The notes beneath the pieces are model-generated. The model made no database searches. It saw only the letters and a program-made list of their open reading frames with translations, and was not told the DNA's origin. Below, piece after piece: positions 1 to 64,000 of a stretch of 64,000 nt of DNA (position 1 is its first letter; each line of letters begins with the position of its first letter). Origin of the DNA: Bacteroides uniformis (GTDB lineage Bacteria; Bacillota_I; Bacilli_A; RFN20; CAG-288); assembly GCA_963600815.1 (NCBI GenBank), contig CAVCCX010000004.1, positions 10,070 through 74,069 of the forward strand. Reading direction: 5' to 3'. Position numbers and translations under genes: made by a program.

Positions 1-132
1 TTTTTGATAATATCATCCTCTCAAATTCTTGTCAATGCTCCCAATTGCGAAAAAAAAGCAAGGAGTCACGAATTCCTTTTTGGTATTTTTCAGGTTTTTT
101 ATATAATCTTGTTAGCGCTTACGAGGAGGCCT

Positions 133-1317
133 ATGAAATTCAGAAACGCAGTCATTTGTGGCTTATTCATCTCTCTATCATCGTGTCAGCAATCGACTCT
201 CTCATCTTCCATTGTTTCTTCTTTTGATTGCTCAACAAAGACGTTGGCTTCTCTTCTTATTCTCAATCCTCCTACAAAGACCGAATACTATGAAGGTGAG
301 CGCTTCAATCGTTCCGGTCTGAAATTGTTGGCCGTTTTTGATGATGGGACATCTTTTTCTCCGAGCAATGTGGATATCGTGCTTGTCGAACAAGGAAGCC
401 TGACCCTTGGGATGAGCAAAGTCCATCTCCGCTATCTGGAAAAGATGGTGTCTGTTGAAATCCAAGTCCTTCCGTTGGAACTGGAAAGCCTATCGATTTC
501 TTCCTATCCGATCACGACGACCTATGTCGAAAACGGAAACTATTCCTTCACGGGATTGAAGGTTGTCGGAAAAGTGAAGGATACGAAAGAAGAAAGAGAA
601 CTCACAGAACAGGAATATTCTCTTTCTGTCATGAACACGATGATTCATGAGCAGGATGATATTCTTCTTTCCTCGGGTGTCTATGATGTTGTCATTTCTG
701 CCTATGAGAAGACCGCTTCCTTTCCAATCCGCATCCTTCACGGGTATAAAATCGAGGCAGAGGATATCCTCTATTCTGCCTCGACATCTGCTTTAGGATA
801 TGTGAGAGTAAAAAATGAGGAGGAAGAAGATTATCTCTCTTCCCCAAATCGAAATGGATTGATCCGTCCGATCAGTGATGAGTCGGCATCCTACGCTTCG
901 GGAAATTCCTATCTTGGAGACATCAAAAGCGGAAATGTCATCAGTTTCTTCTTTGAAAGCGAGGATGTGATCGAAGCGAATATCAATATCCGTGCTTCGA
1001 GCTGTTACATGCTTTCCTCGGATGATTGGATTCCAAAAAGGATGGGTGACGAACAGGTCAATCGACTCTTCGATGCCTACCTGAACCAAGAAAAAATAGA
1101 GATTCCAGACGATGTCGTTCTTCCGGGGGGCGGAAAGAAAGACGGAAATCCTGATATGGCCCTCTGGGTCAACTGGAAGAATACGACTTTCAGCAATATC
1201 CAGACGAAGAAGGGGCTCAACGAGATCACCCTGAAAATCAAGTCAGAGTATGTCAACTGTCTCGGGTATGAGTGTTCCTTCAATCTGGATTACCTATCTG
1301 TCGACTTTGTTTCCTGA
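133..1317 (+). CDS. Surface lipoprotein with Ig-like (Big_3-type) domains and a C-terminal CBM6/35-like module
   Basis: Lies within ORF 4..1317. The internal ATG at 133 is preceded by AGGAGG (124-129). The N-terminus MKFRNAVICGLFISLSSC carries a lipobox. 'NPPTKTEYYEGERFNRSGLKLLAVFDDGT' is an Ig-like motif. The C-terminal 'YKIEAEDILY...NLDYLSVDF' resembles a CBM. Confidence 0.6.
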   Translation: MKFRNAVICGLFISLSSCQQSTLSSSIVSSFDCSTKTLASLLILNPPTKTEYYEGERFNRSGLKLLAVFDDGTSFSPSNVDIVLVEQGSLTLGMSKVHLRYLEKMVSVEIQVLPLELESLSISSYPITTTYVENGNYSFTGLKVVGKVKDTKEERELTEQEYSLSVMNTMIHEQDDILLSSGVYDVVISAYEKTASFPIRILHGYKIEAEDILYSASTSALGYVRVKNEEEEDYLSSPNRNGLIRPISDESASYASGNSYLGDIKSGNVISFFFESEDVIEANINIRASSCYMLSSDDWIPKRMGDEQVNRLFDAYLNQEKIEIPDDVVLPGGGKKDGNPDMALWVNWKNTTFSNIQTKKGLNEITLKIKSEYVNCLGYECSFNLDYLSVDFVS

Positions 1318-1407
1318 TATTTTTCGATATGTTGTTCTTCTTATCTGAAAACAAATGCAGAATTTGTGCTTTTTTCGAATGCTTACGAAATCAAGGAGAT
1401 TGTAGAA

Positions 1408-4400
1408 ATGAAAAGTGTACATAAAAAAATCATTTATTCCTGTGCTTCCCTTGTCCTGATCGCCGCAATCGGTGCTGGGGATGTTCTCTATGGAAAATTC
1501 AAGACCGATATCATTGGTCAGCTCTGTCCTCCGAAAGTCGATACCGATGCCGCCCAGGTCGCTGCGAGCGAAGGCAAGGAACTGTCGGAGAAAATCGAAG
1601 GCGAAGGAATCGTCATGGTCAAGAATGATGGTTTCCTTCCGATGAACAAAGATGCCGTGGACAACCTTTCTCTTCTGGGATTTGGCAATGTTCAGTGGAT
1701 CTATGGCGGATCGGGCTCGGGAAGAGTCCTTTCCCAGGCCGGGGATTCGAAATGGGAGGAGATGACTTCTCTTGCCAAGGCGTTGACGAATTACGGAATC
1801 GGAATCAATGATGAACTTCTCTCTTACTATAAGAAATATGCAACGGTATCCCATGATATCAATTCTTTGAATTTCAATGTCGACACAACCCCGTTCAATT
1901 TCGGTCTGAAGGATCCTGATGTGGATGATCCGACCTATCGTGGATTGCTTGAGGAATCCAGAGAGATTTCCGATACCGCTGTGGTCACGATTTCGAGGCA
2001 GGGTGGGGAAAGTGAGGATATGCCCAAAGTCCAATATAAGAGCAAGCCAAGCCAGAAAGTCGATGAGACACGTCATTCACTCGAACTATCCGAAGAAGAG
2101 GAAAAACTTCTCGAATACGCCTTGGATAGCTATGAGCATGTCATCGTCATCATCAATTCCACGAATTCCTTCCAACTGGATTTCCTCGATAAGCCGGAGA
2201 TGAAGAAGATTTCAGCCTGTCTTTTGGTCGGAGCCACCGGAGAGGATGGCGCCAATGCGATTCCAAAGGTTCTCTATGGAGAAATCAATCCTTCCGGGAA
2301 ATTAGCTGATACGCTTCCCTATGATTTCAGAAGCTTCATCAACTATAACAATGCCGGCTATGATGGAATCTCCTTCTATTCGGATACGGATCTGGCTTAT
2401 GGCGTGAATCAGAAGACGAATGCCGGTGTGACAAATCGTCCTTCTCTTCCCTATATCGACTATTCCGAAGGAATTTATGTCGGCTATCGTTCTTATGAAA
2501 CCGCGGATACGGAAGGTGCATTTGATTCTCTTGCAAGACAGGGCCTTGATGAAAATGGAAATACCATCACCAAGAAAGGCTATGATGCTGTTGTTCAGTA
2601 TCCATTTGGCTATGGACTGAGCTATACCTCCTTTGACTGGGAAGTCATGGATGTTTCCTTAAGCAGTGGAAGCAGTCTATCTGAGGAGAGCCAGATTGAA
2701 TTCTCTGTTAAGGTCACAAACAATGGAGAGGTTGCCGGAAAGGATGTTGTCGAACTCTATATGACGCCACAGTACAACAAGGGCGGCATTGAGAAATCCT
2801 CTCTTGTGCTGGTGGGATTCGAAAAGACGGAAATCATCGAACCTGGAAAGAATCAGGTTGTCCACTTCCAGGTGGATATAAATGATTTTGCATCCTATGA
2901 CTGCTATGACAAGAATGAAAATGGCTATAAGACCTATGAAATCGACAAGGGAAAATATGAGCTGAAGCTCCAGACAAATTCACATGAAGTCAAGAAAGTC
3001 GATTTCTTAGGAGGAAAAAAGAATGTTGACGGCATTCTTTCCTACAATGTCGATAAGGATATCATCCTCGATAAGGATCCTGTCACAAAAAAAGAGGTGA
3101 AGAATCTTTTCACAGGGGAGGATGCTGTGGATGGTGTTTCTATCGATGGCAATGGTGAAGAGGGTGAAAATGCTCAGATCACTTATCTCTCCAGAGAGGA
3201 TTTGAAGACGACTGCTTCTCCTCTTGAAAAATCTGCTCAGCGAAGCATGGGCAAGGGAACAAAGCAATCTGTTCTTTTTGCCGGCGCAAATGGAACGGAT
3301 AAGAAAAAGGCAGATGAATGGGACAATGCGAAAACGGATGTCTTTGGAAATCCGACGCATACAGAGACAGTCACATTCTCAAGCAAGGAAACCAATCTTT
3401 CCATCACCGATGGCAAAGGGGAGGTTACGGACCTTGGCTATCAGCTTGCCGGTGACTACAACGATGAAAAATGGAATGATCTTCTTGACCAGCTCGATCT
3501 GAATCAGGCCATCAATATGGTCAATAAGGCTCATCCGACGGTCAATGGCGTGAGTTCGATCGGACTTCCGACGATGAACCAATACGATGGTCCGGCCCAG
3601 GTCGGTTCGTTTGCGGATGTCAAAATCCGTGGAACGGGCTTTCCTTCCAATAGCACGCTCGCCCAGACATGGAATAAGACGCTTTGCTACGAGATGGGAC
3701 TCTCCCAGGGCAAGGACATGGAATCCCATGGCTTGGATGGCTATTATGGAACGGCCATCAACATCCACCGCACACCCTTCGGCGGAAGAAATTATGAATA
3801 TTATTCTGAAGATCCCATCTTGACGGGTGATATGGCCGCCATGATGACAAAAGGCGTCCGTGACACGGGAAAGATTTCCTATGTGAAGCATTTCGCTGTG
3901 GCGGAGAATGAAACAAGCCGTGACTCCCTCTACACCTGGCTGACAGAGCAGAGCCTTCGTGAAATCTATCTCGAACCCTTCCGCCGCGTCATCGAAGAAG
4001 GAAAGGCCGATGGCCTTATGACTTCCTACAACCGTGTGGGCGCTTTGTGGGCCGGTGGAAGCCAGGCGCTTCTAGAGGGTGTCTTGCGTACAGAATGGGG
4101 ATTCAATGGTGTTCTCATCACCGACTATAGCGACAATAACCAGTATATGAATCTCGATGAGACGCTCCGCGCTGGCGGTGACTTGGGTATGGCGGTCTCT
4201 CTGAAACTGAATATCACCTCTTCTTCTTCCAATCGCATCAAATATGCCTTGCGGGAAGCTGTCCATCATACAGCCTATGCCTACTTGGATTCCAAATTGG
4301 CCAAGAAGACGTTCAATGAGAATGGCGGATACAAGGGAAGCACCATCACCACGGCAAATACGATGAATTCCTTCAACTGGGTCACACCTTTCATGGTCGA

Positions 4401-4506
4401 CCTCAACATCGCCTTTATCGGTGCGGCTGTCGGACTTGTCTATTTTGGTGTCTTTGATGCCATCGGCCTGAATAAGGATTCCAAAGAAGGAGGAAAAGAA
4501 GAATGA
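1408..4506 (+). CDS. Glycoside hydrolase family 3 with permuted domain order and a predicted TM helix at both termini
   Basis: ATG at 1408 follows AAGGAG. GH3 C-domain motifs (INPSGKLADTLPYD, YPFGYGLSYTSF) and an Fn3-like segment precede the barrel motifs KHFAVAENE, SYNRVG and VLITDY. Both the N-terminal and C-terminal segments are hydrophobic. Confidence 0.85.
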   Translation: MKSVHKKIIYSCASLVLIAAIGAGDVLYGKFKTDIIGQLCPPKVDTDAAQVAASEGKELSEKIEGEGIVMVKNDGFLPMNKDAVDNLSLLGFGNVQWIYGGSGSGRVLSQAGDSKWEEMTSLAKALTNYGIGINDELLSYYKKYATVSHDINSLNFNVDTTPFNFGLKDPDVDDPTYRGLLEESREISDTAVVTISRQGGESEDMPKVQYKSKPSQKVDETRHSLELSEEEEKLLEYALDSYEHVIVIINSTNSFQLDFLDKPEMKKISACLLVGATGEDGANAIPKVLYGEINPSGKLADTLPYDFRSFINYNNAGYDGISFYSDTDLAYGVNQKTNAGVTNRPSLPYIDYSEGIYVGYRSYETADTEGAFDSLARQGLDENGNTITKKGYDAVVQYPFGYGLSYTSFDWEVMDVSLSSGSSLSEESQIEFSVKVTNNGEVAGKDVVELYMTPQYNKGGIEKSSLVLVGFEKTEIIEPGKNQVVHFQVDINDFASYDCYDKNENGYKTYEIDKGKYELKLQTNSHEVKKVDFLGGKKNVDGILSYNVDKDIILDKDPVTKKEVKNLFTGEDAVDGVSIDGNGEEGENAQITYLSREDLKTTASPLEKSAQRSMGKGTKQSVLFAGANGTDKKKADEWDNAKTDVFGNPTHTETVTFSSKETNLSITDGKGEVTDLGYQLAGDYNDEKWNDLLDQLDLNQAINMVNKAHPTVNGVSSIGLPTMNQYDGPAQVGSFADVKIRGTGFPSNSTLAQTWNKTLCYEMGLSQGKDMESHGLDGYYGTAINIHRTPFGGRNYEYYSEDPILTGDMAAMMTKGVRDTGKISYVKHFAVAENETSRDSLYTWLTEQSLREIYLEPFRRVIEEGKADGLMTSYNRVGALWAGGSQALLEGVLRTEWGFNGVLITDYSDNNQYMNLDETLRAGGDLGMAVSLKLNITSSSSNRIKYALREAVHHTAYAYLDSKLAKKTFNENGGYKGSTITTANTMNSFNWVTPFMVDLNIAFIGAAVGLVYFGVFDAIGLNKDSKEGGKEE

Positions 4507-4607
4507 AGAAAAAGAAAATTGTGCTTCTTAGCTATATCGGAGTCCTCGCTCTTGCCTGCATCGCCGTCATGCTTGGATTCTTCATTGCCTATACCATCCA
4601 TGGATGA
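4503..4607 (+). CDS. Candidate 34-aa single-pass membrane micro-protein (MKKKKIVLLSYIGVLALACIAVMLGFFIAYTIHG)
   Basis: Not in the ORF track because it is under 60 aa. Its ATG overlaps the GH3 stop codon (ATGA). AAGGAGG at 4487-4493 lies 9 nt upstream. The product has a K-rich N-terminus followed by one hydrophobic helix. Confidence 0.4.
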   Translation: MKKKKIVLLSYIGVLALACIAVMLGFFIAYTIHG

Positions 4608-4665
4608 TTCATTCTTCTCTTTCGAAGAAAAAATCAATCATGAAAAATAATGAAAGGTACTCGAT

Positions 4666-7593
4666 ATGAAAAAGAAAAAAATTATCTCTTTGGCCATCAT
4701 TTCGATTCTATCCTGTGGACTGATTGCCGGAGATGTCGTCGCTTCCTGTTTCTCGGATTTCATCACGAAGGGACTCTGCGGAACCGGTCAGAATTTCGAT
4801 ACGGATGATTTCAAGGAAGCTAGCGCCGAATCCGATGAACTCTGCCAGAAGATCGCTGAAGAAGGTATCGTCATGCTCAAGAATGAAAACAATGTCCTTC
4901 CCCTCGAAAAAGGAAATATCAATGTCTTCGGCTGGTCTAGCACAGACAATGGCTTCAACCTCTCGGGCATCGGATCGGGTTCTTCGACCATCGATGAGAA
5001 AAAGAAAGTTTCTCTTCTGACGTCTCTCAATGAGGGTGGCTATACCACGAATGACGAATTGACGGATTTCTATACTGACTATGACAATAAGAACCGTGCC
5101 TATTCGACCGGCGATAGTTCAAGAACGAAGATGGTGGAGCCAAAAGCCAGTTCCTATCCCGATGACTTAATCACAAATTGCAAGTCTTTCTCAAAGACAG
5201 CCATTGTGGTCATCTCGCGTGTCTGGGGAGAGAATATCGGTGAAGTGACAAGAAGCCAGACCTATTCGGATGGAGAGACGGATAAGACACGCTCTTATCT
5301 CGAACTTTCCCAAAGGGAAGAAGAACTTCTCGACATGGTCGAAGCCAATTTTGAGAATGTCATCGTCCTTCTCAATTCATCCAATCAGCTTCAGATGCCA
5401 CGCTTAAAAAGCGATGAGGATATCGATGCTGTCTTCAATGTCGGTCTTCTCGGACAGTCGGGAGCCAGAGCGATTCCAAAAATCCTCTCGGGGGAGGTGA
5501 ACCCGAGTGGAAGGCTGACGGACACTTGGTCGAATGACTACACCATCGAGCCGAGCTTCAACAATCTCGAAAGAGATGGTAACAATCTCGCCTATGTCGA
5601 AAACTGCTATTTCGGATATCGCTTCTATGAGACGGCGGATTCTGAAGGCTATTTCAGCAATCAGACTTTCGAAGACTGGAAAGGATATGATGCGGCAGTG
5701 ACCTATCCCTTCGGATATGGTCTTAGCTATACTTCCTTCGAATGGAAACTCGAAGAAATGGAGGTGAGCGAAAAGAGCCTGATCGATGAAAAGACGCACT
5801 TCAAGTTCTCCTTTTCCTGCACGAATACAGGAAAGGTCTCTGGAAAAGATGTTCTTCAGGTCTACTATTCTGCGCCCTATATCGATGGAGGCATCGAAAA
5901 GAGTGCTCTCAATCTCATCGATTTTGCCAAGAGCGTCGAACTTGAGCCGGGCAAGACCCAGGCGCATATCACCATCGAATTCGATAGCTATGATATGGCA
6001 AGCTATGACTGCTATGATCAGAATGAGAACGGCTTCATGGGATATGAACTCGATCCTGGGAAATACACGATATCCTTCCAGGAAAATTCCCATACCCTGA
6101 AAGAAGTGAAGTCATCCGATGGAACTGAGATAAAAAACACCATCGAATATACTGTCGGCTCTTCCGGAGTGAAATTCTTAACAGATCCGACGACCGGTGA
6201 GACCGTCGAAAATCGATTCACTGGGGAGGATGCCTATGGCAATTGTCCGATTGATGGATCAACCATCTTCAAGAATGGAAAAGGAATCGAATATTTCTCC
6301 AGAAAGAATCATTTCGGAAATTCTCTTCCTTCGAAAGTGAACTATTCCCAGGACTATAATTCTTCTGTCGTGAGTGCGGCTGATAAATATATCGCCGATG
6401 ACTATCAGAGCGAGACCATGCCGACATTCAATAAGGATAGCGGGCTCTATCTCAGAACGAACAAGGATGGAAGCAAAATCAAGAATGCTGATGATCTGAA
6501 GAATGGGGAGTATAATTTCGAACTGATTGATAAGATTTCGGAAAACGATGACTGTGACGAACTTCAATTGCTCGTCGAAGAGATGAGTGAAGATGAAACC
6601 ACAAATCTGATCGAAAATGGTGGCTTCCAGACAGCGGCGGTGCTCTCGATTGGAAAACCACAGGTGAACGATTTTGATGGCCCGGCCGGATTCAACAACA
6701 ACACTCAGGTCATCAACGAATCACTCAAAGGAAAATGGACGGCCTTCCCCAATGAGACGCTCATTGGTCAGACCTTCTCCAAGAGAATCGCCAAAATGAT
6801 GGGAATGGCTGTCGGAAAAGAAGGGCAGGCGACGGGTGTTCAGGGATGGTATGCCCCTGGATGCAATCTTCACAGAAGTGCCTTCAACGGAAGAAACTAT
6901 GAATATTATAGCGAGGATCCTGTTTTAAGCGGCATGATGGCCAGCAATACGGTTCTTGGTGCCAAGGCGAATGGTGTCTATTGCTATGTGAAGCATTTCA
7001 CCTTGAGTGAGCCAGGACAGAATGCACGACAGCTGAATGTCTGGCTGACGGAACAGACCTATCGTGAAATGTATCTCAAGCCGTTTGAGATGGCCGTCAA
7101 GAAGGGAAAGGCCAACGCCATGATGTCGGCCTTCAATGGAATCGGAGCTGTCTGGGCTGGGGCCTGCTTTGCCCAGAATGTCTCGATCCTCAGAAAGGAA
7201 TGGGGATTCAAGGGAAGTGTCGTCACGGATTGGACGACAGGCAATAATGACATGGATGTCGTCTCGGGTGTCTTTGGAGGCAATGACCTCTGGCTGAATG
7301 GGTCCGGGAATCTTGCCTCCCATCTCAATAAGAAAAATGCCTCCCAGATGAATGCGGCACAGATTGCCTGCAAGAATATCATCTACACCTATTGCAATAC
7401 GATCTCCTATCAGAAGCATTATGTTGCCGGTGAAGATGAAAACAAAGTGGATGTAGGTACGGTTTCCACGACAAAGCCCTTTGCCTGGTGGATTCCGGTT
7501 CTTGTCGGAGTCAATGTGATCGTGTTTGCTTCCTTTGGTGTCTGGATCTTCTTCCTCTTCCGAAAGAAAGAAGCAGTCGAAACGAACAACTGA
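4666..7593 (+). CDS. Glycoside hydrolase family 3 paralog with the same permuted order and TM helices at both termini
   Basis: Carries VNPSGRLTDTW, YPFGYGLSYTSF and an Fn3-like CTNTGKVSGKDVLQVYY, followed by KHFTLSEPG, SAFNGIG and SVVTDW. The C-terminal hydrophobic stretch is WWIPVLVGVNVIVFASFGVWIFFLF. Confidence 0.85.
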   Translation: MKKKKIISLAIISILSCGLIAGDVVASCFSDFITKGLCGTGQNFDTDDFKEASAESDELCQKIAEEGIVMLKNENNVLPLEKGNINVFGWSSTDNGFNLSGIGSGSSTIDEKKKVSLLTSLNEGGYTTNDELTDFYTDYDNKNRAYSTGDSSRTKMVEPKASSYPDDLITNCKSFSKTAIVVISRVWGENIGEVTRSQTYSDGETDKTRSYLELSQREEELLDMVEANFENVIVLLNSSNQLQMPRLKSDEDIDAVFNVGLLGQSGARAIPKILSGEVNPSGRLTDTWSNDYTIEPSFNNLERDGNNLAYVENCYFGYRFYETADSEGYFSNQTFEDWKGYDAAVTYPFGYGLSYTSFEWKLEEMEVSEKSLIDEKTHFKFSFSCTNTGKVSGKDVLQVYYSAPYIDGGIEKSALNLIDFAKSVELEPGKTQAHITIEFDSYDMASYDCYDQNENGFMGYELDPGKYTISFQENSHTLKEVKSSDGTEIKNTIEYTVGSSGVKFLTDPTTGETVENRFTGEDAYGNCPIDGSTIFKNGKGIEYFSRKNHFGNSLPSKVNYSQDYNSSVVSAADKYIADDYQSETMPTFNKDSGLYLRTNKDGSKIKNADDLKNGEYNFELIDKISENDDCDELQLLVEEMSEDETTNLIENGGFQTAAVLSIGKPQVNDFDGPAGFNNNTQVINESLKGKWTAFPNETLIGQTFSKRIAKMMGMAVGKEGQATGVQGWYAPGCNLHRSAFNGRNYEYYSEDPVLSGMMASNTVLGAKANGVYCYVKHFTLSEPGQNARQLNVWLTEQTYREMYLKPFEMAVKKGKANAMMSAFNGIGAVWAGACFAQNVSILRKEWGFKGSVVTDWTTGNNDMDVVSGVFGGNDLWLNGSGNLASHLNKKNASQMNAAQIACKNIIYTYCNTISYQKHYVAGEDENKVDVGTVSTTKPFAWWIPVLVGVNVIVFASFGVWIFFLFRKKEAVETNN

Positions 7594-7602
7594 AAATGAA
7601 AA

Positions 7603-7657
7603 AAAGGCTTTCGGCTTCTCGAATCTAAAAAAGATTGGAGAGGCTAAAAGCCTTTTT
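7603..7657 (+). terminator. Long imperfect hairpin plus T-run downstream of the second GH3
   Basis: The outer arms aaaggcttt and aaagccttt enclose an inner stem tctcgaatct/agattggaga with one mismatch. A ttttt run follows. Confidence 0.45.
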
Positions 7658-7839
7658 CATACCATATCTCCTTTCATAAATTGCACACAGGGGGCAAACG
7701 CTATAATAAGTTGCGTTTCCCTTTCCGGAAGTATATTGTTTGATAAAAAGGATAAATAGTGTTTCGATAAATCCTTAAATAACTATCATTGCTATGATAC
7801 CGTTATGAGGGTGGTTATAAACAAGGACGATGGATACTT

Positions 7840-7977
7840 ATGCCGTACATTACATTATTGCATGGGACGAATCATATTCTAAAAAAGCCCGACTATTCCC
7901 TTGGGAAATCACATAATGATTATGGACGATGGTTTTATTGCACAGAAAATATGGAAATGGCAAGGAAAGGCCACTGA
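7840..7977 (+). pseudogene. 45-codon stub resembling the N-terminus of DUF3990/ART-like proteins
   Basis: Translates to MPYITLLHGTNHILKKPDYSLGKSHNDYGRWFYCTENMEMARKGH*. The 'LLHGTN...P...DYGxxFYCTE' pattern matches my memory of DUF3990 N-termini. It stops early and overlaps the next ORF out of frame. Confidence 0.35.
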
Positions 7978-8359
7978 ATATTGGGTGGCTTGGGCATTGG
8001 CGCAATATCGATGGGCTACAGCAAAACGCTTCAAGGATATTTTCGACCGGGTTGCACTCGGTACGATCATCGCCATGTATCCCACTTTCCATGAAATGGA
8101 CATCAGCCGTTTCATTGAATCGATGGATCGACGTTATGATGAATCTGTCAGTGATACGAAACTGAAGAAAATACGCGAGAGCAGAAAGATATCACAGTCG
8201 CGGCTTTCGACTCTTTCTGGTGTGAATTTGCGTTCGATTCAGCTTTACGAACAGCATGTCAATGATATCAATAAAGCACAGGCTGAGACGCTCTATAAAT
8301 TATCTCTCGTGCTTGGCTGTGATATTGAGGATCTGATTAAGAAACCAGAATCTATTTGA
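7916..8359 (+). CDS. XRE-family HTH regulator with a DUF3791-like N-terminal domain
   Basis: The C-terminal 'LKKIRESRKISQSRLSTLSGVNLRSIQLYEQHVNDINKAQAETLYKLSLVLGCDIEDL' is an HTH_3 motif. The track ORF opens at TTG 7901, and the first ATGs are at 7916 and 7922. Confidence 0.6.
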   Translation: MIMDDGFIAQKIWKWQGKATEYWVAWALAQYRWATAKRFKDIFDRVALGTIIAMYPTFHEMDISRFIESMDRRYDESVSDTKLKKIRESRKISQSRLSTLSGVNLRSIQLYEQHVNDINKAQAETLYKLSLVLGCDIEDLIKKPESI

Positions 8360-8475
8360 CAACGACAGGCTTTTCATTCGAAAAAAACAGAATTCTCTCT
8401 GAAATGAAGATTCTTCTTCGAAAATGATAAGAGTTTATCCTTCTTTGGTGTATCCTATTCATAGGAGGAAAGAAC

Positions 8476-9717
8476 ATGGATAAATATTTCAGCGAATATA
8501 AGCCGTATAAGGATGGGATTCATAATGATGGAGTCCTTCTTTCAGATGCCATAAAGGACTGCGCCATCCATCATGACCGTCTCATCATCGAAGAAGGAAA
8601 CTATAAGTGTGGAACCATCTTTCTATGCGAGAATGCTTCCATCTATCTAGAAAAAGGTGCGCTTCTCAAGCTGAGTGAGGACGAGAATGATTTCTATTCT
8701 GTCCATTCCGGAAATACCGTGATGACAAGAAAGACCTATCAGGACTGCACCTACAATGGAAAGCCGGAGAAGTATTTCATCTATGGAAAAGATATTCAGA
8801 ATATCACCCTGGATGGAGAAGGAACCATTGATGGCTCAGAGGAATTCTTTGTGGGTGTCACCAATCCCTATCATATCGAAGGAAAATATTATCCGAGAAC
8901 ACCTCTTCTCTATTTTGAATGCTGCAAGAACATCACACTGAAGAATATTCATCTTCAGAGAAGTGCTTTCTGGACAGTCCATCTTGTCGGATGTGACGGG
9001 ATTCTGATTGATGGCATCACCATACGGAACAATCCGATTTTCACCAATTCGGATGGCATTGATCCGGATCACTCCAAAAACATCGTCATACGAAACTGCG
9101 ATATTTCCTGTGCGGATGACTGCATCGTCCTGAAATCGACATCTTATGCCACCTTCTATGGGCCGACAGAGAATGTCGAAGTCTATGACTGCAGACTGAA
9201 ATCCACCTGTGCTGCTATCAAGCTGGGAACGGAATCCTATTCGGATTTCAGGAATATTTCTTTCCATAATATCGATATCTATGATACCAATCGAGGAATC
9301 TCCATCATGATTCGAGATGGTGGGAATGTCTCTGCTGTCCGATTTGAGAACATCAAGATCAATTCCCATCAGGTCTCACCCATCTATTGGTGGGGAAGAG
9401 GAGAACCTATTTCCATCACGAATGTGAAAAGAGATGAGAAATCGATTCTGGGAAGCATTGATGATGTTTCTTTCAGGAATATCGAATGTGATTGTGAAAA
9501 TGGCATCACCATAGCAGGAGAGAATCTGAAGTCCATTTCTTTTGAGAACGTCATGCTTCATCGCCATGAAAAGACATCCTGGGAAAAGAAAGGACTCGAT
9601 CTGAGACCAAGCCTCTACAATGTCCTAGACTCTACATTCCATGATATCTATCTAAAAGGAAGGGCTGACCTAAAGATAGAGAACTGCAATTTTGTGGACG
9701 TGGCTGAGGAAAAGTGA
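8476..9717 (+). CDS. Glycoside hydrolase family 28 (polygalacturonase-like, parallel beta-helix)
   Basis: AGGAGG RBS. Carries the motifs TNSDGIDPDHS, CADDCIVLKS, NRGISIMIR and RFENIKI. No signal peptide is evident. Confidence 0.75.
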   Translation: MDKYFSEYKPYKDGIHNDGVLLSDAIKDCAIHHDRLIIEEGNYKCGTIFLCENASIYLEKGALLKLSEDENDFYSVHSGNTVMTRKTYQDCTYNGKPEKYFIYGKDIQNITLDGEGTIDGSEEFFVGVTNPYHIEGKYYPRTPLLYFECCKNITLKNIHLQRSAFWTVHLVGCDGILIDGITIRNNPIFTNSDGIDPDHSKNIVIRNCDISCADDCIVLKSTSYATFYGPTENVEVYDCRLKSTCAAIKLGTESYSDFRNISFHNIDIYDTNRGISIMIRDGGNVSAVRFENIKINSHQVSPIYWWGRGEPISITNVKRDEKSILGSIDDVSFRNIECDCENGITIAGENLKSISFENVMLHRHEKTSWEKKGLDLRPSLYNVLDSTFHDIYLKGRADLKIENCNFVDVAEEK

Positions 9718-9820
9718 AACTTAAAAAAGAAAACTCAAAATAAGTTCTTTTGTTCAAAATCATCCCCTTAAGAAAGAATGAGGTTGTACCAAATGGGGGA
9801 GTCATTCATGGTACTGTTTT

Positions 9821-10549
9821 ATGAAAATGAAAAACAAAAACGCAGTTGTCATTTTTCTGAAAAGCATAGGAACTATTTTATCCATCATTGCATTTGCTTT
9901 ATTTGCCACTCCGTTTGCTGAAACTTCTTTTGCTGGTGTTTCAGGATTTGACTTGGCTTTTGATTTTGAAGGCAATATTTCGAAATCCTTCTTTTGGTCT
10001 CTCTTGAGTCTGGCATTGACGGCAGGTATGGCAATCGGATCACTGATTTCATTGCTTTTCGTAACTTTGGTCATTTCCAAAAATCAGAAGGCAGTCCAAT
10101 ACTTTGAAAAAACATATCGGAACAAAACGCCAGATTAAATCAAAGCCTCTGCAATACTCAGTGCCTTTATTTCAGTTGTCATTGGAATCGTCATCATGAT
10201 TATCGATATGTGCACCTTGGTCAATACAGGTCTGAATCGCAATTCATATGTTCATCTCGGCGCTGGCGCGATATGGTCTGGCATTCTTATCTTTTTTAGT
10301 TCGATTCTTTATGCAGCTGGAAATTATATCATGACGGCTGTTCCTGAATTGAATGCTGAGAATTCATCTCCCAAACCTGATATTTCCGATAAGAATACAG
10401 AGTTCACCGCCTCTGTTCCTGATTCGAAAACTTCTGCTTCTGAAAAGACAATAGAAGAACAACTGATTGAACTTAACTCATTGAAAGAAAAAGGCTTGAT
10501 TACGGAAGAAGAATATCAGGCTAAGAGAAAACAGATTCTGGGTTTATGA
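9821..10549 (+). pseudogene. Multi-pass membrane protein with a C-terminal SHOCT domain, interrupted by an in-frame TAA (10136-10138)
   Basis: ORFs 9821..10138 and 10196..10549 share one reading frame. The residues across the stop (KASAILSAFISVVIGIVIMIIDM) form one hydrophobic helix, and the second ATG would cut it. Neither start has an SD. The tail 'LKEKGLITEEEYQAKRKQILGL' is a SHOCT motif. Confidence 0.45.
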
Positions 10550-10607
10550 AGTAGGCTTCATCGGATAAGAACGAAACTGTTTCGGTGAAATACGAAGGGA
10601 ATCAATC

Positions 10608-11024
10608 ATGGAAAAAGCAAGTGAAATCATTCGAAGAAAATTGATGGATGAAGGTGGAAGAGCAAGAATCCCTCAGCTTCAAAAAGGGAAATATGCACAA
10701 ATCCAATTGATTGGCAGCAATACTTTGGCATCGGATAAACTGCCATCCTTTCATCTTTCACTGGATGTTTTCGATATTGTCGTTGATTTCATCAAGGAAC
10801 AAGGCGGGAAAGCCAGAAAAGGTGGAGGAAGATCTCCGGATTCCAAGGTTGGTTATGGTCAATGCACAAAAGACACTGTCATGTATTGTGTCGCCACGAA
10901 ATTCTTTGGCCGTTCCATCGGAGAATCTACCTTTGATCCTATCTTTATCATTGCCGCTGTTCTCGATTGGGCAGGCATTGCCTACAACAAAGTTGGATAT
11001 ATCATATTGAGATATGGTCACTAG
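10608..11024 (+). CDS. Hypothetical protein (138 aa)
   Basis: ORF with a GAAGGGA RBS. I recognise no domain. Confidence 0.5.
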   Translation: MEKASEIIRRKLMDEGGRARIPQLQKGKYAQIQLIGSNTLASDKLPSFHLSLDVFDIVVDFIKEQGGKARKGGGRSPDSKVGYGQCTKDTVMYCVATKFFGRSIGESTFDPIFIIAAVLDWAGIAYNKVGYIILRYGH

Positions 11025-11043
11025 AAGAAAAGGAAAATGAAAC

Positions 11044-11706
11044 ATGAAAGAATCAAAGACAATCAAAGCCCGTCCGAATGAAGTTGATTCAGTGATCAAT
11101 GAAAACGAGAATTTCGGCTGGGAACTATTGTCAAATCAGCGTGTTCATTCTTCTGAGCCGATGGCATCGACTTCGATCATGAATGGTGTCTATATTCATG
11201 AAAATTATACGGATGACTATTCCTGTCTTACATTCCAGAGAAATACGAAGATGCAGAATTATATAGAAATCGTCGATCTTGAGAAACAATACTATGATTT
11301 ACAATGGCAGCTCAGCAACATTCACCTTCCATTGATGCCGACAAAAAGCAATGCTCCAATAAAAATAAAAAGAAAAGCAAATGCGGCCTATTTCTTTGGT
11401 GTATTGTTTTTGGTGTCCGGCTTTTATTTCCCAATCGCTGCATTCGCTCTTGGCCAGGTGGATATGCCTACTTGGGGAATTATCCTATTCATAATCGCAT
11501 ATGTCTGTATCGGTGTGGCTCTTTTATTCTATGGCAGTTCATCCAGCAAGGCCTTTGAACAGGAAGAAAAAGCGGCTGAAGAAGAATATGAGAAACAAAA
11601 AATATCCGTCGAAAAGAAAAAACAGGAATGCGATGAGTCGATTCATCGACTCGAGAAACAGATTAAGGAAGTCAGAAAGAAAGCCTGGACGCTCATTGAT
11701 TTATAA
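11044..11706 (+). CDS. Hypothetical membrane protein (two TM helices plus a C-terminal coiled coil)
   Basis: AAAGGA RBS. Hydrophobic segments are AAYFFGVLFLVSGFYFPIAAFAL and WGIILFIIAYVCIGVALLFYG. The tail is rich in E and K. Confidence 0.55.
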   Translation: MKESKTIKARPNEVDSVINENENFGWELLSNQRVHSSEPMASTSIMNGVYIHENYTDDYSCLTFQRNTKMQNYIEIVDLEKQYYDLQWQLSNIHLPLMPTKSNAPIKIKRKANAAYFFGVLFLVSGFYFPIAAFALGQVDMPTWGIILFIIAYVCIGVALLFYGSSSSKAFEQEEKAAEEEYEKQKISVEKKKQECDESIHRLEKQIKEVRKKAWTLIDL

Positions 11707-11716
11707 GTCATAAGGC

Positions 11717-12076
11717 TTAGAATCTCAATTGGTCATAAAATTCCTTTGTGTTTTCTCGAAAATATCGGATGGATTTCTCTTCCGTCTTTTCGTAGTGAAT
11801 CTTCTCAAAGAAAGAACAATAGAGGACTTCCTCACAGAAATCATCCTTCGGTGACAGCAGTTCTTCCAACAGTTCAGAAAGTCGATTCATGATTCTCTCA
11901 TTCTCTATATGATCATAGATGAATGGCATCAAATCGTCTTCAATCAGAATGGTCGATCCGATTTCTTCATCATCCCAAATGTTCTTTTTGTCAAATTCAT
12001 ATTTTCCTTTGATTTCCTCAAAGTGCTGTAGCACAATCGAATCGAATTCTCTTTTTTCCATTGGTTCTTCTCGCAT
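11717..12076 (-). CDS. Hypothetical acidic cytoplasmic protein (119 aa)
   Basis: ORF only. Its composition and length recall orphan immunity-type proteins, but I cannot assign a family. Confidence 0.45.
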   Translation of the reverse strand: MREEPMEKREFDSIVLQHFEEIKGKYEFDKKNIWDDEEIGSTILIEDDLMPFIYDHIENERIMNRLSELLEELLSPKDDFCEEVLYCSFFEKIHYEKTEEKSIRYFRENTKEFYDQLRF

Positions 12077-12298
12077 TCTTTTCTTGTTCTGAAATCAATC
12101 AATCTTTCAGACATCCGATGGGAATGATACTATTTTTTTCTTTGATAGCATCATGTGAGTATCATGACCAATATAACTGAAAAGACGTTCAGATGGAATG
12201 GAATTTTAGCTTTTTGCTGTAGATTGTTTGAACTGCAACGATTATTGCTGATGGATCAAGAACCAAATACTTCTTATCCATGAAAGATGTTTCCACTA

Positions 12299-12323
12299 GA
12301 AAAAGAGGGCGATGAACCCTCTT
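12299..12323 (-). terminator. Rho-independent terminator after xfp
   Basis: Stem agaggg/ccctct with a 7-nt loop, flanked by A/T runs. It lies 15 nt past the xfp stop codon. Confidence 0.6.
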
Positions 12324-12337
12324 TTAGAAAACGGTGC

Positions 12338-14713
12338 TTATTTTCCGTTCCATCTCCAATTGGCAATTTCAGGCATATCGAGTCCGACTTCGTGGATGTA
12401 TTGCTTATGTTCGACAAGCTTATCGGACATTTTCTGATAGAGACTGGCAAGACTCGTCTTGTATTGTGGAAGCATGAGGATGACATCCTGGACAAGATGA
12501 TAGCGGTCGATTTCATTCTGGACACGCATATCGAATGGTGTCGTGATCGATCCTTCCTCATGGTATCCTTCGACCTTGAGGTTGCGGTTGTGACGGTTAT
12601 AGGTCAGTTCATGAATCAAGGTCGGATAGCCATGGAAGTTGAAGAGAATCGGTTTATCCTTCGTGAAGAGGAGGTCGTATTGTTCATCGCTGAGGCCATG
12701 CGGATGTTCATAACTTGGCTGCAGCTTGAAGAGATCGACGACATTGATGACACGGATCTTCAGTTCCGGGATCTCACGATGGAGAATATCGACAGCCGCC
12801 AGTGTCTCCAACGTTGGTGTCTCACCGGCACAGGCCATGACGATATCGGGTTCGACACCCTGATCGTTGCTGGCCCAATCCCAGATGGAGATGCCCTGGG
12901 TGCAGTGCTTGATGGCTTCATCCATGCTGAGCCACTGTGGACGTGGATGTTTGCTTGCGATGATGACATTGACATAATTCTTTGTCTTCAGACAATGATC
13001 CATGCAGCTGAGAAGACAGTTTGCATCCGGTGGAAGATAAAGGCGGACGACATCGGCTTTCTTATTGGCGATATGATCCATGAATCCTGGATCCTGATGG
13101 GTGAAGCCGTTATGATCCTGTTGCCAGACTGTGGAGGCTAAAATCAGGTTCAAAGAGGCGATTTCCTCTCTCCAGGTCAACTGATTGCAGACCTTGAGCC
13201 ATTTTGCATGCTGGGCAACCATGGAATCGACAATTCTTGCAAAAGCTTCATAGGAAGCAAAGAATCCATGTCTTCCTGTGAGAAGATAGCCTTCCAGCCA
13301 GCCTTCATCGCAGTGCTCGGAGAGCATGGAATCGATGATTCTTCCTTCGTTGGCCAAGAATTCATCTGATTGGACAATCTGATTCTCCCATTGTCTTGGA
13401 GAAGCCTCGAAGACATGATTGAGTCTGTTGGACATGGTTTCATCGGGTCCGAAGACACGGAAATTGTTCGGGTTCTCCTTGATGACATCGCGGATGAATT
13501 TTCCAAGCTCGATCATATCCTGACCATCTTTCGAGCCATGCGAGGCAATATCAAAGGCATATTTCCGGAAATCCGGCATTCTGAGGTCCTTGAGCAGTTT
13601 TCCGCCATTGGCATTCGGATTCATGCCGATACGGGCATTGCCCACTGGGGCAAGAGCTTTGTATTCCTCCTTGAAGGAACCATCCTCATTGAAGAGTTCC
13701 TCCGGCTTATAGGAGTGAAGCCAATCGGAAAGAAGCTGAAGATGCTCTTTTTTATCCATGGCAATCGGAACCTGATGGGCTCTGAAGGATCCTTCGATCT
13801 TCTTGCCATCGACTTCCTTCGGACCTGTCCAGCCCTTGGGTGTGCGAAGAACGATCATCGGCCAGATTGGGCGAGTGGCATCATTGGTTTCACGGGCATG
13901 CTTCTGGATCTTCTTGATTTCCTCGATGCATTTATCCATGGCATGAGCCATCTTCTCATGCATCACAAGCGGATCATCGCCCTCGACGAAGATTGGATTC
14001 CATCCGGAACCTTCGAGATATTTCTTCAGTTCATCATGGCTGATTCTCGAAAAGACGGTCGGATTGGAAATCTTGTAGCCGTTGAGATGGAAGATTGGAA
14101 GAACAGCGCCATCATAGATCGGATTGAGGAATTTATTCGACTGCCAGGACGTGGCAAGAGGACCAGTTTCCGCTTCTCCATCACCGACAATGACGGTTGC
14201 AATCAAAGACGGGTTATCAAAGACGGCACCAAAACCATGGAGCAGAGAATAACCGAGTTCTCCGCCTTCATTGATGCTTCCAGGTGTCTCAGGGGCACAA
14301 TGGGAAGGCATGCCTCCGGGGAAGGAGAATTGCTTGAAGAGCTTCCTTAGTCCATTCTCATCCTGGGTGATATTCGGATAGATTTCCGAATAGGATCCAT
14401 CGAGATAGTCATTGGCAATGAAGAAATTTCCGCCGTGTCCCGGTCCAGAAAGAAGGATCATATTCAGATCATATTTCTTGATGACGCGGTTGCAGTGGAC
14501 GAAGACGAAGTTCTGTCCCGGAACGGTTCCCCAGTGTCCGACGATCTTCTTCTTGATGTCTTTTTCTTCGAGCGGTCTTTTCAGAAGTGGATTGTCAAGC
14601 AGGTAGAGCTGGCAGGCGCTCAGATAGTTGGCAGCTCTGAAATAGCCGTTCATCTTTTCGAGGAGAGAGGGTGTAATCGGCCCTTTTTCCTCACAAATGT
14701 TTTTCTTAGTCAT
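12338..14713 (-). CDS. xfp: Xylulose-5-P/fructose-6-P phosphoketolase
   Basis: 791 aa. Carries '[37 protein letters not shown]' and '[22 protein letters not shown]', which are typical of Xfp. Confidence 0.95.
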
Positions 14714-14725
14714 AGATATCCTCCA

Positions 14726-16177
14726 TTAGAGAAGCTCAAAACGATCGAATGATAATCTTCCTTTTCCCTCAAAGGAGAAATAGAGTGCTTCCTTATTTCC
14801 TTTCGGGGAAAGGTCGATGGTAATCTTTTCTTCGTTCTGACCTTTTAATTCTACTTCTTTTGTGGCTTCGATTTTACCTTTTTCTTGGCAGAGAACATGA
14901 ATTTTTCCAGTGAATTTTCCTCTGATAGTCAAAATCACCTGATGTGTCTTCGAAAGATCGAAATATTTGTATCCGACGAGAGAGCCATCCTGCACATTCT
15001 CGATGTACTGGCTTTCGACTCTTTCGGAATCATCCTTCTTTTGAGTGATACGGAGTTTTCTTTTCTGATGGGGAAGAGCAAAGAAAGGATAGAAGACATT
15101 GCCTTCCTTCGGGATGAGACAACAGCAGATGGAACTCGGGTAGATGCCCTGTCCTCTTAAAGGTTTTCCATTGAGCCCACAGGAGGTGATTTCGACCTGG
15201 GGGATGAAGCCATTTTCATCGATTTCGATTTTCTCGGCACAGTCCTGCCGGTCGGTGTTCGTATAATTTGTATGCCGGTGATAGAAGATATACCACTGAT
15301 CTTTGACTTTCACCATTCCGCCATGATTGTTTCCCAAAGGATAGCAGGCATTCTTCTTTGTTCTTCCCTTGTATCCGACATCGCCATTGGAAATGATGAC
15401 ACCCTGATACGTGAAAGGCCCCAAAGGACTTTTCGAAGTCATATAGCAGAGTTCATGTCCGGCGAGGGAGGAATAGACAAAATAGTAGGTATCGTTGACT
15501 TTTCTTAGAGAGGATGCCTCAAAGAAGGCGTGTTCTTTTTCTCTTACGCCATTGATGTTTTCCTTGTCATTGGCTTTCGAGAAGAGTTTGATCGGACTGG
15601 ACTTGATCGTCAGCATATCTCTTTCGAGTTCCATCGCATATCCGCCATCTGGTTTGAGGCCCTTCTTGATCTGTGGAAACCAGGTGACGGCTCCAAATCC
15701 GGAATAGAGATAGACTCTCTTATCCTCATCGACAAAGATGGCCGGATCGAAATGGAAGACATCGCCTTTCTTTCTTCCCAGTTCTGTTCCATCCTTGTAG
15801 TGGACATGTCCATAGTAGTGGAAAGGACCATTTGGTTTTTCAGAGACGGCCACCCCGATCTTTCCAAGCCAATCATAGGCATAATAGAGATAATATCTGC
15901 CATCAGGTCCTTGACAACAATCCGGTGCATAAAGATCATATTTTCCATTCTTGCTATCCGGATCTTCTTTCTTATCGAGAATTTCTCCTTCATACCGCCA
16001 GGAGGTAAGGTCATCGAGTGGGGCGGAATAGGTCACATAATTGTTGTGGCAGAAAGCGAAGGCTCCAAACTGATCATGGGAGCCATAGACATAGACTCTT
16101 CCTTCAAAGACATGCGGTTCACAATCCGGCGTATATTCATAAAGCGGAAGATAGGGATTGTAGATCTGTTTTTCCAT
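14726..16177 (-). CDS. Glycoside hydrolase family 43 (beta-xylosidase/arabinofuranosidase-like) with a C-terminal beta-sandwich
   Basis: Carries 'YNPYLPLYEYTPDCEPHVFEGRVYVYGSHD' and 'LYAPDCCQGPDGRYYLYY'. AGGTGA sits 5 nt upstream of ATG 16177. The track start at 16186 is a GTG. Confidence 0.85.
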   Translation of the reverse strand: MEKQIYNPYLPLYEYTPDCEPHVFEGRVYVYGSHDQFGAFAFCHNNYVTYSAPLDDLTSWRYEGEILDKKEDPDSKNGKYDLYAPDCCQGPDGRYYLYYAYDWLGKIGVAVSEKPNGPFHYYGHVHYKDGTELGRKKGDVFHFDPAIFVDEDKRVYLYSGFGAVTWFPQIKKGLKPDGGYAMELERDMLTIKSSPIKLFSKANDKENINGVREKEHAFFEASSLRKVNDTYYFVYSSLAGHELCYMTSKSPLGPFTYQGVIISNGDVGYKGRTKKNACYPLGNNHGGMVKVKDQWYIFYHRHTNYTNTDRQDCAEKIEIDENGFIPQVEITSCGLNGKPLRGQGIYPSSICCCLIPKEGNVFYPFFALPHQKRKLRITQKKDDSERVESQYIENVQDGSLVGYKYFDLSKTHQVILTIRGKFTGKIHVLCQEKGKIEATKEVELKGQNEEKITIDLSPKGNKEALYFSFEGKGRLSFDRFELL

Positions 16178-16188
16178 CGTCATCACCT

Positions 16189-17664
16189 CTATTTCTTGAA
16201 TGGGTTTTCTCTATTATAGGGCAAAGAAGCAGGCTGATTATAGGAAATATCTTCGATGGAAAGATATTTCATCACTTCATAGAGGGCTTTTCCATAGTGA
16301 CTGAACATCACCGCTCCATGATGGGGGAAACCTTTCTCAAGAAGAACATAACGATAGAATCTTTCCATGTCCTTGATGGCAAAAATGCCGATGGATCCAA
16401 AAGAGCGGCAGGAAATAGGAAGGACTTCTCCTTCTGCGACATAGGCCTTCAGGGAAGTCGAGGCAGTCGATTGCAGACGATAGAAGGTGATCGGACTTTC
16501 CTTGATGTCTCCTTCCATGGTTCCTCTTGTGATATCAGGTTCCACTCTTTCCGGTTCAAGGCTTCTTTTCATAATCTTCTGATAGCCCATATGCGGATTT
16601 GTTAAGAGGGCACTATTCGTATTTCCGCAATGGAAGCCCATGAATGTTTCATGAAGACGATAATCGAATTTTCCCTTGATTTCCTCTTCATAGATGGATT
16701 CAGGGACGGTGTTGTTGATATCCAAGAGCGTGGTCATCTTATTCGAGATGCAGGTGCCGATATATTCGCTTAAGGCGCCATAGATATCGACTTCACAGGA
16801 GACAGGGATGCCTCTTCCAGTCAGGCGTGAATTCACATAGCAGGGAACAAACCTGAATTCCGTCTGGAAGGCCGGCCAGCATTTGTTGGCAAAAGCAACA
16901 TATTTCGATAGGCCTTTGTGTTCTTCCATCCAGTCTTCCAGCGTCAGCTCATACTGGGCAAGGCGGGGAAGAATGCCCTCATAGGGATTCTTCGTTCCGA
17001 GTTCGTTTTTCATCTCGCGGACTTTCTCTATGATGCGCGGATCTTTTTCATGGGCGTGATAAGCCACAAGAAGGTCGAGTTCGGAATTTTCTTCGACCGC
17101 GACACCTAAATCGTAGAGAGCCTTGATTGGGGCGTTGCAGGCCAAGAAGTCATCCGGCCTAGGTCCGAATGTGATGATCTTGAGACCTTCAAGACCAAGA
17201 AGAGCTCTTGCAATCGGGATGAAGTCTAGGATTTCATGAGCCAGTTCCTTTGCATTCCCGACTGGATTTTCTGGAATGTAGACTTTTTCTTTTCTGAGCT
17301 GCAGATTATAGGACGCATTGAGCAAACCGCAATAGGCATCTCCTCTTCCATCCAGGAGATCGCCATCGCCTTCTGCGGCGGCGATGAACATTTTCGGGCC
17401 CTTGAAGCGGCTGGCAAGAAGTGTCTCTGGCGTCTCAGGACCGAAATTTCCTAAAAAGATGACAAGGGCATTGACCTTGTTTTTCTCGATTTCGTCCAAA
17501 GCCTGAGAGACATCCTTTTCCTGGATGATTAATGTCTTGCAGTCAAAGATTTCTCCTTTGTATGCCTTGACGATAGCTTCTCTTCTTCTTTCGGCCAAGG
17601 AGGATGGGAAACAGCTTCTCGATGTGGCGACGATGCCGATTTTGACTTCTGGAATGTTTTGCAT
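16189..17664 (-). CDS. L-fucose/L-arabinose isomerase-family protein
   Basis: 491 aa. The N-terminus 'KIGIVATSRSCFPSSLAERRRE' and the overall length and composition fit the FucI/AraA-like family. Substrate is unknown. Confidence 0.65.
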   Translation of the reverse strand: MQNIPEVKIGIVATSRSCFPSSLAERRREAIVKAYKGEIFDCKTLIIQEKDVSQALDEIEKNKVNALVIFLGNFGPETPETLLASRFKGPKMFIAAAEGDGDLLDGRGDAYCGLLNASYNLQLRKEKVYIPENPVGNAKELAHEILDFIPIARALLGLEGLKIITFGPRPDDFLACNAPIKALYDLGVAVEENSELDLLVAYHAHEKDPRIIEKVREMKNELGTKNPYEGILPRLAQYELTLEDWMEEHKGLSKYVAFANKCWPAFQTEFRFVPCYVNSRLTGRGIPVSCEVDIYGALSEYIGTCISNKMTTLLDINNTVPESIYEEEIKGKFDYRLHETFMGFHCGNTNSALLTNPHMGYQKIMKRSLEPERVEPDITRGTMEGDIKESPITFYRLQSTASTSLKAYVAEGEVLPISCRSFGSIGIFAIKDMERFYRYVLLEKGFPHHGAVMFSHYGKALYEVMKYLSIEDISYNQPASLPYNRENPFKK

Positions 17665-17669
17665 GGATT

Positions 17670-18314
17670 TTACCTCTTTTCTATTTCATCTTTGATATCG
17701 ATATTTTCTCCGACAAGTCCGATATAGGCTTCCTTGGCTTCACTTGCCTCCTTATGGGCAAGAAGCCATTTGTTTTTCATGAAGAGATATTTGTCTTCTT
17801 CATCCTCGGAATTGATTTTTCCAAGTGATGTATTCGTTCCCTTTGGAAGACAGACAAGAACCTGGAAAGGCAAGGAAGAATTTGTCTGGCAAGGTGCATA
17901 ATGAAGACTCGTGGAATAAATTTCGACAAATGTATCTTTTGGGACTCGGAATGCCTTGACCTTCTTTGTATCGAGAATCCCTTTTTCGATTTCCTCCTTC
18001 TTGGCTAGAAGAAGAATGAAGTCCTCATTGGCGAAATTGATTTCGCTGCTCTTATGATATTCAAGGCAATTCAGCTTCGTATTGTATCCGCTGCAGTATC
18101 CAATCTGGATTTCCAATCCTCCAAAGAGATTTTTCTGAATGAACGATGCGATCTCTAGATTCATCAGAGAAGAATCCTCTGGTTCATAGATGGTTCCTTT
18201 TTCTGGAATCAGTGTGTTTTTCAAAGTCGCTTTGAGTCCTTTTATGTCCTTCTGGCAATGGATGATTCTTCCATAGCTTTTGAATTCCTCATCCTGAAGA
18301 GAATGGATTTTCAT
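17670..18314 (-). CDS. Conserved hypothetical protein, DUF4867-like (tentative)
   Basis: 214 aa with an AAGGAGG RBS, 5 nt upstream of the isomerase-like gene. The family assignment comes from memory of size and context only. Confidence 0.5.
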   Translation of the reverse strand: MKIHSLQDEEFKSYGRIIHCQKDIKGLKATLKNTLIPEKGTIYEPEDSSLMNLEIASFIQKNLFGGLEIQIGYCSGYNTKLNCLEYHKSSEINFANEDFILLLAKKEEIEKGILDTKKVKAFRVPKDTFVEIYSTSLHYAPCQTNSSLPFQVLVCLPKGTNTSLGKINSEDEEDKYLFMKNKWLLAHKEASEAKEAYIGLVGENIDIKDEIEKR

Positions 18315-18386
18315 GTTGCTTCCTCCTTTTTCTCTATTCTAGTTGGTTGCGCTTTCATTTGATAGAAGAATCCGTTTTTAAAAATG

Positions 18387-18415
18387 TTGATTTTGTTCGT
18401 ATCCGATTCTATAAT
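18387..18415 (+). promoter_or_regulatory. Sigma-70-type promoter TTGATT-17-TATAAT
   Basis: -35 at 18387-18392 and -10 at 18410-18415. ATG 18423 lies 7 nt after the -10 box and has no SD. Confidence 0.55.
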
Positions 18416-18422
18416 CAAAATC

Positions 18423-19265
18423 ATGAACGGCTATTTCAATCTGAAGGAACTCTATTCCCATATCAAGGATTTCTATATCATCACGCATATCAGAATCACG
18501 GTCTTCGATGATTCCTTTGAGGAGATTCTTTCTTATCCGGAAGAAAAAGCGAAGGTCTGCAAATATCTCAGGGAAAATCCTTCTTTCGACCAGAAATGCC
18601 AGAAATGCGACAAGGAACATATGGAGATGGCATCGAAAAGAAAAGAACCCCTCCTCTATCTTTGCCATGCCTCTCTGACGGAGATCATCGTTCCTCTTTT
18701 CCTTGGTGAAAAAACGGTCGGCTATCTTTTCTTTTCTCATATTCTCAACTACAAAACCCATAAAGAGGCTTTCCTTGCCATCAAGAAGGCAGTCGAGGTT
18801 TCTTTTGATGAAAAGAAAGTTGAGGAGATGATTTCCTCTATGCCTCTTTTTGATGATGAATATCTTCAGGCAAGCCTGAAGCTTCTTGTCGATATCGCCT
18901 CCTACCTGATGGTGAACCATATGGCCTACTTGAAATATGAAGACCTTTCGAAGAAAATCGATCAATACATCCAAGAGAATCTCGAGAAGGATCTCTCCGC
19001 TATGACGTTATGCAAAGTCTTCTCCATCGGAAAAACGAATCTCTATCAATTGACGAACAAGCTCTATGGAGAAGGATTGGCTATCCACATCAAGAAAATG
19101 CGCATCGAAAAAGCCAAGGAATTGATGCGAGAAAACAACACCTATAAGACTTCCTATATTGCCCAGATGGTTGGATTCGATGACTATTCCTATTTCATCG
19201 TCGCATTCAAAGATATTACCGGAATGACACCGAAGGCCTTTCTGAAATCACTGAACACTCGCTGA
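18423..19265 (+). CDS. AraC-family regulator with an N-terminal PocR sensor domain
   Basis: PocR-like 'ITVFDDSFEEILSYPEEKAKVCKYLRENPSFDQKCQKCDKEHM...LYLCHASLTEIIVPLF'. The C-terminal 'IAQMVGFDDYSYFIVAFKDITGMTPKAF' is an AraC HTH. It is divergent from the xfp operon. Confidence 0.8.
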   Translation: MNGYFNLKELYSHIKDFYIITHIRITVFDDSFEEILSYPEEKAKVCKYLRENPSFDQKCQKCDKEHMEMASKRKEPLLYLCHASLTEIIVPLFLGEKTVGYLFFSHILNYKTHKEAFLAIKKAVEVSFDEKKVEEMISSMPLFDDEYLQASLKLLVDIASYLMVNHMAYLKYEDLSKKIDQYIQENLEKDLSAMTLCKVFSIGKTNLYQLTNKLYGEGLAIHIKKMRIEKAKELMRENNTYKTSYIAQMVGFDDYSYFIVAFKDITGMTPKAFLKSLNTR

Positions 19266-19367
19266 GATAGAATTTGCTTTTCATACGTGAGCCTTCTAAA
19301 AAAAATAGATAGATGACGAAACAAAATGGCAGAGATATATGAAACAGAAAGAGAAGTGAAAATTATG

Positions 19368-19574
19368 ACAACTACGAATTTCATTGTCCGATTGGAGAGC
19401 CATGTAAAAAAACAAGCTGAAGCCCTATATGGTGAACTTGGAATCGATCCAAGTATAGCCATCAATGTTTTCTTGTGCAAATCGCTTGCTGTCGGTGGAT
19501 TTCCATTCGATTTCGAATGGAAGAATGAAAAAGGATATGACGCTGAGGAGGCATTGAGGGAGCTAAAGAAATGA
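19368..19574 (+). CDS. RelB/DinJ-family antitoxin
   Basis: Contains 'TTNFIVRLESHVKKQAEALYGELGIDPSIAINVFLCKSLAVGGFPFDF'. An alternative start lies at 19326. Confidence 0.75.
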   Translation, partial: TTTNFIVRLESHVKKQAEALYGELGIDPSIAINVFLCKSLAVGGFPFDFEWKNEKGYDAEEALRELKK

Positions 19575-19621
19575 GTGGGCAAAGTGTCCTACGAACTTCC
19601 AAATTCAGAAAAGATTCTTGA
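19571..19621 (+). pseudogene. 16-codon remnant of a YafQ-type toxin
   Basis: ATGA overlap with the dinJ-like stop codon. It translates to MSGQSVLRTSKFRKDS*, where 'TSKFRKD' matches the N-terminal T-x-x-F-K-K-D motif of YafQ/RelE toxins. It runs into the 3' end of xylB on the opposite strand. Confidence 0.4.
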
Positions 19622-21068
19622 TGGCAGGATAGATTTTCTTATAGACTTCATATTTCTTCTGATAGGCATCGACGATTTCTTTTTCGGGAAGAATCGTCTT
19701 TTTGATTTTCGTCTTTCTGAGAAGAATCTCTTCTAAGGATTCGGATTTCTTTTCACTGGCTAGGCATCGCAAAGCCATTCCATAGCTAGGCCCATCATTC
19801 TTTTCAAGGACGAGAAGCGGAAGATTCAAAACAGAGGACAGTATTTGAAGCCAAATTTCAGACTGACTTCCGCCTCCGATGACTTTGGCTGACTTGATAT
19901 CGATTCCCATTTCCTTTATGGCAAGAAGGGAGTCCTTGAAGGCAAAAGAAACACCCTCCAAGATAGCCTTTGTCATATCTTCTCTTTTTGTGTCCATTGT
20001 CAAGCCCAAAAAGACTCCTTTGGCTTTTGGATCATTGATCGGACTTCTCTCCCCCATCAGATAGGGAAGAAAATAAAGAGAGTCTTTGTCGGAAGGGGAT
20101 AAAGAAATTTTCTTCTGTTCAGCGACATAATCTGTCGTTTTATAGATTTCCTCATTGAGCCATTTCAGACACGAGGCACACGAAAGCATGCAGGCGAGGA
20201 TGCAATAGTCTTCATTTGCCCCATTGAAGACATGAATGGCTCCATTCCTGGAATGGACATATTTCTTTGTGTCGATGAAAATGGTTCCGGATGTTCCTAA
20301 GGAGAGATTGCAGTCTAGATCCTGAAGAGTCCCATTGGCAATGGCGGCAGCCGCATTATCCGCTGCTCCCTGATAGACCCTCACTTCGTGTTTCCAGCCG
20401 AGTTCCTCTAAGACCTCTTTCTGAATGGTACCGATAAATTGACCACAGGGAATGACCTCTGGAAAACAGGATTCATCCAGAGCAGAGATTTCGATCATCT
20501 TTCTTGACCAACATTTCTTTTCGACATCATAGAGCAAAGTTCCGGCGGCATCGGATGAATCGGTATAGAGTTTTCCCGTCAGAACGAAATTCAAATAATC
20601 CTTCGGAAGAAGGACATGACGTATTCTCATGAAAAGGTCTGGTTCATTTTTCTTCATCCAGAGAATCTTGGGAAGAGTAAATCCACTATAGGCGATATTC
20701 CCAGTCTCTTTAAGAAGGAATTCTTTTCCGATGGTTGTATTTAGGTATTCGACCTCCTCATAGGATCTCGAATCGTTCCAGAGAATCGCATTTCTTATGA
20801 CATTCATCTTTTCATCGAGAGCGACAAGCCCATGCATCTGTCCATCGATGGCAAGAGCGGCTATGTTCTCTTCAACTCCGGACGAAATCTTTTTCAGGCC
20901 ATCAAGAAGAGCTTTCTTCCAGTCTAGCGGATTCTGTTCGGAAAAAAGCGGCTTTGGAAGAAGAAGCGGATATTTCTCCTCCAGGCTTTGGATGATATTT
21001 CCATTTTCATCGACCATGGTCAGCTTCAGCGCACTTGTTCCTAAATCACATCCGATATAATAGTTCAT
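19605..21068 (-). CDS. xylB: Xylulokinase (FGGY family)
   Basis: 'MNYYIGCDLGTSALKLTMVDENGNII...SEQNPLDWKKAL' together with the FGGY C-terminal motifs. Confidence 0.8.
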   Translation of the reverse strand: MNYYIGCDLGTSALKLTMVDENGNIIQSLEEKYPLLLPKPLFSEQNPLDWKKALLDGLKKISSGVEENIAALAIDGQMHGLVALDEKMNVIRNAILWNDSRSYEEVEYLNTTIGKEFLLKETGNIAYSGFTLPKILWMKKNEPDLFMRIRHVLLPKDYLNFVLTGKLYTDSSDAAGTLLYDVEKKCWSRKMIEISALDESCFPEVIPCGQFIGTIQKEVLEELGWKHEVRVYQGAADNAAAAIANGTLQDLDCNLSLGTSGTIFIDTKKYVHSRNGAIHVFNGANEDYCILACMLSCASCLKWLNEEIYKTTDYVAEQKKISLSPSDKDSLYFLPYLMGERSPINDPKAKGVFLGLTMDTKREDMTKAILEGVSFAFKDSLLAIKEMGIDIKSAKVIGGGSQSEIWLQILSSVLNLPLLVLEKNDGPSYGMALRCLASEKKSESLEEILLRKTKIKKTILPEKEIVDAYQKKYEVYKKIYPAIKNLF

Positions 21069-21160
21069 AGATGAAACCTCTTTCTTTCTATTATAGAAAA
21101 AAAGGAAAGGATTTTTCTTCCTCTCCGTTCATGAAAATATAGATTTTGTTCGATAAAGGC

Positions 21161-21706
21161 TCATTTCAGATCATATTCCACAATTTCGCAGTTGTGGATT
21201 CCGTACGGGACGAAGTCCTCATTTTCCATATCCTGGAAATAGAGGTTCACGACTCTTGACATTCCACCATGGGCGACGATGAGAACGTTCTTGACTTTTC
21301 CATCGTATTCCTTTTTCAGTTTCTCAAAGAAGGTGGCGACTCGATGATAGACATCGAAATAGCTTTCTCCGTGCGGATATCTCTTGAAGTAGGAACTTCT
21401 CTGCTTCAGATAGACGGGATTATTTTCTCTTGGTGCCCCTTCCATATCGCCATAATATTCCTCAAGAAGAAGCGAATCTTCGACGAGGGGAATCACTCTT
21501 TCTCCTTTGATGATCAAGGCTGTATCCTTTGCTCTTTTCAGCGGAGAAGTGAAGATGAGATCAAGAGGAACGCTCTTTAGTTTCTCTCTTGCTTCCTTGG
21601 CCTGGCTGATTCCTTTTTCATTGAGCGGAATGTCGATATGGCCCTGGATTTTTCTTTCTTTGTTCCAGTCTGTTTCCCCATGCCTTGTAAAATAGATGTG
21701 AATCAT
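21161..21706 (-). CDS. Histidine phosphatase family protein (phosphoglycerate-mutase-like)
   Basis: Contains the 'IYFTRHGETDWN' RHG motif and 'VAHGG'. Confidence 0.85.
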   Translation of the reverse strand: MIHIYFTRHGETDWNKERKIQGHIDIPLNEKGISQAKEAREKLKSVPLDLIFTSPLKRAKDTALIIKGERVIPLVEDSLLLEEYYGDMEGAPRENNPVYLKQRSSYFKRYPHGESYFDVYHRVATFFEKLKKEYDGKVKNVLIVAHGGMSRVVNLYFQDMENEDFVPYGIHNCEIVEYDLK

Positions 21707-21896
21707 ATTCTTTCATCCTTTCTTGGAATCTTAGAACTTATTGTTTTTATCGACACGCAACTTGTAAAGTTCATCCCAATCCAAAATGATATCTTCATCG
21801 ATTTGACAGGGAGTTTCACGATAGTTTGTTTATACCGACATCAATTGCAGATTATTTTCATAATGCCGGATACAAGTCGACAGCTTGAACAATGAT

Positions 21897-23264
21897 TTAT
21901 TTCTTGATTTCCCAATGACCATTTTTATCGGAACCAATTCTTTCTATGATTCCCTTGTCCTTTAGTTTGTTTAAGGCTCTCATGACAGTCGTTCTATGTC
22001 TATCGGTTATTGCAACCAATTCTTCGATGGTCACATTTGCATTTCCTAAAATTGAGTTATATATGCTGTTCTCCGTTGCAGAAAGTTTTATGCTGTCGTT
22101 TACAGTAGCATTTACAGTAGCGTTTACAGTAGCGTTTACAGTAGCATTTACAGTAGCGTTTTTGTCATTGAAGCCACTTCTGTCAAAAGGAATAGTCACT
22201 TTTATTGTTGAAGTCCCAAAATCGTAGGCTTCAACGCCATACTTTTTTACCACTTTTGGAACGCCATGCCCAGTTTGTTCGACAATATGGCATTGGAGGA
22301 AGATTTTCATGAGTTCTTCATTCACTGGATGTGTCATTCCCGAAAGGAAATCATTCTTTGTCATTCCGTTTGGGATTGTGCCATAGGAGATAATCTCCAG
22401 CCTATCATCAAACCAATATATGGCAGGCGGGATCCCATCGATCCACTTATTGTGAACGACGGCATTGGTCCATGCCTCTCTGAAGGCGTCTTCATCAAAC
22501 ATTTTCTTTTCTTGCCTGACTATTTTTGAAGTATCGACATATGTCTCGTTTTGGGCTAGACAATATTCGCTCGCCTGGTCCATCGCATACAAAAGGCAAG
22601 TAAAACCGTATTCGTTTCTCTTTAGATAGTCGGATTTATCCTTTCCTTTGAAAATAGCCACCTTGATGGAATCCGTATTCTCATCGGCAAGCAAGTCGGC
22701 GATGAGATTGTACTTTCCCTCTGGTGTCAGAAGACTGAAATTCTCTTCGAATTTCAATTCATTCCAATGGACGTTTCTGGCGCCAAGATAAGTTTTGAAT
22801 TTCGTGAAACGCAAGTCAGTTTTGTTGCATGGGGTATTGACCATCTTCTTTTCAGGGATAATAATCGACTCAGTAAATTTTCTCAGGATTTGTTCGGGCA
22901 TCATGCCTCTTGACGACGTTCCGATTCTCTCATAGCACCCTGCACTGCTCATTCCGTGCTTCTTGATGTAATAAAGCTTGCTGCCTTTTTTTACAGAAAG
23001 TTTGATTATGTGTTTGCCATCAATGATAGGCGTATCGATAGCCACGAGTTCCCTAGGACTAGGTTCAATTTGATCAGCGACAATGTTTGAAATAATCAAT
23101 GATGCACTATCAATATCATTGATTCCAATGATTTCGCCATTATCTTTCACGCCAATGTAGATGGTCCCATCACACGTATTCAAAAAAGCAACAATCTCGT
23201 TTATGATTGTTCCGCTCTTCGGATTTTCTTTTAATTCAGTATGTTGGTCTTCTTTGAAAATCAT
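21897..23264 (-). CDS. AlbA_2 (Schlafen-type) / RecG-C-like ATP-binding / wHTH putative regulator
   Basis: The N-terminal 'EDQHTELKENP...IVAFLNTCDGTIYIGVKDNGEIIG' is AlbA_2-like. 'AFREAWTNAVVHNKW...EQTGHGVPKV' is HATPase_c_4-like. The C-terminal 'TTVMRALNKLKDKGIIERIG' is a wHTH. Confidence 0.75.
   Translation of the reverse strand: MIFKEDQHTELKENPKSGTIINEIVAFLNTCDGTIYIGVKDNGEIIGINDIDSASLIISNIVADQIEPSPRELVAIDTPIIDGKHIIKLSVKKGSKLYYIKKHGMSSAGCYERIGTSSRGMMPEQILRKFTESIIIPEKKMVNTPCNKTDLRFTKFKTYLGARNVHWNELKFEENFSLLTPEGKYNLIADLLADENTDSIKVAIFKGKDKSDYLKRNEYGFTCLLYAMDQASEYCLAQNETYVDTSKIVRQEKKMFDEDAFREAWTNAVVHNKWIDGIPPAIYWFDDRLEIISYGTIPNGMTKNDFLSGMTHPVNEELMKIFLQCHIVEQTGHGVPKVVKKYGVEAYDFGTSTIKVTIPFDRSGFNDKNATVNATVNATVNATVNATVNDSIKLSATENSIYNSILGNANVTIEELVAITDRHRTTVMRALNKLKDKGIIERIGSDKNGHWEIKK
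22099..22158 (-). repeat. 12-bp unit repeated 5 times in tandem (tttacagtagcR on the + strand), encoding (NATV)5 in frame
   Basis: Read directly from the sequence. The five contiguous units differ only at the last base. Confidence 0.95.
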
Positions 23265-23470
23265 GTCTGATTACCTTATCTTCCTTTGACTAGATTGTAT
23301 CATGAACTGCGATTTTTCTCTAGATAGCGTTTTGCTTTTTTCGAAAGCATTACAAAAAATATAGGAAGGCTAACAAAAATGAATTTCATTGAAAGTTAGA
23401 CTCGCATGATTATCTCTTTGTACACGCAGACACGATGAATTTTTCGACAAATTTTCTTCAAGACAAGAAG

Positions 23471-23503
23471 AAAAAAGCACCATCCAGATGAATGGATAGT
23501 GCT
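23471..23503 (-). terminator. Rho-independent terminator after purA
   Basis: 11-bp stem (agcaccatcca/tggatagtgct, one mismatch) with a 6-nt loop and a T5 run on the minus strand. It lies 23 nt past the purA stop codon. Confidence 0.6.
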
Positions 23504-23525
23504 CTTTGTGATTGCTAGACAGGAA

Positions 23526-24812
23526 TCAGAACAATTCTCTGCGGATGATGGTGGCATCCATCTCCGGAGAGACGGAGATGAGGGAGATTTCCGTGCCTAA
23601 AAGCTTTTCGATGGTGCTGATATAGTTCTGGCAGTTCTTCGGAAGTTCATCGAAAGTCTTGCAAGAGGAGATATCTTCGCTCCAGCTTGGAAGCGTGATG
23701 CTTTCCGTGGTGACTTTGGCAAGTTCATCGACATTGCTTGGCATGTAGTCGATTTCCTTTCCATCGAGGAAATATTTGGTGACAATCTTGATTTCCTTGA
23801 CGGCAGAAAGGACGTCGAGAAGCATGATGGCGATATGGGAAACACCCGAGATGTTGATGACATATTTCAGCTGTGGGATATCTAACCAGCCGACTCTTCT
23901 TGGACGATGGGTGACGGTTCCATATTCATGGCCTTTTTCACGGATGAGATTGGCATCGCTATCGAAAAGTTCGCTCGGGAATGGGCCTTCGCCGACTCTT
24001 GTGGTATAGGCCTTCATGATGCCTAAGACTTCATGAACGCTATCCAACGGAAGTCCGGTATTCGAAGGGATGGCCGTTGCCAACGGAGAAGAGGAGGTGA
24101 CATAGGGGAAGGTTCCATAATTCAGACAGAGCATGGATCCCTGGGCACCTTCAAAAAGAATCTTCTTTCCTTCCTTCATGGCCTTATGAAGGAAGACGGT
24201 GGTATCACTGACATGATCGGCAAGATGAAGCTTTTCACTGACATCGAGCAAATCATGATAGAGTTCTTCGACATCGAAGGTCTGTCCGCCATAGGCTTTC
24301 AGTTCGAGGTTCTTCAAAGGAACGACGGTCGACAATCTTTCATGGAGGTATTCCTTGTTGAGAAGATCGCCGATACGGATGGAAAGTCTCGCTGCCTTAT
24401 CTTCATAGCAGGGACCGATGCCATTCTTTGTGGTTCCGATCTTCTTGTCTCCCAAGGCATTCTCTCTGGCCTTATCGATTTCGATATGATAGGGAAGAAG
24501 GACGCTGGCACGGGAAGAGATGAGAAGTTGGAAGGAATGAATCCCTTTTTCATTGATGTTCTTGATTTCCTCAAGAAGGGAGAATGGATTGATGACCATT
24601 CCATCGGCAAGGACGTTGACGACCTGCGGATTGAGGATTCCGGAAGGAAGAAGTCTCAAGGCATAACGTGTTCCATTGTGCTGAATGGTATGTCCGGCGT
24701 TGTTTCCGCCCTGCGAGCGGACAACGATTTCAGCCTTGCTGGCATAGTAGTCTGTGATCTTTCCTTTTCCTTCATCGCCCCACTGCATTCCTTCAATTGC
24801 TAATGTTGACAT
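23526..24812 (-). CDS. purA: Adenylosuccinate synthase
   Basis: Contains 'GMQWGDEGKGKITDY', 'GGNNAGHT' and 'GTTKNGIGPCYEDK'. Confidence 0.97.
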   Translation of the reverse strand: MSTLAIEGMQWGDEGKGKITDYYASKAEIVVRSQGGNNAGHTIQHNGTRYALRLLPSGILNPQVVNVLADGMVINPFSLLEEIKNINEKGIHSFQLLISSRASVLLPYHIEIDKARENALGDKKIGTTKNGIGPCYEDKAARLSIRIGDLLNKEYLHERLSTVVPLKNLELKAYGGQTFDVEELYHDLLDVSEKLHLADHVSDTTVFLHKAMKEGKKILFEGAQGSMLCLNYGTFPYVTSSSPLATAIPSNTGLPLDSVHEVLGIMKAYTTRVGEGPFPSELFDSDANLIREKGHEYGTVTHRPRRVGWLDIPQLKYVINISGVSHIAIMLLDVLSAVKEIKIVTKYFLDGKEIDYMPSNVDELAKVTTESITLPSWSEDISSCKTFDELPKNCQNYISTIEKLLGTEISLISVSPEMDATIIRRELF

Positions 24813-24908
24813 AGAAAAACCTCCTAAGGTGTTTTTGTTTCTGTAACAAGCAATGGCTTATTACTTATCGATTTTACCACCCACAGACAGGATAGACAAA
24901 GGTTTTTT

Positions 24909-26615
24909 CTACTTCTTTTCACTTGGGAAGACAAGTGTGAAGATGGTCTTTTCATCTTCGATGGATTCCAAAGCGAGATGGATGGATTCATTCAGGCAGA
25001 TATGCTTTACAATGCTTAACCCGAGACCGGTTCCGCCGAGTTTTCGGCTTCTTGCCTTATCGACACGGAAGAATCTTTCAAAGACGCGCTCTTGGTATTT
25101 CTTTGGGATGCCACATCCGGTATCCTCGATTTTGAAGCTATGAGCATCCTTGTTGAGTGTGATCGTGATTCTTCCTTTGTCCTTGTTGTAGCGGATAGCA
25201 TTCTCAATCAGATTTTCGAGCAAAGAATGAAGATCTTCCTTCTGCATGAGGACAGAAAAATCATCGCCTATGACTTCAAATGTAATCTCCTTCTTTTCGA
25301 TTTCAGAAAGATGGCATTCTTTGATTTCCTTGATTGTCGAAACAAGGGAGAGCTTCTCTTTTTCTTTCTTCTCATCCTTCGCCTCTAACTTGGAGAGTTC
25401 GAGCATCTGGATGACGATTTCATTCATTCTCTTCGATTCGAAAAGAATGCGGTCCAAGTCCTCGTTGATTTCCTTTTTGTCGGTGACAAATCCGTTCTTG
25501 ATCATCTCGGAATAGCCGATGATGGATGTGAGCGGGGATTTGAGCTCATGGGAGGCATTGGCAAAGAAATCACGCTTTGCTTTCTCAAGGTTCTTGTCGA
25601 TGGTGATATCGCTCAAGGAATAGGCAACACCCTTCCTTTCTTTTCCAAGCCAGTCGGCTGCAAAGCCGGTGGCACTGACAAGATAATATCTTTCTTCGAT
25701 CTTCACTTCGACGACATCGTCTTTTCCTTCGATGGCCTTATGGAAGAGTTCGCTGAAGGAGGAAAGAATCGTGATATCGAACAAAGAGGCATTTTCCTTG
25801 TCTTCATAATGGAAGACTTTTCTTATATAGTCATTGACCAAGACAACATCCATCTTTTCATCGACGATGAGAAGTCCTTGGTTCATGGAATTAAGAATGA
25901 ATCTCAGTTTTTCCTGTTCCTCGGTCAAGGAATGAATCTTTTCGACAATCAGTTTCTTCGTCTGGTCAATCTGGTAGGACAAGGATTCGATTTCGACATC
26001 CTTGGGCATCTCTTCATCCTGCGAGACAATCTCTGAAAGTCGGGCGACTTCCTTCTTGAGTGGACGGAGAGAGGCGTTGATGGAATAGTAGTCCACAAGG
26101 ATGGAAAGAACAAGAACGAGGATAAAGACACCTAACGAGATGGCGATTGTCGAATTGACCTGATCGTTGATGAGGGAGAGGGGGATGGCAACACGGACAT
26201 AGATTTTCCCAGTGGAATCCAGTCCGGCGAGATACATCATGTCTCTTTTCAGGGTGCTGGAATAGCGGGTGGTGAATTCCCCGAGATTTTTGATTTCCGG
26301 ACGATTAAGATGGTTCTCCTCGATTTCCGAGGTATCGGAATCATATAGGACCATTCCGGAAGTGGAAATCAGAGTCAGACGAATCTTCTTGGAGGAAAGC
26401 TTGATGAGATTTCCCGTGTTCGCCAAAGCTTCCTCTTCCTTGTTTTCTTTTCTTTCCTCGACAAGAACATTTCTTGCCAGATCCAGATAGCCCTGCAATT
26501 CATTCTTCGTGTTTTTCTGATTGAGGGAAAACATCATGCCGATGCTCACCCCGATGAGACTGGCTAGGGAAATAAAAAGAATCAGCCCATGCCATAAAAA
26601 TAATTTCTTTCGCAT
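24909..26615 (-). CDS. phoR: Sensor histidine kinase, PhoR-type by context
   Basis: Two N-terminal TM helices, the H-box 'HELKSPLTSIIGYSEMI' and the G-box 'GTGLGLSIVKHI'. It is the last gene of the pst-phoU unit. Confidence 0.75.
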   Translation of the reverse strand: MRKKLFLWHGLILFISLASLIGVSIGMMFSLNQKNTKNELQGYLDLARNVLVEERKENKEEEALANTGNLIKLSSKKIRLTLISTSGMVLYDSDTSEIEENHLNRPEIKNLGEFTTRYSSTLKRDMMYLAGLDSTGKIYVRVAIPLSLINDQVNSTIAISLGVFILVLVLSILVDYYSINASLRPLKKEVARLSEIVSQDEEMPKDVEIESLSYQIDQTKKLIVEKIHSLTEEQEKLRFILNSMNQGLLIVDEKMDVVLVNDYIRKVFHYEDKENASLFDITILSSFSELFHKAIEGKDDVVEVKIEERYYLVSATGFAADWLGKERKGVAYSLSDITIDKNLEKAKRDFFANASHELKSPLTSIIGYSEMIKNGFVTDKKEINEDLDRILFESKRMNEIVIQMLELSKLEAKDEKKEKEKLSLVSTIKEIKECHLSEIEKKEITFEVIGDDFSVLMQKEDLHSLLENLIENAIRYNKDKGRITITLNKDAHSFKIEDTGCGIPKKYQERVFERFFRVDKARSRKLGGTGLGLSIVKHICLNESIHLALESIEDEKTIFTLVFPSEKK

Positions 26616-26616
26616 T

Positions 26617-27276
26617 TTATCCGAGTATGTACCCGACCCCGTAGATAGTACGGATCAGGTGTCCTTCCTTATCTTGCAATTTTTTCCTCAGAGAGGCGAT
26701 ATGCATATCGATGCTTCTCGACTCGACGCTGTTGGAAGACTGATAGACTCTCTCATTGATTTCTTCTCTCCGGATGACAGAGGAGGGGTTCTCCAAAAGA
26801 AGACGGAGAATCTCGAATTCCGTATTCGTGAGATTCACTTCCTTTCCATCCTGTCGGACAGTATGGCTCTTGACATCCATGATGAGATTTTGATGGATGA
26901 AGATTTCCTTTTCGTGTCGGAAACGGGCGTTGACTCTCGAGATGAGCTCGAGGATGTCGAACGGTTTTTCGATATAGTCGTCTGCACCGCTGTCAAGGCC
27001 TTCCACCTTATCCATGGTCATTCTCTTGGCGGAGAGGATGATGATCTTGACATCATCGTTATCACTCTCACTTCGTATCTTCTTCAATATATCCATTCCG
27101 GAGCAATCCGGAAGCATCAGATCAAGAAGACAGAGATCCGGCTTCTTTTCATTGAAAGCAGTCAAGAAGTCTTTTCCATTGTCAAAAGAATGAACCTCGT
27201 ATCCGACCTTCGAAAGGGAGACTTTGATGATCTTGGCAATGTCATAGTCGTCTTCGAGAGAATAAATGACCTTCAT
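26617..27276 (-). CDS. phoP: OmpR/PhoB-family response regulator
   Basis: Starts at MKVIYSLEDD with a GGAGAA RBS. It has a receiver domain plus a winged-helix domain ('LTNTEFEILRLLLENP...IRTIYGVGY'). The track ORF is over-extended to 27348, into phoU. Confidence 0.85.
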   Translation of the reverse strand: MKVIYSLEDDYDIAKIIKVSLSKVGYEVHSFDNGKDFLTAFNEKKPDLCLLDLMLPDCSGMDILKKIRSESDNDDVKIIILSAKRMTMDKVEGLDSGADDYIEKPFDILELISRVNARFRHEKEIFIHQNLIMDVKSHTVRQDGKEVNLTNTEFEILRLLLENPSSVIRREEINERVYQSSNSVESRSIDMHIASLRKKLQDKEGHLIRTIYGVGYILG

Positions 27277-27286
27277 GATGGTTCTC

Positions 27287-27928
27287 CTATAGGATCTGTT
27301 TGTCTTTATAGAAACCGCTGAGAATATAGATGACCCATTCGGCCACATTGGTGGAGTGGTCGGCGATTCTTTCCAAATATTTTACTACTAATGCCGTGAA
27401 AACGGTGTAGGAAGGAGAAACGAGATTCTTTTTGTCTTCGCTGATGAGGTCATTCAAGAGTGCCTGGTATTCACTATCGACATGATCATCTCTCTTGATG
27501 ACATCTCTTGCCAGGGAAAGATCTCTCTTGATATAGGACGAAATCGAATCATGGACCATGTTCATGACATAGTCGATCAAAGAGAGGATTCTCTTGTTTT
27601 CTTTTTCTGGTTTTCTTAAGCGAAGAGCGAATTCAAGAATATCCTTCGCATGATCCCCGAGTCGTTCGATATCCTGGACCATCGACATGATGCCTGTGAC
27701 TTTTCTTAAATCATCGGCATAGAGTCTTTCCTTCATCATGAGATGAAGCGCATCAGCTTCAATCCATCTTTCATAGGAATTGACCTTGTCATCATCCACC
27801 GGTGCATAGAATTTGCTCTCGTTGTAGTTTTCATAGACTTCCATCGCATATCTGAGATTCTTCTCGACAACGCCGGACATCTCCAAGATGAGATTGTCCA
27901 ACTGCTTGATTTCCAAATCGATATCCAT
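27287..27928 (-). CDS. phoU: Phosphate signalling regulator PhoU
   Basis: 213 aa with a duplicated 'ERIGDHA/ERIADHS' PhoU motif. Confidence 0.9.
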   Translation of the reverse strand: MDIDLEIKQLDNLILEMSGVVEKNLRYAMEVYENYNESKFYAPVDDDKVNSYERWIEADALHLMMKERLYADDLRKVTGIMSMVQDIERLGDHAKDILEFALRLRKPEKENKRILSLIDYVMNMVHDSISSYIKRDLSLARDVIKRDDHVDSEYQALLNDLISEDKKNLVSPSYTVFTALVVKYLERIADHSTNVAEWVIYILSGFYKDKQIL

Positions 27929-27948
27929 AATTCTGTTCCTTTCCTAGA

Positions 27949-28827
27949 TCAGCCGAAACGTCCCGTAATGTAGTCTTTCGTCTTCTTTTCATGCGGATGG
28001 GAGAAGATTTCCTCAGTCTTGTTTGTCTCGACAAGGTCGCCGAGCATGAAGAAGGATGTGTAATCGGAAATACGGCTGGCCTGCTGCATATTGTGGGTGA
28101 CGATGATGATGGTGTAGTCCTTCTTGAGTTCTCCGATCAGATCCTCGATCTTCTTTGTGGCGATGGGATCAAGGGCGGAGGTGGGTTCATCCATCAGGAT
28201 GACATCCGGCTCCATGGCAATCGCACGGGCGATACAAAGTCGCTGCTGCTGTCCACCCGACATGCCCAAAGCCGATTCATGGAGTCGGTCCTTGACTTCC
28301 TCATAGAGGGAAGCTTCCTTTAGGGAATTGATGACGATTTCATCCAGGATGGCTTTTTTCTTGATGCCTTGGCATCTTGGACCATAGGCGATATTGTCAT
28401 AGATGGTCATTGGGAAGGGGTTTGGCTGCTGGAAGACCATGCCGACGATTGTTCTTAAAACCATCGGGTTGTAGGAATTGATGTCTTTTCCCAAATACTC
28501 GATTTTTCCGGTGATTCTGCAATCCGGAATCAGATCGTTGAGTCGGTCAAGACAGCGAAGGAATGTCGATTTTCCGCATCCGGAAGGCCCGATGAAGGCC
28601 ATGACGGTGTTCTTTCTTATCTTCAGGTTGATATCATGAAGGACATGATGGCTTCCATAACTGAGATTGACATTCTCGCAATCGAAGATGACAGGATGTT
28701 CTTTCTCGAATTCTTCGTCTTTTTCGTTTTTCTTCTCTTCGATAGAAAGATTCTCTTTTTCTGAATGGTTGTTGGAATCGACAGTCTCGATTCCATCTGT
28801 CAGGATTTCACTATATTCTTGTTTCAT
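27949..28827 (-). CDS. pstB: Phosphate ABC transporter ATP-binding protein with a ~40-aa acidic N-terminal extension
   Basis: Contains 'GPSGCGKST', '[14 protein letters not shown]' and '[11 protein letters not shown]'. Confidence 0.95.
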
Positions 28828-28830
28828 GTC

Positions 28831-30051
28831 TTACCTCTTGAATTTCTTTACGAATCGATAGGAGATCAGCTTGACGGCGATATTTAGGACAAGGTCCATG
28901 ATGAGAATGATGATGGCAACGCCACAGCTGGCATCATAGTTCGGATTCTCTCCCGCACAGAGGGACCAGATGTGGATGGCCAGGGTCGCGGAGTTCTGTG
29001 TGAGGATGATGTTATCCTTGATGGAAGAACCGACTGCATAGATCAGTGCAGCACTTTCGCCGATGATTCTTCCGATGGAGAGCAACACGGCTGTCAGGAT
29101 GCCGGGAAGAGCATTGGGAAGCATGACCTTGAAGATGGTCTGGGTATCACTCGCCCCGAGTGCCAACGACGCGCTCCGAAAGGAAGAAGGAACTGTCTTG
29201 ATGGCTTCAATCGTCGTCTTGATGATGATGGGAAGAAGAAGAATCGCCATCGTCAAGGCGCCCGAGAGAAGAGAGCCGCCGCTTGTCAATCCAAGTCCAT
29301 TCAGAATCGGAACAAAGATGATGGCACCTGCCAAGCCGTAGATGATGGTCGGGATGCCTCCGGCGATATCGATCATCCCCTGAAGGATGTTCTTTACTTT
29401 CTCATTCTTGGCAATCAGACTCAGATAGATGGCTGCTCCGATCCCTAATGGCAATGCAAAGAGAAGGGTGAGGCCAATCATGTAGAGTGTCGAAACAAGG
29501 GATCCTCTGATGCCGCCTCCGGTGGTCGAGATGGTGAATGTCTGTATCTTATCCGCCTTTTGGAAGGCTTTGGCCATCTTTTCGGCACCATCCTTGGCTG
29601 AGGCAATCTCCAGGCTGTCCCCTTGAATCAGAATGGCATTGTCGATTGAGGAAGTCAGCGTGACCTGGAAGAAGGAGCCATCGGCTGAATTCTTCAGTGC
29701 TTTGAACGGCGAGGAATTATCCATATAGCTGATGATGACGATCTTGTCTTTGTTGTTGTCATAGGAATCTTCGAATCCGACACCCCAGTTATCCGCAAAA
29801 TAGACACCGGATATATTGGGATTCTCGAAAGTTCCCTGTGTGACGCTTTCCGAATAGCTCACGGTCGTTGTCTTGACGTTGTAGTCTCCAAAAAGAAAAC
29901 TCGGAGAGAGCATTTTGTATCCCTTGGAAAAGACGAAGACGAGGATGAAGCCGAGGATGCACACGCCGAAGGAAGAGAAAAGATAGGCAAGGGTGTTTCT
30001 TGTCACGTCCTTGAAGGTTCGATATTTTCGATCTTGTTTGTTTGCAATCAT
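28831..30051 (-). CDS. pstA: Phosphate ABC permease PstA with a ~130-aa extracytoplasmic insert after TM1
   Basis: The C-terminal half has the PstA-type EAA-loop region ('LPNALPGILTAVLLSIGRIIGESAAL'). It follows pstC and precedes pstB. Confidence 0.85.
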   Translation of the reverse strand: MIANKQDRKYRTFKDVTRNTLAYLFSSFGVCILGFILVFVFSKGYKMLSPSFLFGDYNVKTTTVSYSESVTQGTFENPNISGVYFADNWGVGFEDSYDNNKDKIVIISYMDNSSPFKALKNSADGSFFQVTLTSSIDNAILIQGDSLEIASAKDGAEKMAKAFQKADKIQTFTISTTGGGIRGSLVSTLYMIGLTLLFALPLGIGAAIYLSLIAKNEKVKNILQGMIDIAGGIPTIIYGLAGAIIFVPILNGLGLTSGGSLLSGALTMAILLLPIIIKTTIEAIKTVPSSFRSASLALGASDTQTIFKVMLPNALPGILTAVLLSIGRIIGESAALIYAVGSSIKDNIILTQNSATLAIHIWSLCAGENPNYDASCGVAIIILIMDLVLNIAVKLISYRFVKKFKR

Positions 30052-31031
30052 TTTCTAGATCCCTTCGAAAGTTTTCGGTTTGCGAATGATAGAATCAGAT
30101 TCGTAATCAGAATGATGAAGATAAGAAGGATACCCACGGAGAAGCGGATGTCGTATTTCAGTCCGGTCGCTTCGCCAAAGCCCTGAAGCATCGTCGTTGT
30201 CAGGGTTCTTGTCGTATCGAAGATATTGAAATTCGGACCGGTTCCCGCATTTCCGCAGACCATGGTGACGGCGGTTGCCTCACCGAGGGCTCTTGAGATG
30301 CCTAGGATCAATCCGGCGAAGATACCGCTTCTTGCACTGGTCAGGACGACTTTGAAATTCGTTTCGCTCTGGCTTGCACCTAAGGCAAGGGAACCGAGTT
30401 CCAGATTTTTATTCACGCTCTTGATGGCTGTGATGGAGAGCATGGTGACGGTGGGAACCGACATCATGGTCAAGACGAGGACGACGGAGAGCGTGGATAA
30501 TCCGCCGGCGGACTGGAAACCAAAGGCTTCGCTTAATCCCTTGACCATCTTTGTCACCCAGGCTTTTCCAAACATGCCGAAGATGACGCTTGGAACGCTG
30601 GCAAGGATTTCGATGATGGCATTGAGGGTGGCACCGACAGGCTTTGGCGACATCTTGACGATGACAAGGGCTGTCAAGATGCTGATCGGTCCGGTCAGAA
30701 GAATCGTCAAAAGAGCGATATAGATTGTATTGAGAATGATAAACCCAGCACCAAACCCTTTGCTTCCAGTCTCTGTCCAGGCCATGCCAGAAAGAAAGAC
30801 CCAGAAATCGACTTTTACCTGTTCGCCATTGACTTCATAGGTGGTGAAGAAAGGCTTGAAGCCCTGTATGGCGATGAAGACGATGATGAAGATGACCGCC
30901 GAGGCACTGACCAAAGCCAGAAGAAACAGCAAAGAACGGACAATGATGTCCGTCTTTGTTTTTCTTTTCGCTAAATTGATTGTGTTCTCTCTTTCAAGAT
31001 GCCTGACTAGGCCACGATTACCTGATTCCAT
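30048..31031 (-). CDS. pstC: Phosphate ABC permease PstC
   Basis: Multi-TM protein containing 'ARSGIFAGLILGISRALGEATAV'. It overlaps pstA by 4 nt and pstS by 25 nt. Confidence 0.85.
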   Translation of the reverse strand: MESGNRGLVRHLERENTINLAKRKTKTDIIVRSLLFLLALVSASAVIFIIVFIAIQGFKPFFTTYEVNGEQVKVDFWVFLSGMAWTETGSKGFGAGFIILNTIYIALLTILLTGPISILTALVIVKMSPKPVGATLNAIIEILASVPSVIFGMFGKAWVTKMVKGLSEAFGFQSAGGLSTLSVVLVLTMMSVPTVTMLSITAIKSVNKNLELGSLALGASQSETNFKVVLTSARSGIFAGLILGISRALGEATAVTMVCGNAGTGPNFNIFDTTRTLTTTMLQGFGEATGLKYDIRFSVGILLIFIILITNLILSFANRKLSKGSRK

Positions 31032-32002
31032 ACTGTTTTCGTTCCGTTGTAGATATCGACGAGTGTTTCAGCCTTTGTTTCCTTGAGCGGATTCTTCTGA
31101 TTGACGACAGCGACAATGGCATCGGTACAGATTTTTCCGCTTGTGCCTTCGGCAGCTGTTTCATTGGATTCGAGTTCTCTTGAAAGGAAACCGATATCGA
31201 GTTTTCCAGTGGCGGCATCTTTCTGGGAACCCTGGGTATGTTTATAGGCATCACCAGATCCAGTATGGTTGTGCTCCGGAGTGAAATTGCCGCACAGGGG
31301 GGCAAAGGCGGCGGTGAGCTTCTTGGCGATTTTTTCGACCGAGGTCGATCCACCAAAGCTGACTTTCACTCCGCTGTTGTCTTCGTTGCAGATCGGATAA
31401 TTGGCTTTGATCTCATCCCAGGATTTATCGGATGTGGAGATGGTTAAGATGCCATCGTTTGCCTTGATGATGGCCTTGGCTGTGCTGGTCTGCATATAGG
31501 CGACAAAGGCTTTGACAATCTGACCGACCTTGGAATCTTCGCTATAGTCATTGCGGATGACATAGTTGAAGTTTCTTGTCAGCTGATAGGTATTGTTCAA
31601 GACATTGGCTTCGCTTGGTTCGACACCTTCATATTTCAATCCGGTCAAGGATGAATTTTCCAAAGAGGAAAGGGAGATGTATCCGATACCATATTCGTCG
31701 TTCTTGATGGCATTGACCATATCGCCGTTGGATGCGACTTCGACATAACCGGTGACGAATTTGGAATTGTCGGTCTTGGCAGAACCATATCCGATCTTCG
31801 TGAAGAAGCCATCGCGGGTACCGCTTGTGGTATCTCTGGTATAGGCTTTGATGGATTTTGTCGTATCGAATGTGGAAGCGGCTGGTGTAGTGCTATTTCC
31901 TTGAGAATTTCCAGTGGAAGAATTCGTTGTGGACTGGCAAGAGACTAATCCGGCAAGAACGAAGAGATAAGCAAGACTTCGACTGACCATTTTTGTTTTC
32001 AT
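31007..32002 (-). CDS. pstS: Phosphate-binding lipoprotein PstS
   Basis: Lipobox 'LAGLVSC' and a PBP-like motif 'DTTSGTRDGFF...GYGS'. It is the first gene of the pst unit. Confidence 0.85.
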   Translation of the reverse strand: MKTKMVSRSLAYLFVLAGLVSCQSTTNSSTGNSQGNSTTPAASTFDTTKSIKAYTRDTTSGTRDGFFTKIGYGSAKTDNSKFVTGYVEVASNGDMVNAIKNDEYGIGYISLSSLENSSLTGLKYEGVEPSEANVLNNTYQLTRNFNYVIRNDYSEDSKVGQIVKAFVAYMQTSTAKAIIKANDGILTISTSDKSWDEIKANYPICNEDNSGVKVSFGGSTSVEKIAKKLTAAFAPLCGNFTPEHNHTGSGDAYKHTQGSQKDAATGKLDIGFLSRELESNETAAEGTSGKICTDAIVAVVNQKNPLKETKAETLVDIYNGTKTVWNQVIVA

Positions 32003-32071
32003 TTTTTCATGTCCTTTATTTTTTACGAGCCTAGTTTAGTCTTTTGCCTCTTTTTCGTTCTATCGTGGTGG

Positions 32072-32098
32072 TGTAAAAAATTGTAAAGAAAATGTAAA
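32072..32098 (-). promoter_or_regulatory. Pho-box-like array of three direct TTTACA hexamers spaced 10 and 11 bp apart
   Basis: On the + strand, tgtaaa occurs at 32072, 32082 and 32093. Read in the pstS direction these are TTTACA, which matches the Bacillus PhoP half-site TT(A/T/C)ACA. The array lies 70-96 nt upstream of the pstS ATG. Confidence 0.55.
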
Positions 32099-32136
32099 TT
32101 CTTCTTTCTATTCCTTCTTTTGGCTATAATAGGGCT

Positions 32137-32742
32137 ATGAAAAACCTGAAAAACGAACAATTGATCGATGAATTTCTTCTCCGTCTGAAAAATGGCGAGG
32201 ATGAAGAAACCGTCAGAAATGATTATGAAAAAGCCTTCGGAAAAACTTCTTTACAATCCCATGTAAAGAGAAATGAGGAAAATTACCTCACGGAGGAAAA
32301 TCCTCTCTTGCTTCTTGCTGAAGAGAATGGTGCCCTTCGTGCGTTGAAGAAAAATATCCGTTTTGATTTTTCAACGCAGGATGATCTTTCTCTCTCTCTT
32401 CTCAAAGAAGAAATCGCTCGACTTGATCAGATAAAATATCATTTCAAGAAAATCGAGAATGTTCTTCTTCCTTTCCTGGATGACGAAACAAAAAAGAAGG
32501 AAATCCTCTCTCGGGAGAAGAATATCCTTCAAAGAATGACTGCTCTGGAAAAAGAAGAAAATCCATTTGCCAATAAGGATGAATGGCTTTCTCTTCTCGA
32601 TGAAATCGAGACAAACATCATCTATGAAAACCATTTTCTTCTTCCCCTGATGGAAGAAAGACTCGATTCCTTCTTATTGAAGGTAATCTGGATTTCCTTT
32701 TTGAACTACAAGACCTGCTTAATCGATCCCGTTTCTTTTTAG
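32137..32742 (+). CDS. Hypothetical protein, DUF438-like N-terminus (tentative)
   Basis: 'LIDEFLLRLKNGEDEETVRNDYEKAFGK' resembles the DUF438 N-terminus. I see no conserved His ligands of the hemerythrin type. Confidence 0.4.
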   Translation: MKNLKNEQLIDEFLLRLKNGEDEETVRNDYEKAFGKTSLQSHVKRNEENYLTEENPLLLLAEENGALRALKKNIRFDFSTQDDLSLSLLKEEIARLDQIKYHFKKIENVLLPFLDDETKKKEILSREKNILQRMTALEKEENPFANKDEWLSLLDEIETNIIYENHFLLPLMEERLDSFLLKVIWISFLNYKTCLIDPVSF

Positions 32743-33240
32743 GAAAGAGGAAAGATCTTCCTTGCTTTTCAGGACAAAACTTCCGATGATGGGCATGCAT
32801 GCTTTTATCTGGATGGTCGTGTTTTCTTTTTGGATATCAGATGGAGAACTTCCAAGTCCACTTCCTTCATGAGTGGAAATCAGATAGACATCCTTCTTTG
32901 TGAAATCGTGATTCTTCACAAAGGTGAGAACAGCCATCGGGCAGGTTTCCCAATAGATGGGGTAACAGAGGATGATTCTTTCAAAAGAGGAGAAATCACT
33001 CTCATCGAAAAGAATCTCCGGTCTTTTGTTCTCTTTCTGGTCTTGGTAGGCTTCTTTTACACAAAGATCATATTCATCGCTATAGGGATGCTTCATTTTG
33101 ATTTCCCTTGTCGTGGAATCTTCGAGAAGCGAATGAAGGATTTCAGTGACAGCCTGGCAATTTCCTTTTTCAAGGTATCCTTTTTTTCCGTTCACCCAGT
33201 TTTCCTTGTTCTTCGAATAATAGGCAATCAATGTTTTCAT
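32719..33240 (-). CDS. Flavodoxin-family protein
   Basis: Starts 'MKTLIAYYSKNKENW' with an AGGAG RBS 7 nt upstream. The 3' end overlaps the convergent gene by 24 nt. Confidence 0.65.
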   Translation of the reverse strand: MKTLIAYYSKNKENWVNGKKGYLEKGNCQAVTEILHSLLEDSTTREIKMKHPYSDEYDLCVKEAYQDQKENKRPEILFDESDFSSFERIILCYPIYWETCPMAVLTFVKNHDFTKKDVYLISTHEGSGLGSSPSDIQKENTTIQIKACMPIIGSFVLKSKEDLSSFLKRNGID

Positions 33241-33268
33241 CTTTTTTCTCCTGGACAATGCGTTGTAT

Positions 33269-33297
33269 TTGTATCATTTTCTTTCTTATTCTATAAT
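33269..33297 (+). promoter_or_regulatory. Promoter TTGTAT-17-TATAAT
   Basis: -35 at 33269-33274 and -10 at 33292-33297. The next ATG (33308) is 10 nt downstream and has no SD. Confidence 0.5.
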
Positions 33298-33307
33298 GAA
33301 TGACGTT

Positions 33308-33964
33308 ATGAAAGCCACTCCTTATTCCATTGTTTATGAGGATGATGAAATCCTCACAGTCTATAAAAATCGTGATGTGCTCACCATCCGCACAAAAGAT
33401 AAAAAGACCTTTTCGCATAACCTTTATCATTATCTCTATCTTTATCTTCAAAAGAAAGGGGAAAGACTCTTCATCGTCCATCGGCTGGACTATGAGACAA
33501 GCGGGCTTCTCGTCTTTGCGAAAAGTGAGGAAATGAAAGAAAAACTGCAGAAAGCCTTTGAGGAAAGAAAAGTCATAAGGGAATATGAAGCCGTGATCAA
33601 GGAAATGATTCCACTTCATGAAAGTTTTACTGTTCGTATGTATCTTAGCGATGGCGAAAATGGAAGGAAAGTCATCAAAACGACAAAAGAAGAAGGAAAG
33701 GAAGCCAACACCGATCTGGTGAGCACGAACTATATCCAGATTGGAACGGCTCTGAAAATCAATATATACACAGGAAGAAGAAACCAGATTCGCTTGGCCA
33801 TCCATGAACTCGGCTATACGCTCTTAGGAGACAAACGTTATTCATCGGATGAAAACAAAAGGATGTATCTCAACAGCTATCACCTTGTCTTTCCCAGTGA
33901 AATCGGCCTGAAGAAGAATGAATTTTATATATCCCCTTTATGGGTCAAGGAGGAAGAAGAATGA
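33308..33964 (+). CDS. RluA-family pseudouridine synthase (no S4 domain)
   Basis: Contains 'HRLDYETSGLLVFAKS' and 'GRRNQIRLAIHELGYTLLGDKRY'. Alternative starts lie at 33296 and 33263. Confidence 0.85.
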   Translation: MKATPYSIVYEDDEILTVYKNRDVLTIRTKDKKTFSHNLYHYLYLYLQKKGERLFIVHRLDYETSGLLVFAKSEEMKEKLQKAFEERKVIREYEAVIKEMIPLHESFTVRMYLSDGENGRKVIKTTKEEGKEANTDLVSTNYIQIGTALKINIYTGRRNQIRLAIHELGYTLLGDKRYSSDENKRMYLNSYHLVFPSEIGLKKNEFYISPLWVKEEEE

Positions 33965-34824
33965 CAAAAATCGAAAACCAGCATTTTACCGGAGAAAGAG
34001 CACTTTTCCGAAGCGAGAATCTTGAGATTCATAACTGCCTTTTTGATGATGGCGAATCCCCCTTGAAGGAATCAAGAAACTGCGTTTTGGACCATGTCAC
34101 CTTCGGATACAAATATCCATTGTGGTATGGAAAAAATCATACGGTGAGAAATTCGACCTTCCTTCTGATGTCCCGCTCCGGACTCTGGTATACTTTCTCC
34201 TCTCGTTTTGAGCATTGCCATATCATTGCTCCGAAGGAATTTCGCAGATGTGAGGATATCTATCTGGAAGATATCATTTTTGATGATGCCAGTGAAACCT
34301 TGTGGACCTGCAGAAAGGTCATTATGAAGGACATCAAGGCGAAAGGCGACTATCTATTGAAGGATAGCAAGGAAGTCGAAGTCAACAATCTCACTTTGGA
34401 TGGGAATTATGCCTTTGATGGCGGAGAAGATATCATCGTTAGAAATTCGACATTGAATACCAAGGATGCTTTCTGGAATTGCAAGAATGTCCTTTTGGAG
34501 AATTGCACCATCATCGGAGAATATTTTGGATGGAATTCCAGTCATGTGACTTTGAGAAACTGCACGATTTCCTCTCATCAGGGATTCTGCTATATGGATG
34601 ATCTTGTCATGGAGAACTGCAAGATCATCGATTCGGATCTCATCTTCGAGTACTGCAGGAATATCAAGGCGGAAATTCTTTCTTCCCTAGGGAGTGTGAA
34701 GAATCCGATTTCGGGAACAATCCGTGCTCTAGGCTATTCTGAAATCATCCGGGATGATGAAAGAGTTGACTTATCGAAAATTCATCTTGAGGTCAAAAAA
34801 GGAGAACACTATGAAGAAATATGA
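33961..34824 (+). CDS. DUF3737-like beta-helix repeat protein
   Basis: Contains 'FTGERALFRSENLEIHNCLFDDGESPLKES...YKYPLWY...SRSGLWYT'. It has an ATGA overlap with the upstream gene. Confidence 0.6.
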   Translation: MTKIENQHFTGERALFRSENLEIHNCLFDDGESPLKESRNCVLDHVTFGYKYPLWYGKNHTVRNSTFLLMSRSGLWYTFSSRFEHCHIIAPKEFRRCEDIYLEDIIFDDASETLWTCRKVIMKDIKAKGDYLLKDSKEVEVNNLTLDGNYAFDGGEDIIVRNSTLNTKDAFWNCKNVLLENCTIIGEYFGWNSSHVTLRNCTISSHQGFCYMDDLVMENCKIIDSDLIFEYCRNIKAEILSSLGSVKNPISGTIRALGYSEIIRDDERVDLSKIHLEVKKGEHYEEI

Positions 34825-35980
34825 TTTTGATGAAATACAGAATCGACGAAATACTTCTTCGACAAAATGGGATATCAAGGAAAACGAGCTTCCGATGTGG
34901 ATTGCCGATATGGATTTCAAGACAGCGCCCAAGATCATCGAGGCGATTTCCTCTCGGGTGAGTCAGGGAATCTTTGGCTATACCGACCAAGATGAAAAAT
35001 GGACCAAAAGCTATGTCGATTTCTATAAAAGAAGACATCATCTCGAATTGAAGGAAGACTGGCTTCTTTTCTCCACGGGTGTTGTCCCGACCATTTCCTC
35101 GAGTGTGAGAAAGCTTACGAATGTCCATGACAATGTCGTCGTCCTTTCTCCGGTCTACAACATTTTCTACAATTCCATCATCAACAATGACCGTGTGGTT
35201 CTTCAGGTTCCGCTTCTTTATGAATATGGAAAATACGAGATCGATTTTCCTGCTCTGGAAGAGGCCTTCAAGAAGGAAGAGACCACGATGATGATCTTCT
35301 GCAATCCGGCAAACCCGATTTCGAAAATATGGAGCCGTGAGGAAATGGAAAGAATCGGTCAGTTGGCGAAGAAATATCATGTCGTCGTGCTCTCCGATGA
35401 GATTCATTGTGAAATCACAAGACCGAGAAAGGAATACATTCCCTATATCAGCGTCAATAAAGACAATGAGCAAAATGCCGTCATGGCCATCTCGGTGACA
35501 AAGGCCTTTAATTTGGCCGGCATCCAGACAAGTTGCATCGTCGTTCCCAATGAAGAACTTAGAAAGAAAGTCTGTCGCCAGATCAATACCGATGAAGTGG
35601 CCGAGGGAAATGCCTTTGCCTATCTTGCGGCTGAGGCAGCCTTGAATGATTCAGAAGATTATCTTGATGAACTGAGAGAATATCTTTTTGAGAATCGGGA
35701 TTATGCAAAGAAATATATCCAAGAGAACATCCCTTCTCTTTCTCTTGTCGATGGCGATGCCACCTATCTTCTCTGGATCTCCCTTGAGAAACTCTGCACG
35801 GATAGTGACGCCTTTGTTTCCTTCTTAAGAAAAGAAACGGGACTGATTCTTTCCAGCGGAAGAGTCTATGGCGGAAATGGTTCTTTCTTTGTGAGAATGA
35901 ATGTGGCCTGCCCAAGAAAAATTCTTGCCGATGGACTGGACCGATTGAGGAAAGGTGTCGATTTGTTTTTGAAAAAATGA
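34811..35980 (+). CDS. PatB/MalY-type PLP-dependent C-S lyase (aminotransferase class I/II)
   Basis: Contains 'NRRNTSSTKWD', 'PMWIADMDFKTAP' and the PLP-lysine context 'SVTKAFNLAG'. GGAG RBS. Confidence 0.85.
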   Translation: MKKYDFDEIQNRRNTSSTKWDIKENELPMWIADMDFKTAPKIIEAISSRVSQGIFGYTDQDEKWTKSYVDFYKRRHHLELKEDWLLFSTGVVPTISSSVRKLTNVHDNVVVLSPVYNIFYNSIINNDRVVLQVPLLYEYGKYEIDFPALEEAFKKEETTMMIFCNPANPISKIWSREEMERIGQLAKKYHVVVLSDEIHCEITRPRKEYIPYISVNKDNEQNAVMAISVTKAFNLAGIQTSCIVVPNEELRKKVCRQINTDEVAEGNAFAYLAAEAALNDSEDYLDELREYLFENRDYAKKYIQENIPSLSLVDGDATYLLWISLEKLCTDSDAFVSFLRKETGLILSSGRVYGGNGSFFVRMNVACPRKILADGLDRLRKGVDLFLKK

Positions 35981-36045
35981 TTTCTCCGCACTGAAAAAAT
36001 CGTGATAAAATATTTTCGTAGAAACCTATAACAGGAGGGGAAAAT

Positions 36046-36672
36046 ATGTCATTGATCATTACGATTGCCCGTGAATTCTCTTCGGGCGGAAGAGAACTGG
36101 GAAGAAGAATTGCCGATGAACTGCATATCGCCTATTATGACAAGGAGATTCTTCAGGATATCGAAAAGAAGACGCCCTATTCCATGTCGTATATCGAGGA
36201 AGTCAGCGAGAACAGACCGATTCTTTTGCCACCCATCAACTATGGTTCTTCCTTTACTTTGTATCCGGATATCTCATTGCAGCAGAGCATCGATGTCCAT
36301 TCGGCCCAGAGTGATATCATCCGTGAATATGCGCTCAAGTCGGATTGCGTCATCATCGGAAGAGGTGCCGACTACATTCTCCGTGATCTGAAGCCGTTCC
36401 GCATCTTTGTCTATTCCGACATGGAAAGCAAGATCGAACGCTGCAAGACAAGAGAAGCCAAGGATGAGCATTTCACCGACAAGCAGCTAGCCAAGAAGAT
36501 CAATTCCATCAACAAGAAGAGAAAAGACTATTACGAATACTATACGGGAAGAAAGTGGGGCAGCAAGGAAAACTACGATATGATGATCAATACCTCCGGA
36601 ATGAATATCAAGGAGATTGCCCATCATCTTGCCACACTCATCAAGGAAATCCAATCCGAACAGCACAAATAG
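36046..36672 (+). CDS. Cytidylate-kinase-like family protein
   Basis: Starts 'IITIAREFSSGGRELGRRIADELHIAYYDKEIL'. AGGAGG RBS. Confidence 0.7.
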   Translation: MSLIITIAREFSSGGRELGRRIADELHIAYYDKEILQDIEKKTPYSMSYIEEVSENRPILLPPINYGSSFTLYPDISLQQSIDVHSAQSDIIREYALKSDCVIIGRGADYILRDLKPFRIFVYSDMESKIERCKTREAKDEHFTDKQLAKKINSINKKRKDYYEYYTGRKWGSKENYDMMINTSGMNIKEIAHHLATLIKEIQSEQHK

Positions 36673-36677
36673 ACTTC

Positions 36678-36705
36678 AGGACTCCCTTTCGCGGAGTCCT
36701 TTTTC
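36678..36705 (+). terminator. Rho-independent terminator
   Basis: Stem aggactcc/ggagtcct with a 7-nt loop and a T-run. Confidence 0.7.
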
Positions 36706-36828
36706 TTGCACTTTTTCCCTGAAAAAGCCCAATATTTTTTAAGTCTCTAAAAAAATATGGTTTTCCTTCGGAAAATGTGAAAAAATAGAGATGTAAGCGT
36801 TATAATATAACGAAAACGGAGGTCTTCT

Positions 36829-38283
36829 ATGAAATATGATGTCGCTCTCATCGGATGCGGAATCACCGGTGCTTCCATCGCCATGGAATTGTCCAAGTAT
36901 GAGCTGAATGTCATTGTCCTGGAAAAGGAAAATGATGTGGCCATGCAGACGACAAAAGCCAATTCTGCCATCATTCATGCCGGATATGATCCAAAGCCTG
37001 GGACATTGATGGCAAAATACAATGTCATGGGTTCTCTTCTCACAAAAGAACTTGCCAAGAAAATCCATTTCCACTACAGCCAGATTGGTTCTTTGGTCAT
37101 TGGAAGAAAAGAGAAGGACAAAGAACTCATCGACACGCTCTACCAGCGAGGTGTTGCCAATGGTGTTGAAGGAATGCGTCTATTGACCAATCGAGAAGAG
37201 ATTCTTTCTCTTGGTGAAACAAATCTTGCCGAGGATATCGACTATGCCCTTTATGCTCCTTCGGCAGCCATTGTTTCTCCATGGGAAATGTGTCTTGGAT
37301 TCATTTCGACGGCTGTCATCAATGGAGCAAAGCTTCTGACTTCCTGCAAAGTCGAGAAAATCACGAAAGAGGAAGATGGATTCCATCTTTCGACATCGAA
37401 GGGAGAAATCGTCTCTTCCTATGTCATCAATGCGGCAGGATTATATGCCGATGATGTCTATAGCAGTCTTTTAGGCCACAAGGAATTCTCGATACAGGCG
37501 GTCAAGGGAGACTATTATCTTTTGGATAAGGATGAGGGAAAACTCTTTTCCCATGTTCTTTTCCAGACACCGTCCAAGGTCGGAAAAGGTGTCTTGGTCT
37601 CACCGACTGTCCATGGAAATCTCATTGTCGGTCCCGATGCCCAGGAAATTGCGGATAAATCCCGTGTCAATGTGACCAAGGAAGGATTGGATACCGTCAA
37701 GGAAAAATCGAAGCTGACCAGCGAAAAGATCAATCTTTTCGACAATATCCGCAACTTTGCCGGAAATCGTGCCACCATTCCAGACTATGATGATTTCTAT
37801 ATCAAGGAAAGCGAAGAATACAAAGGCTTCATCAACTTCGCGGGCATCAAGTCGCCAGGGCTTTCCTCAGCGGCAGCCTTCGGTAGCCTTGCCAAAGAAA
37901 TTCTTTCTTCCTCTGGACTTTCATTTTCAGAGAAGAAGGATTTCCACTATTACGAGCTTCCGACCTACTTCAAGGAACTCTCCTTGGAGGAAAAGGAAAA
38001 GAAAATCAAGGAGAATCCTCTCTATGGCAGAGTCATCTGCCGATGCGAAACCATCACGGAAGGCGAGATTGTCGATTCTCTTCATACACCAGTTCCTGCG
38101 AAGACCATCGATGGCGTAAAAAGAAGAACGAATGCCGGCATGGGCCGCTGTCAAGGCGGGTTCTGCGGACCGAAGGTCTTCGAAATCATCAAAAGAGAAC
38201 TACATCTCCCCTATTCTGAAATCTATCAGGATAAGGAAGGAAGCCAGGTTGTCGTTTCATTGACGAAGGAGGAAGCAGAATGA
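36829..38283 (+). CDS. FAD-dependent oxidoreductase (GlpA/LhgO-like) with a BFD-like [2Fe-2S] domain
   Basis: Contains 'YDVALIGCGITGASIAMEL' and 'CRCETITEGEIVDSL...GRCQGGFCG'. Confidence 0.75.
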   Translation: MKYDVALIGCGITGASIAMELSKYELNVIVLEKENDVAMQTTKANSAIIHAGYDPKPGTLMAKYNVMGSLLTKELAKKIHFHYSQIGSLVIGRKEKDKELIDTLYQRGVANGVEGMRLLTNREEILSLGETNLAEDIDYALYAPSAAIVSPWEMCLGFISTAVINGAKLLTSCKVEKITKEEDGFHLSTSKGEIVSSYVINAAGLYADDVYSSLLGHKEFSIQAVKGDYYLLDKDEGKLFSHVLFQTPSKVGKGVLVSPTVHGNLIVGPDAQEIADKSRVNVTKEGLDTVKEKSKLTSEKINLFDNIRNFAGNRATIPDYDDFYIKESEEYKGFINFAGIKSPGLSSAAAFGSLAKEILSSSGLSFSEKKDFHYYELPTYFKELSLEEKEKKIKENPLYGRVICRCETITEGEIVDSLHTPVPAKTIDGVKRRTNAGMGRCQGGFCGPKVFEIIKRELHLPYSEIYQDKEGSQVVVSLTKEEAE

Positions 38284-39554
38284 AAACCCTAGAGACGCAA
38301 TTGCTCATCATCGGCGGTGGACCAGCCGGACTTTCTTCCGCCTATGGTGCCTATCAGGCCGGAATAAAGGATATTCTCATTGTCGAAAGAGATGATCATC
38401 TCGGCGGCATTTTGAATCAGTGCATTCACAATGGTTTTGGTCTCCATCGCTTCAAAAGCGAATTGACCGGACCGGAATATGCCCAACGCTATATCGATAT
38501 GGTCGCCTCGACATCCGTCAAGGTTCTTTCTGATTCCATGGTCATCGACCTCAATGCTTCCAAGGAAGCCATCCTCATGAATAAGGAAGACGGCATTGTC
38601 AAAGTCAAGGCAAAGGCCATCATTCTGGCGATGGGATGCCGTGAAAGAAGCCGTGGCGCCATTATGACGCCCGGTGACCGCGTCAGCGGAATCTATACGG
38701 CCGGTGCCGCCCAGAAATACTGCAATATCGATGGCTATCTTGTCGGAAAAAGAGTCGTCATCCTAGGAAGTGGCGACATCGGACTCATCATGGCCCGCCG
38801 TATGACCTTGGAAGGCTGCAAAGTCTTGGCTGATGTCGAACTCTGCCCCTATTCGAACGGCCTGGCGAGAAATATCCAGCAGTGTCTGAATGATTTTGAT
38901 ATCCCTTTGTATCTCTCTTATACCGTCAGCGACATCATCGCCGACAAGGATTCCAAGAGAGTGGAGAAAGTCGTCATCTCCAAAGTCGATGAGAAAAGAA
39001 ATATCATTCCAGGAACGGAAATCACATTCGAATGTGATACCCTTCTTCTTTCGGTCGGGCTGATCCCGGAAAATGAGCTTTCCAAAAAAGCTGGCATCGT
39101 CCTTGATAGAAGAACGAAAGGACCGGTTGTCAAAGATAACCTCGAAACAAGTGTCGATGGCATCTTTGCCTGTGGAAATGTTCTCCAGGTCCATGATCTT
39201 GTCGACAATGTCTCCGCGGAAGGCGAAAAAGCCGGTAAGAATGCTGCGGAATATATTCGTGAGGGTGAAAAAGAAACAACACTGATCGAGACCGTTCCCG
39301 GTTCTGGCATCGGCTATCTCTGCCCACAGAAGGTCCGCATGGAAGCCAATGACGACAAAGTCGAACTCTTCTTCCGAGTGAGAACGCCATCAAGCAATCC
39401 GACATTGGAAGTTCTGCTCGATTCCAAGCCCTACAAGTCCATCAAGAAAATCCGCATGGCACCGAGCGAAATGGAAACGCTCGTTCTGAAAAGAAGCGAG
39501 CTGAAGGATGTGAAATCCATCCAGGTCCAAGTGAAGGAGGAAAACCATGATTAA
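38280..39554 (+). CDS. Pyridine nucleotide-disulfide (FAD/NAD) oxidoreductase
   Basis: Contains 'LLIIGGGPAGLSSA' and 'VVILGSGDIGLIMA'. 4-nt overlap with the upstream gene. Confidence 0.75.
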   Translation: MKTLETQLLIIGGGPAGLSSAYGAYQAGIKDILIVERDDHLGGILNQCIHNGFGLHRFKSELTGPEYAQRYIDMVASTSVKVLSDSMVIDLNASKEAILMNKEDGIVKVKAKAIILAMGCRERSRGAIMTPGDRVSGIYTAGAAQKYCNIDGYLVGKRVVILGSGDIGLIMARRMTLEGCKVLADVELCPYSNGLARNIQQCLNDFDIPLYLSYTVSDIIADKDSKRVEKVVISKVDEKRNIIPGTEITFECDTLLLSVGLIPENELSKKAGIVLDRRTKGPVVKDNLETSVDGIFACGNVLQVHDLVDNVSAEGEKAGKNAAEYIREGEKETTLIETVPGSGIGYLCPQKVRMEANDDKVELFFRVRTPSSNPTLEVLLDSKPYKSIKKIRMAPSEMETLVLKRSELKDVKSIQVQVKEENHD

Positions 39555-39900
39555 GAAACTCATCTGCATCCAGTGTCCGAGAGGATGCCATCTCGAAATC
39601 GATGATGAAACCCTTGCTGTCACAGGAAATTTCTGCCCGCGCGGCGCAGCGTATGCCAAAACGGAAATCACTCAGCCGATGCGCACCTTGACATCAACGG
39701 TCAAGGTCGTGGGTGGCGAACTTCCGCGCTGCTCTGTCAAGACCTCTGCACCCATCAAGAAGGAACTGATGATGGATGTGATGAAGGAAGTCAACCGCAT
39801 CACAGCTGAGGCGCCGATTGAGATGAATCAGGTGCTTCTGAAGAATGTCCTCTCCACCGGAGCCGACATCATCGCGACCAAGGTCATCAAGAAAGTCTAG
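39547..39900 (+). CDS. DUF1667 domain protein
   Basis: Contains 'CIQCPRGCHLEID...TGNFCPRGAAYAKTEITQPMRTLTSTVKV'. It is the third member of the usual trio. Confidence 0.75.
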   Translation: MIKKLICIQCPRGCHLEIDDETLAVTGNFCPRGAAYAKTEITQPMRTLTSTVKVVGGELPRCSVKTSAPIKKELMMDVMKEVNRITAEAPIEMNQVLLKNVLSTGADIIATKVIKKV

Positions 39901-40550
39901 TTCGTCCTCTTCTGCAATTCTGAGAGCTGATTCTCCAGTTTCGTGATTTCTTCCTGAAGCTGCATCAGCTCTTTTCTTTTCCTGTTCTTTTCATACGAAT
40001 AAGTCAGGATGTGGTTGAGGGTGTATTCTTCAATTTTTCTGAGAATGCGAATGGAGCAGCAACCCATGATTTCGATGACACGATTCTTGCTGACCCATCG
40101 TACGCCATCCAAAAGAACTCCTGTGTTTTCCTGAAAGCCATCTTCTTTATATCCATCGAGCACGTCGGAATATCCCTTTCCGAATTTCTTGCTCGTGCAG
40201 GGTGCGACAAAAAGAAAATTCTTCGTCTGGGAGAGGACAACGGCCGGATGGGGATAGGAGAATTCATAGCCGAAGTTCATGAAACCAAAATCGAGAATCA
40301 CGATGTCGCCTCTCTTGTAGATTCTTTCTTTTCCATAGCAGATGGCGTTCTTGTCATCCAGATAATGCGAGATGGAATTGATGACCTGTCCCATCTCGTA
40401 GGCGCTGAGATGGCTTAGGTATTCCTCGAAATTGTCCATCGCCTTCTTGTAGTAGGGCGAGAGCGTCCTTATCTCGCACCCTTTGATGGTTTTGTTTCCT
40501 TCAATCTGCCTGTAGATGTTTTCGACTTGCTTTTTATTGATTTTTTCCAT
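39897..40550 (-). CDS. MazF/PemK-like domain protein with an ~80-aa N-terminal extension and a C-terminal coiled coil
   Basis: Residues ~78-183 ('RGDIVILDFG...YPHPAVVLSQTKNFLFVAPCTSKKFGKGYSDV...GVLLDGVRWVSKNRV') align by eye with MazF ('GDLIWVDFDP...HRPAVVLS...CVPCTTQSKGYPFEV...ALADQVKSIAWRAR'). Confidence 0.55.
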   Translation of the reverse strand: MEKINKKQVENIYRQIEGNKTIKGCEIRTLSPYYKKAMDNFEEYLSHLSAYEMGQVINSISHYLDDKNAICYGKERIYKRGDIVILDFGFMNFGYEFSYPHPAVVLSQTKNFLFVAPCTSKKFGKGYSDVLDGYKEDGFQENTGVLLDGVRWVSKNRVIEIMGCCSIRILRKIEEYTLNHILTYSYEKNRKRKELMQLQEEITKLENQLSELQKRTN

Positions 40551-40631
40551 ATTCTATTCCTCATAAATAATATTGCTCTGCAAATTGAATTTTTTCGAAA
40601 CAAAATCATATTTTTTAGGAGAATCCCGATT

Positions 40632-41441
40632 ATGGATAAGAAATCACTTGTCGAAATCAATTTTCACGATATCGAAGCCGAGATGAAGAAGCTCAGCAAC
40701 AGCAAGAAACTGCTCTCCGTCATGGAAATCAGCCAGAACAAAGAAGGGTATTCTTTCCATTCGACTTCCTTGGACGATCATTTCTGCATTCTCTTGCGCT
40801 CAAAAGACTACAAGACGGTCATGCAGGCGAAATTGTATCTCAAGACGTGTGGCTTTGAAGTCTATGGGAATATCGACCGCAAGGGTTTGGATGCTGTCAA
40901 GAAAGAACTCGAAATGAAGAATCTTCCCACTCAGGATATCGAGGCTGTCATGGGAGTCACGGCGAATTATCTCAACGTCGATCTGAAGAAGGAAGAGGAC
41001 ATCGGAAAAAACAAGGAAGGCGACTTCTACTTCTATTTTTACCCGGTCAAAAAGGATGTTCCTACCTGGCATGAATTCAAGAAGAGAAACTATCTGGATG
41101 AACTCAATGTGCTTGCCAAGAAAGCGGAGTCGAGCATCGATCTCATCTTTGCCCAGCTGGACAATGTCATCTATGGCGGACTGAAGATTCCCGGTGCCGC
41201 CATTGAGAAATATAGGGAAGCCTTCTTTGAGGCCTGCAATGTCCAGGTTGGAAAGTCCTCCATCCGCGAACTCTATATCGCTTCCAAGGTTTTGATGGAA
41301 CTGGTCTCTGCAGAAGAGGAACTTATCGATATCGGACTCTTCCAGATGTATATGGTCGACGAACCGATTTTCTCTCAATACGATTATGAGGAAATCTATC
41401 TGGATTTTCCAAATGAACTGATGGAGGAAGAAATAGCCTGA
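40632..41441 (+). CDS. Hypothetical protein (269 aa)
   Basis: AGGAG RBS at 40617-40621. The track ORF is over-extended to 40527. I recognise no domain. Confidence 0.5.
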   Translation: MDKKSLVEINFHDIEAEMKKLSNSKKLLSVMEISQNKEGYSFHSTSLDDHFCILLRSKDYKTVMQAKLYLKTCGFEVYGNIDRKGLDAVKKELEMKNLPTQDIEAVMGVTANYLNVDLKKEEDIGKNKEGDFYFYFYPVKKDVPTWHEFKKRNYLDELNVLAKKAESSIDLIFAQLDNVIYGGLKIPGAAIEKYREAFFEACNVQVGKSSIRELYIASKVLMELVSAEEELIDIGLFQMYMVDEPIFSQYDYEEIYLDFPNELMEEEIA

Positions 41442-41544
41442 TTCCATTTCGATTGCGCCTGAAAAATGAAAAGTTCGGTTCATTTGTTCTTTTTGAGTGT
41501 ATAATATTTCGGCAACATGCGTTTTTATTTAGGAGAATATGATT

Positions 41545-44151
41545 ATGCGTTACATGACTAGTGATGAAATCCGTGATACCTGGCTCAATTTTTTCAAGGA
41601 ACATGGCCATTATATCGAACCGAGCGCTTCCTTGGTTCCGAACAATGATCCCACCCTTTTATGGATCAATGCCGGCGTCGCGGCTTTGAAAAAATATTTC
41701 GATGGTACCCTGACTCCGAAGCACAGAAGAATCACGAATGCCCAGAAATGCATCCGTACCAATGATATCGACAATGTCGGACATACCGCCCGCCACCACA
41801 CCTTCTTCGAGATGATGGGAAACTTTTCCATCGGCGACTATTTCCGCAATGAGGTCATCCCGTGGGCGTATGAACTTCTCACCAGCGAAAAATATTATGC
41901 GCTCGATCCGCATAAACTTTATGTCACCTATTATCCGGATGACAAGGAAACCCATGATCTTTGGGTGAAATGCGGCATTCCGGAAGAAAACATGGTTCCC
42001 AGCGAGAACAACTTCTGGGAAATCGGTGAAGGACCCTGCGGTCCGGATACGGAAATCAACTACGACCGTGGAGAAAAGTATGATCCCGAACATCTCGGAC
42101 TCAAACTTCTGAAAGACGATATGGAAAATGACCGCTATATCGAATTGTGGAACATCGTCTTCTCTCAGTTCAATTCCATGCCCGGCGTGGAAAGAAAAGA
42201 CTACAAGCCGCTTCCGCAGAAGAACATCGATACTGGTGCCGGTCTTGAAAGACTCTGCTGCATCATGCAGGATGCTGAAACCAATTTCGAGACAGATCTT
42301 TTCATGCCCTATATCAAGGTTTTGGAAGAAAAAGCCAAATTCCACTATGATGAGGAACATAAATTGGCGTACCGCGTCATCGCAGATCATATCCGCAGCA
42401 TCACGTTTGCTTTGGCAGATGGCGCTGTCTTTTCCAATGACGGAAGAGGCTATGTCTTAAAAAGACTTCTCCGCCGTGCCTCAAGATATGCCCAGACCAT
42501 CGGTCTCCCCGCCGGAACCCTTTCTTCCCTTGTTCCGGTTGTCACAAAGAACATGGAACACTTCTATCCATATCTGAAGGAACATGAAGAAAGAACCATG
42601 AAGATGATTCTCTCCGAAGAGAATAAGTTTGCCAACACCCTGAAAGTCGGTGAAAAACTTCTCAGCCAGTATCTTGCCAAGGATGGCGATACATTATCTG
42701 CCGAGGATGCCTTCAAGCTGAGCGACACTTATGGCTTCCCCTATGAGCTGACAAAGGAAATCGCCATGGATGCCCATAAGAAAGTCGATGAGGAAGGCTA
42801 TCAGGAACTTTTGAAGAAAGCCAAGGAACTTGCCCGCACATCTCGCGGAGAAAGAGAATCCTTCGCCAGTCAGTCGAAGGATATGCTTGCCTTCACGACC
42901 GAGAGTGAATTCATCTATTCGGATAAAGAAGATCTCAATGGAAAGGTCATCGGCCTTTTCAATGAAGGCGTTGCTGTCGAATCCATCATTGAAGAAGGCG
43001 ATGTTGCTTTCGATGAGACGAACTTCTATGCTCTGAGCGGCGGTCAGGTCTCGGATACCGGCTTCATCCGCAATGAGAATTGCGAAGCCGAAGTCGATGA
43101 TGTCAAGATTGCCAACCACGGTCAGCATCTTCTCCATGTCAAGGTCCTCTATGGTGAAATCAAGATGGGCGATACCTTCAAACAGTTGGTCGACTGGAAG
43201 AGAAGAGACTTGATTCGAAAGAATCATTCGGCAACCCATCTTCTCCAGAAAGCCCTCCAGGAAATCGTTTCCCCGGAGATTCACCAGGAAGGTGCCTATT
43301 ATGATGAAAATCTTCTTCGCTTCGACATCAACTATGATGGAAAACTGACATCTGAACAGCTCGATCAGGTTGAAAGAAGAGTCAACGAAAAGATTTTTGA
43401 AGGCCTGCCAGTCATCACCGAGGTCCTCACCAAAGAAGAAGCCCTCAAGAAGAATGCCATGCATCTTTTCTCTGAAAAATATGGCGATAAGGTCCGTGTT
43501 GTTTCCATGGGAGACTATTCCGTCGAATTCTGCGGCGGTACCCATGTCTATAGCACCGATCAGATCAATCTCTTTGCCATCGTCAGCGAGGAATCCGTCG
43601 CGGCTGGCATCAGAAGAATCACAGCCTACACTTCCCTAAACGCCTATGAATTCTTCAAGGAAAAGCAGTCCTTGATCAACGAGGCGGCAAAACTCCTCAA
43701 AATCAATTCCGATAAGGGCGTGAGAGCAAAAATCCTTTCGAACAACGATACGATTGCTTCTCTCAACAATACCATCAAATCGCTCCGTGAACAGAATACG
43801 AATGCCATGATGGGTGAACTCGAATCGAAAATCGAAGTCGTCAATTCCAAGAAACTTCTCTTTGTGAGTCTTTCTTCCTTGACTCATGAGCAGGAGGACT
43901 CCCTTGCCAATAAGCTGATCGACAAGAATCCGGATCTTCTTCTCTTCTTCAGCGTCAACAACGGCGAAAAGAAAGACCTTGTCGTCGCCAGAGGAAAGAA
44001 CCTTTCCTCTCTCAAGGCTGGTGCCATCATGAAGAGTGTCAGCCAAATGCTCTCTGGACGCGGAGGCGGAAAACCGGATGTCGCTTTCGGCGGATGTCCT
44101 TCGCTTGACAATCTTGCCAACGTGAAAGAATATCTCAAAGGACTTCTCTGA
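41545..44151 (+). CDS. alaS: Alanine--tRNA ligase
   Basis: Contains 'MTSDEIRDTWLNFFKEHGH' and 'WINAGV'. The editing-domain motif 'HSATHLL' and the 'CGGTHV' motif are present. AGGAG lies 9 nt upstream of ATG 41545. Confidence 0.97.
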   Translation: MRYMTSDEIRDTWLNFFKEHGHYIEPSASLVPNNDPTLLWINAGVAALKKYFDGTLTPKHRRITNAQKCIRTNDIDNVGHTARHHTFFEMMGNFSIGDYFRNEVIPWAYELLTSEKYYALDPHKLYVTYYPDDKETHDLWVKCGIPEENMVPSENNFWEIGEGPCGPDTEINYDRGEKYDPEHLGLKLLKDDMENDRYIELWNIVFSQFNSMPGVERKDYKPLPQKNIDTGAGLERLCCIMQDAETNFETDLFMPYIKVLEEKAKFHYDEEHKLAYRVIADHIRSITFALADGAVFSNDGRGYVLKRLLRRASRYAQTIGLPAGTLSSLVPVVTKNMEHFYPYLKEHEERTMKMILSEENKFANTLKVGEKLLSQYLAKDGDTLSAEDAFKLSDTYGFPYELTKEIAMDAHKKVDEEGYQELLKKAKELARTSRGERESFASQSKDMLAFTTESEFIYSDKEDLNGKVIGLFNEGVAVESIIEEGDVAFDETNFYALSGGQVSDTGFIRNENCEAEVDDVKIANHGQHLLHVKVLYGEIKMGDTFKQLVDWKRRDLIRKNHSATHLLQKALQEIVSPEIHQEGAYYDENLLRFDINYDGKLTSEQLDQVERRVNEKIFEGLPVITEVLTKEEALKKNAMHLFSEKYGDKVRVVSMGDYSVEFCGGTHVYSTDQINLFAIVSEESVAAGIRRITAYTSLNAYEFFKEKQSLINEAAKLLKINSDKGVRAKILSNNDTIASLNNTIKSLREQNTNAMMGELESKIEVVNSKKLLFVSLSSLTHEQEDSLANKLIDKNPDLLLFFSVNNGEKKDLVVARGKNLSSLKAGAIMKSVSQMLSGRGGGKPDVAFGGCPSLDNLANVKEYLKGLL

Positions 44152-44153
44152 GA

Positions 44154-44591
44154 GTGAAAAAGAATCTCCTTTGCCTCGATTTAGGAAAAGGCTCCTTGGG
44201 CCTGGCTATCTCGAGAAGCGGCATGTTCATCACGCCGTTAGAGAATTATCGTTTTCACCTGATGAAGTTTGAGGAACCGCTTGCCCATCTTGATGAAGTT
44301 CTCAAGAAGGAAAAAGTCGAGACTTTCGTTCTTGGTCTTCCTTTGTTTCCAAGTGGAGATGAATGTGAAATGACTTTGATTGTCAAGGATTTTGCCAAAA
44401 AACTCGAAGAGAAATATCCGAATATTCCGATTGTCTTTCAGGATGAACGCTATTCGACCCTTGAGGCAAGCAACGACCTTCATGAAAAAGGCCAGAATTC
44501 CAAGAAGCAGCATAAGACGATTGATAGAACCGCCGCCTGCATCATCTTGGAAAGATATCTGAGATCCATCCATCAAATCGATATGTTTTAG
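44154..44591 (+). CDS. ruvX: Putative pre-16S rRNA nuclease / Holliday-junction-resolvase-like YqgF
   Basis: GTG start. Contains 'LLCLDLGKGSLGLAIS' and 'DERYSTLEA'. It is in the conserved position after alaS. Confidence 0.8.
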   Translation: MKKNLLCLDLGKGSLGLAISRSGMFITPLENYRFHLMKFEEPLAHLDEVLKKEKVETFVLGLPLFPSGDECEMTLIVKDFAKKLEEKYPNIPIVFQDERYSTLEASNDLHEKGQNSKKQHKTIDRTAACIILERYLRSIHQIDMF

Positions 44592-44598
44592 AAAATAG

Positions 44599-44633
44599 AC
44601 CGATCCTGTTTGCTTCCGGGGTCGGTTTTTTTT
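44599..44633 (+). terminator. Rho-independent terminator
   Basis: Stem accgatcc/ggggtcggt (one G-U pair) followed by a T8 run. Confidence 0.7.
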
Positions 44634-44675
44634 GATGCTTTTTATATGAAAGTTTGTGTATTCTAACATAAGTTA

Positions 44676-44705
44676 TTGACATCTAACTTTTAGGCTTGGT
44701 ATAAT
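44676..44705 (+). promoter_or_regulatory. Consensus promoter TTGACA-18-TATAAT
   Basis: -35 at 44676-44681 and -10 at 44700-44705. It lies 40 nt upstream of the ABC operon ATG. Confidence 0.65.
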
Positions 44706-44706
44706 T

Positions 44707-44736
44707 CTTTAGTTACTTAGTGATAACTAACTAAAG
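44707..44736. promoter_or_regulatory. 30-bp near-perfect palindrome (13-bp arms matching 12/13, 4-bp spacer), a candidate operator
   Basis: Sequence is ctttagttactta-gtga-taactaactaaag. It starts 2 nt after the -10 box and spans the predicted transcription start. Confidence 0.5.
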
Positions 44737-44744
44737 AGAACCCT

Positions 44745-46805
44745 ATGTTACTCAAACTCAAGAATATCGGCAAGATTTATAACTCGAACGACATACTGAC
44801 AATCGGTGTGAGAAATATCGATTTGGAATTCGACTACAATGAATTCGTCACGATCGAAGGTGAATCCGGCTCAGGAAAATCCACGCTTCTGAATGTCATC
44901 GCCGCAAATGATACCTATGAAGAAGGCGAACTCTATTTTGCAGGCGAGGCGACTTCACATTATTCCTCCTCTGATTGGGAGAAATACCGCGAGAACAATA
45001 TCGCCATGATCTTCCAGGATTTCAACATCATCGAAAACCTCACGGTCATCGAGAATGTCGAATTGGCCTTGTTTCGCATTGACGATACCAAGGAAAGAAA
45101 GAGAATTGCCACTCAGCTCATCGAGAAAGTCGGTTTGAGTAAACAAATGCACCATAAAGGTTCCCATCTCTCCGGCGGTGAGAAGCAGCGCTGCGTCATC
45201 GCACGTGCCTTGGCCAAGGATTCTCCAATCATCTTAGCGGATGAACCCACAGGGAACCTCGATTCCAAAGCATCAAGAGAAGTCGCCAAGATTCTCAAGG
45301 ATGTCTCAAAAGACAAACTCGTCATCGTCGTCACTCACAATCCGGAATTCTTCAAGGAATATGCCACAAGAAGAATCCTCATCTCCGATGGGAAACTCAA
45401 ACAGGATGAGATAATCCAGAAACCGGAAAAGAGTGAAATCCATCATGAGGAAAAAACGACAAGCCGAAAACTGAAATGGAAGAACACCTTCCTTCTTGGC
45501 TTCATGAACTATAAGTCGAGACCGAAATTCTCCACGCTGATGAGCATCGCCCTCTGCTGCATCGCCATCACCTTGTTTGCAGTTCTTCAGATTGTCAATT
45601 CCTTTCTTCTTTCTCCAATCACGAAGACACTGGATGATGTCGGTGTCACTGGGAAAATGATTGTTTCGAACACAAGCGGATATGTCGAACAAGAAAAGCT
45701 CGATGAAATCTGCTTTTCGACCGGTGCTTCCTATTTCATGTATAACCGAGAACTTTCGGAATTTACTATCCAGGTTCCCAAAAAGGAAAATATGTATAAG
45801 GACTATGAAGTGACCTGCATCTATGATCCGCTTCATCATGCCGTGGAGGAAAAACAAGGCCTTCTTGTTCTTCCGAAAGCCTATCAGGATGATGCCGAGA
45901 AGATTGTCGAAATCATCCAGGGGGCCTCATCGAGCATTTCGAAGATCGATGTCTCCATTTCTCTTGAGGAGACAAATCTGAAACTCTATCTCTCCTATGA
46001 CAACATGGAGACGAACGGAAATAAGATCAAGGCCATCAATTCGAAGGTGAAAATCTCAGAGAACGAGACAAGAATCTATACCTTCGAAAAGAATGCTGAG
46101 CTCGAAGATGGAAATGTCAACCTGGTCAATTCGACCTATTATGATGTCAAGGGAAAATACCTCACGACGGAAATCTCTTCCTCGAAGATTTTCATGGTCA
46201 ACGATGATACGAAAAAAGATCAGACGGTGGATGGGGTGGTGGTTGAATTAAGTGAGAATGATTATGCCCAAATCTTCGAATCGACTTCGCTGAGCAAACA
46301 ATCGGCCCTCTATTTCGATGATGATGAGATGGCCAAGTCGGCCCTGGAAAAACTGCCGCAGGGCTATATCGGAATGCTTTCGAATTCCACCCTCTATGTC
46401 TCCAATGCCGGAAACGTCTTCATCTATGATCTTCTCTATTATGGATGTCTTATCTTGGCAAGCGTCATCCTGGCTGCAGTCCTGTTTGTCATCTTCATGC
46501 GGACAATCAAGATCTATCAGTCGGATTTTGCAATCTATAAGACATTGGGCATTCCTTCCTCGGTCTCAAAAGGTGCTTTGTATATTCAGATGGTTCTGAC
46601 CTTCCTTCCGACATTGATTCTTCTTCCCCTCATCTCCTATTTCTCCACCATGATCAAAGGACTCTCCTTATCCTTCATCAGCGTCGGAAACTATTTCTTC
46701 ATCGAAGTGCTCATTCTTCTGATTGTCTTCTTTGTTGCTTATGGATTCTACAAGAACATGAATCGCTCGAAGATATCCCATTTGCTCAGGAGGGGTTCAA
46801 AATGA
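44745..46805 (+). CDS. Fused ABC ATPase / MacB-FtsX-type permease (NBD, TM1, ~280-aa ectodomain, 3 TM)
   Basis: Contains 'GESGSGKST', 'LSGGEKQRCVIARA' and 'IILADEPTGNLD'. The FtsX-type motif 'DFAIYKTLGIPSS' follows TM2. Confidence 0.85.
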   Translation: MLLKLKNIGKIYNSNDILTIGVRNIDLEFDYNEFVTIEGESGSGKSTLLNVIAANDTYEEGELYFAGEATSHYSSSDWEKYRENNIAMIFQDFNIIENLTVIENVELALFRIDDTKERKRIATQLIEKVGLSKQMHHKGSHLSGGEKQRCVIARALAKDSPIILADEPTGNLDSKASREVAKILKDVSKDKLVIVVTHNPEFFKEYATRRILISDGKLKQDEIIQKPEKSEIHHEEKTTSRKLKWKNTFLLGFMNYKSRPKFSTLMSIALCCIAITLFAVLQIVNSFLLSPITKTLDDVGVTGKMIVSNTSGYVEQEKLDEICFSTGASYFMYNRELSEFTIQVPKKENMYKDYEVTCIYDPLHHAVEEKQGLLVLPKAYQDDAEKIVEIIQGASSSISKIDVSISLEETNLKLYLSYDNMETNGNKIKAINSKVKISENETRIYTFEKNAELEDGNVNLVNSTYYDVKGKYLTTEISSSKIFMVNDDTKKDQTVDGVVVELSENDYAQIFESTSLSKQSALYFDDDEMAKSALEKLPQGYIGMLSNSTLYVSNAGNVFIYDLLYYGCLILASVILAAVLFVIFMRTIKIYQSDFAIYKTLGIPSSVSKGALYIQMVLTFLPTLILLPLISYFSTMIKGLSLSFISVGNYFFIEVLILLIVFFVAYGFYKNMNRSKISHLLRRGSK

Positions 46806-49030
46806 TCAAAGTATCCCATCTCTCAAAATCCTATAAGACTGGCTTGAGGAAAACAAAGATTCTGAACGATGTTTCCTTCACGCTTCCGGAAAAAGGATTG
46901 TTCGCCATCTTCGGAAAATCCGGTTCGGGAAAAACAACGCTTCTCAATATTCTAGGCGGACTTGATAAGCAGGATGAAGGAGAAGTCTATATCGATGATG
47001 AAAAAATCACGAATGCCAATCGCGATAAGATCCGCAATCGGAAAATCGGATTCATCTTCCAAAACTATTATCTCGAATCGAATTCGACCATCGGCGACAT
47101 CCTGGCCCATCAGATGCGTATCGCAGGATTCACATCCGAGGAGGAAATCAAAAGAAGAAGCGACATCGTTCTTTCCTTGGTCGATCTGAAGAAGTATGAA
47201 AAGAAAAGCTCGGATGCCCTCTCGGGCGGACAGAAGCAGAGAGTCGCCATTGCCCGCGCCCTCATCAAGGGGTCAGAAATCATCCTGGCGGATGAACCGA
47301 CTGGAAACCTTGATAGCCAGAACACAATCAAGGTCATGGACATCCTAAAGGAAATCTCCAAGACGAAATTGGTCGTCCTTGTCACCCATGAAACAAGTCT
47401 CATCCATAAATATGCCGATGACCATATAGAGCTCATCGACGGAAAGCTTGTGGAGAATACAATCGTCGAGGATGTCAAAGGCTATCAGTTTGCCAAAAGC
47501 GAACAGGTCGAATCCTTCGATTTCCAGCAGAACGATAAAGGAAAGACGGGAAAACTCTTCTCCCTGAAGGATATCTTCTCCAAAGCACAGCCGAAAGAAT
47601 CCAATCGACTCAAGAAGGTCTTCATTTCCATCATGGCCATCTATGCTGTCTGTCTTGGATTTTTGCTCAACAGAGCCTATACGACGGCATCGGTACATAA
47701 AAGCGTGAATCAGAATGCGCTCTATACGAATCTCTCGATGTATTCGGAGCTTCCGATGCTTGATCAGAATGACTATGACAGCATCGATTTCTTCGAACTC
47801 AACATGCGTGAAGCCATCTTCTCTTTTGAGAACATCTCCTCCATCAAGGGCGTGAATGAAAAATATGCCCCGAAGCCACTTGAGGAAACAACGACGTTTT
47901 CTTCTCTCTATGGGAATATGCCATCCTCCAATCAGGTCCTGATCACAAGAGGCCTTGCCAAGCAGATCAAGCACGATCTCAGAAATGAAGATCTCAGCAA
48001 GGATGATGGGCTTCTCTTGATGAAATTCGATGACGACTATTCGATTTCCGGCATCGTGGAAGAGGATGATTTGGCTGTCTATTTCAATAAGCAGGATTAT
48101 GTGAACTATCTTGGCATCTACAACGATCTCAAGATTGTCGACAATGGAAATATCTTCTTAAAAAGCAATTATGCCTCGATGACCTACAGTGCCACGATTC
48201 AGGTCTATGAAGGGAAAAAAGAACTGAAAAATAATCAGACCATCATCGATATCTCAAGAAATTCCCTCTACAAGATGATGGAAGATACCTCACAGGGTGA
48301 CTACTACGTGGAAGAAGCCAATAAGAAAATTGTCGAGCTCACGACGGCCATCTATATCGAAAATAGCGAGATGTATGTCAAATACTTCAATATCACAAGG
48401 GAAAGCATTTCGACAGACCTTGTCATTTATGTCACGAAGGAAGCAATGAAGAATCTCTTCATCTATCTGACACCGAATCTCGAAACTTTGGGAAACGATA
48501 CCTCGACGACCTACTACTTTGAAATCACAACCTCAAAGGAAGAACAATTGCAGAATCTCAAGGAACGATTCAAGAAAAGAGGCGTCAACACCATCGATAT
48601 TGCTTCTCTCTATCGAAAGGAAGATGAAGAGACCTTGAAGAAGAATCTTCAGATTGTCTATTTCTTCCTTCTTGGCGCTCTCTTGCTTTATCTCATCTAC
48701 TATTTCATGGAAATGTCAGACAGCACGAAGAATAGCAAGGAATACGGCATCTATCGAGCCATTGGCGTCAACAAGTCGAATCTTCTCTTCAAGGAGATGA
48801 TGCGATCTCTTTCGAAGAATGTCACCGTGATGGCTCTCATGATGCTCCTTTCCACGACACTCTGTTCCATCTACTTCATCATCTGCAATTCGTCGATTCT
48901 TCTCTTCCTTCTTCTCTCTTTGGGTCTCTTTGCTGCTGGTTCACTCTTGATGATACTTGTCTCTTTGATTCCCTATCTCTTTGTGGTCTATAAGATGCCA
49001 AGCGAAATCATCGCACGATACGATCTCTAA
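46802..49030 (+). CDS. Paralogous fused ABC ATPase / MacB-FtsX-type permease (~320-aa ectodomain)
   Basis: ATGA overlap with the upstream gene and an AGGAGGGG RBS. Contains 'GKSGSGKTT', 'LSGGQKQRVAIARA', 'IILADEPTGNLD' and 'EYGIYRAIGVNKS'. Confidence 0.85.
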   Translation: MIKVSHLSKSYKTGLRKTKILNDVSFTLPEKGLFAIFGKSGSGKTTLLNILGGLDKQDEGEVYIDDEKITNANRDKIRNRKIGFIFQNYYLESNSTIGDILAHQMRIAGFTSEEEIKRRSDIVLSLVDLKKYEKKSSDALSGGQKQRVAIARALIKGSEIILADEPTGNLDSQNTIKVMDILKEISKTKLVVLVTHETSLIHKYADDHIELIDGKLVENTIVEDVKGYQFAKSEQVESFDFQQNDKGKTGKLFSLKDIFSKAQPKESNRLKKVFISIMAIYAVCLGFLLNRAYTTASVHKSVNQNALYTNLSMYSELPMLDQNDYDSIDFFELNMREAIFSFENISSIKGVNEKYAPKPLEETTTFSSLYGNMPSSNQVLITRGLAKQIKHDLRNEDLSKDDGLLLMKFDDDYSISGIVEEDDLAVYFNKQDYVNYLGIYNDLKIVDNGNIFLKSNYASMTYSATIQVYEGKKELKNNQTIIDISRNSLYKMMEDTSQGDYYVEEANKKIVELTTAIYIENSEMYVKYFNITRESISTDLVIYVTKEAMKNLFIYLTPNLETLGNDTSTTYYFEITTSKEEQLQNLKERFKKRGVNTIDIASLYRKEDEETLKKNLQIVYFFLLGALLLYLIYYFMEMSDSTKNSKEYGIYRAIGVNKSNLLFKEMMRSLSKNVTVMALMMLLSTTLCSIYFIICNSSILLFLLLSLGLFAAGSLLMILVSLIPYLFVVYKMPSEIIARYDL

Positions 49031-49050
49031 ATAAAAAGGAAAAACACAAA

Positions 49051-52000
49051 ATGAAAAAAAGAACACTCTTATCCGTTATTTTCTTAGCCGGTTCCCTTCT
49101 TTCCACAGGAGCCATTGTCTCCTGCTCGAAGACAGAAACAAGTCAGACGACTCAAACGACTGAAAAGGTGAGTGAAAAAACCGTCGCCTTCAAAATCCAG
49201 GACGAAAATGGAGAATGGAAGAATTACGTCGAACCGCAGGTCATCAAGGATGGAAAAGTCTCCCTTCCGGCAAATCCGAGCAAGACATATTACACTTTCC
49301 GTGGCTGGTTTTTGGATACCGGATGGGTCAAGGAATTCAAGAATGAAGATTTGACAGAAGGGGTTGTTGTCTATGCCTATTTTGTTGCCGATGAAGTCAA
49401 TATCGTCATCAATGGCGAATCCCAGGGAACAAGAGATCTGATCGACGTTGTCAATGGAACCTACAATCCCGGAGAAGGACTCACATTCGATGGCTGGTAT
49501 ACCGATGCCGACTGCAAGGTGAAATATAAGGAAGGCGATCCTGCGAAAACCCTGTATGCCCAAAGTGTGGCTACCATCACCTTCAACAACGGATATGAAG
49601 ATTGCTATGTCACGAAAATCAAGCCGGATACTCTCTTGATGAATCCAAGCCTCGACACCTTGGAAATCGATGGCGTGAAGACGACCGTCGAGGAAAACAA
49701 GATTGTCAAATCCTATATGTCAAATGAAGATATCTCCTATCTTGATGAGAATGGAAATGAAATCGACTTTTCGAAAGCCATCTCGAAGAACATGACCATC
49801 AAGGTGGCCTGGAAATCTCCATTCCTGAAGTACAAGATGTGTGACAATGAATCCGGAAACCAGATTCTTCTCTGCCTTGGCACATTTGGCAATCTGAATG
49901 GTTCGGATGTCAGTAAGGCAAAACTGGAAGATGTCCCGGTCATCTCTTTCCCTTCGAAAGTCACACTGATGGACAAGGATGGAAACAAGACCGTCCATGA
50001 TGTCAAAGGTGCCTATGTTTTTGATAACAAAATCTTTGATTCCACTGCCCTAAAGAAGGTCGTTGTGCAGGAAGGCGTGAAATTCATCCGCGGTTTCTCC
50101 TCGACAAGCGGCACTTCCGGTGTGCATGAAATCTCCCTGCCATCGAGTCTCAGAATCATGCAGGATTGCTTCAACAATATGAACTTCACGAAGGATTCCG
50201 TGAAGATCCCTGAGCATGTCGAAGCCATCTATGACTGCTTCTTCAAGGGCGCGACGGTCAACTACAACGATGAATCCCTGACCTTCTATACCGGCACGAG
50301 CTATGATTTTGACATCGCTATTCCGGACAGCGTGAAGAGCCTTTCCATTGTCCCGCTTAATTTCCGCTTCTCTTCGAAATCATCTTTCAAGAATGACGGA
50401 AAGATGATCACTCAGACCACAGACAAGGGCAAAGTCCTTATCTCCTATAATGAAATCGATGAACATGGCGTCATCAAAGTTCCTGAAGGAATCCAGGGCA
50501 TCCAGGTCGGAACATTTGTCAATCGCACGGACTTGAAGAAACTTGTTCTTCCTAAGACTTTCTCTTTTGTCAACTACAATCTTCCCTTGACGGACTTCCA
50601 GGACTGCTATGGATGGTATCAGGGAAGTTACACCTGCCATGAATGCTATTTATATAGTTCCACGCTCTCTGACAACGATTTTGCCTACAATGCAAGGCTT
50701 GTCATCTCCAATCTGGATACGATGACATACCTCGTCTTCCAAGGGGATGTATCCGAAGAGGTCTATAAGGCATTTGCCGGAAACGCCTCTACATGGGCCT
50801 ACGCAACTGGTTCTTTCACGGCCTGCAATGATGAAGTCTATCAGGATATCCAGACAATTTCCCTCAAAGAGACTTCAACACCGAAGGTGAAAGTGAATTT
50901 CCATGATGACTATAGTGAGAGGACCTATACGGCAACGATTGATAGAACAAATCAGAATGCCATCACCTATGATGAAATCTTGACGGCTCTGGACAATTCC
51001 AATTCGACATCCTATAAGTCTTTGATCGATGCAAACAAGATGAAAATCACAGAGACCTTGAACATGCTTGAGGACTACAATATGTCTTCTGCAGTCAAGA
51101 TGAATCTCTATCTCGATATCACCGCTGACTATTCCCTTGATAAGGCAGGTGTCATGTATGCTGTTGAAAACAACGAAGTGACCATCACCGGATTCGATCA
51201 GGAGACGGCTATCCAATTGGGCACAGATTCCTATGGCATCATCATTCCAGATACGATTGACAATAAGAAGGTCACTTCCATCAAGGAAGGTGCTTTCAAG
51301 GAGAAAGGAAACATTGAGGTTGTCCGCCTCGGAAAGAATATCACTTCCATTGGAAAGAATGCGTTCAATAGTGCCATTTCCCTGAAAAAGGTCGATTTCA
51401 ATGACGCAAAACTCGTTTCGATTGGAGAGGGGGCCTTTGAAGACACAGCCTTGACGAGTCTTTCCTTCTCGATTGCCTCTCTCAAGTCCGTTGGTGATTC
51501 CGCCTTTAAGATTTCGACATTGCAGAAATTCATCCCGGTCAATGGAGAAGAAAGCCGTGATGTCAGAAATGTCCAGAATGGTGAATTCTATTTTGTTCCA
51601 TATCAGACAATCAATGAAAATTGGACTGCTTTGATCACATCCTATCTCATTCTCAACCAGAAAGTCCGTTCTTCTGTGGATAGTGAAAAGAACGTCACGA
51701 CCTATGATGTCAAGATGTACGCCTTTGCCAACAATAGCGGCATCGATGAAATCAAGATCGGCGAAGATCATTCTGCTGATGGCTATCTTGTCCGCTATGA
51801 AGTGATGAAAGGTGCAATGACGGGTCTTGCATTTTCTTCGTCTGTCCATCTTGACCTCATCTCGGTATCGAAGATCCATAGCAATGCCATCAGTGATACC
51901 ACCATCACTCGAAAAGGCATCCGATATGATGCGACGAATCTAGGAATCACAACGACGGTCTCGACTATCGAAAACCTCGTGACGGCTTTGCCGGATGTTT

Positions 52001-52062
52001 TCGAAGCCAATTGGATCGATAATTACGATTCCATCAAATCTGTGAAGGTTGCCTCTCTCTAA
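49051..52062 (+). CDS. 1003-aa lipoprotein with Listeria-Bacteroides (Flg_new) repeats and BspA-type leucine-rich repeats
   Basis: Lipobox 'GAIVSC'. Flg_new motifs 'YYTFRGWFLD' and 'LTFDGWYTDADC'. LRR_5-like 'VTSIKEGAFKEKGNIEVVRLGKNITSIGKNAFNSAISLKKVDF'. Confidence 0.75.
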   Translation: MKKRTLLSVIFLAGSLLSTGAIVSCSKTETSQTTQTTEKVSEKTVAFKIQDENGEWKNYVEPQVIKDGKVSLPANPSKTYYTFRGWFLDTGWVKEFKNEDLTEGVVVYAYFVADEVNIVINGESQGTRDLIDVVNGTYNPGEGLTFDGWYTDADCKVKYKEGDPAKTLYAQSVATITFNNGYEDCYVTKIKPDTLLMNPSLDTLEIDGVKTTVEENKIVKSYMSNEDISYLDENGNEIDFSKAISKNMTIKVAWKSPFLKYKMCDNESGNQILLCLGTFGNLNGSDVSKAKLEDVPVISFPSKVTLMDKDGNKTVHDVKGAYVFDNKIFDSTALKKVVVQEGVKFIRGFSSTSGTSGVHEISLPSSLRIMQDCFNNMNFTKDSVKIPEHVEAIYDCFFKGATVNYNDESLTFYTGTSYDFDIAIPDSVKSLSIVPLNFRFSSKSSFKNDGKMITQTTDKGKVLISYNEIDEHGVIKVPEGIQGIQVGTFVNRTDLKKLVLPKTFSFVNYNLPLTDFQDCYGWYQGSYTCHECYLYSSTLSDNDFAYNARLVISNLDTMTYLVFQGDVSEEVYKAFAGNASTWAYATGSFTACNDEVYQDIQTISLKETSTPKVKVNFHDDYSERTYTATIDRTNQNAITYDEILTALDNSNSTSYKSLIDANKMKITETLNMLEDYNMSSAVKMNLYLDITADYSLDKAGVMYAVENNEVTITGFDQETAIQLGTDSYGIIIPDTIDNKKVTSIKEGAFKEKGNIEVVRLGKNITSIGKNAFNSAISLKKVDFNDAKLVSIGEGAFEDTALTSLSFSIASLKSVGDSAFKISTLQKFIPVNGEESRDVRNVQNGEFYFVPYQTINENWTALITSYLILNQKVRSSVDSEKNVTTYDVKMYAFANNSGIDEIKIGEDHSADGYLVRYEVMKGAMTGLAFSSSVHLDLISVSKIHSNAISDTTITRKGIRYDATNLGITTTVSTIENLVTALPDVFEANWIDNYDSIKSVKVASL

Positions 52063-52092
52063 ATCATTCAGAATATAAAAAAGGAGTCATCT

Positions 52093-55000
52093 ATGAAAAG
52101 ACTCGCTTCCATAAAAAGATGCCTGATGCTGTTTTCTTTCTCGTTGGGCGTCTATGCACTTTCTTCCTGCACATCCTCGATTTCAGATCCCATCGATCTC
52201 ATCATCCGGAATTATGGGGACAAGGAGTTCAAAATCTCCTTCAGTTCCTATAATCTGGATGAGCCTCTCAGCGATCTAATTTATACCGCCAACAATATCC
52301 CAAAGCTTCCCACGCCGGGCAAAGTCGGCTACCGGTTTTCCGGTTGGTATTTTGACGAAGCCTTTATCACACCCTATAGCAAGGAATATCTCTACACCAA
52401 GATGAGCAATGTCACCTTGTATGCCAAGTGGGAGAAAGAGGAATTCATCAATAACGGCATCTATGAGATCGAATATGAGGCCAAGATTCTCGAAAACACC
52501 ATCAACAAAGGAAAACTCGCCGATCAGTATGGGTATCTGGAATTCCCAGACCTCATCGTCAAGGATGAGACCTATATCGAAAAGAATGAGAATGGGCTTT
52601 TCCTTCGCATCCAATATGATATGAAATACCATTGCCCGACGATCGATGATGAGGGAAATCTCGGAACGTTGACGCTCAAGGTCACAGACAGCAATTCGAG
52701 AATCTCGGATTCGGAAAGCATCATCGATCGAACCGGCACGATTGAGACAATCTATTATGATTTCTCCTCCTGCAATGTGAAAGACAGCATCTACCTCAAC
52801 GTCGAATTCTACAACTGGAATGCCAAGCTCGACAAGGAGAGCGATCGCGTCTATACGAAAGTCGGCTATACGGTCGAATTCAAGATTACGAAATTCATCG
52901 GATATACAACCTCCTATGCCGATGCGAATGACCGCCTGGAAGACGGATACTATCTTGTCAAGACGCATTATGCTTCCCTAAATAAGCAGGCGAGCATGCT
53001 GGATAGTTTCAATCCGGTTTATTCCTACATCTATGCAAGAAACGGCCATTATCAGCTCATCAAGCCGATGAATGTCTACAATTCGGATATCATCGGCGAT
53101 ATGTCTATAAGCGACTATAACCATGTCAAAACCGGCTATGCGCGGGATTTTGCTTATTTCACCTTCGACCAGAGCATCGTCGCGAGCGATGAGGACGTGA
53201 ATGATAATTTCGCAAGTGTGGACTGGGCAAGTTTCCTCAATGCACAGTCTTTCTCTTCTCTGACCTATGAATTCGATAAGAACACCGGGAAATATTACTA
53301 TACATTCGATTTAGGAAATAAAGCGAATGTCGACCTTCTTCTTGTGGGTGCCTCCACAGGTGCCATGACCGAGATGTTCAACATGGGGCCGACCTATAAG
53401 AGACTTGTCATCGACTATTCCTCTATGGTGAAAGTCAATTCCATCGACTATGTTCCCCTGTCTGGCGATTCTTATTGCTATACGACAAAGCAGGCTTTCT
53501 ATCTTTATACTGATTTTGTATCCCTGAAAGGGAATACGATCTATGATGCAGAACAGGCCTATGGCGCCTATAATGAACTTGTCAATGTCTTCTATTCCTC
53601 AAATGACGGAAAGAAAATCAATGAACTCTATTCCACGAAAGTGACTATAAGACCTGTCACAACGACTTCTATCCAGGAAAACAAGGGAAATATCTTTGTT
53701 TTTGAAGTCATCAGTGAATGCTATGGCTATGATCCAAGAACAGCCAAGGCTCCGCTTTATGCCGATACGATCCAGTGGCAGACTTTCTCGACATATTCCC
53801 AGCGTGTCACCAAAAGAGTCGAGATGGGCTATGAGGCGAATAGGAATGAGAATATCGATCTCTATTCTCTTTTCCGAAGCAAGGTCGATGATACTCTTCT
53901 CGATCGAAAGCTCGCCTATCACGTCTACAGACTGAAAAATGGAAATGAAGTCGATTTCACCTCTGAAATCGAACTGAACCTCAGCGAAGAGAACACCTTC
54001 AAATATACATCCGACTTGGCCTTGTATCTGGAAGGGGAATTCGACTCGAATAAGAAATCCCTCCTTCTCACAATCGTCAAGAGGGAAGAACCTGAAATCG
54101 AAATCGTCGATCAATACGAATATGAGGATGAAGACTATGACATCGCTTGGTGCTATGACCAGGACAGCGGATGCTATCTTTCTTCGAAATCCTATTTCAA
54201 GGGGGACAAAGTCCATATTCCGGAAGTGAAATACACTTCCTATGGAAACGAGTACACCTCTCTTGATGCCTATGATTCCCTCAATGATGTCTATCATATG
54301 AACCAGGAGAGAATCAGCATCTATGACTACACCAATCAGGTGTATTCGAAAGTCAATTACGACTACGAAGTCTGGAATGACTCTCTTTTCGATATGACGA
54401 GTGAAACCATGGTCGTCACCTATCAGCTTGTCGACCGCTATGGATACAATCGATCTTTGACCTTCCTATACAAAGGCGAGGAAAAAGGAACCTATCAGAT
54501 TTTTCGGAACGGCGAAGAAATCTATTCCGGAAAACAATATTATTTTGCCGATGGAACAAGAAGAAGCATCAGCGTGAATAACAAATCCGCAAGGGAATAT
54601 ACTTCCGCCTATGACGCCATCCACACTTCCTATACCCTCAAAGTTGGCAATGACGAATATCCCTTGAATCTTGTGAAATTCTCCTGTTATACAAAAGAGA
54701 ATACAGTGGAAGGCACAACGGAAGAGGAACTCTCTTCGGCCATCGATGGTGCAAATTATGCACTTCTCTATTTTGAATACCGCCATGACGAAGATACCTA
54801 TTCGACCTATATGGTCTATAATCTGAAACTCAATGGAAAGAATTATTCGGCCTATTCGATTCTGAACAACAAGGAAGTCTTCACGGATACGACCTATTCG
54901 TTCAACAACATCATCATGATGGATCAGTATGGAACGAACCTTTCCACCTGCTATCCGGAATTCAGAAAATATTCCAATGGCTACTATACGAATGTCTCTG

Positions 55001-56046
55001 CTTCGGATATGACCAATCAGAACAATATCAGCTTCAAATTCCTGACAAGCGGAAGATACAAGGTCAGTTATACTCTCTCCTTTGTGGAGGATGAAAATGA
55101 AGATACTGTTCTCTATATCGGAAAGAAATCCATCACCTTAAGTGAGGAATTCATCGTTCACTCCTTGGATGAGGAAATCACTGTCCAATATAGAACGGAT
55201 TCTTCGCACCCGTTCAAGGATTCCCTTCCCAATGTCACAGTTCTATCCAATGGCGATCAAGTCTATACGACGAGAATCAAGCAGAGCGAAGAAAACACAG
55301 CCCTGGATAGTTCTTGTTTTGCTTCTTCGAAGGATAATCTCTATTCCTGGGGCTATCAGAAGAAAAACGGACAAATTCAGGAAACCTATCGTCCGGGACA
55401 GGTTTTAAGCAATGTCGGGGCCAAGCTCAATACGACCAAACCTGTTTTGATTGCCGTATGGGATGAAGGTCTCAGCGTCACGGCTCAGTACACCGTTTCT
55501 GGTGTGACAAAGGTCATTTCGACGAAGACGTATTACAAGTCCAACGGGAAATATATGTTCAATCTTGGAGACTTCATCTTCCCGGTTCCTGCTGGATGCA
55601 CCTTTGTCGGATGGCGTTGTTCGAAGGCTGTTTTCTATGAGGGACATGGCGATGAAATTGTCTATTCCAATGAGACAAGCTATACGAACAACATGTCCTT
55701 CGCATTTGATGAATCCATCACCATCGAAGCTATACTCAAGGAACCTTTGAAAGTGAAATTCTATACCTATAATTCGACTCTGGAAGGAAGTGTCTCGATT
55801 CGTGATCTATCAGAGATGTCTCTTTCTGCCCAGGAAATCAATGAGGATGTCAGCCTGAAGGATGGACTTTCTTCGGCATTCCTGAAATACCTCAAGAAGA
55901 AGGAAAATCAGGAAGGGTTCAAGTATTGGGCAGTCTATCATAACGGAACACTTGAAAGAATCTCTTCCTTGGATGACTTTGTCGTCAGGAAGGAATATCT
56001 ATCCGATGGCATGATTCGCATTGTTGCGGTCGGTTTGGAGGCGTGA
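52093..56046 (+). CDS. 1317-aa Tyr-rich lipoprotein with terminal Flg_new-type repeats and an unassigned central region
   Basis: Lipobox 'YALSSC'. Contains 'VGYRFSGWYFDEAF...LYAKWEKE' and a C-terminal 'CTFVGWRCS'. AAGGAG RBS. Confidence 0.7.
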   Translation: MKRLASIKRCLMLFSFSLGVYALSSCTSSISDPIDLIIRNYGDKEFKISFSSYNLDEPLSDLIYTANNIPKLPTPGKVGYRFSGWYFDEAFITPYSKEYLYTKMSNVTLYAKWEKEEFINNGIYEIEYEAKILENTINKGKLADQYGYLEFPDLIVKDETYIEKNENGLFLRIQYDMKYHCPTIDDEGNLGTLTLKVTDSNSRISDSESIIDRTGTIETIYYDFSSCNVKDSIYLNVEFYNWNAKLDKESDRVYTKVGYTVEFKITKFIGYTTSYADANDRLEDGYYLVKTHYASLNKQASMLDSFNPVYSYIYARNGHYQLIKPMNVYNSDIIGDMSISDYNHVKTGYARDFAYFTFDQSIVASDEDVNDNFASVDWASFLNAQSFSSLTYEFDKNTGKYYYTFDLGNKANVDLLLVGASTGAMTEMFNMGPTYKRLVIDYSSMVKVNSIDYVPLSGDSYCYTTKQAFYLYTDFVSLKGNTIYDAEQAYGAYNELVNVFYSSNDGKKINELYSTKVTIRPVTTTSIQENKGNIFVFEVISECYGYDPRTAKAPLYADTIQWQTFSTYSQRVTKRVEMGYEANRNENIDLYSLFRSKVDDTLLDRKLAYHVYRLKNGNEVDFTSEIELNLSEENTFKYTSDLALYLEGEFDSNKKSLLLTIVKREEPEIEIVDQYEYEDEDYDIAWCYDQDSGCYLSSKSYFKGDKVHIPEVKYTSYGNEYTSLDAYDSLNDVYHMNQERISIYDYTNQVYSKVNYDYEVWNDSLFDMTSETMVVTYQLVDRYGYNRSLTFLYKGEEKGTYQIFRNGEEIYSGKQYYFADGTRRSISVNNKSAREYTSAYDAIHTSYTLKVGNDEYPLNLVKFSCYTKENTVEGTTEEELSSAIDGANYALLYFEYRHDEDTYSTYMVYNLKLNGKNYSAYSILNNKEVFTDTTYSFNNIIMMDQYGTNLSTCYPEFRKYSNGYYTNVSASDMTNQNNISFKFLTSGRYKVSYTLSFVEDENEDTVLYIGKKSITLSEEFIVHSLDEEITVQYRTDSSHPFKDSLPNVTVLSNGDQVYTTRIKQSEENTALDSSCFASSKDNLYSWGYQKKNGQIQETYRPGQVLSNVGAKLNTTKPVLIAVWDEGLSVTAQYTVSGVTKVISTKTYYKSNGKYMFNLGDFIFPVPAGCTFVGWRCSKAVFYEGHGDEIVYSNETSYTNNMSFAFDESITIEAILKEPLKVKFYTYNSTLEGSVSIRDLSEMSLSAQEINEDVSLKDGLSSAFLKYLKKKENQEGFKYWAVYHNGTLERISSLDDFVVRKEYLSDGMIRIVAVGLEA

Positions 56047-56047
56047 T

Positions 56048-57286
56048 ATGAAATTCTTATTTTTGGCTTTTTCTCTCTTCGTGCCTTTTTCTCCAATCAA
56101 AAAGGCAGAAGAGATGCCTCTAAGTGATTATTCGATCTATACGGCTTCTTACGAGATTGGTGGAACCAATCAGATCGGAAAGCATATGATCGGAAAATAT
56201 TTCGATTCCACCGCCAGAATCTTCAAGGAAGATGATCTCTATTTTCTTTCATTGACCCTTTTGGATAATCAGGCTTTGACGGATCTGAACCTCTCGGTTT
56301 CTTCCTTGAAGAGCGGTGTCAAAGAAGAAATCGATGGGAAAAAGACTGTCTATACGATGACTCTTTCCTATGAAGATATAAAGAAAGAGATTTCTGTCTC
56401 AGGCAATGTCAACAAGATGGGAATGGATGTCTCTTTTTCAATCAAACCGAATTTTTCTTCTCTTGAACTGACCTCTGAAAAAGTCGATGAGACAGAAGAA
56501 TATCCTGCCCAGTTTGTCCCTGAACTCCATTTTGATTCTCTAGGCGATATCGAGACCACATTGAATTCCTACTATATGATTCCGAATGTCAAAGGATTCT
56601 TCGATGGAAAAGACCTGCCTGTGGAAGTGAAAGTGACATCCCCAAGCGGAGAGGAAGTTCAGATAGAGGAGAATAAAATCCGTGTCAGCGAGCTTGGAGA
56701 CTATTCTCTTGCCTATAAGACATCGACAAAGGAATATAAGACCAATCTTGGAAATGATTCCTACGCTCTTGAGACGATCACACTGAAAAGCAATGCTCAG
56801 GAAAGCGACCTAGTGAAGGTCAATGACATCAATCATGTTCTTCCAAAGGGTACAATTGTCCAGTGTCAGAGAATCCATTCCGGTTCGACCTATGAGAAGA
56901 TTTCTTCTCTTCTAGAGAATATCTCGGATCATTATGAGGTCACGGATATCTCGCTGATGGATCAAAACGGAGATAAACTGAATCTATCTGGTACGATCCA
57001 GTGTCTTATCAATACAAATCCGAACTATGATCGAAACAAGGTGAAAGTCGCTTTTGTTTTGGATGATAAGTTGGAACCTGTTTCTTCAGAAAGCTATGGA
57101 AGATATATCCGTTTCGAAAGCCAGAAAACGGGAACATATGTCATCTATGTCGAAGGTGTGAAATCGAGTGTGAATCTTTCTCTTCTTATCACGCTTTCTG
57201 TTGTCGGTGGCGTTCTTGTTCTTGCATTGATTCTCTTTCTGATTCTATTTCGATTAAGGAAAAAGAAGAAAAGGCAAATCGCCTGA
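56048..57286 (+). CDS. Secreted protein with a NEAT-like beta-sandwich (tentative) and a C-terminal TM anchor plus basic tail
   Basis: GGAGG RBS, starting 1 nt after the upstream stop codon. Signal peptide MKFLFLAFSLFVPFSPIKKAEE. 'YEIGGTNQIGKHMIGKYFDSTARIFKEDDLYFLSLTLLDN' is NEAT-like. The C-terminus is 'LLITLSVVGGVLVLALILFLILFRLRKKKKRQIA'. Confidence 0.6.
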   Translation: MKFLFLAFSLFVPFSPIKKAEEMPLSDYSIYTASYEIGGTNQIGKHMIGKYFDSTARIFKEDDLYFLSLTLLDNQALTDLNLSVSSLKSGVKEEIDGKKTVYTMTLSYEDIKKEISVSGNVNKMGMDVSFSIKPNFSSLELTSEKVDETEEYPAQFVPELHFDSLGDIETTLNSYYMIPNVKGFFDGKDLPVEVKVTSPSGEEVQIEENKIRVSELGDYSLAYKTSTKEYKTNLGNDSYALETITLKSNAQESDLVKVNDINHVLPKGTIVQCQRIHSGSTYEKISSLLENISDHYEVTDISLMDQNGDKLNLSGTIQCLINTNPNYDRNKVKVAFVLDDKLEPVSSESYGRYIRFESQKTGTYVIYVEGVKSSVNLSLLITLSVVGGVLVLALILFLILFRLRKKKKRQIA

Positions 57287-57303
57287 AATATTGCTTTCGC
57301 ATC

Positions 57304-57343
57304 AAAAATACCCTTGGCCATTACACTCAAGGGTATTTCATTT
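57304..57343. terminator. Hairpin between convergent genes, probably a bidirectional terminator
   Basis: 10-bp stem aaataccctt/aagggtattt flanked by A and T runs. Confidence 0.55.
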
Positions 57344-57350
57344 GGTTTGT

Positions 57351-57830
57351 TTATTTCTTGTCTTTCTTCAAGAAGAAGGAAGAAATATCTTCTGAATAGC
57401 AGTCAATATAGGGAGTCTTTTCATCATCGGAAAGAAGAAAGACAGGGGAATGCTGTTTATCGCCGATGAGTTTATCGACATCGTTCTTGAAGGCAGGATA
57501 GTCATCATAGGAATTGACGAATTCGTTCATCTTGACGATAGGATATTCGCCTTTCCTGTAGCCCAGGATGATGCCTCTTTTCAGGGTGAAGAAATATTGC
57601 TTCACGGCATCAAGGAAGTTTCTTCCTTCATAGATGACGACATGCTCATAGATGTCTTTATCGATTTCCAGGTAGATTTCTTCATTCTTGATATGCGCGT
57701 AGCAATGAAGAAGAAGGAAATCGTAGTTCTCGATGGCATCACCAAAGGAAAGAAGGAAAGACTCCATATCCAGATAGCCTTCTTTCAGGGAAAGATTGAT
57801 TCTTTTTGTCATAGCAATTGATTTTATCAC
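57351..57830 (-). CDS. Hypothetical protein (153-159 aa)
   Basis: ORF only, starting at GTG 57830 or ATG 57812. It lies 25-43 nt downstream of the AAA+-like gene with no intervening hairpin. Confidence 0.5.
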   Translation of the reverse strand: MIKSIAMTKRINLSLKEGYLDMESFLLSFGDAIENYDFLLLHCYAHIKNEEIYLEIDKDIYEHVVIYEGRNFLDAVKQYFFTLKRGIILGYRKGEYPIVKMNEFVNSYDDYPAFKNDVDKLIGDKQHSPVFLLSDDEKTPYIDCYSEDISSFFLKKDKK

Positions 57831-57855
57831 TAAGAGAAAAAGATTTCATCAAAAA

Positions 57856-58956
57856 TCAGTCATGATTGTCGTTGACGATGGAGACATCCTTACCTAAGGA
57901 TGCTTCGAAGGCGTCGACATTTTTCTTGAATTCGAGGTCATCGACCGGTCCTAAATCGGCGATGATGCGCTTCATCATATCCGCTGTGATGATCGCATCT
58001 TTTCCGTCCTTGGCATAGAGATGGGAGGTCGAGACGATTCTTCGGCAGAGTCGGGAGATTTCCTTGCTGACAAAACCATGGGTGAATTCGACGAGTTTGT
58101 CGATTTCATTCTCGTTCTCAAAGACGATGCCTTTGAGTCTTTCTTCCATCATGCCACGGCGGGTATGTCTGTCTGGATGATGAACGCGGAGAAGATCATC
58201 GAACATGCCTTTCTGGAAGGCTTTCATGGTCATTTTGTCCATGGCCGGCGTCGAGGCGATGAAAAGAATGTTGAGATTCTTTTTTCGTACTCTCTTGAGT
58301 TCCTTCTTGAGAAGCTTGAGGAAAATCTTGGCTGTGGCCTTGCTTTCGTCATTGTCTTCCTTCGGGAAGAAGGCGACCGGCTTGGTGAAATAGAAGACGA
58401 CATTGTCTTTTTCCTCAGCCATCTTGAAGAGACGCTGGAAATTCGCCTTGGTGTTCTCGCTGTAGGGTGAGAAATTGGCGATTGGGTTGATGTAGTAGGG
58501 TGTGGCATGAAGCTCATGGATGAAGGACTGGATGAAGACTTTCTTGGAGACACCTTCCGGTCCATAAAGAAGAATCGCCGATTTCTTTCGCGACTTCATG
58601 TTGTGATTCTTCCATGGCTCGATCACTTCACGGGTGACATATTCCTTGATTTTATCCTCACCGATGAATTTGTCGAATCCCTTCGGACGCTTTCTGTTGG
58701 TGAGCTTGTCGGCTTCTTCCTTGCTCATATGGAGCTTGGAAAGGATTTCCTGGGCCTTTTCTTCATCTTTTTGGGCGAGGGAAGTGTATTTCTCACTCGC
58801 TTCCTTCTCCAGGGTGAGATTGGCAATATCATTTGCTAAGTCATAGCAGGCGATATAATTCTGATAGGCAGTCGGATAGTCCTGAATCGAAAAAGCCATT
58901 TCGGCAGCGGATTTGTGGTTTTGGTAATCGTAGGTCTTTTCATCAATTTCTGACAT
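57856..58956 (-). CDS. MIT-like / classic-clade AAA+ protein with degenerate catalytic motifs (predicted pseudo-ATPase)
   Basis: The AAA scaffold is recognisable ('FIGEDKIKEYVTREVIEPW', 'AILLYGPEGVSKK', 'NILFIASTPAMDK...MFDDLLRVHHPDRHTRRGMMEERL', 'GFVSKEISRLCRR'). Walker A reads GPEGVSKK and the Walker B position reads VVFYFTKP, with no D-E pair. Confidence 0.7.
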   Translation of the reverse strand: MSEIDEKTYDYQNHKSAAEMAFSIQDYPTAYQNYIACYDLANDIANLTLEKEASEKYTSLAQKDEEKAQEILSKLHMSKEEADKLTNRKRPKGFDKFIGEDKIKEYVTREVIEPWKNHNMKSRKKSAILLYGPEGVSKKVFIQSFIHELHATPYYINPIANFSPYSENTKANFQRLFKMAEEKDNVVFYFTKPVAFFPKEDNDESKATAKIFLKLLKKELKRVRKKNLNILFIASTPAMDKMTMKAFQKGMFDDLLRVHHPDRHTRRGMMEERLKGIVFENENEIDKLVEFTHGFVSKEISRLCRRIVSTSHLYAKDGKDAIITADMMKRIIADLGPVDDLEFKKNVDAFEASLGKDVSIVNDNHD

Positions 58957-58985
58957 AGGATCTAACCCCTTTCTTGATTGATTTC

Positions 58986-59013
58986 ATTATATCATAAAAA
59001 TAAAAGATAACAA
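58986..59013 (-). promoter_or_regulatory. Promoter TTGTTA-16-TGaTATAAT (extended -10) for the AAA+-like gene
   Basis: The minus strand reads ttgtta(16 nt)tataat, with TG at -15/-14. It lies ~30 nt upstream of ATG 58956. Confidence 0.5.
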
Positions 59014-59044
59014 ATAATCTTTCTTTTTCTTGATAAATAAACAT

Positions 59045-59072
59045 AAAAAAGGGCTATGTTTTTACATAGCCC
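59045..59072 (-). terminator. Rho-independent terminator after the repeat lipoprotein
   Basis: Stem gggctatg/catagccc with a 6-nt loop and a T6 run on the minus strand. Confidence 0.7.
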
Positions 59073-59094
59073 AAGAGGATGATAAAAGAAATGA

Positions 59095-62000
59095 TTAGCG
59101 ATAAGAGATGTCAACACATGGCTTGTTGCCGGATTCGTAGGTGCGGACGGTCATGTGCTTTCCGTTGCTGAACTCTCTCGTGGCAACGAAATAGGTCGTA
59201 TAGGAAGAAGAATAGTCAAAGGCAAAATCCCAGACATCATTTCCTTCCTCGTCTTTTTCCGCAGAAAGAGCGGTGCGGATATTCGTATAGATCTCATCAT
59301 CCCAGACATTGCCGCGGAGCGTGATGTAGCCGGAATAACTGGTGACAGTCGGATTGTCGCTTCCGATATAGAAATAAGGAACGACATAGCCATCGAACTT
59401 GTTCTTCATGATCTTCTTTGTGGCATTTGTCCAACCTGTGACATCGCTGGAAGGGACAAATGGAGCAAAGTAGTAGATATTCATACGGCTGTAATCGGAA
59501 TAGGTATCGAAATCGATCTTTATCTTGGATTTGTCGGCCATTTTCTTCGTGGCGATGATCTTCAAGTCATTGCTCGAATCCATGATGGCGATATCCCATG
59601 TGCCTTCGCTTGTATCGGCCTTCATGGCTTTGTAGACCTCGATGACCTGATTGTGGGTCATGGCATGGTCATTCTTGATCTGGAGATAATCTCCGCTATC
59701 AGTCGAGTAGGTCAGTGTGCTTCCGAAATCGATATTGGGGAGCATATAACTTGTCGAATGGATGTATTTCTGGATTTTATTCTTGGCCGTCTCATCCCAG
59801 GTCGCCGTCGAAGAATAGTCCTTCGCAGTGCTTCTCCAGGCATAAAGCTGAGGTTCGCCGACGCTGGATGCTCTCTTGATGACGACGGTATAGAATGTCT
59901 TCGTTGTGGTTTCACCGACTGTCGTCGAGACTTCCTTGTAGGCAAGAAGGAGTTTTCCATAGTCGTTCTTCGATTCGATGGCACTCCAGCCGTCTGTTTC
60001 GAAGGTCGTCTTGGCATTGGAGATGATCTTGTCGCTCCAGGAAGCGCCGGAGATTTCGAGCTTTCCGGATACATTCGAAGAATAGGAGGTGGAAGAATAG
60101 GTACCCTTGTCCATCTTTGTTCCCAAGTAGACATAAGGAAGCTCAATGCCGAAATACTGTGCACTCATCGCCTGTTTTGTCGTTGCCGACCACTCCGTCG
60201 GAGCATGGGCTTCATCATAGGATTCGGTATACTCAACGACAAGTTCTGCATTCATGCTATAGATGCTATAGCGATCGAGTTTCACGCTCAAGGAGCATCC
60301 ATCACCGAAATCCTTGCTGCAGGTGAGCGTCTTGGATGTGCTCGATGTCGCTTCGGCCACTTCGATATCTTCCCAGTTATCCGCTGTGAAGGCCTTCTTG
60401 GCTTCATCGATCATCTTGTCATCCCAGATGCCGCCCTGGATGGTGATGCTGTTGTAGTAGGAAGAATAACTGCAGGTTGGTGTCAAAGTTCTCAGATAGA
60501 CATAAGGAATGATATGGCCATCCAAGTACTTGTTGAACTGATCCTTGACGCTCTGTTCCCAATCGGTGGCATTTTCAGGAACCGAATAAGGAGCGGTGTA
60601 TATAATCGTCATTTCAGCCATGTCATTGGTATTCTTCTTGAAGGTGATGTCAAAATAACATCCGCTGAGGGTACCCTTCATCGTGACGGTGCCGCTATAG
60701 GTCGAAAGGCTTGTCGTCCAGATGGCGTTTCCTTCGCTATCGGTCTCAGAGGAATATTTGTCGTTGACCATATTCAGCAATGGAGACTTATAGTCACCGC
60801 CGGTGATGGTCATTGTGGAAGTGGCAGCATCCCAGACAGCTGTTTCAGCTGTAGTGTTGAGATAGACATAGGGAAGCTTGACGCCATTGAAATTAGCGGT
60901 CATCTTGGTCTTCGTGTCTTCTGTCCAATCGGTGCAGCTTTCAGGAACGATGATTCCTTCCGTAAAGTAGGCTTCGATGACAGTGCCATAGGAGGTGCTT
61001 CTGGAAATTTTGGCCTTGATTTTGCATTTGTCGGCGTATTCCTTCGTGAAGGTCACGCTTGGAGAATAGCTGGAGGAAGAGGAATCTTCGCTGATGGTCC
61101 AGCCTTCTGCGACCCAGTTCGTTTTGGCAGTCGTCAGAACCGAATCGTTCCATGTATTCGATCCACCGCCGCGGATATCCAATTCATTGAGGGATGGATA
61201 ATTGTAGGTGGTCGGAGTCTTGGTTCCCAAATAGGTGACAGGCAAAGCGTGTCCACCTAAATAGGAATTGAAAGCATCCAAAACATCCTGTGGCCATGCT
61301 GTGAAGGAAGAAGGATCATAGGCTTCCCTCATGGAGATGACCATTTCGATCTTTTCAGCGGTATATCCGGTCTTGTCGATGGTGATGGTGAATTCATCAT
61401 TGCTATTGCCGGCTTTGCCGGTGGCGATGAGTTTTTCTGCTGTTGAATTTGTCGTATCAATGGTATAACCGGCGGCAGTCAAAGTGGTCTTTGCATCATT
61501 GATGACGGCTGCATTCCATTTTCCGCCATAGATGGTCATGGAAAGAGATGTCGAATAACTGGAGGTCGTGTTGACAGTCGGATTCTTTGTTCCGAGGTAG
61601 ACATAGGGGACACTTTGACTGAACGTATCCGTGATGGTCTTGGATAAATCGCTATCCCACACACCCGTGGCATTCTGAAGATCATAGTCTTCATCATAGC
61701 TTGCTTTGATCACGATGGAAGAATCCGAATAGGAAACCTTTTCAAAGGAAACGCTGATTTTTCCAGTTGGGTCGGTTGCCGTGAAGGCATTGGCTGAATT
61801 TGTGCCGATGGTCCAACCAGCGGCGGTATAGGCTGTTGCAGCCGTCGAGGATGTCGATGTCGCATCCCATTCCTTATCACCCACAATCGATAAAACGCCA
61901 TAGTCGCTATACGATACTTTGTATTCGGCCGTGACATATTTGTTGGTACCAAGACTGGTGAATGGAAGAACTGTGCCATTGAGATATTTCAGCATGGCAT

Positions 62001-62265
62001 CGGTCACGGTCTTGTTCCATCCTAAGGAATAAGGATCAACAGAAGAAGAGGATGAAGTCGATTCCTCACTCGAGGAAGATTCCGAAGAGGAAATTGGGGA
62101 ACTTGATTCCAAGGCAGAGGAAGAAGACGCGCTCGAAGAAGAGTCGGGCATTTTTTCTGTCAGGGGAGTTTCACTTGAGCTTTCGCTTGTGGAAGAAGTA
62201 TTTCTCGTACAGCCTGCAATCGACAACGCCAACAGAGGTAAGATGAGCAAATTGATTTTTTTCAT
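59095..62265 (-). CDS. 1056-aa lipoprotein made of a Ser-rich linker plus eight tandem ~122-aa modules of unknown family
   Basis: AGGAG RBS. Lipobox 'LSIAGC'. S/E-rich tract at aa 22-75. A recurring 'W..(8-15 aa)..LPYVYLGT' signature is followed by 'I.GG.W' and 'A.GW'. Confidence 0.8.
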   Translation of the reverse strand: MKKINLLILPLLALSIAGCTRNTSSTSESSSETPLTEKMPDSSSSASSSSALESSSPISSSESSSSEESTSSSSSVDPYSLGWNKTVTDAMLKYLNGTVLPFTSLGTNKYVTAEYKVSYSDYGVLSIVGDKEWDATSTSSTAATAYTAAGWTIGTNSANAFTATDPTGKISVSFEKVSYSDSSIVIKASYDEDYDLQNATGVWDSDLSKTITDTFSQSVPYVYLGTKNPTVNTTSSYSTSLSMTIYGGKWNAAVINDAKTTLTAAGYTIDTTNSTAEKLIATGKAGNSNDEFTITIDKTGYTAEKIEMVISMREAYDPSSFTAWPQDVLDAFNSYLGGHALPVTYLGTKTPTTYNYPSLNELDIRGGGSNTWNDSVLTTAKTNWVAEGWTISEDSSSSSYSPSVTFTKEYADKCKIKAKISRSTSYGTVIEAYFTEGIIVPESCTDWTEDTKTKMTANFNGVKLPYVYLNTTAETAVWDAATSTMTITGGDYKSPLLNMVNDKYSSETDSEGNAIWTTSLSTYSGTVTMKGTLSGCYFDITFKKNTNDMAEMTIIYTAPYSVPENATDWEQSVKDQFNKYLDGHIIPYVYLRTLTPTCSYSSYYNSITIQGGIWDDKMIDEAKKAFTADNWEDIEVAEATSSTSKTLTCSKDFGDGCSLSVKLDRYSIYSMNAELVVEYTESYDEAHAPTEWSATTKQAMSAQYFGIELPYVYLGTKMDKGTYSSTSYSSNVSGKLEISGASWSDKIISNAKTTFETDGWSAIESKNDYGKLLLAYKEVSTTVGETTTKTFYTVVIKRASSVGEPQLYAWRSTAKDYSSTATWDETAKNKIQKYIHSTSYMLPNIDFGSTLTYSTDSGDYLQIKNDHAMTHNQVIEVYKAMKADTSEGTWDIAIMDSSNDLKIIATKKMADKSKIKIDFDTYSDYSRMNIYYFAPFVPSSDVTGWTNATKKIMKNKFDGYVVPYFYIGSDNPTVTSYSGYITLRGNVWDDEIYTNIRTALSAEKDEEGNDVWDFAFDYSSSYTTYFVATREFSNGKHMTVRTYESGNKPCVDISYR
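59098..62019 (-). repeat. Eight tandem protein-level modules (period 120-131 aa)
   Basis: The module-initial Trp codons begin at 62019, 61659, 61296, 60927, 60561, 60192, 59799 and 59433 (aa 83, 203, 324, 447, 569, 692, 823, 945). Confidence 0.8.
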
Positions 62266-62549
62266 TTATCATTCTCCTATATGAAATAGTCTTTTCGACT
62301 ATAGAGGCAAAAAAACCAATCTGCTTTCCTTTCTTATCTGCTTTTTTCAGTTTCTTTTAAGATTTGTCTTTTCGGAACTATATTTTCTTGGTGCAAAAGG
62401 TGTGAAGCGTTATCAAGATTTTTTAAGTTTTAATTAAGGCTTTTATCATATAAAATAAATTTTGTAAGCGGTTCCGAACGAAAATGAATTCTTAAAAGAA
62501 CCTTAAAGAATTCAGAAAAGTCTTAAATTCTCTTTAAGTTTTCTTCATG

Positions 62550-62574
62550 AAAAAGAGGCAGATTTCTCTGCCTC
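62550..62574 (-). terminator. Rho-independent terminator overlapping the stop codon of the upstream paralog
   Basis: Perfect 8-bp stem gaggcaga/tctgcctc with a GAAA loop and a T5 run on the minus strand. Confidence 0.75.
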
Positions 62575-64000
62575 AGCGACTTGTTTTCTTTACTTTGTAG
62601 TAGACGGTGTTCTCTTCATTGGCATGAGAGATGGTGATTGTCAATGTGTCATTGCTTCTCTCTTTGACGAGCGTTAGGGAAGTATTTCCGTTTCTTGTCT
62701 GGGTATAGGAAGAAGAGGGATAGACCTCAAGGGCTTTATCGAAAATCTTTGAAGTGAAGATACCGCCGATGATCGTCAAGGTCGATTCTTCATTATCCCA
62801 ATCGGCATAGTCGTTTTCTTCATTCAGATATAGATAGGGAAGGACCTCCCCAAGATTTGTATTCATCTCTTTGGTGGTCGATTTGGACCATTCGGTTTTT
62901 CCTTCGGGAATCGTATAGGATCTTTCGATGCCAATTACCATCTTTGTGTATGAATAGGTCGTGTCATAGGAGATTTCAGATGTGAGCTTGCAGCCATCAC
63001 TGAAGGTCTTTTCGGCCTTGAGATACTTGCTAGCACTATCCATGGTGACACTCCAGGAATCACTTTCCCCTTCGAAGGCTGTTTTTGCTTTCTGAAGAAT
63101 GGAATCCTGATAGAGTTTTCCCCTGATTTCCAATGTATCGGAAGTGCTCGAATAGTAGGACTGCAAGGCTCTTGTTCCTAGATAGACAAAGGGAATCTCA
63201 TGATGATCGAGATAGGTATCGATGTTTGTCTTGACTCTGCTTGGCCAGGAGGTCAATGATGTATCATCGAAGGATTCATTCATCTTGACCTTCATGGCGA
63301 TTTTCTTCTTTGGCCCATTGTAGGATTCCATTCCGTTCAGGCTTGGCGAAATTGTGATTTCGAAGCTGTTCTTCGAAATCTTGGATTTTCCTGTGGCACT
63401 CAAGGTGCTTCCGCTGACAGAGGCTGTATAGCCAAGGCCTTCGAGTGTCGATTTGGCATCCACAAGAATCTGGTCGGTCCATTTTCCACCGGACAGGGTC
63501 GCTTCGAATCGTCCATAGCTTTGCGAGACCTGACTTGTCTTGATGCTCGGATAGGAAAGACCGAGATAGACATAAGGAAGAGTTTCTCCATAGATGGTCT
63601 CCATTTCAGAAACCATATCAGAATCATAGCTATTTGGTGCACTCGAAAGAGAATATTCCTCATCATAGTAGGCGTTTAAGAGGATGGAACCATCCTTCGT
63701 CTTGGAAAACTTCACATGAAGATTCTCGTCACTGCTCTTGGTGAAGAGGATGGATTCATCGCTCCTCTCTTCTTCGCTATATCCTTCCGCAAGATAAGCG
63801 GTTGCCAAATCCGTATTGGTGGTATCCGCATAGGCTTTGGTTCCAAGAATGCTGACCATGCCATAATCATATTCGGTGGTCCCATAGGAATATTCCAGGT
63901 TTCGATCCGATCCTAAGTAGGTATAGGGTACCACGTTATCATGGAGGTATTTCTTCATCAGATTCTGGATATCTTCCTTCCAGGATGGCTTGTCATCTTT
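62573..64000 (-). CDS. Paralogous repeat lipoprotein, 5'-truncated by the window edge (at least 4 modules visible)
   Basis: The frame stays open from 63958 to 64000 ('KDDKPSWKEDIQNL' precedes the track's first Met). The same signature recurs: 'VVPYTYLGS', 'LPYVYLGL', 'IPFVYLGT', 'LPYLYLNE'. Confidence 0.75.
   Translation of the reverse strand, partial: KDDKPSWKEDIQNLMKKYLHDNVVPYTYLGSDRNLEYSYGTTEYDYGMVSILGTKAYADTTNTDLATAYLAEGYSEEERSDESILFTKSSDENLHVKFSKTKDGSILLNAYYDEEYSLSSAPNSYDSDMVSEMETIYGETLPYVYLGLSYPSIKTSQVSQSYGRFEATLSGGKWTDQILVDAKSTLEGLGYTASVSGSTLSATGKSKISKNSFEITISPSLNGMESYNGPKKKIAMKVKMNESFDDTSLTSWPSRVKTNIDTYLDHHEIPFVYLGTRALQSYYSSTSDTLEIRGKLYQDSILQKAKTAFEGESDSWSVTMDSASKYLKAEKTFSDGCKLTSEISYDTTYSYTKMVIGIERSYTIPEGKTEWSKSTTKEMNTNLGEVLPYLYLNEENDYADWDNEESTLTIIGGIFTSKIFDKALEVYPSSSYTQTRNGNTSLTLVKERSNDTLTITISHANEENTVYYKVKKTSR

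Follow-up and report, generated by a model that had tools for sequence, protein, structure and literature searches.

IlsA of Bacillus cereus exemplifies iron-regulated capture of haem at the cell surface by a protein of the NEAT/leucine-rich-repeat (LRR) type. HupY of streptococci is likewise an iron-regulated surface protein that captures haem or haemoproteins, and in the sia operon of Streptococcus pyogenes the DtxR-family repressor MtsR controls NEAT proteins together with an LRR, the ABC pair siaDE, and the ECF transporter siaFGH (PMC6593403). Haem uptake by ECF transporters under iron control is established for LhaSTA of S. lugdunensis and for L. sakei (PMC7299338, bioRxiv 10.1101/864751). 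We analyzed a five-gene operon (g1 to g5) in a 64-kb stretch of DNA, hereafter the window. The operon most likely encodes a haem- or iron-scavenging machine that has not been described before; the narrower proposal, an iron-repressed haem-capture surface module energized by a heterodimeric type VII ABC protein, has in our judgment about an even chance of being right.

The operon may work like the Isd/Shr-type systems without being a member of them. With the S. pyogenes sia/hts genes (shr-shp-siaABC-siaDE-siaFGH) it shares an LRR surface receptor, a NEAT domain whose putative ligand positions hold Met instead of Tyr (PMC12796733), and, probably, repression by a DtxR-family protein, which in about 20 related loci would extend to an adjacent exporter-type ABC pair and ECF transporter. 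Unlike sia/hts, the five genes include no haem importer dependent on a solute-binding protein (SiaABC/HtsABC), and neither the MacB-fold heterodimer nor the 1317-aa g4 has a counterpart in S. pyogenes. NEAT and/or LRR surface proteins, here presumably also iron-regulated, are common ground with Isd of Staphylococcus aureus, IlsA, and HupY, but g5 has a single NEAT domain lacking the YxxxY tyrosine ligand, and the operon has neither an IsdE/F-type importer nor an IsdG/I oxygenase. Sortase anchoring distinguishes both groups from the operon, whose surface proteins carry no LPXTG signal and are anchored by a lipobox or a transmembrane (TM) helix. Neither a solute-binding protein nor a type II permease or an oxygenase was found in the operon or the window neighborhood, and the absence of solute-binding and membrane-fusion proteins agrees with the original prediction.

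All five genes lie on the + strand and together span 44745-57286: g1 (44745-46805, 686 aa), g2 (46802-49030, 742 aa, overlapping g1 by 4 nt), g3 (49051-52062, 1003 aa), g4 (52093-56046, 1317 aa), and g5 (56048-57286, 412 aa from an ATG with GGAGG 7 nt upstream). The ORF calls in the window reproduce exactly the gaps of -4, 20, 30, and 1 nt on which the operon had been proposed. The 5' boundary is the intrinsic terminator of alaS-ruvX (44597-44628, + strand; 12-bp stem, then a T-run), the two upstream genes being identified by Pfam. Just downstream of it begins a sigma-70 promoter, TTGACA-18-TATAAT with an extended TG (44676-44705, + strand), which matches the consensus at 12/12 positions, and no further promoter-like site in the region around the operon exceeded shuffle expectation. 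At the 3' end, a hairpin with an 11-bp perfect stem, an 11-nt loop, and a T-rich tract behind it (57306-57338, + strand) folds at -15.3 kcal/mol (z -3.63); the terminator scan missed it because of the length of its loop. Promoter and terminator bracket the genes as anticipated, and the five genes are one transcription unit.

The order g1-g2-g3-g4(-g5) is common to about 46-50 loci from distinct species-level genomes of gut Bacillota, all of them uncultured MAGs, and persists down to 43% identity in g1 and 25-30% in g3/g4; the genes flanking the module vary from locus to locus. All loci with sufficient downstream DNA retain it, and among those in which g1 is intact and the DNA reaches far enough downstream, the single exception to g1-g2 adjacency is a decayed copy (L049). 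Reciprocal searches gave the same picture from the other end: the most divergent g4 homologues occur in the same gene order, and the search from g5 agrees with it. The linkage that had been proposed from one locus is thus conserved across genomes, and the ABC pair does not occur mostly without these neighbors. Strict co-inheritance of five genes across such wide divergence argues against independent functions, and hence against the view that g1 and g2 form an exporter or resistance pump for a metallophore, bacteriocin, or antimicrobial peptide (as PvdT, BceAB, and YknYZ do), with the surface proteins as separate passengers. Peptide resistance is a frequent role of MacB relatives in Firmicutes (PMC5985334), and the top score of the two ATPase domains, although under its cut-off, was to a lactococcin-972-type bacteriocin exporter model; biosynthetic, immunity, two-component, and adaptor genes were not found linked, and we hold this reading to be very improbable.

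As predicted, g1 and g2 each fuse a complete NBD to a permease. Both carry Walker A, the Q-loop, LSGGE/Q, Walker B with the catalytic Glu, and the H-loop, and hydropathy gives for each a first TM helix, an ectodomain, and then three TM helices. The domains of g1 are the ATPase (1-225), an elbow helix (241-258), TM1 (260-287), an ectodomain of about 260 aa (293-553), and TM2-4 (555-673), a topology with which the AF2 model of g1 agrees; the ectodomain of g2, at about 320 aa, covers residues ~296-612. The FtsX "YK/RxxG" motif reported earlier is present after TM2 (DFAIYKTLGI and EYGIYRAIGV) and is kept in orthologues. When the moderately confident g1 model (pLDDT 73, pTM 0.52) was compared with the PDB by Foldseek, the top-ranked entries, 5gko, 5lil, 5lj7, and 5nik, were full-length MacB (E 4e-28 to 4e-24, 710-740 aligned columns, TM 0.50-0.60). 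Beta-alpha-beta elements after TM1 (304-344) and before TM2 (498-551) in this model are a candidate porter subdomain, which is defined by two beta-alpha-beta motifs joined to the stalk helices (PMC5985334).

Sequence comparison reaches less far. The ATPase domain of g1 matches Pfam ABC_tran, and the best NCBIfam/PDB matches of the two ATPase domains are MJ0796, Spr0694-type proteins, MacB, LolD, FtsE, and BceA, with MacB, LolD, and FtsE also among the PDB profile matches of g1. No FtsX-family protein of solved structure is similar in sequence to the permease halves or ectodomains: g1 has no match to Pfam FtsX (PF02687) even at E<=1, g2 reaches E 0.036 (14.5 bits where the cut-off is 25.5, covering positions 3-115 of the 120 in the profile), and neither hhalign against E. 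coli MacB nor PDB profile searches found anything past the ATPase domain and TM1. Because both proteins fall short of the Pfam FtsX thresholds, the designation "MacB/FtsX-type" rests on topology and predicted fold, and a MacB-like architecture and predicted fold are supported to that extent. Their description as paralogues likewise holds for the ATPase domains (~38% identity) but not for the permease halves, which scarcely align profile-to-profile (E 0.011).

Compared with described type VII ABC proteins (MacB, LolCDE, FtsEX, HrtBA, and BceAB), g1 and g2 thus share the ATPase subfamily, the N-terminal ATPase fusion of MacB, four TM helices with a large TM1-TM2 ectodomain, the post-TM2 motif, and, for g1, the predicted MacB fold. 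They differ in sequences of permease and ectodomain that have no detectable relation to solved members, in each having its own ATPase, which would make a heterodimer of full half-transporters, and in their partners: two lipoproteins and a NEAT protein take the place of an adaptor, TolC, LolA, a hydrolase, or a sensor-kinase. Intact ATPase sites in both proteins fit a g1-g2 heterodimer, and ATP-driven mechanotransmission from its ectodomains to the surface-protein partners is a plausible mode of action.

The unlike permease halves recall LolC/LolE, and the ATPase domains score high against LolD models, which raises the possibility that the heterodimer pulls g3 and g4 from the outer leaflet as LolC/LolE do, the freed or lifted lipoproteins acting as haemophore-like scavengers and g5 as their membrane-bound acceptor. 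The presence of two conserved lipoproteins with an essentially invariant lipobox Cys and the lack of membrane-fusion and solute-binding partners would suit such a role. However, this reading is pure inference; the ectodomains do not resemble LolC/E in sequence, a LolA-like carrier is absent, and in monoderm or wall-less hosts there is no outer membrane to which lipoproteins could be sent, so that we regard lipoprotein release as improbable.

Both lipoproteins were recognized by a signal peptide with the pattern [LVI][ASTVI][GAS]C (IVSC with Cys25 in g3, LSSC with Cys26 in g4), and at least 90% of orthologues retain the lipobox Cys of each. g3 is the LRR/Flg_new lipoprotein that had been predicted, with Pfam matches to LRR_5 and Flg_new: it combines N-terminal Flg_new/InlB B-repeats with two BspA-type LRR regions, the latter matching the LRR structures 4h09, 4gt6, and 4fs7 in the PDB. 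The account of g4 as a Tyr-rich lipoprotein with no assignable core also held up (9.6% Tyr), since profile searches gave no matches apart from Flg_new/InlB B-repeat; its N-terminal Flg_new repeat is followed by a core found solely within the g4 family. Full-length g4 homologues are all 1226-1370 aa long, and the two that were looked up among the most divergent (P0251 and P0256) both lie within the module. In g3 and g4 alike, the N-terminal B-repeat parts are the best-conserved regions (56-65% identity, versus ~40% distally), which is the basis for proposing that these parts dock near the ABC proteins.

BspA-type LRR and InlB B-repeat domains are typical of adhesins, and g3 and g4 diverge fast, like host-facing proteins. 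Together with the conserved linkage of the ABC pair to the surface proteins, these features favor a generic envelope machine, in which a MacB-like heterodimer would remodel, display, activate, or shed three cognate surface proteins that are mainly adhesins or host-interaction factors; iron would then be a cue of the host environment and haem not a substrate. HupY offers a precedent, being adhesin and iron-regulated in one protein (PMC6593403). We consider this explanation unlikely, as it leaves unexplained both the NEAT fold of g5 with its conserved Met residues and a recurrent co-regulated CydDC-like/ECF block described below.

g5 consists of a signal peptide, a NEAT-fold domain (~28-145), two Ig-like domains, a C-terminal TM anchor, and a basic tail. 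Its earlier description as TM-anchored and NEAT-like stands for the anchor and the predicted fold but not at the level of Pfam, where the window copy scores 28.8 bits against NEAT (PF05031), under the gathering score of 32.8; a precomputed PF05031 match is present in many orthologues, and a NEAT profile search of the PDB found no sequence. The AF2 model of the domain (pLDDT 86) shows a NEAT beta-sandwich with a lip helix and a beta7-beta8 hairpin, and Foldseek matched it at probability 1.0 to IsdX2-N5 (TM 0.71), Hbp2-N2 (0.68), IsdX1 (0.65), and Shp (0.60), as well as to IsdA, IsdC, and Hal; IsdB and IsdH are further structural matches. The canonical YxxxY motif is not present; g5 has Met47 (56186-56188, + strand) in the lip helix, invariant in 28/28 orthologues, and Met124 (56417-56419, + strand) at the start of strand 8, found in most orthologues and lost in the L026/L050 subclade, both positions being assigned from sequence position and secondary structure rather than coordinates. 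Met/Met ligation of haem is used by Shr NEAT1, Shr NEAT2, and Shp, and the two residues are 77 positions apart in g5 versus 85 in Shr NEAT1 (PMC12796733). Haem is the proposed ligand of g5.

The palindrome GTTAG-N6-CTAAC has three matches in the operon promoter and none elsewhere in the window, each with one mismatch: box 1, GTTTGTGTATTCTAAC (44652-44667); box 2, GTTATTGACATCTAAC (44672-44687), which overlaps the -35 hexamer; and box 3, CTTAGTGATAACTAAC (44716-44731), between the -10 hexamer and the ribosome-binding site. Only 0.34 matches are expected in the whole 64 kb, and 0/100 shuffles reach three. The half-sites resemble the DtxR box, with a different spacing. Across the loci, at least one box occurs within 250 nt upstream of g1 in 39/56, and box density is 6.2 per kb there versus 0.043 per kb elsewhere (146-fold enrichment). 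In 14 loci of the window's clade (L001-L003, L007-L009, L011-L014, L016-L018, and L070) and in L050, a box lies at -26 to -30 relative to the start codon, and the position of box 2 is also kept in L007, L008, L009, L011, and L012.

Regulators adjoining the module in other loci belong to the DtxR/MntR family; those beside the module in L004-L006, L020, L031, L034, L040, L044, and L062 carry EMYL and C-x-x-E-H motifs. Equivalents of Met10, Cys102, Glu105, and His106 are present in the adjacent DtxR-type regulators, and by analogy with DtxR/IdeR we read these residues as a putative Fe-type site. In about 20 loci the module is immediately preceded by an operon of ygbA, CydDC-like genes, and an ECF transporter (an S component with a weak Trep_Strep match, a CbiQ-type T component, and a fused A-A); boxes of the same type stand before both this operon and the regulator genes. 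By its genomic context and shared operator, the ECF transporter is a candidate counterpart of ECF haem importers such as LhaSTA. Unlike these loci and sia/hts, the window has no ECF transporter, CydDC-like, or DtxR-family gene, and no haem oxygenase or haem importer was found in its 64 kb. Repression of the operon is very probably metal-dependent, and the repressor could respond to Mn or some other ion rather than to Fe.

The operator also bears on haem detoxification, in which the MacB-type pair would expel haem from the membrane, with the NEAT protein and lipoproteins as extracellular sinks. In Gram-positives, haem is handled by HrtBA, an ABC protein of the MacB type (PMC9271180, PMC5985334), and HrtA is among the Foldseek matches of the g1 ATPase domain. 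Yet pumps of this type are haem-induced via dedicated sensors, whereas a DtxR-type operator points to induction at metal scarcity; HrtB works without partner proteins and its ectodomain is small, and no haem-sensing two-component system or HrtR-like gene was found adjacent, making this the least probable of the readings considered. Operator, DtxR-family, CydDC-like, and ECF neighbors, and the NEAT Met residues therefore lead us to favor iron-regulated haem acquisition over generic envelope remodeling.

Under this favored reading, the three boxes flanking and overlapping the promoter would be bound by an Fe(II)-sensing repressor of the DtxR family, the gene for which would lie elsewhere in the genome, and transcription would be shut off while iron is abundant; at iron scarcity the operon would be switched on, yielding a surface complex that scavenges haem or haem-protein iron. 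g1 and g2 would pair into a type VII ABC heterodimer of MacB fold, in which both ATP sites are active and the two ectodomains differ. The lipid-anchored g3 and g4 would place their conserved, membrane-proximal B-repeat modules near these ectodomains, with their variable distal parts facing outward as receptors, while g5, anchored by its C-terminal helix, would hold its NEAT domain on two Ig-like spacers and bind haem through the Met/Met pair, as in Shr and Shp. ATP binding and hydrolysis might move the ectodomains, and the motion, passed to the bound surface proteins, might strip haem from captured haemoproteins, hand haem on, or release the receptors. Haem would enter the cell by a separate importer, in many relatives perhaps the co-regulated adjacent ECF transporter and CydDC-like pair, and in the window's genome one encoded outside the window. 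To our knowledge, no type VII ABC protein takes part in haem uptake, and the sole haem-linked one, HrtBA, is an exporter.

The DtxR-type operator, the neighboring repressors, CydDC-like pair, and ECF transporter, and the Shr/Shp-like Met residues had been missed in the original prediction. Other genes behind the same operator, including methyltransferases and an AraC regulator, are not obviously iron-related, and the DtxR-like gene in L065 has neither EMYL nor C-x-x-E-H. The canonical box is missing from 17/56 loci, several of which have variant palindromes; the half-site variants are symmetric (GTTCG...CGAAC and GTAAGC...GCTTAC) and change in step with the adjacent regulator's recognition helix.

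Five co-directional open reading frames (ORFs) occupy positions 44745–57286 and encode proteins of 686, 742, 1003, 1317, and 412 aa (g1 to g5), comprising 2 ATPase-fused ABC half-transporters (g1 and g2), 2 lipoproteins (g3 and g4), and a predicted NEAT-fold protein (g5). Checking of the ORFs bore out the junctions of −4, +20, +30, and +1 nt given in the original prediction, and its claim that one promoter and terminator pair brackets the 5 genes agrees with the elements found. The promoter (44676–44705), a perfect sigma-70 sequence (TTGACA-18-TATAAT with extended TG), was the sole site above the shuffle background in a 15-kb scan, and the hairpin 3′ of g5 (57306–57338) combines an 11-bp perfect stem with a following T-rich tract (−15.3 kcal/mol, z −3.6). 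On the 5′ side, the operon adjoins alaS and ruvX, which are closed by a strong terminator at 44597–44628, and the genes next after the 3′ hairpin are convergent. Thus bounded on both sides, g1 to g5 form a well-delimited unit and a discrete operon.

Scanning of one genome per species with a g1 permease profile yielded 64 loci, all from MAGs of uncultured gut or rumen Bacillota (Anaeroplasmataceae, Acholeplasmatales, “Clostridium sp. CAG:307,” Christensenellales, and Oscillospiraceae). The series g1-g2-g3-g4 was kept wherever enough downstream DNA was available, and g5 as well where it lay in reach, down to identities of 43% for g1 and 25% to 30% for g3 and g4; locus L061 retains ORFs of 697, 747, 1021, and 1309 aa, the fourth of which is beyond tblastn detection. 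The same five-gene order was recovered in a search started from g5 and in one started from g4, in which it was seen in 2 of the most divergent full-length homologues (27% to 28% identity). The genes flanking the module vary from locus to locus. The idea that the ABC pair remodels, releases, or activates these particular surface proteins would be undermined if the pair occurred mostly without them; the reverse was found, because the g1-g2-g3-g4(-g5) linkage is very strongly conserved and the module is strictly co-inherited. Such co-inheritance also weighs against an unrelated exporter or (peptide-)resistance pump accompanied by passenger genes, which is further disfavoured by the absence of linked biosynthesis, immunity, or sensor genes. 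The sole clear exception to synteny is L049 (173–2098), a decayed g1 copy without partners, in which the homologue is split into ORFs of 204 and 431 aa, breaks off near residue 620, and has unrelated genes after it. The sole change of order seen within the module occurs in L057 (13702–20111), where a g4-like gene precedes a g3-like gene. Some contigs bear odd MAG titles (L009, L010, L012, L032/L034, and L038; e.g., Alistipes onderdonkii, Paludibacteraceae, Prevotellaceae, Acidiphilium, and Elusimicrobiaceae), and their modules cluster with the Bacillota loci, g1 being close to the copy in the window in L009, L010, and L012 (76% to 78% identity) and more distant in L032, L034, and L038 (54% to 56%). 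These titles probably reflect binning or labelling errors, several taxon labels being unreliable.

The ATPase domains of g1 and g2 are both complete, with Walker A, the Q-loop, LSGGE/Q, a Walker B that includes the catalytic Glu, and the H-loop, and their closest curated or solved relatives belong to the MacB/LolD/FtsE/BceA group. According to hydropathy, each protein continues with TM1, an ectodomain of approximately 260 aa (g1) or 320 aa (g2), and 3 further transmembrane (TM) helices, with the conserved motifs DFAIYKTLGI and EYGIYRAIGV located after TM2; the alignment of g1 to PDB profiles extends through the MacB linker and TM1 (5lil residues 43–324). In the AlphaFold2 model of g1 (pLDDT 73, pTM 0.52), the ATPase domain (1–223) is followed by an elbow helix (241–258), TM1 (260–287), the ectodomain, and TM2–4, the ectodomain being alpha/beta with beta-alpha-beta units adjoining both stalk helices. 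The top structural matches of the model were full-length MacB proteins from 3 species (E 4e-28 to 4e-24; 710 to 740 aligned columns, TM-score 0.50 to 0.60). The permeases had originally been called MacB-type, a designation that holds for the topology and the predicted fold of g1 but failed as a matter of sequence. Pfam FtsX, at relaxed E-values, gave no match in g1 and E 0.036 in g2, hhalign of the g1 profile against Escherichia coli MacB aligned the ATPase domain and nothing beyond, and profiles of the permease halves (ectodomain and TM helices) of g1 and g2 matched no solved structure among PDB sequences, which leaves fold prediction as the sole link of these halves to FtsX/MacB. We accept g1 and g2 as putative “MacB-fold (type VII) ABC” proteins by architecture and predicted fold, not by sequence; they share topology and predicted fold with type VII ABC proteins but stand apart as a very divergent branch, in which both the arrangement of subunits and the partners are new.

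A search of 1.84 billion representative proteins with the g1 permease half returned just 98 matches at E ≤ 0.001; the g1 permease family is a small branch and a deeply divergent one. About 40 of the matches (50%-identity clusters among P0338–P0415) are more distant g1-like fused proteins of 700 to 800 aa, with g1-like ATPase domains (44% to 57% identity) and g1-like TM2–4 but other ectodomains, and they make up a broader group of fused, type VII-like ABC proteins. The description of g1 and g2 as paralogous is safe for the ATPase domains alone (approximately 38% identity from tblastn cross-hits, BLASTP of g1 against g2 giving weak segments alone), because the permease halves are barely alignable (E 0.011). 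From their 4-nt overlap, invariable pairing, unlike ectodomains, and 2 intact ATP sites, we infer that g1 and g2 form a heterodimer. Such a heterodimer would also fit an attractive Lol-like alternative, in which the ABC pair extracts and releases the 2 lipoproteins, but this alternative is left without a carrier and without a sequence link.

The candidate partners g3 and g4 both carry a lipobox, whose Cys is kept by 90% or more of the orthologues. In g3, Flg_new/InlB B-repeats at the N-terminus are combined with 2 BspA-type LRR blocks, and in g4, a single B-repeat follows the lipid anchor. With its Tyr content of 9.6% and a core of approximately 1,200 aa that matched no Pfam family or PDB sequence, g4 is indeed the Tyr-rich lipoprotein without an assignable core that had been described; its profile hit the InlB B-repeat and nothing else among PDB sequences. 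Full-length relatives of g4 are all 1226 to 1370 aa long, and all other matches cover the B-repeat alone. Comparison of orthologues identified the membrane-proximal part as the most conserved section of both proteins: identity in g4 is 65% over residues 27–120, 60% over 121–500, and approximately 40% distally, and in g3, it is 56% at the N-terminus and 41% to 43% over the remainder.

In the fifth protein, a signal peptide precedes 3 beta-rich domains, and the chain closes with a C-terminal TM helix and its KKKK tail; it lacks an LPXTG signal. In a confident structure model (pLDDT 86), domain 1 superposes on the haem-binding NEAT domains of IsdX2-N5 (TM-score 0.71), Hbp2-N2 (0.68), IsdX1 (0.65), and Shp (0.60), and the structure search also matched it to IsdA, IsdC, and Hal. 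The earlier label of a TM-anchored NEAT-like protein is thereby supported at the level of predicted fold; the Pfam NEAT score of g5 in the window lies slightly under the threshold (28.8 versus 32.8 bits), and its profile had no match among PDB sequences. The canonical NEAT YxxxY motif is missing. Met47 in the lip helix (GxxMIxKYFD) is kept in all 28 of 28 orthologues, very divergent ones included, and Met124, which opens strand 8 at the place of the ligand Tyr in other NEAT domains, is kept in most and replaced in one subclade (L026/L050). All Streptococcus pyogenes NEAT domains use a Met pair for haem ligation (Met390/Met475 in Shr NEAT1, Met997/Met1107 in Shr NEAT2, and also in Shp), and loss of both Met abolishes haem binding (PMC12796733). 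By position, Met47 and Met124 could be a ligand pair of the Shr/Shp kind, and g5 may well bind haem. Met ligation tolerates ferrous haem, as the authors of the S. pyogenes study remark (PMC12796733); in our view, this would suit an anaerobic gut.

Alignment of upstream DNA across loci revealed a palindrome, RGTTAG-N6-CTAACY, in 1 to 4 copies directly 5′ of g1. The window contains 3 matches at ≤1 mismatch, all within the operon promoter: box 1 at 44652–44667, box 2 at 44672–44687, overlapping the −35 hexamer, and box 3 at 44716–44731, between the −10 hexamer and the ribosome-binding site. The number expected in the whole 64 kb is 0.34, and no shuffle reached 3. At least 1 box lies within 250 nt 5′ of g1 in 39 of 56 loci, with a density of 6.2 per kb in this interval versus 0.043 per kb elsewhere, and loci without the canonical box mostly have symmetric variants that keep its geometry (GTTCG-N6-CGAAC or GTAAGC-N4-GCTTAC). 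The promoter-overlapping palindrome is conserved. Half-site variants track the recognition helix of the adjacent regulator (GTTAG with SKPSVSRAV and GTTCG with AKSSVSRGVN) in a small, phylogenetically non-independent sample (L004, L006, L020, L031, L040, L044, and L062), a co-variation that suggests direct recognition and co-evolution. The regulators adjoining the module are short DtxR/MntR-family proteins with E-M-Y-L and C-x-x-E-H, which we take to be the Met10/Cys102/Glu105/His106 Fe(II)-type site of DtxR/IdeR and not the Asp/Glu site of MntR; the half-sites also resemble those of the classical DtxR box TTAGGTTAGCCTAACCTAA, with wider spacing here.

These features argue strongly for repression of the operon by a DtxR-family metal sensor, and expression would therefore rise under iron scarcity. 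Haem efflux or detoxification of the HrtBA kind is disfavoured, since a control element of this type points to induction under scarcity and the module has no linked haem sensor; operator type and absent sensor genes likewise place the peptide-resistance reading low. The genes behind other operator copies are mixed (regulators, an ABC ATPase, methyltransferases, and an AraC regulator) and neither help nor hurt the iron reading much. Directly 5′ of g1, some loci encode a small protein of 117 to 127 aa (L004, 9577–9930; L006, 9265–9636; L016, 8270–8653), which may be a degenerate or accessory regulator; the L004 copy (117 aa) has a weak MntR-family match and no Met10 or Cys102 equivalents (EMYL/CxxEH), and those of L006 and L016 are linked to it by tblastn similarity alone (46% and 26%).

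In about 20 loci of a Christensenellales-like branch, the module lies directly 3′ of a recurring block. Its products are one or more DtxR-like repressors, a member of the YgbA family, two exporter-fold ABC proteins resembling CydD and CydC (374.9 and 318.8 bits, slightly under the cut-offs), and an ECF transporter made up of an S component (weak Trep_Strep match), a T component of the CbiQ type, and a double ATPase fused into one chain. Module, block, and regulator genes make up one regulon, because the same operator pairs precede each of them; in the window, tblastn found no DtxR-like, ECF, or CydDC-like genes, even at E 10. The block plus module mirrors the S. pyogenes sia operon, which is repressed by the DtxR-family MtsR and comprises shr (NEAT-LRR-NEAT), shp (NEAT), siaABC, siaDE (ABC), and siaFGH (ECF S, T, and A) (PMC6593403). 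Iron-controlled ECF haem import is established in S. lugdunensis (PMC7299338) and has been proposed in L. sakei (bioRxiv 10.1101/864751). The module would work like NEAT-based haem acquisition (sia/Shr-Shp and Isd), but it departs from these systems, and from their membership features, in having no sortase anchoring, no importer dependent on a solute-binding protein, and no oxygenase. Our literature searches, which covered NEAT with MacB/FtsX, NEAT proteins of these taxa, and the Trep_Strep S component, turned up neither a combination of NEAT with a MacB-type protein nor this module. A generic machine for surface-protein display or adhesion, in line with the original prediction, accounts for the gene linkage but leaves the NEAT Met residues and the co-regulated transporters unexplained.

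Whether g1 to g5 constitute an iron-regulated haem-capture module is, in our judgement, evenly balanced; the analysis drew on sequence comparison and on 2 structure predictions, those of g1 and g5. In this haem-capture scheme, g3 and g4 would act as receptors, their conserved membrane-proximal modules docking near the ABC ectodomains, and ATP-driven ectodomain motion would act on these partners, either extracting and passing on haem or releasing the receptors; uptake itself would proceed through a separate importer, the ECF/CydDC-like block being the obvious candidate where present. NEAT-based haem capture is thought to go downhill by affinity, with ATP spent at the membrane importer alone, and to our knowledge, type VII ABC proteins move lipoproteins, activate hydrolases, and expel toxins and do not serve nutrient capture. 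We suggest, quite tentatively, that the MacB-fold heterodimer powers a NEAT-based complex for haem piracy: ATP hydrolysis in the cytoplasm would be relayed by 2 unlike ectodomains, and their movement would pull haem off captured haemoproteins of host or dietary origin or expel haemophore lipoproteins at the cell surface. Energised extracellular haem extraction would be a new principle, a proposal we hold to be rather doubtful. If true, an extracellular step of haem acquisition would for the first time be known to be energised in Gram-positive or wall-less bacteria, type VII ABC proteins would gain a new task, and the arrangement would be common to dozens of uncultured gut Bacillota lineages. 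A strictly conserved operon joining NEAT and type VII proteins under putative iron control would offer a directly testable case in which receptor release or haem extraction at the surface is coupled to energy. It would also provide a role for the g4 family, whose 1300-residue proteins have no known fold, and would give a first molecular handle on the iron and haem economy of Christensenellales-, Acholeplasmatales-, and Anaeroplasmataceae-like gut bacteria, which are abundant in humans and ruminants and uncultured.

Several other loci in the window merit mention. The convergent cluster beyond the operon (57351–63958, minus strand) encodes an unassigned 159-aa protein, an AAA ATPase of 366 aa that PADLOC matches weakly to IetA (2.6e-7), and ORFs of 1056 and 461 aa without Pfam or PADLOC matches, and may represent a system that is defence-like or otherwise undescribed. 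On the same strand, a 217-aa protein (39897–40550), exceeding the typical MazF length, has a PemK/MazF-like toxin domain at residues 79–175, and a 455-aa protein (21897–23264) combines Schlafen AlbA_2, HATPase_c_4, and winged-helix (TrmB/MarR-like) domains. Two large GH3 glycosidases (1366–4506 and 4666–7593, plus strand) are permuted, with the GH3 C-terminal domain preceding the N-terminal catalytic domain, and belong to a region for carbohydrate use that also contains GH28, GH43, phosphoketolase, and FGGY kinase genes.
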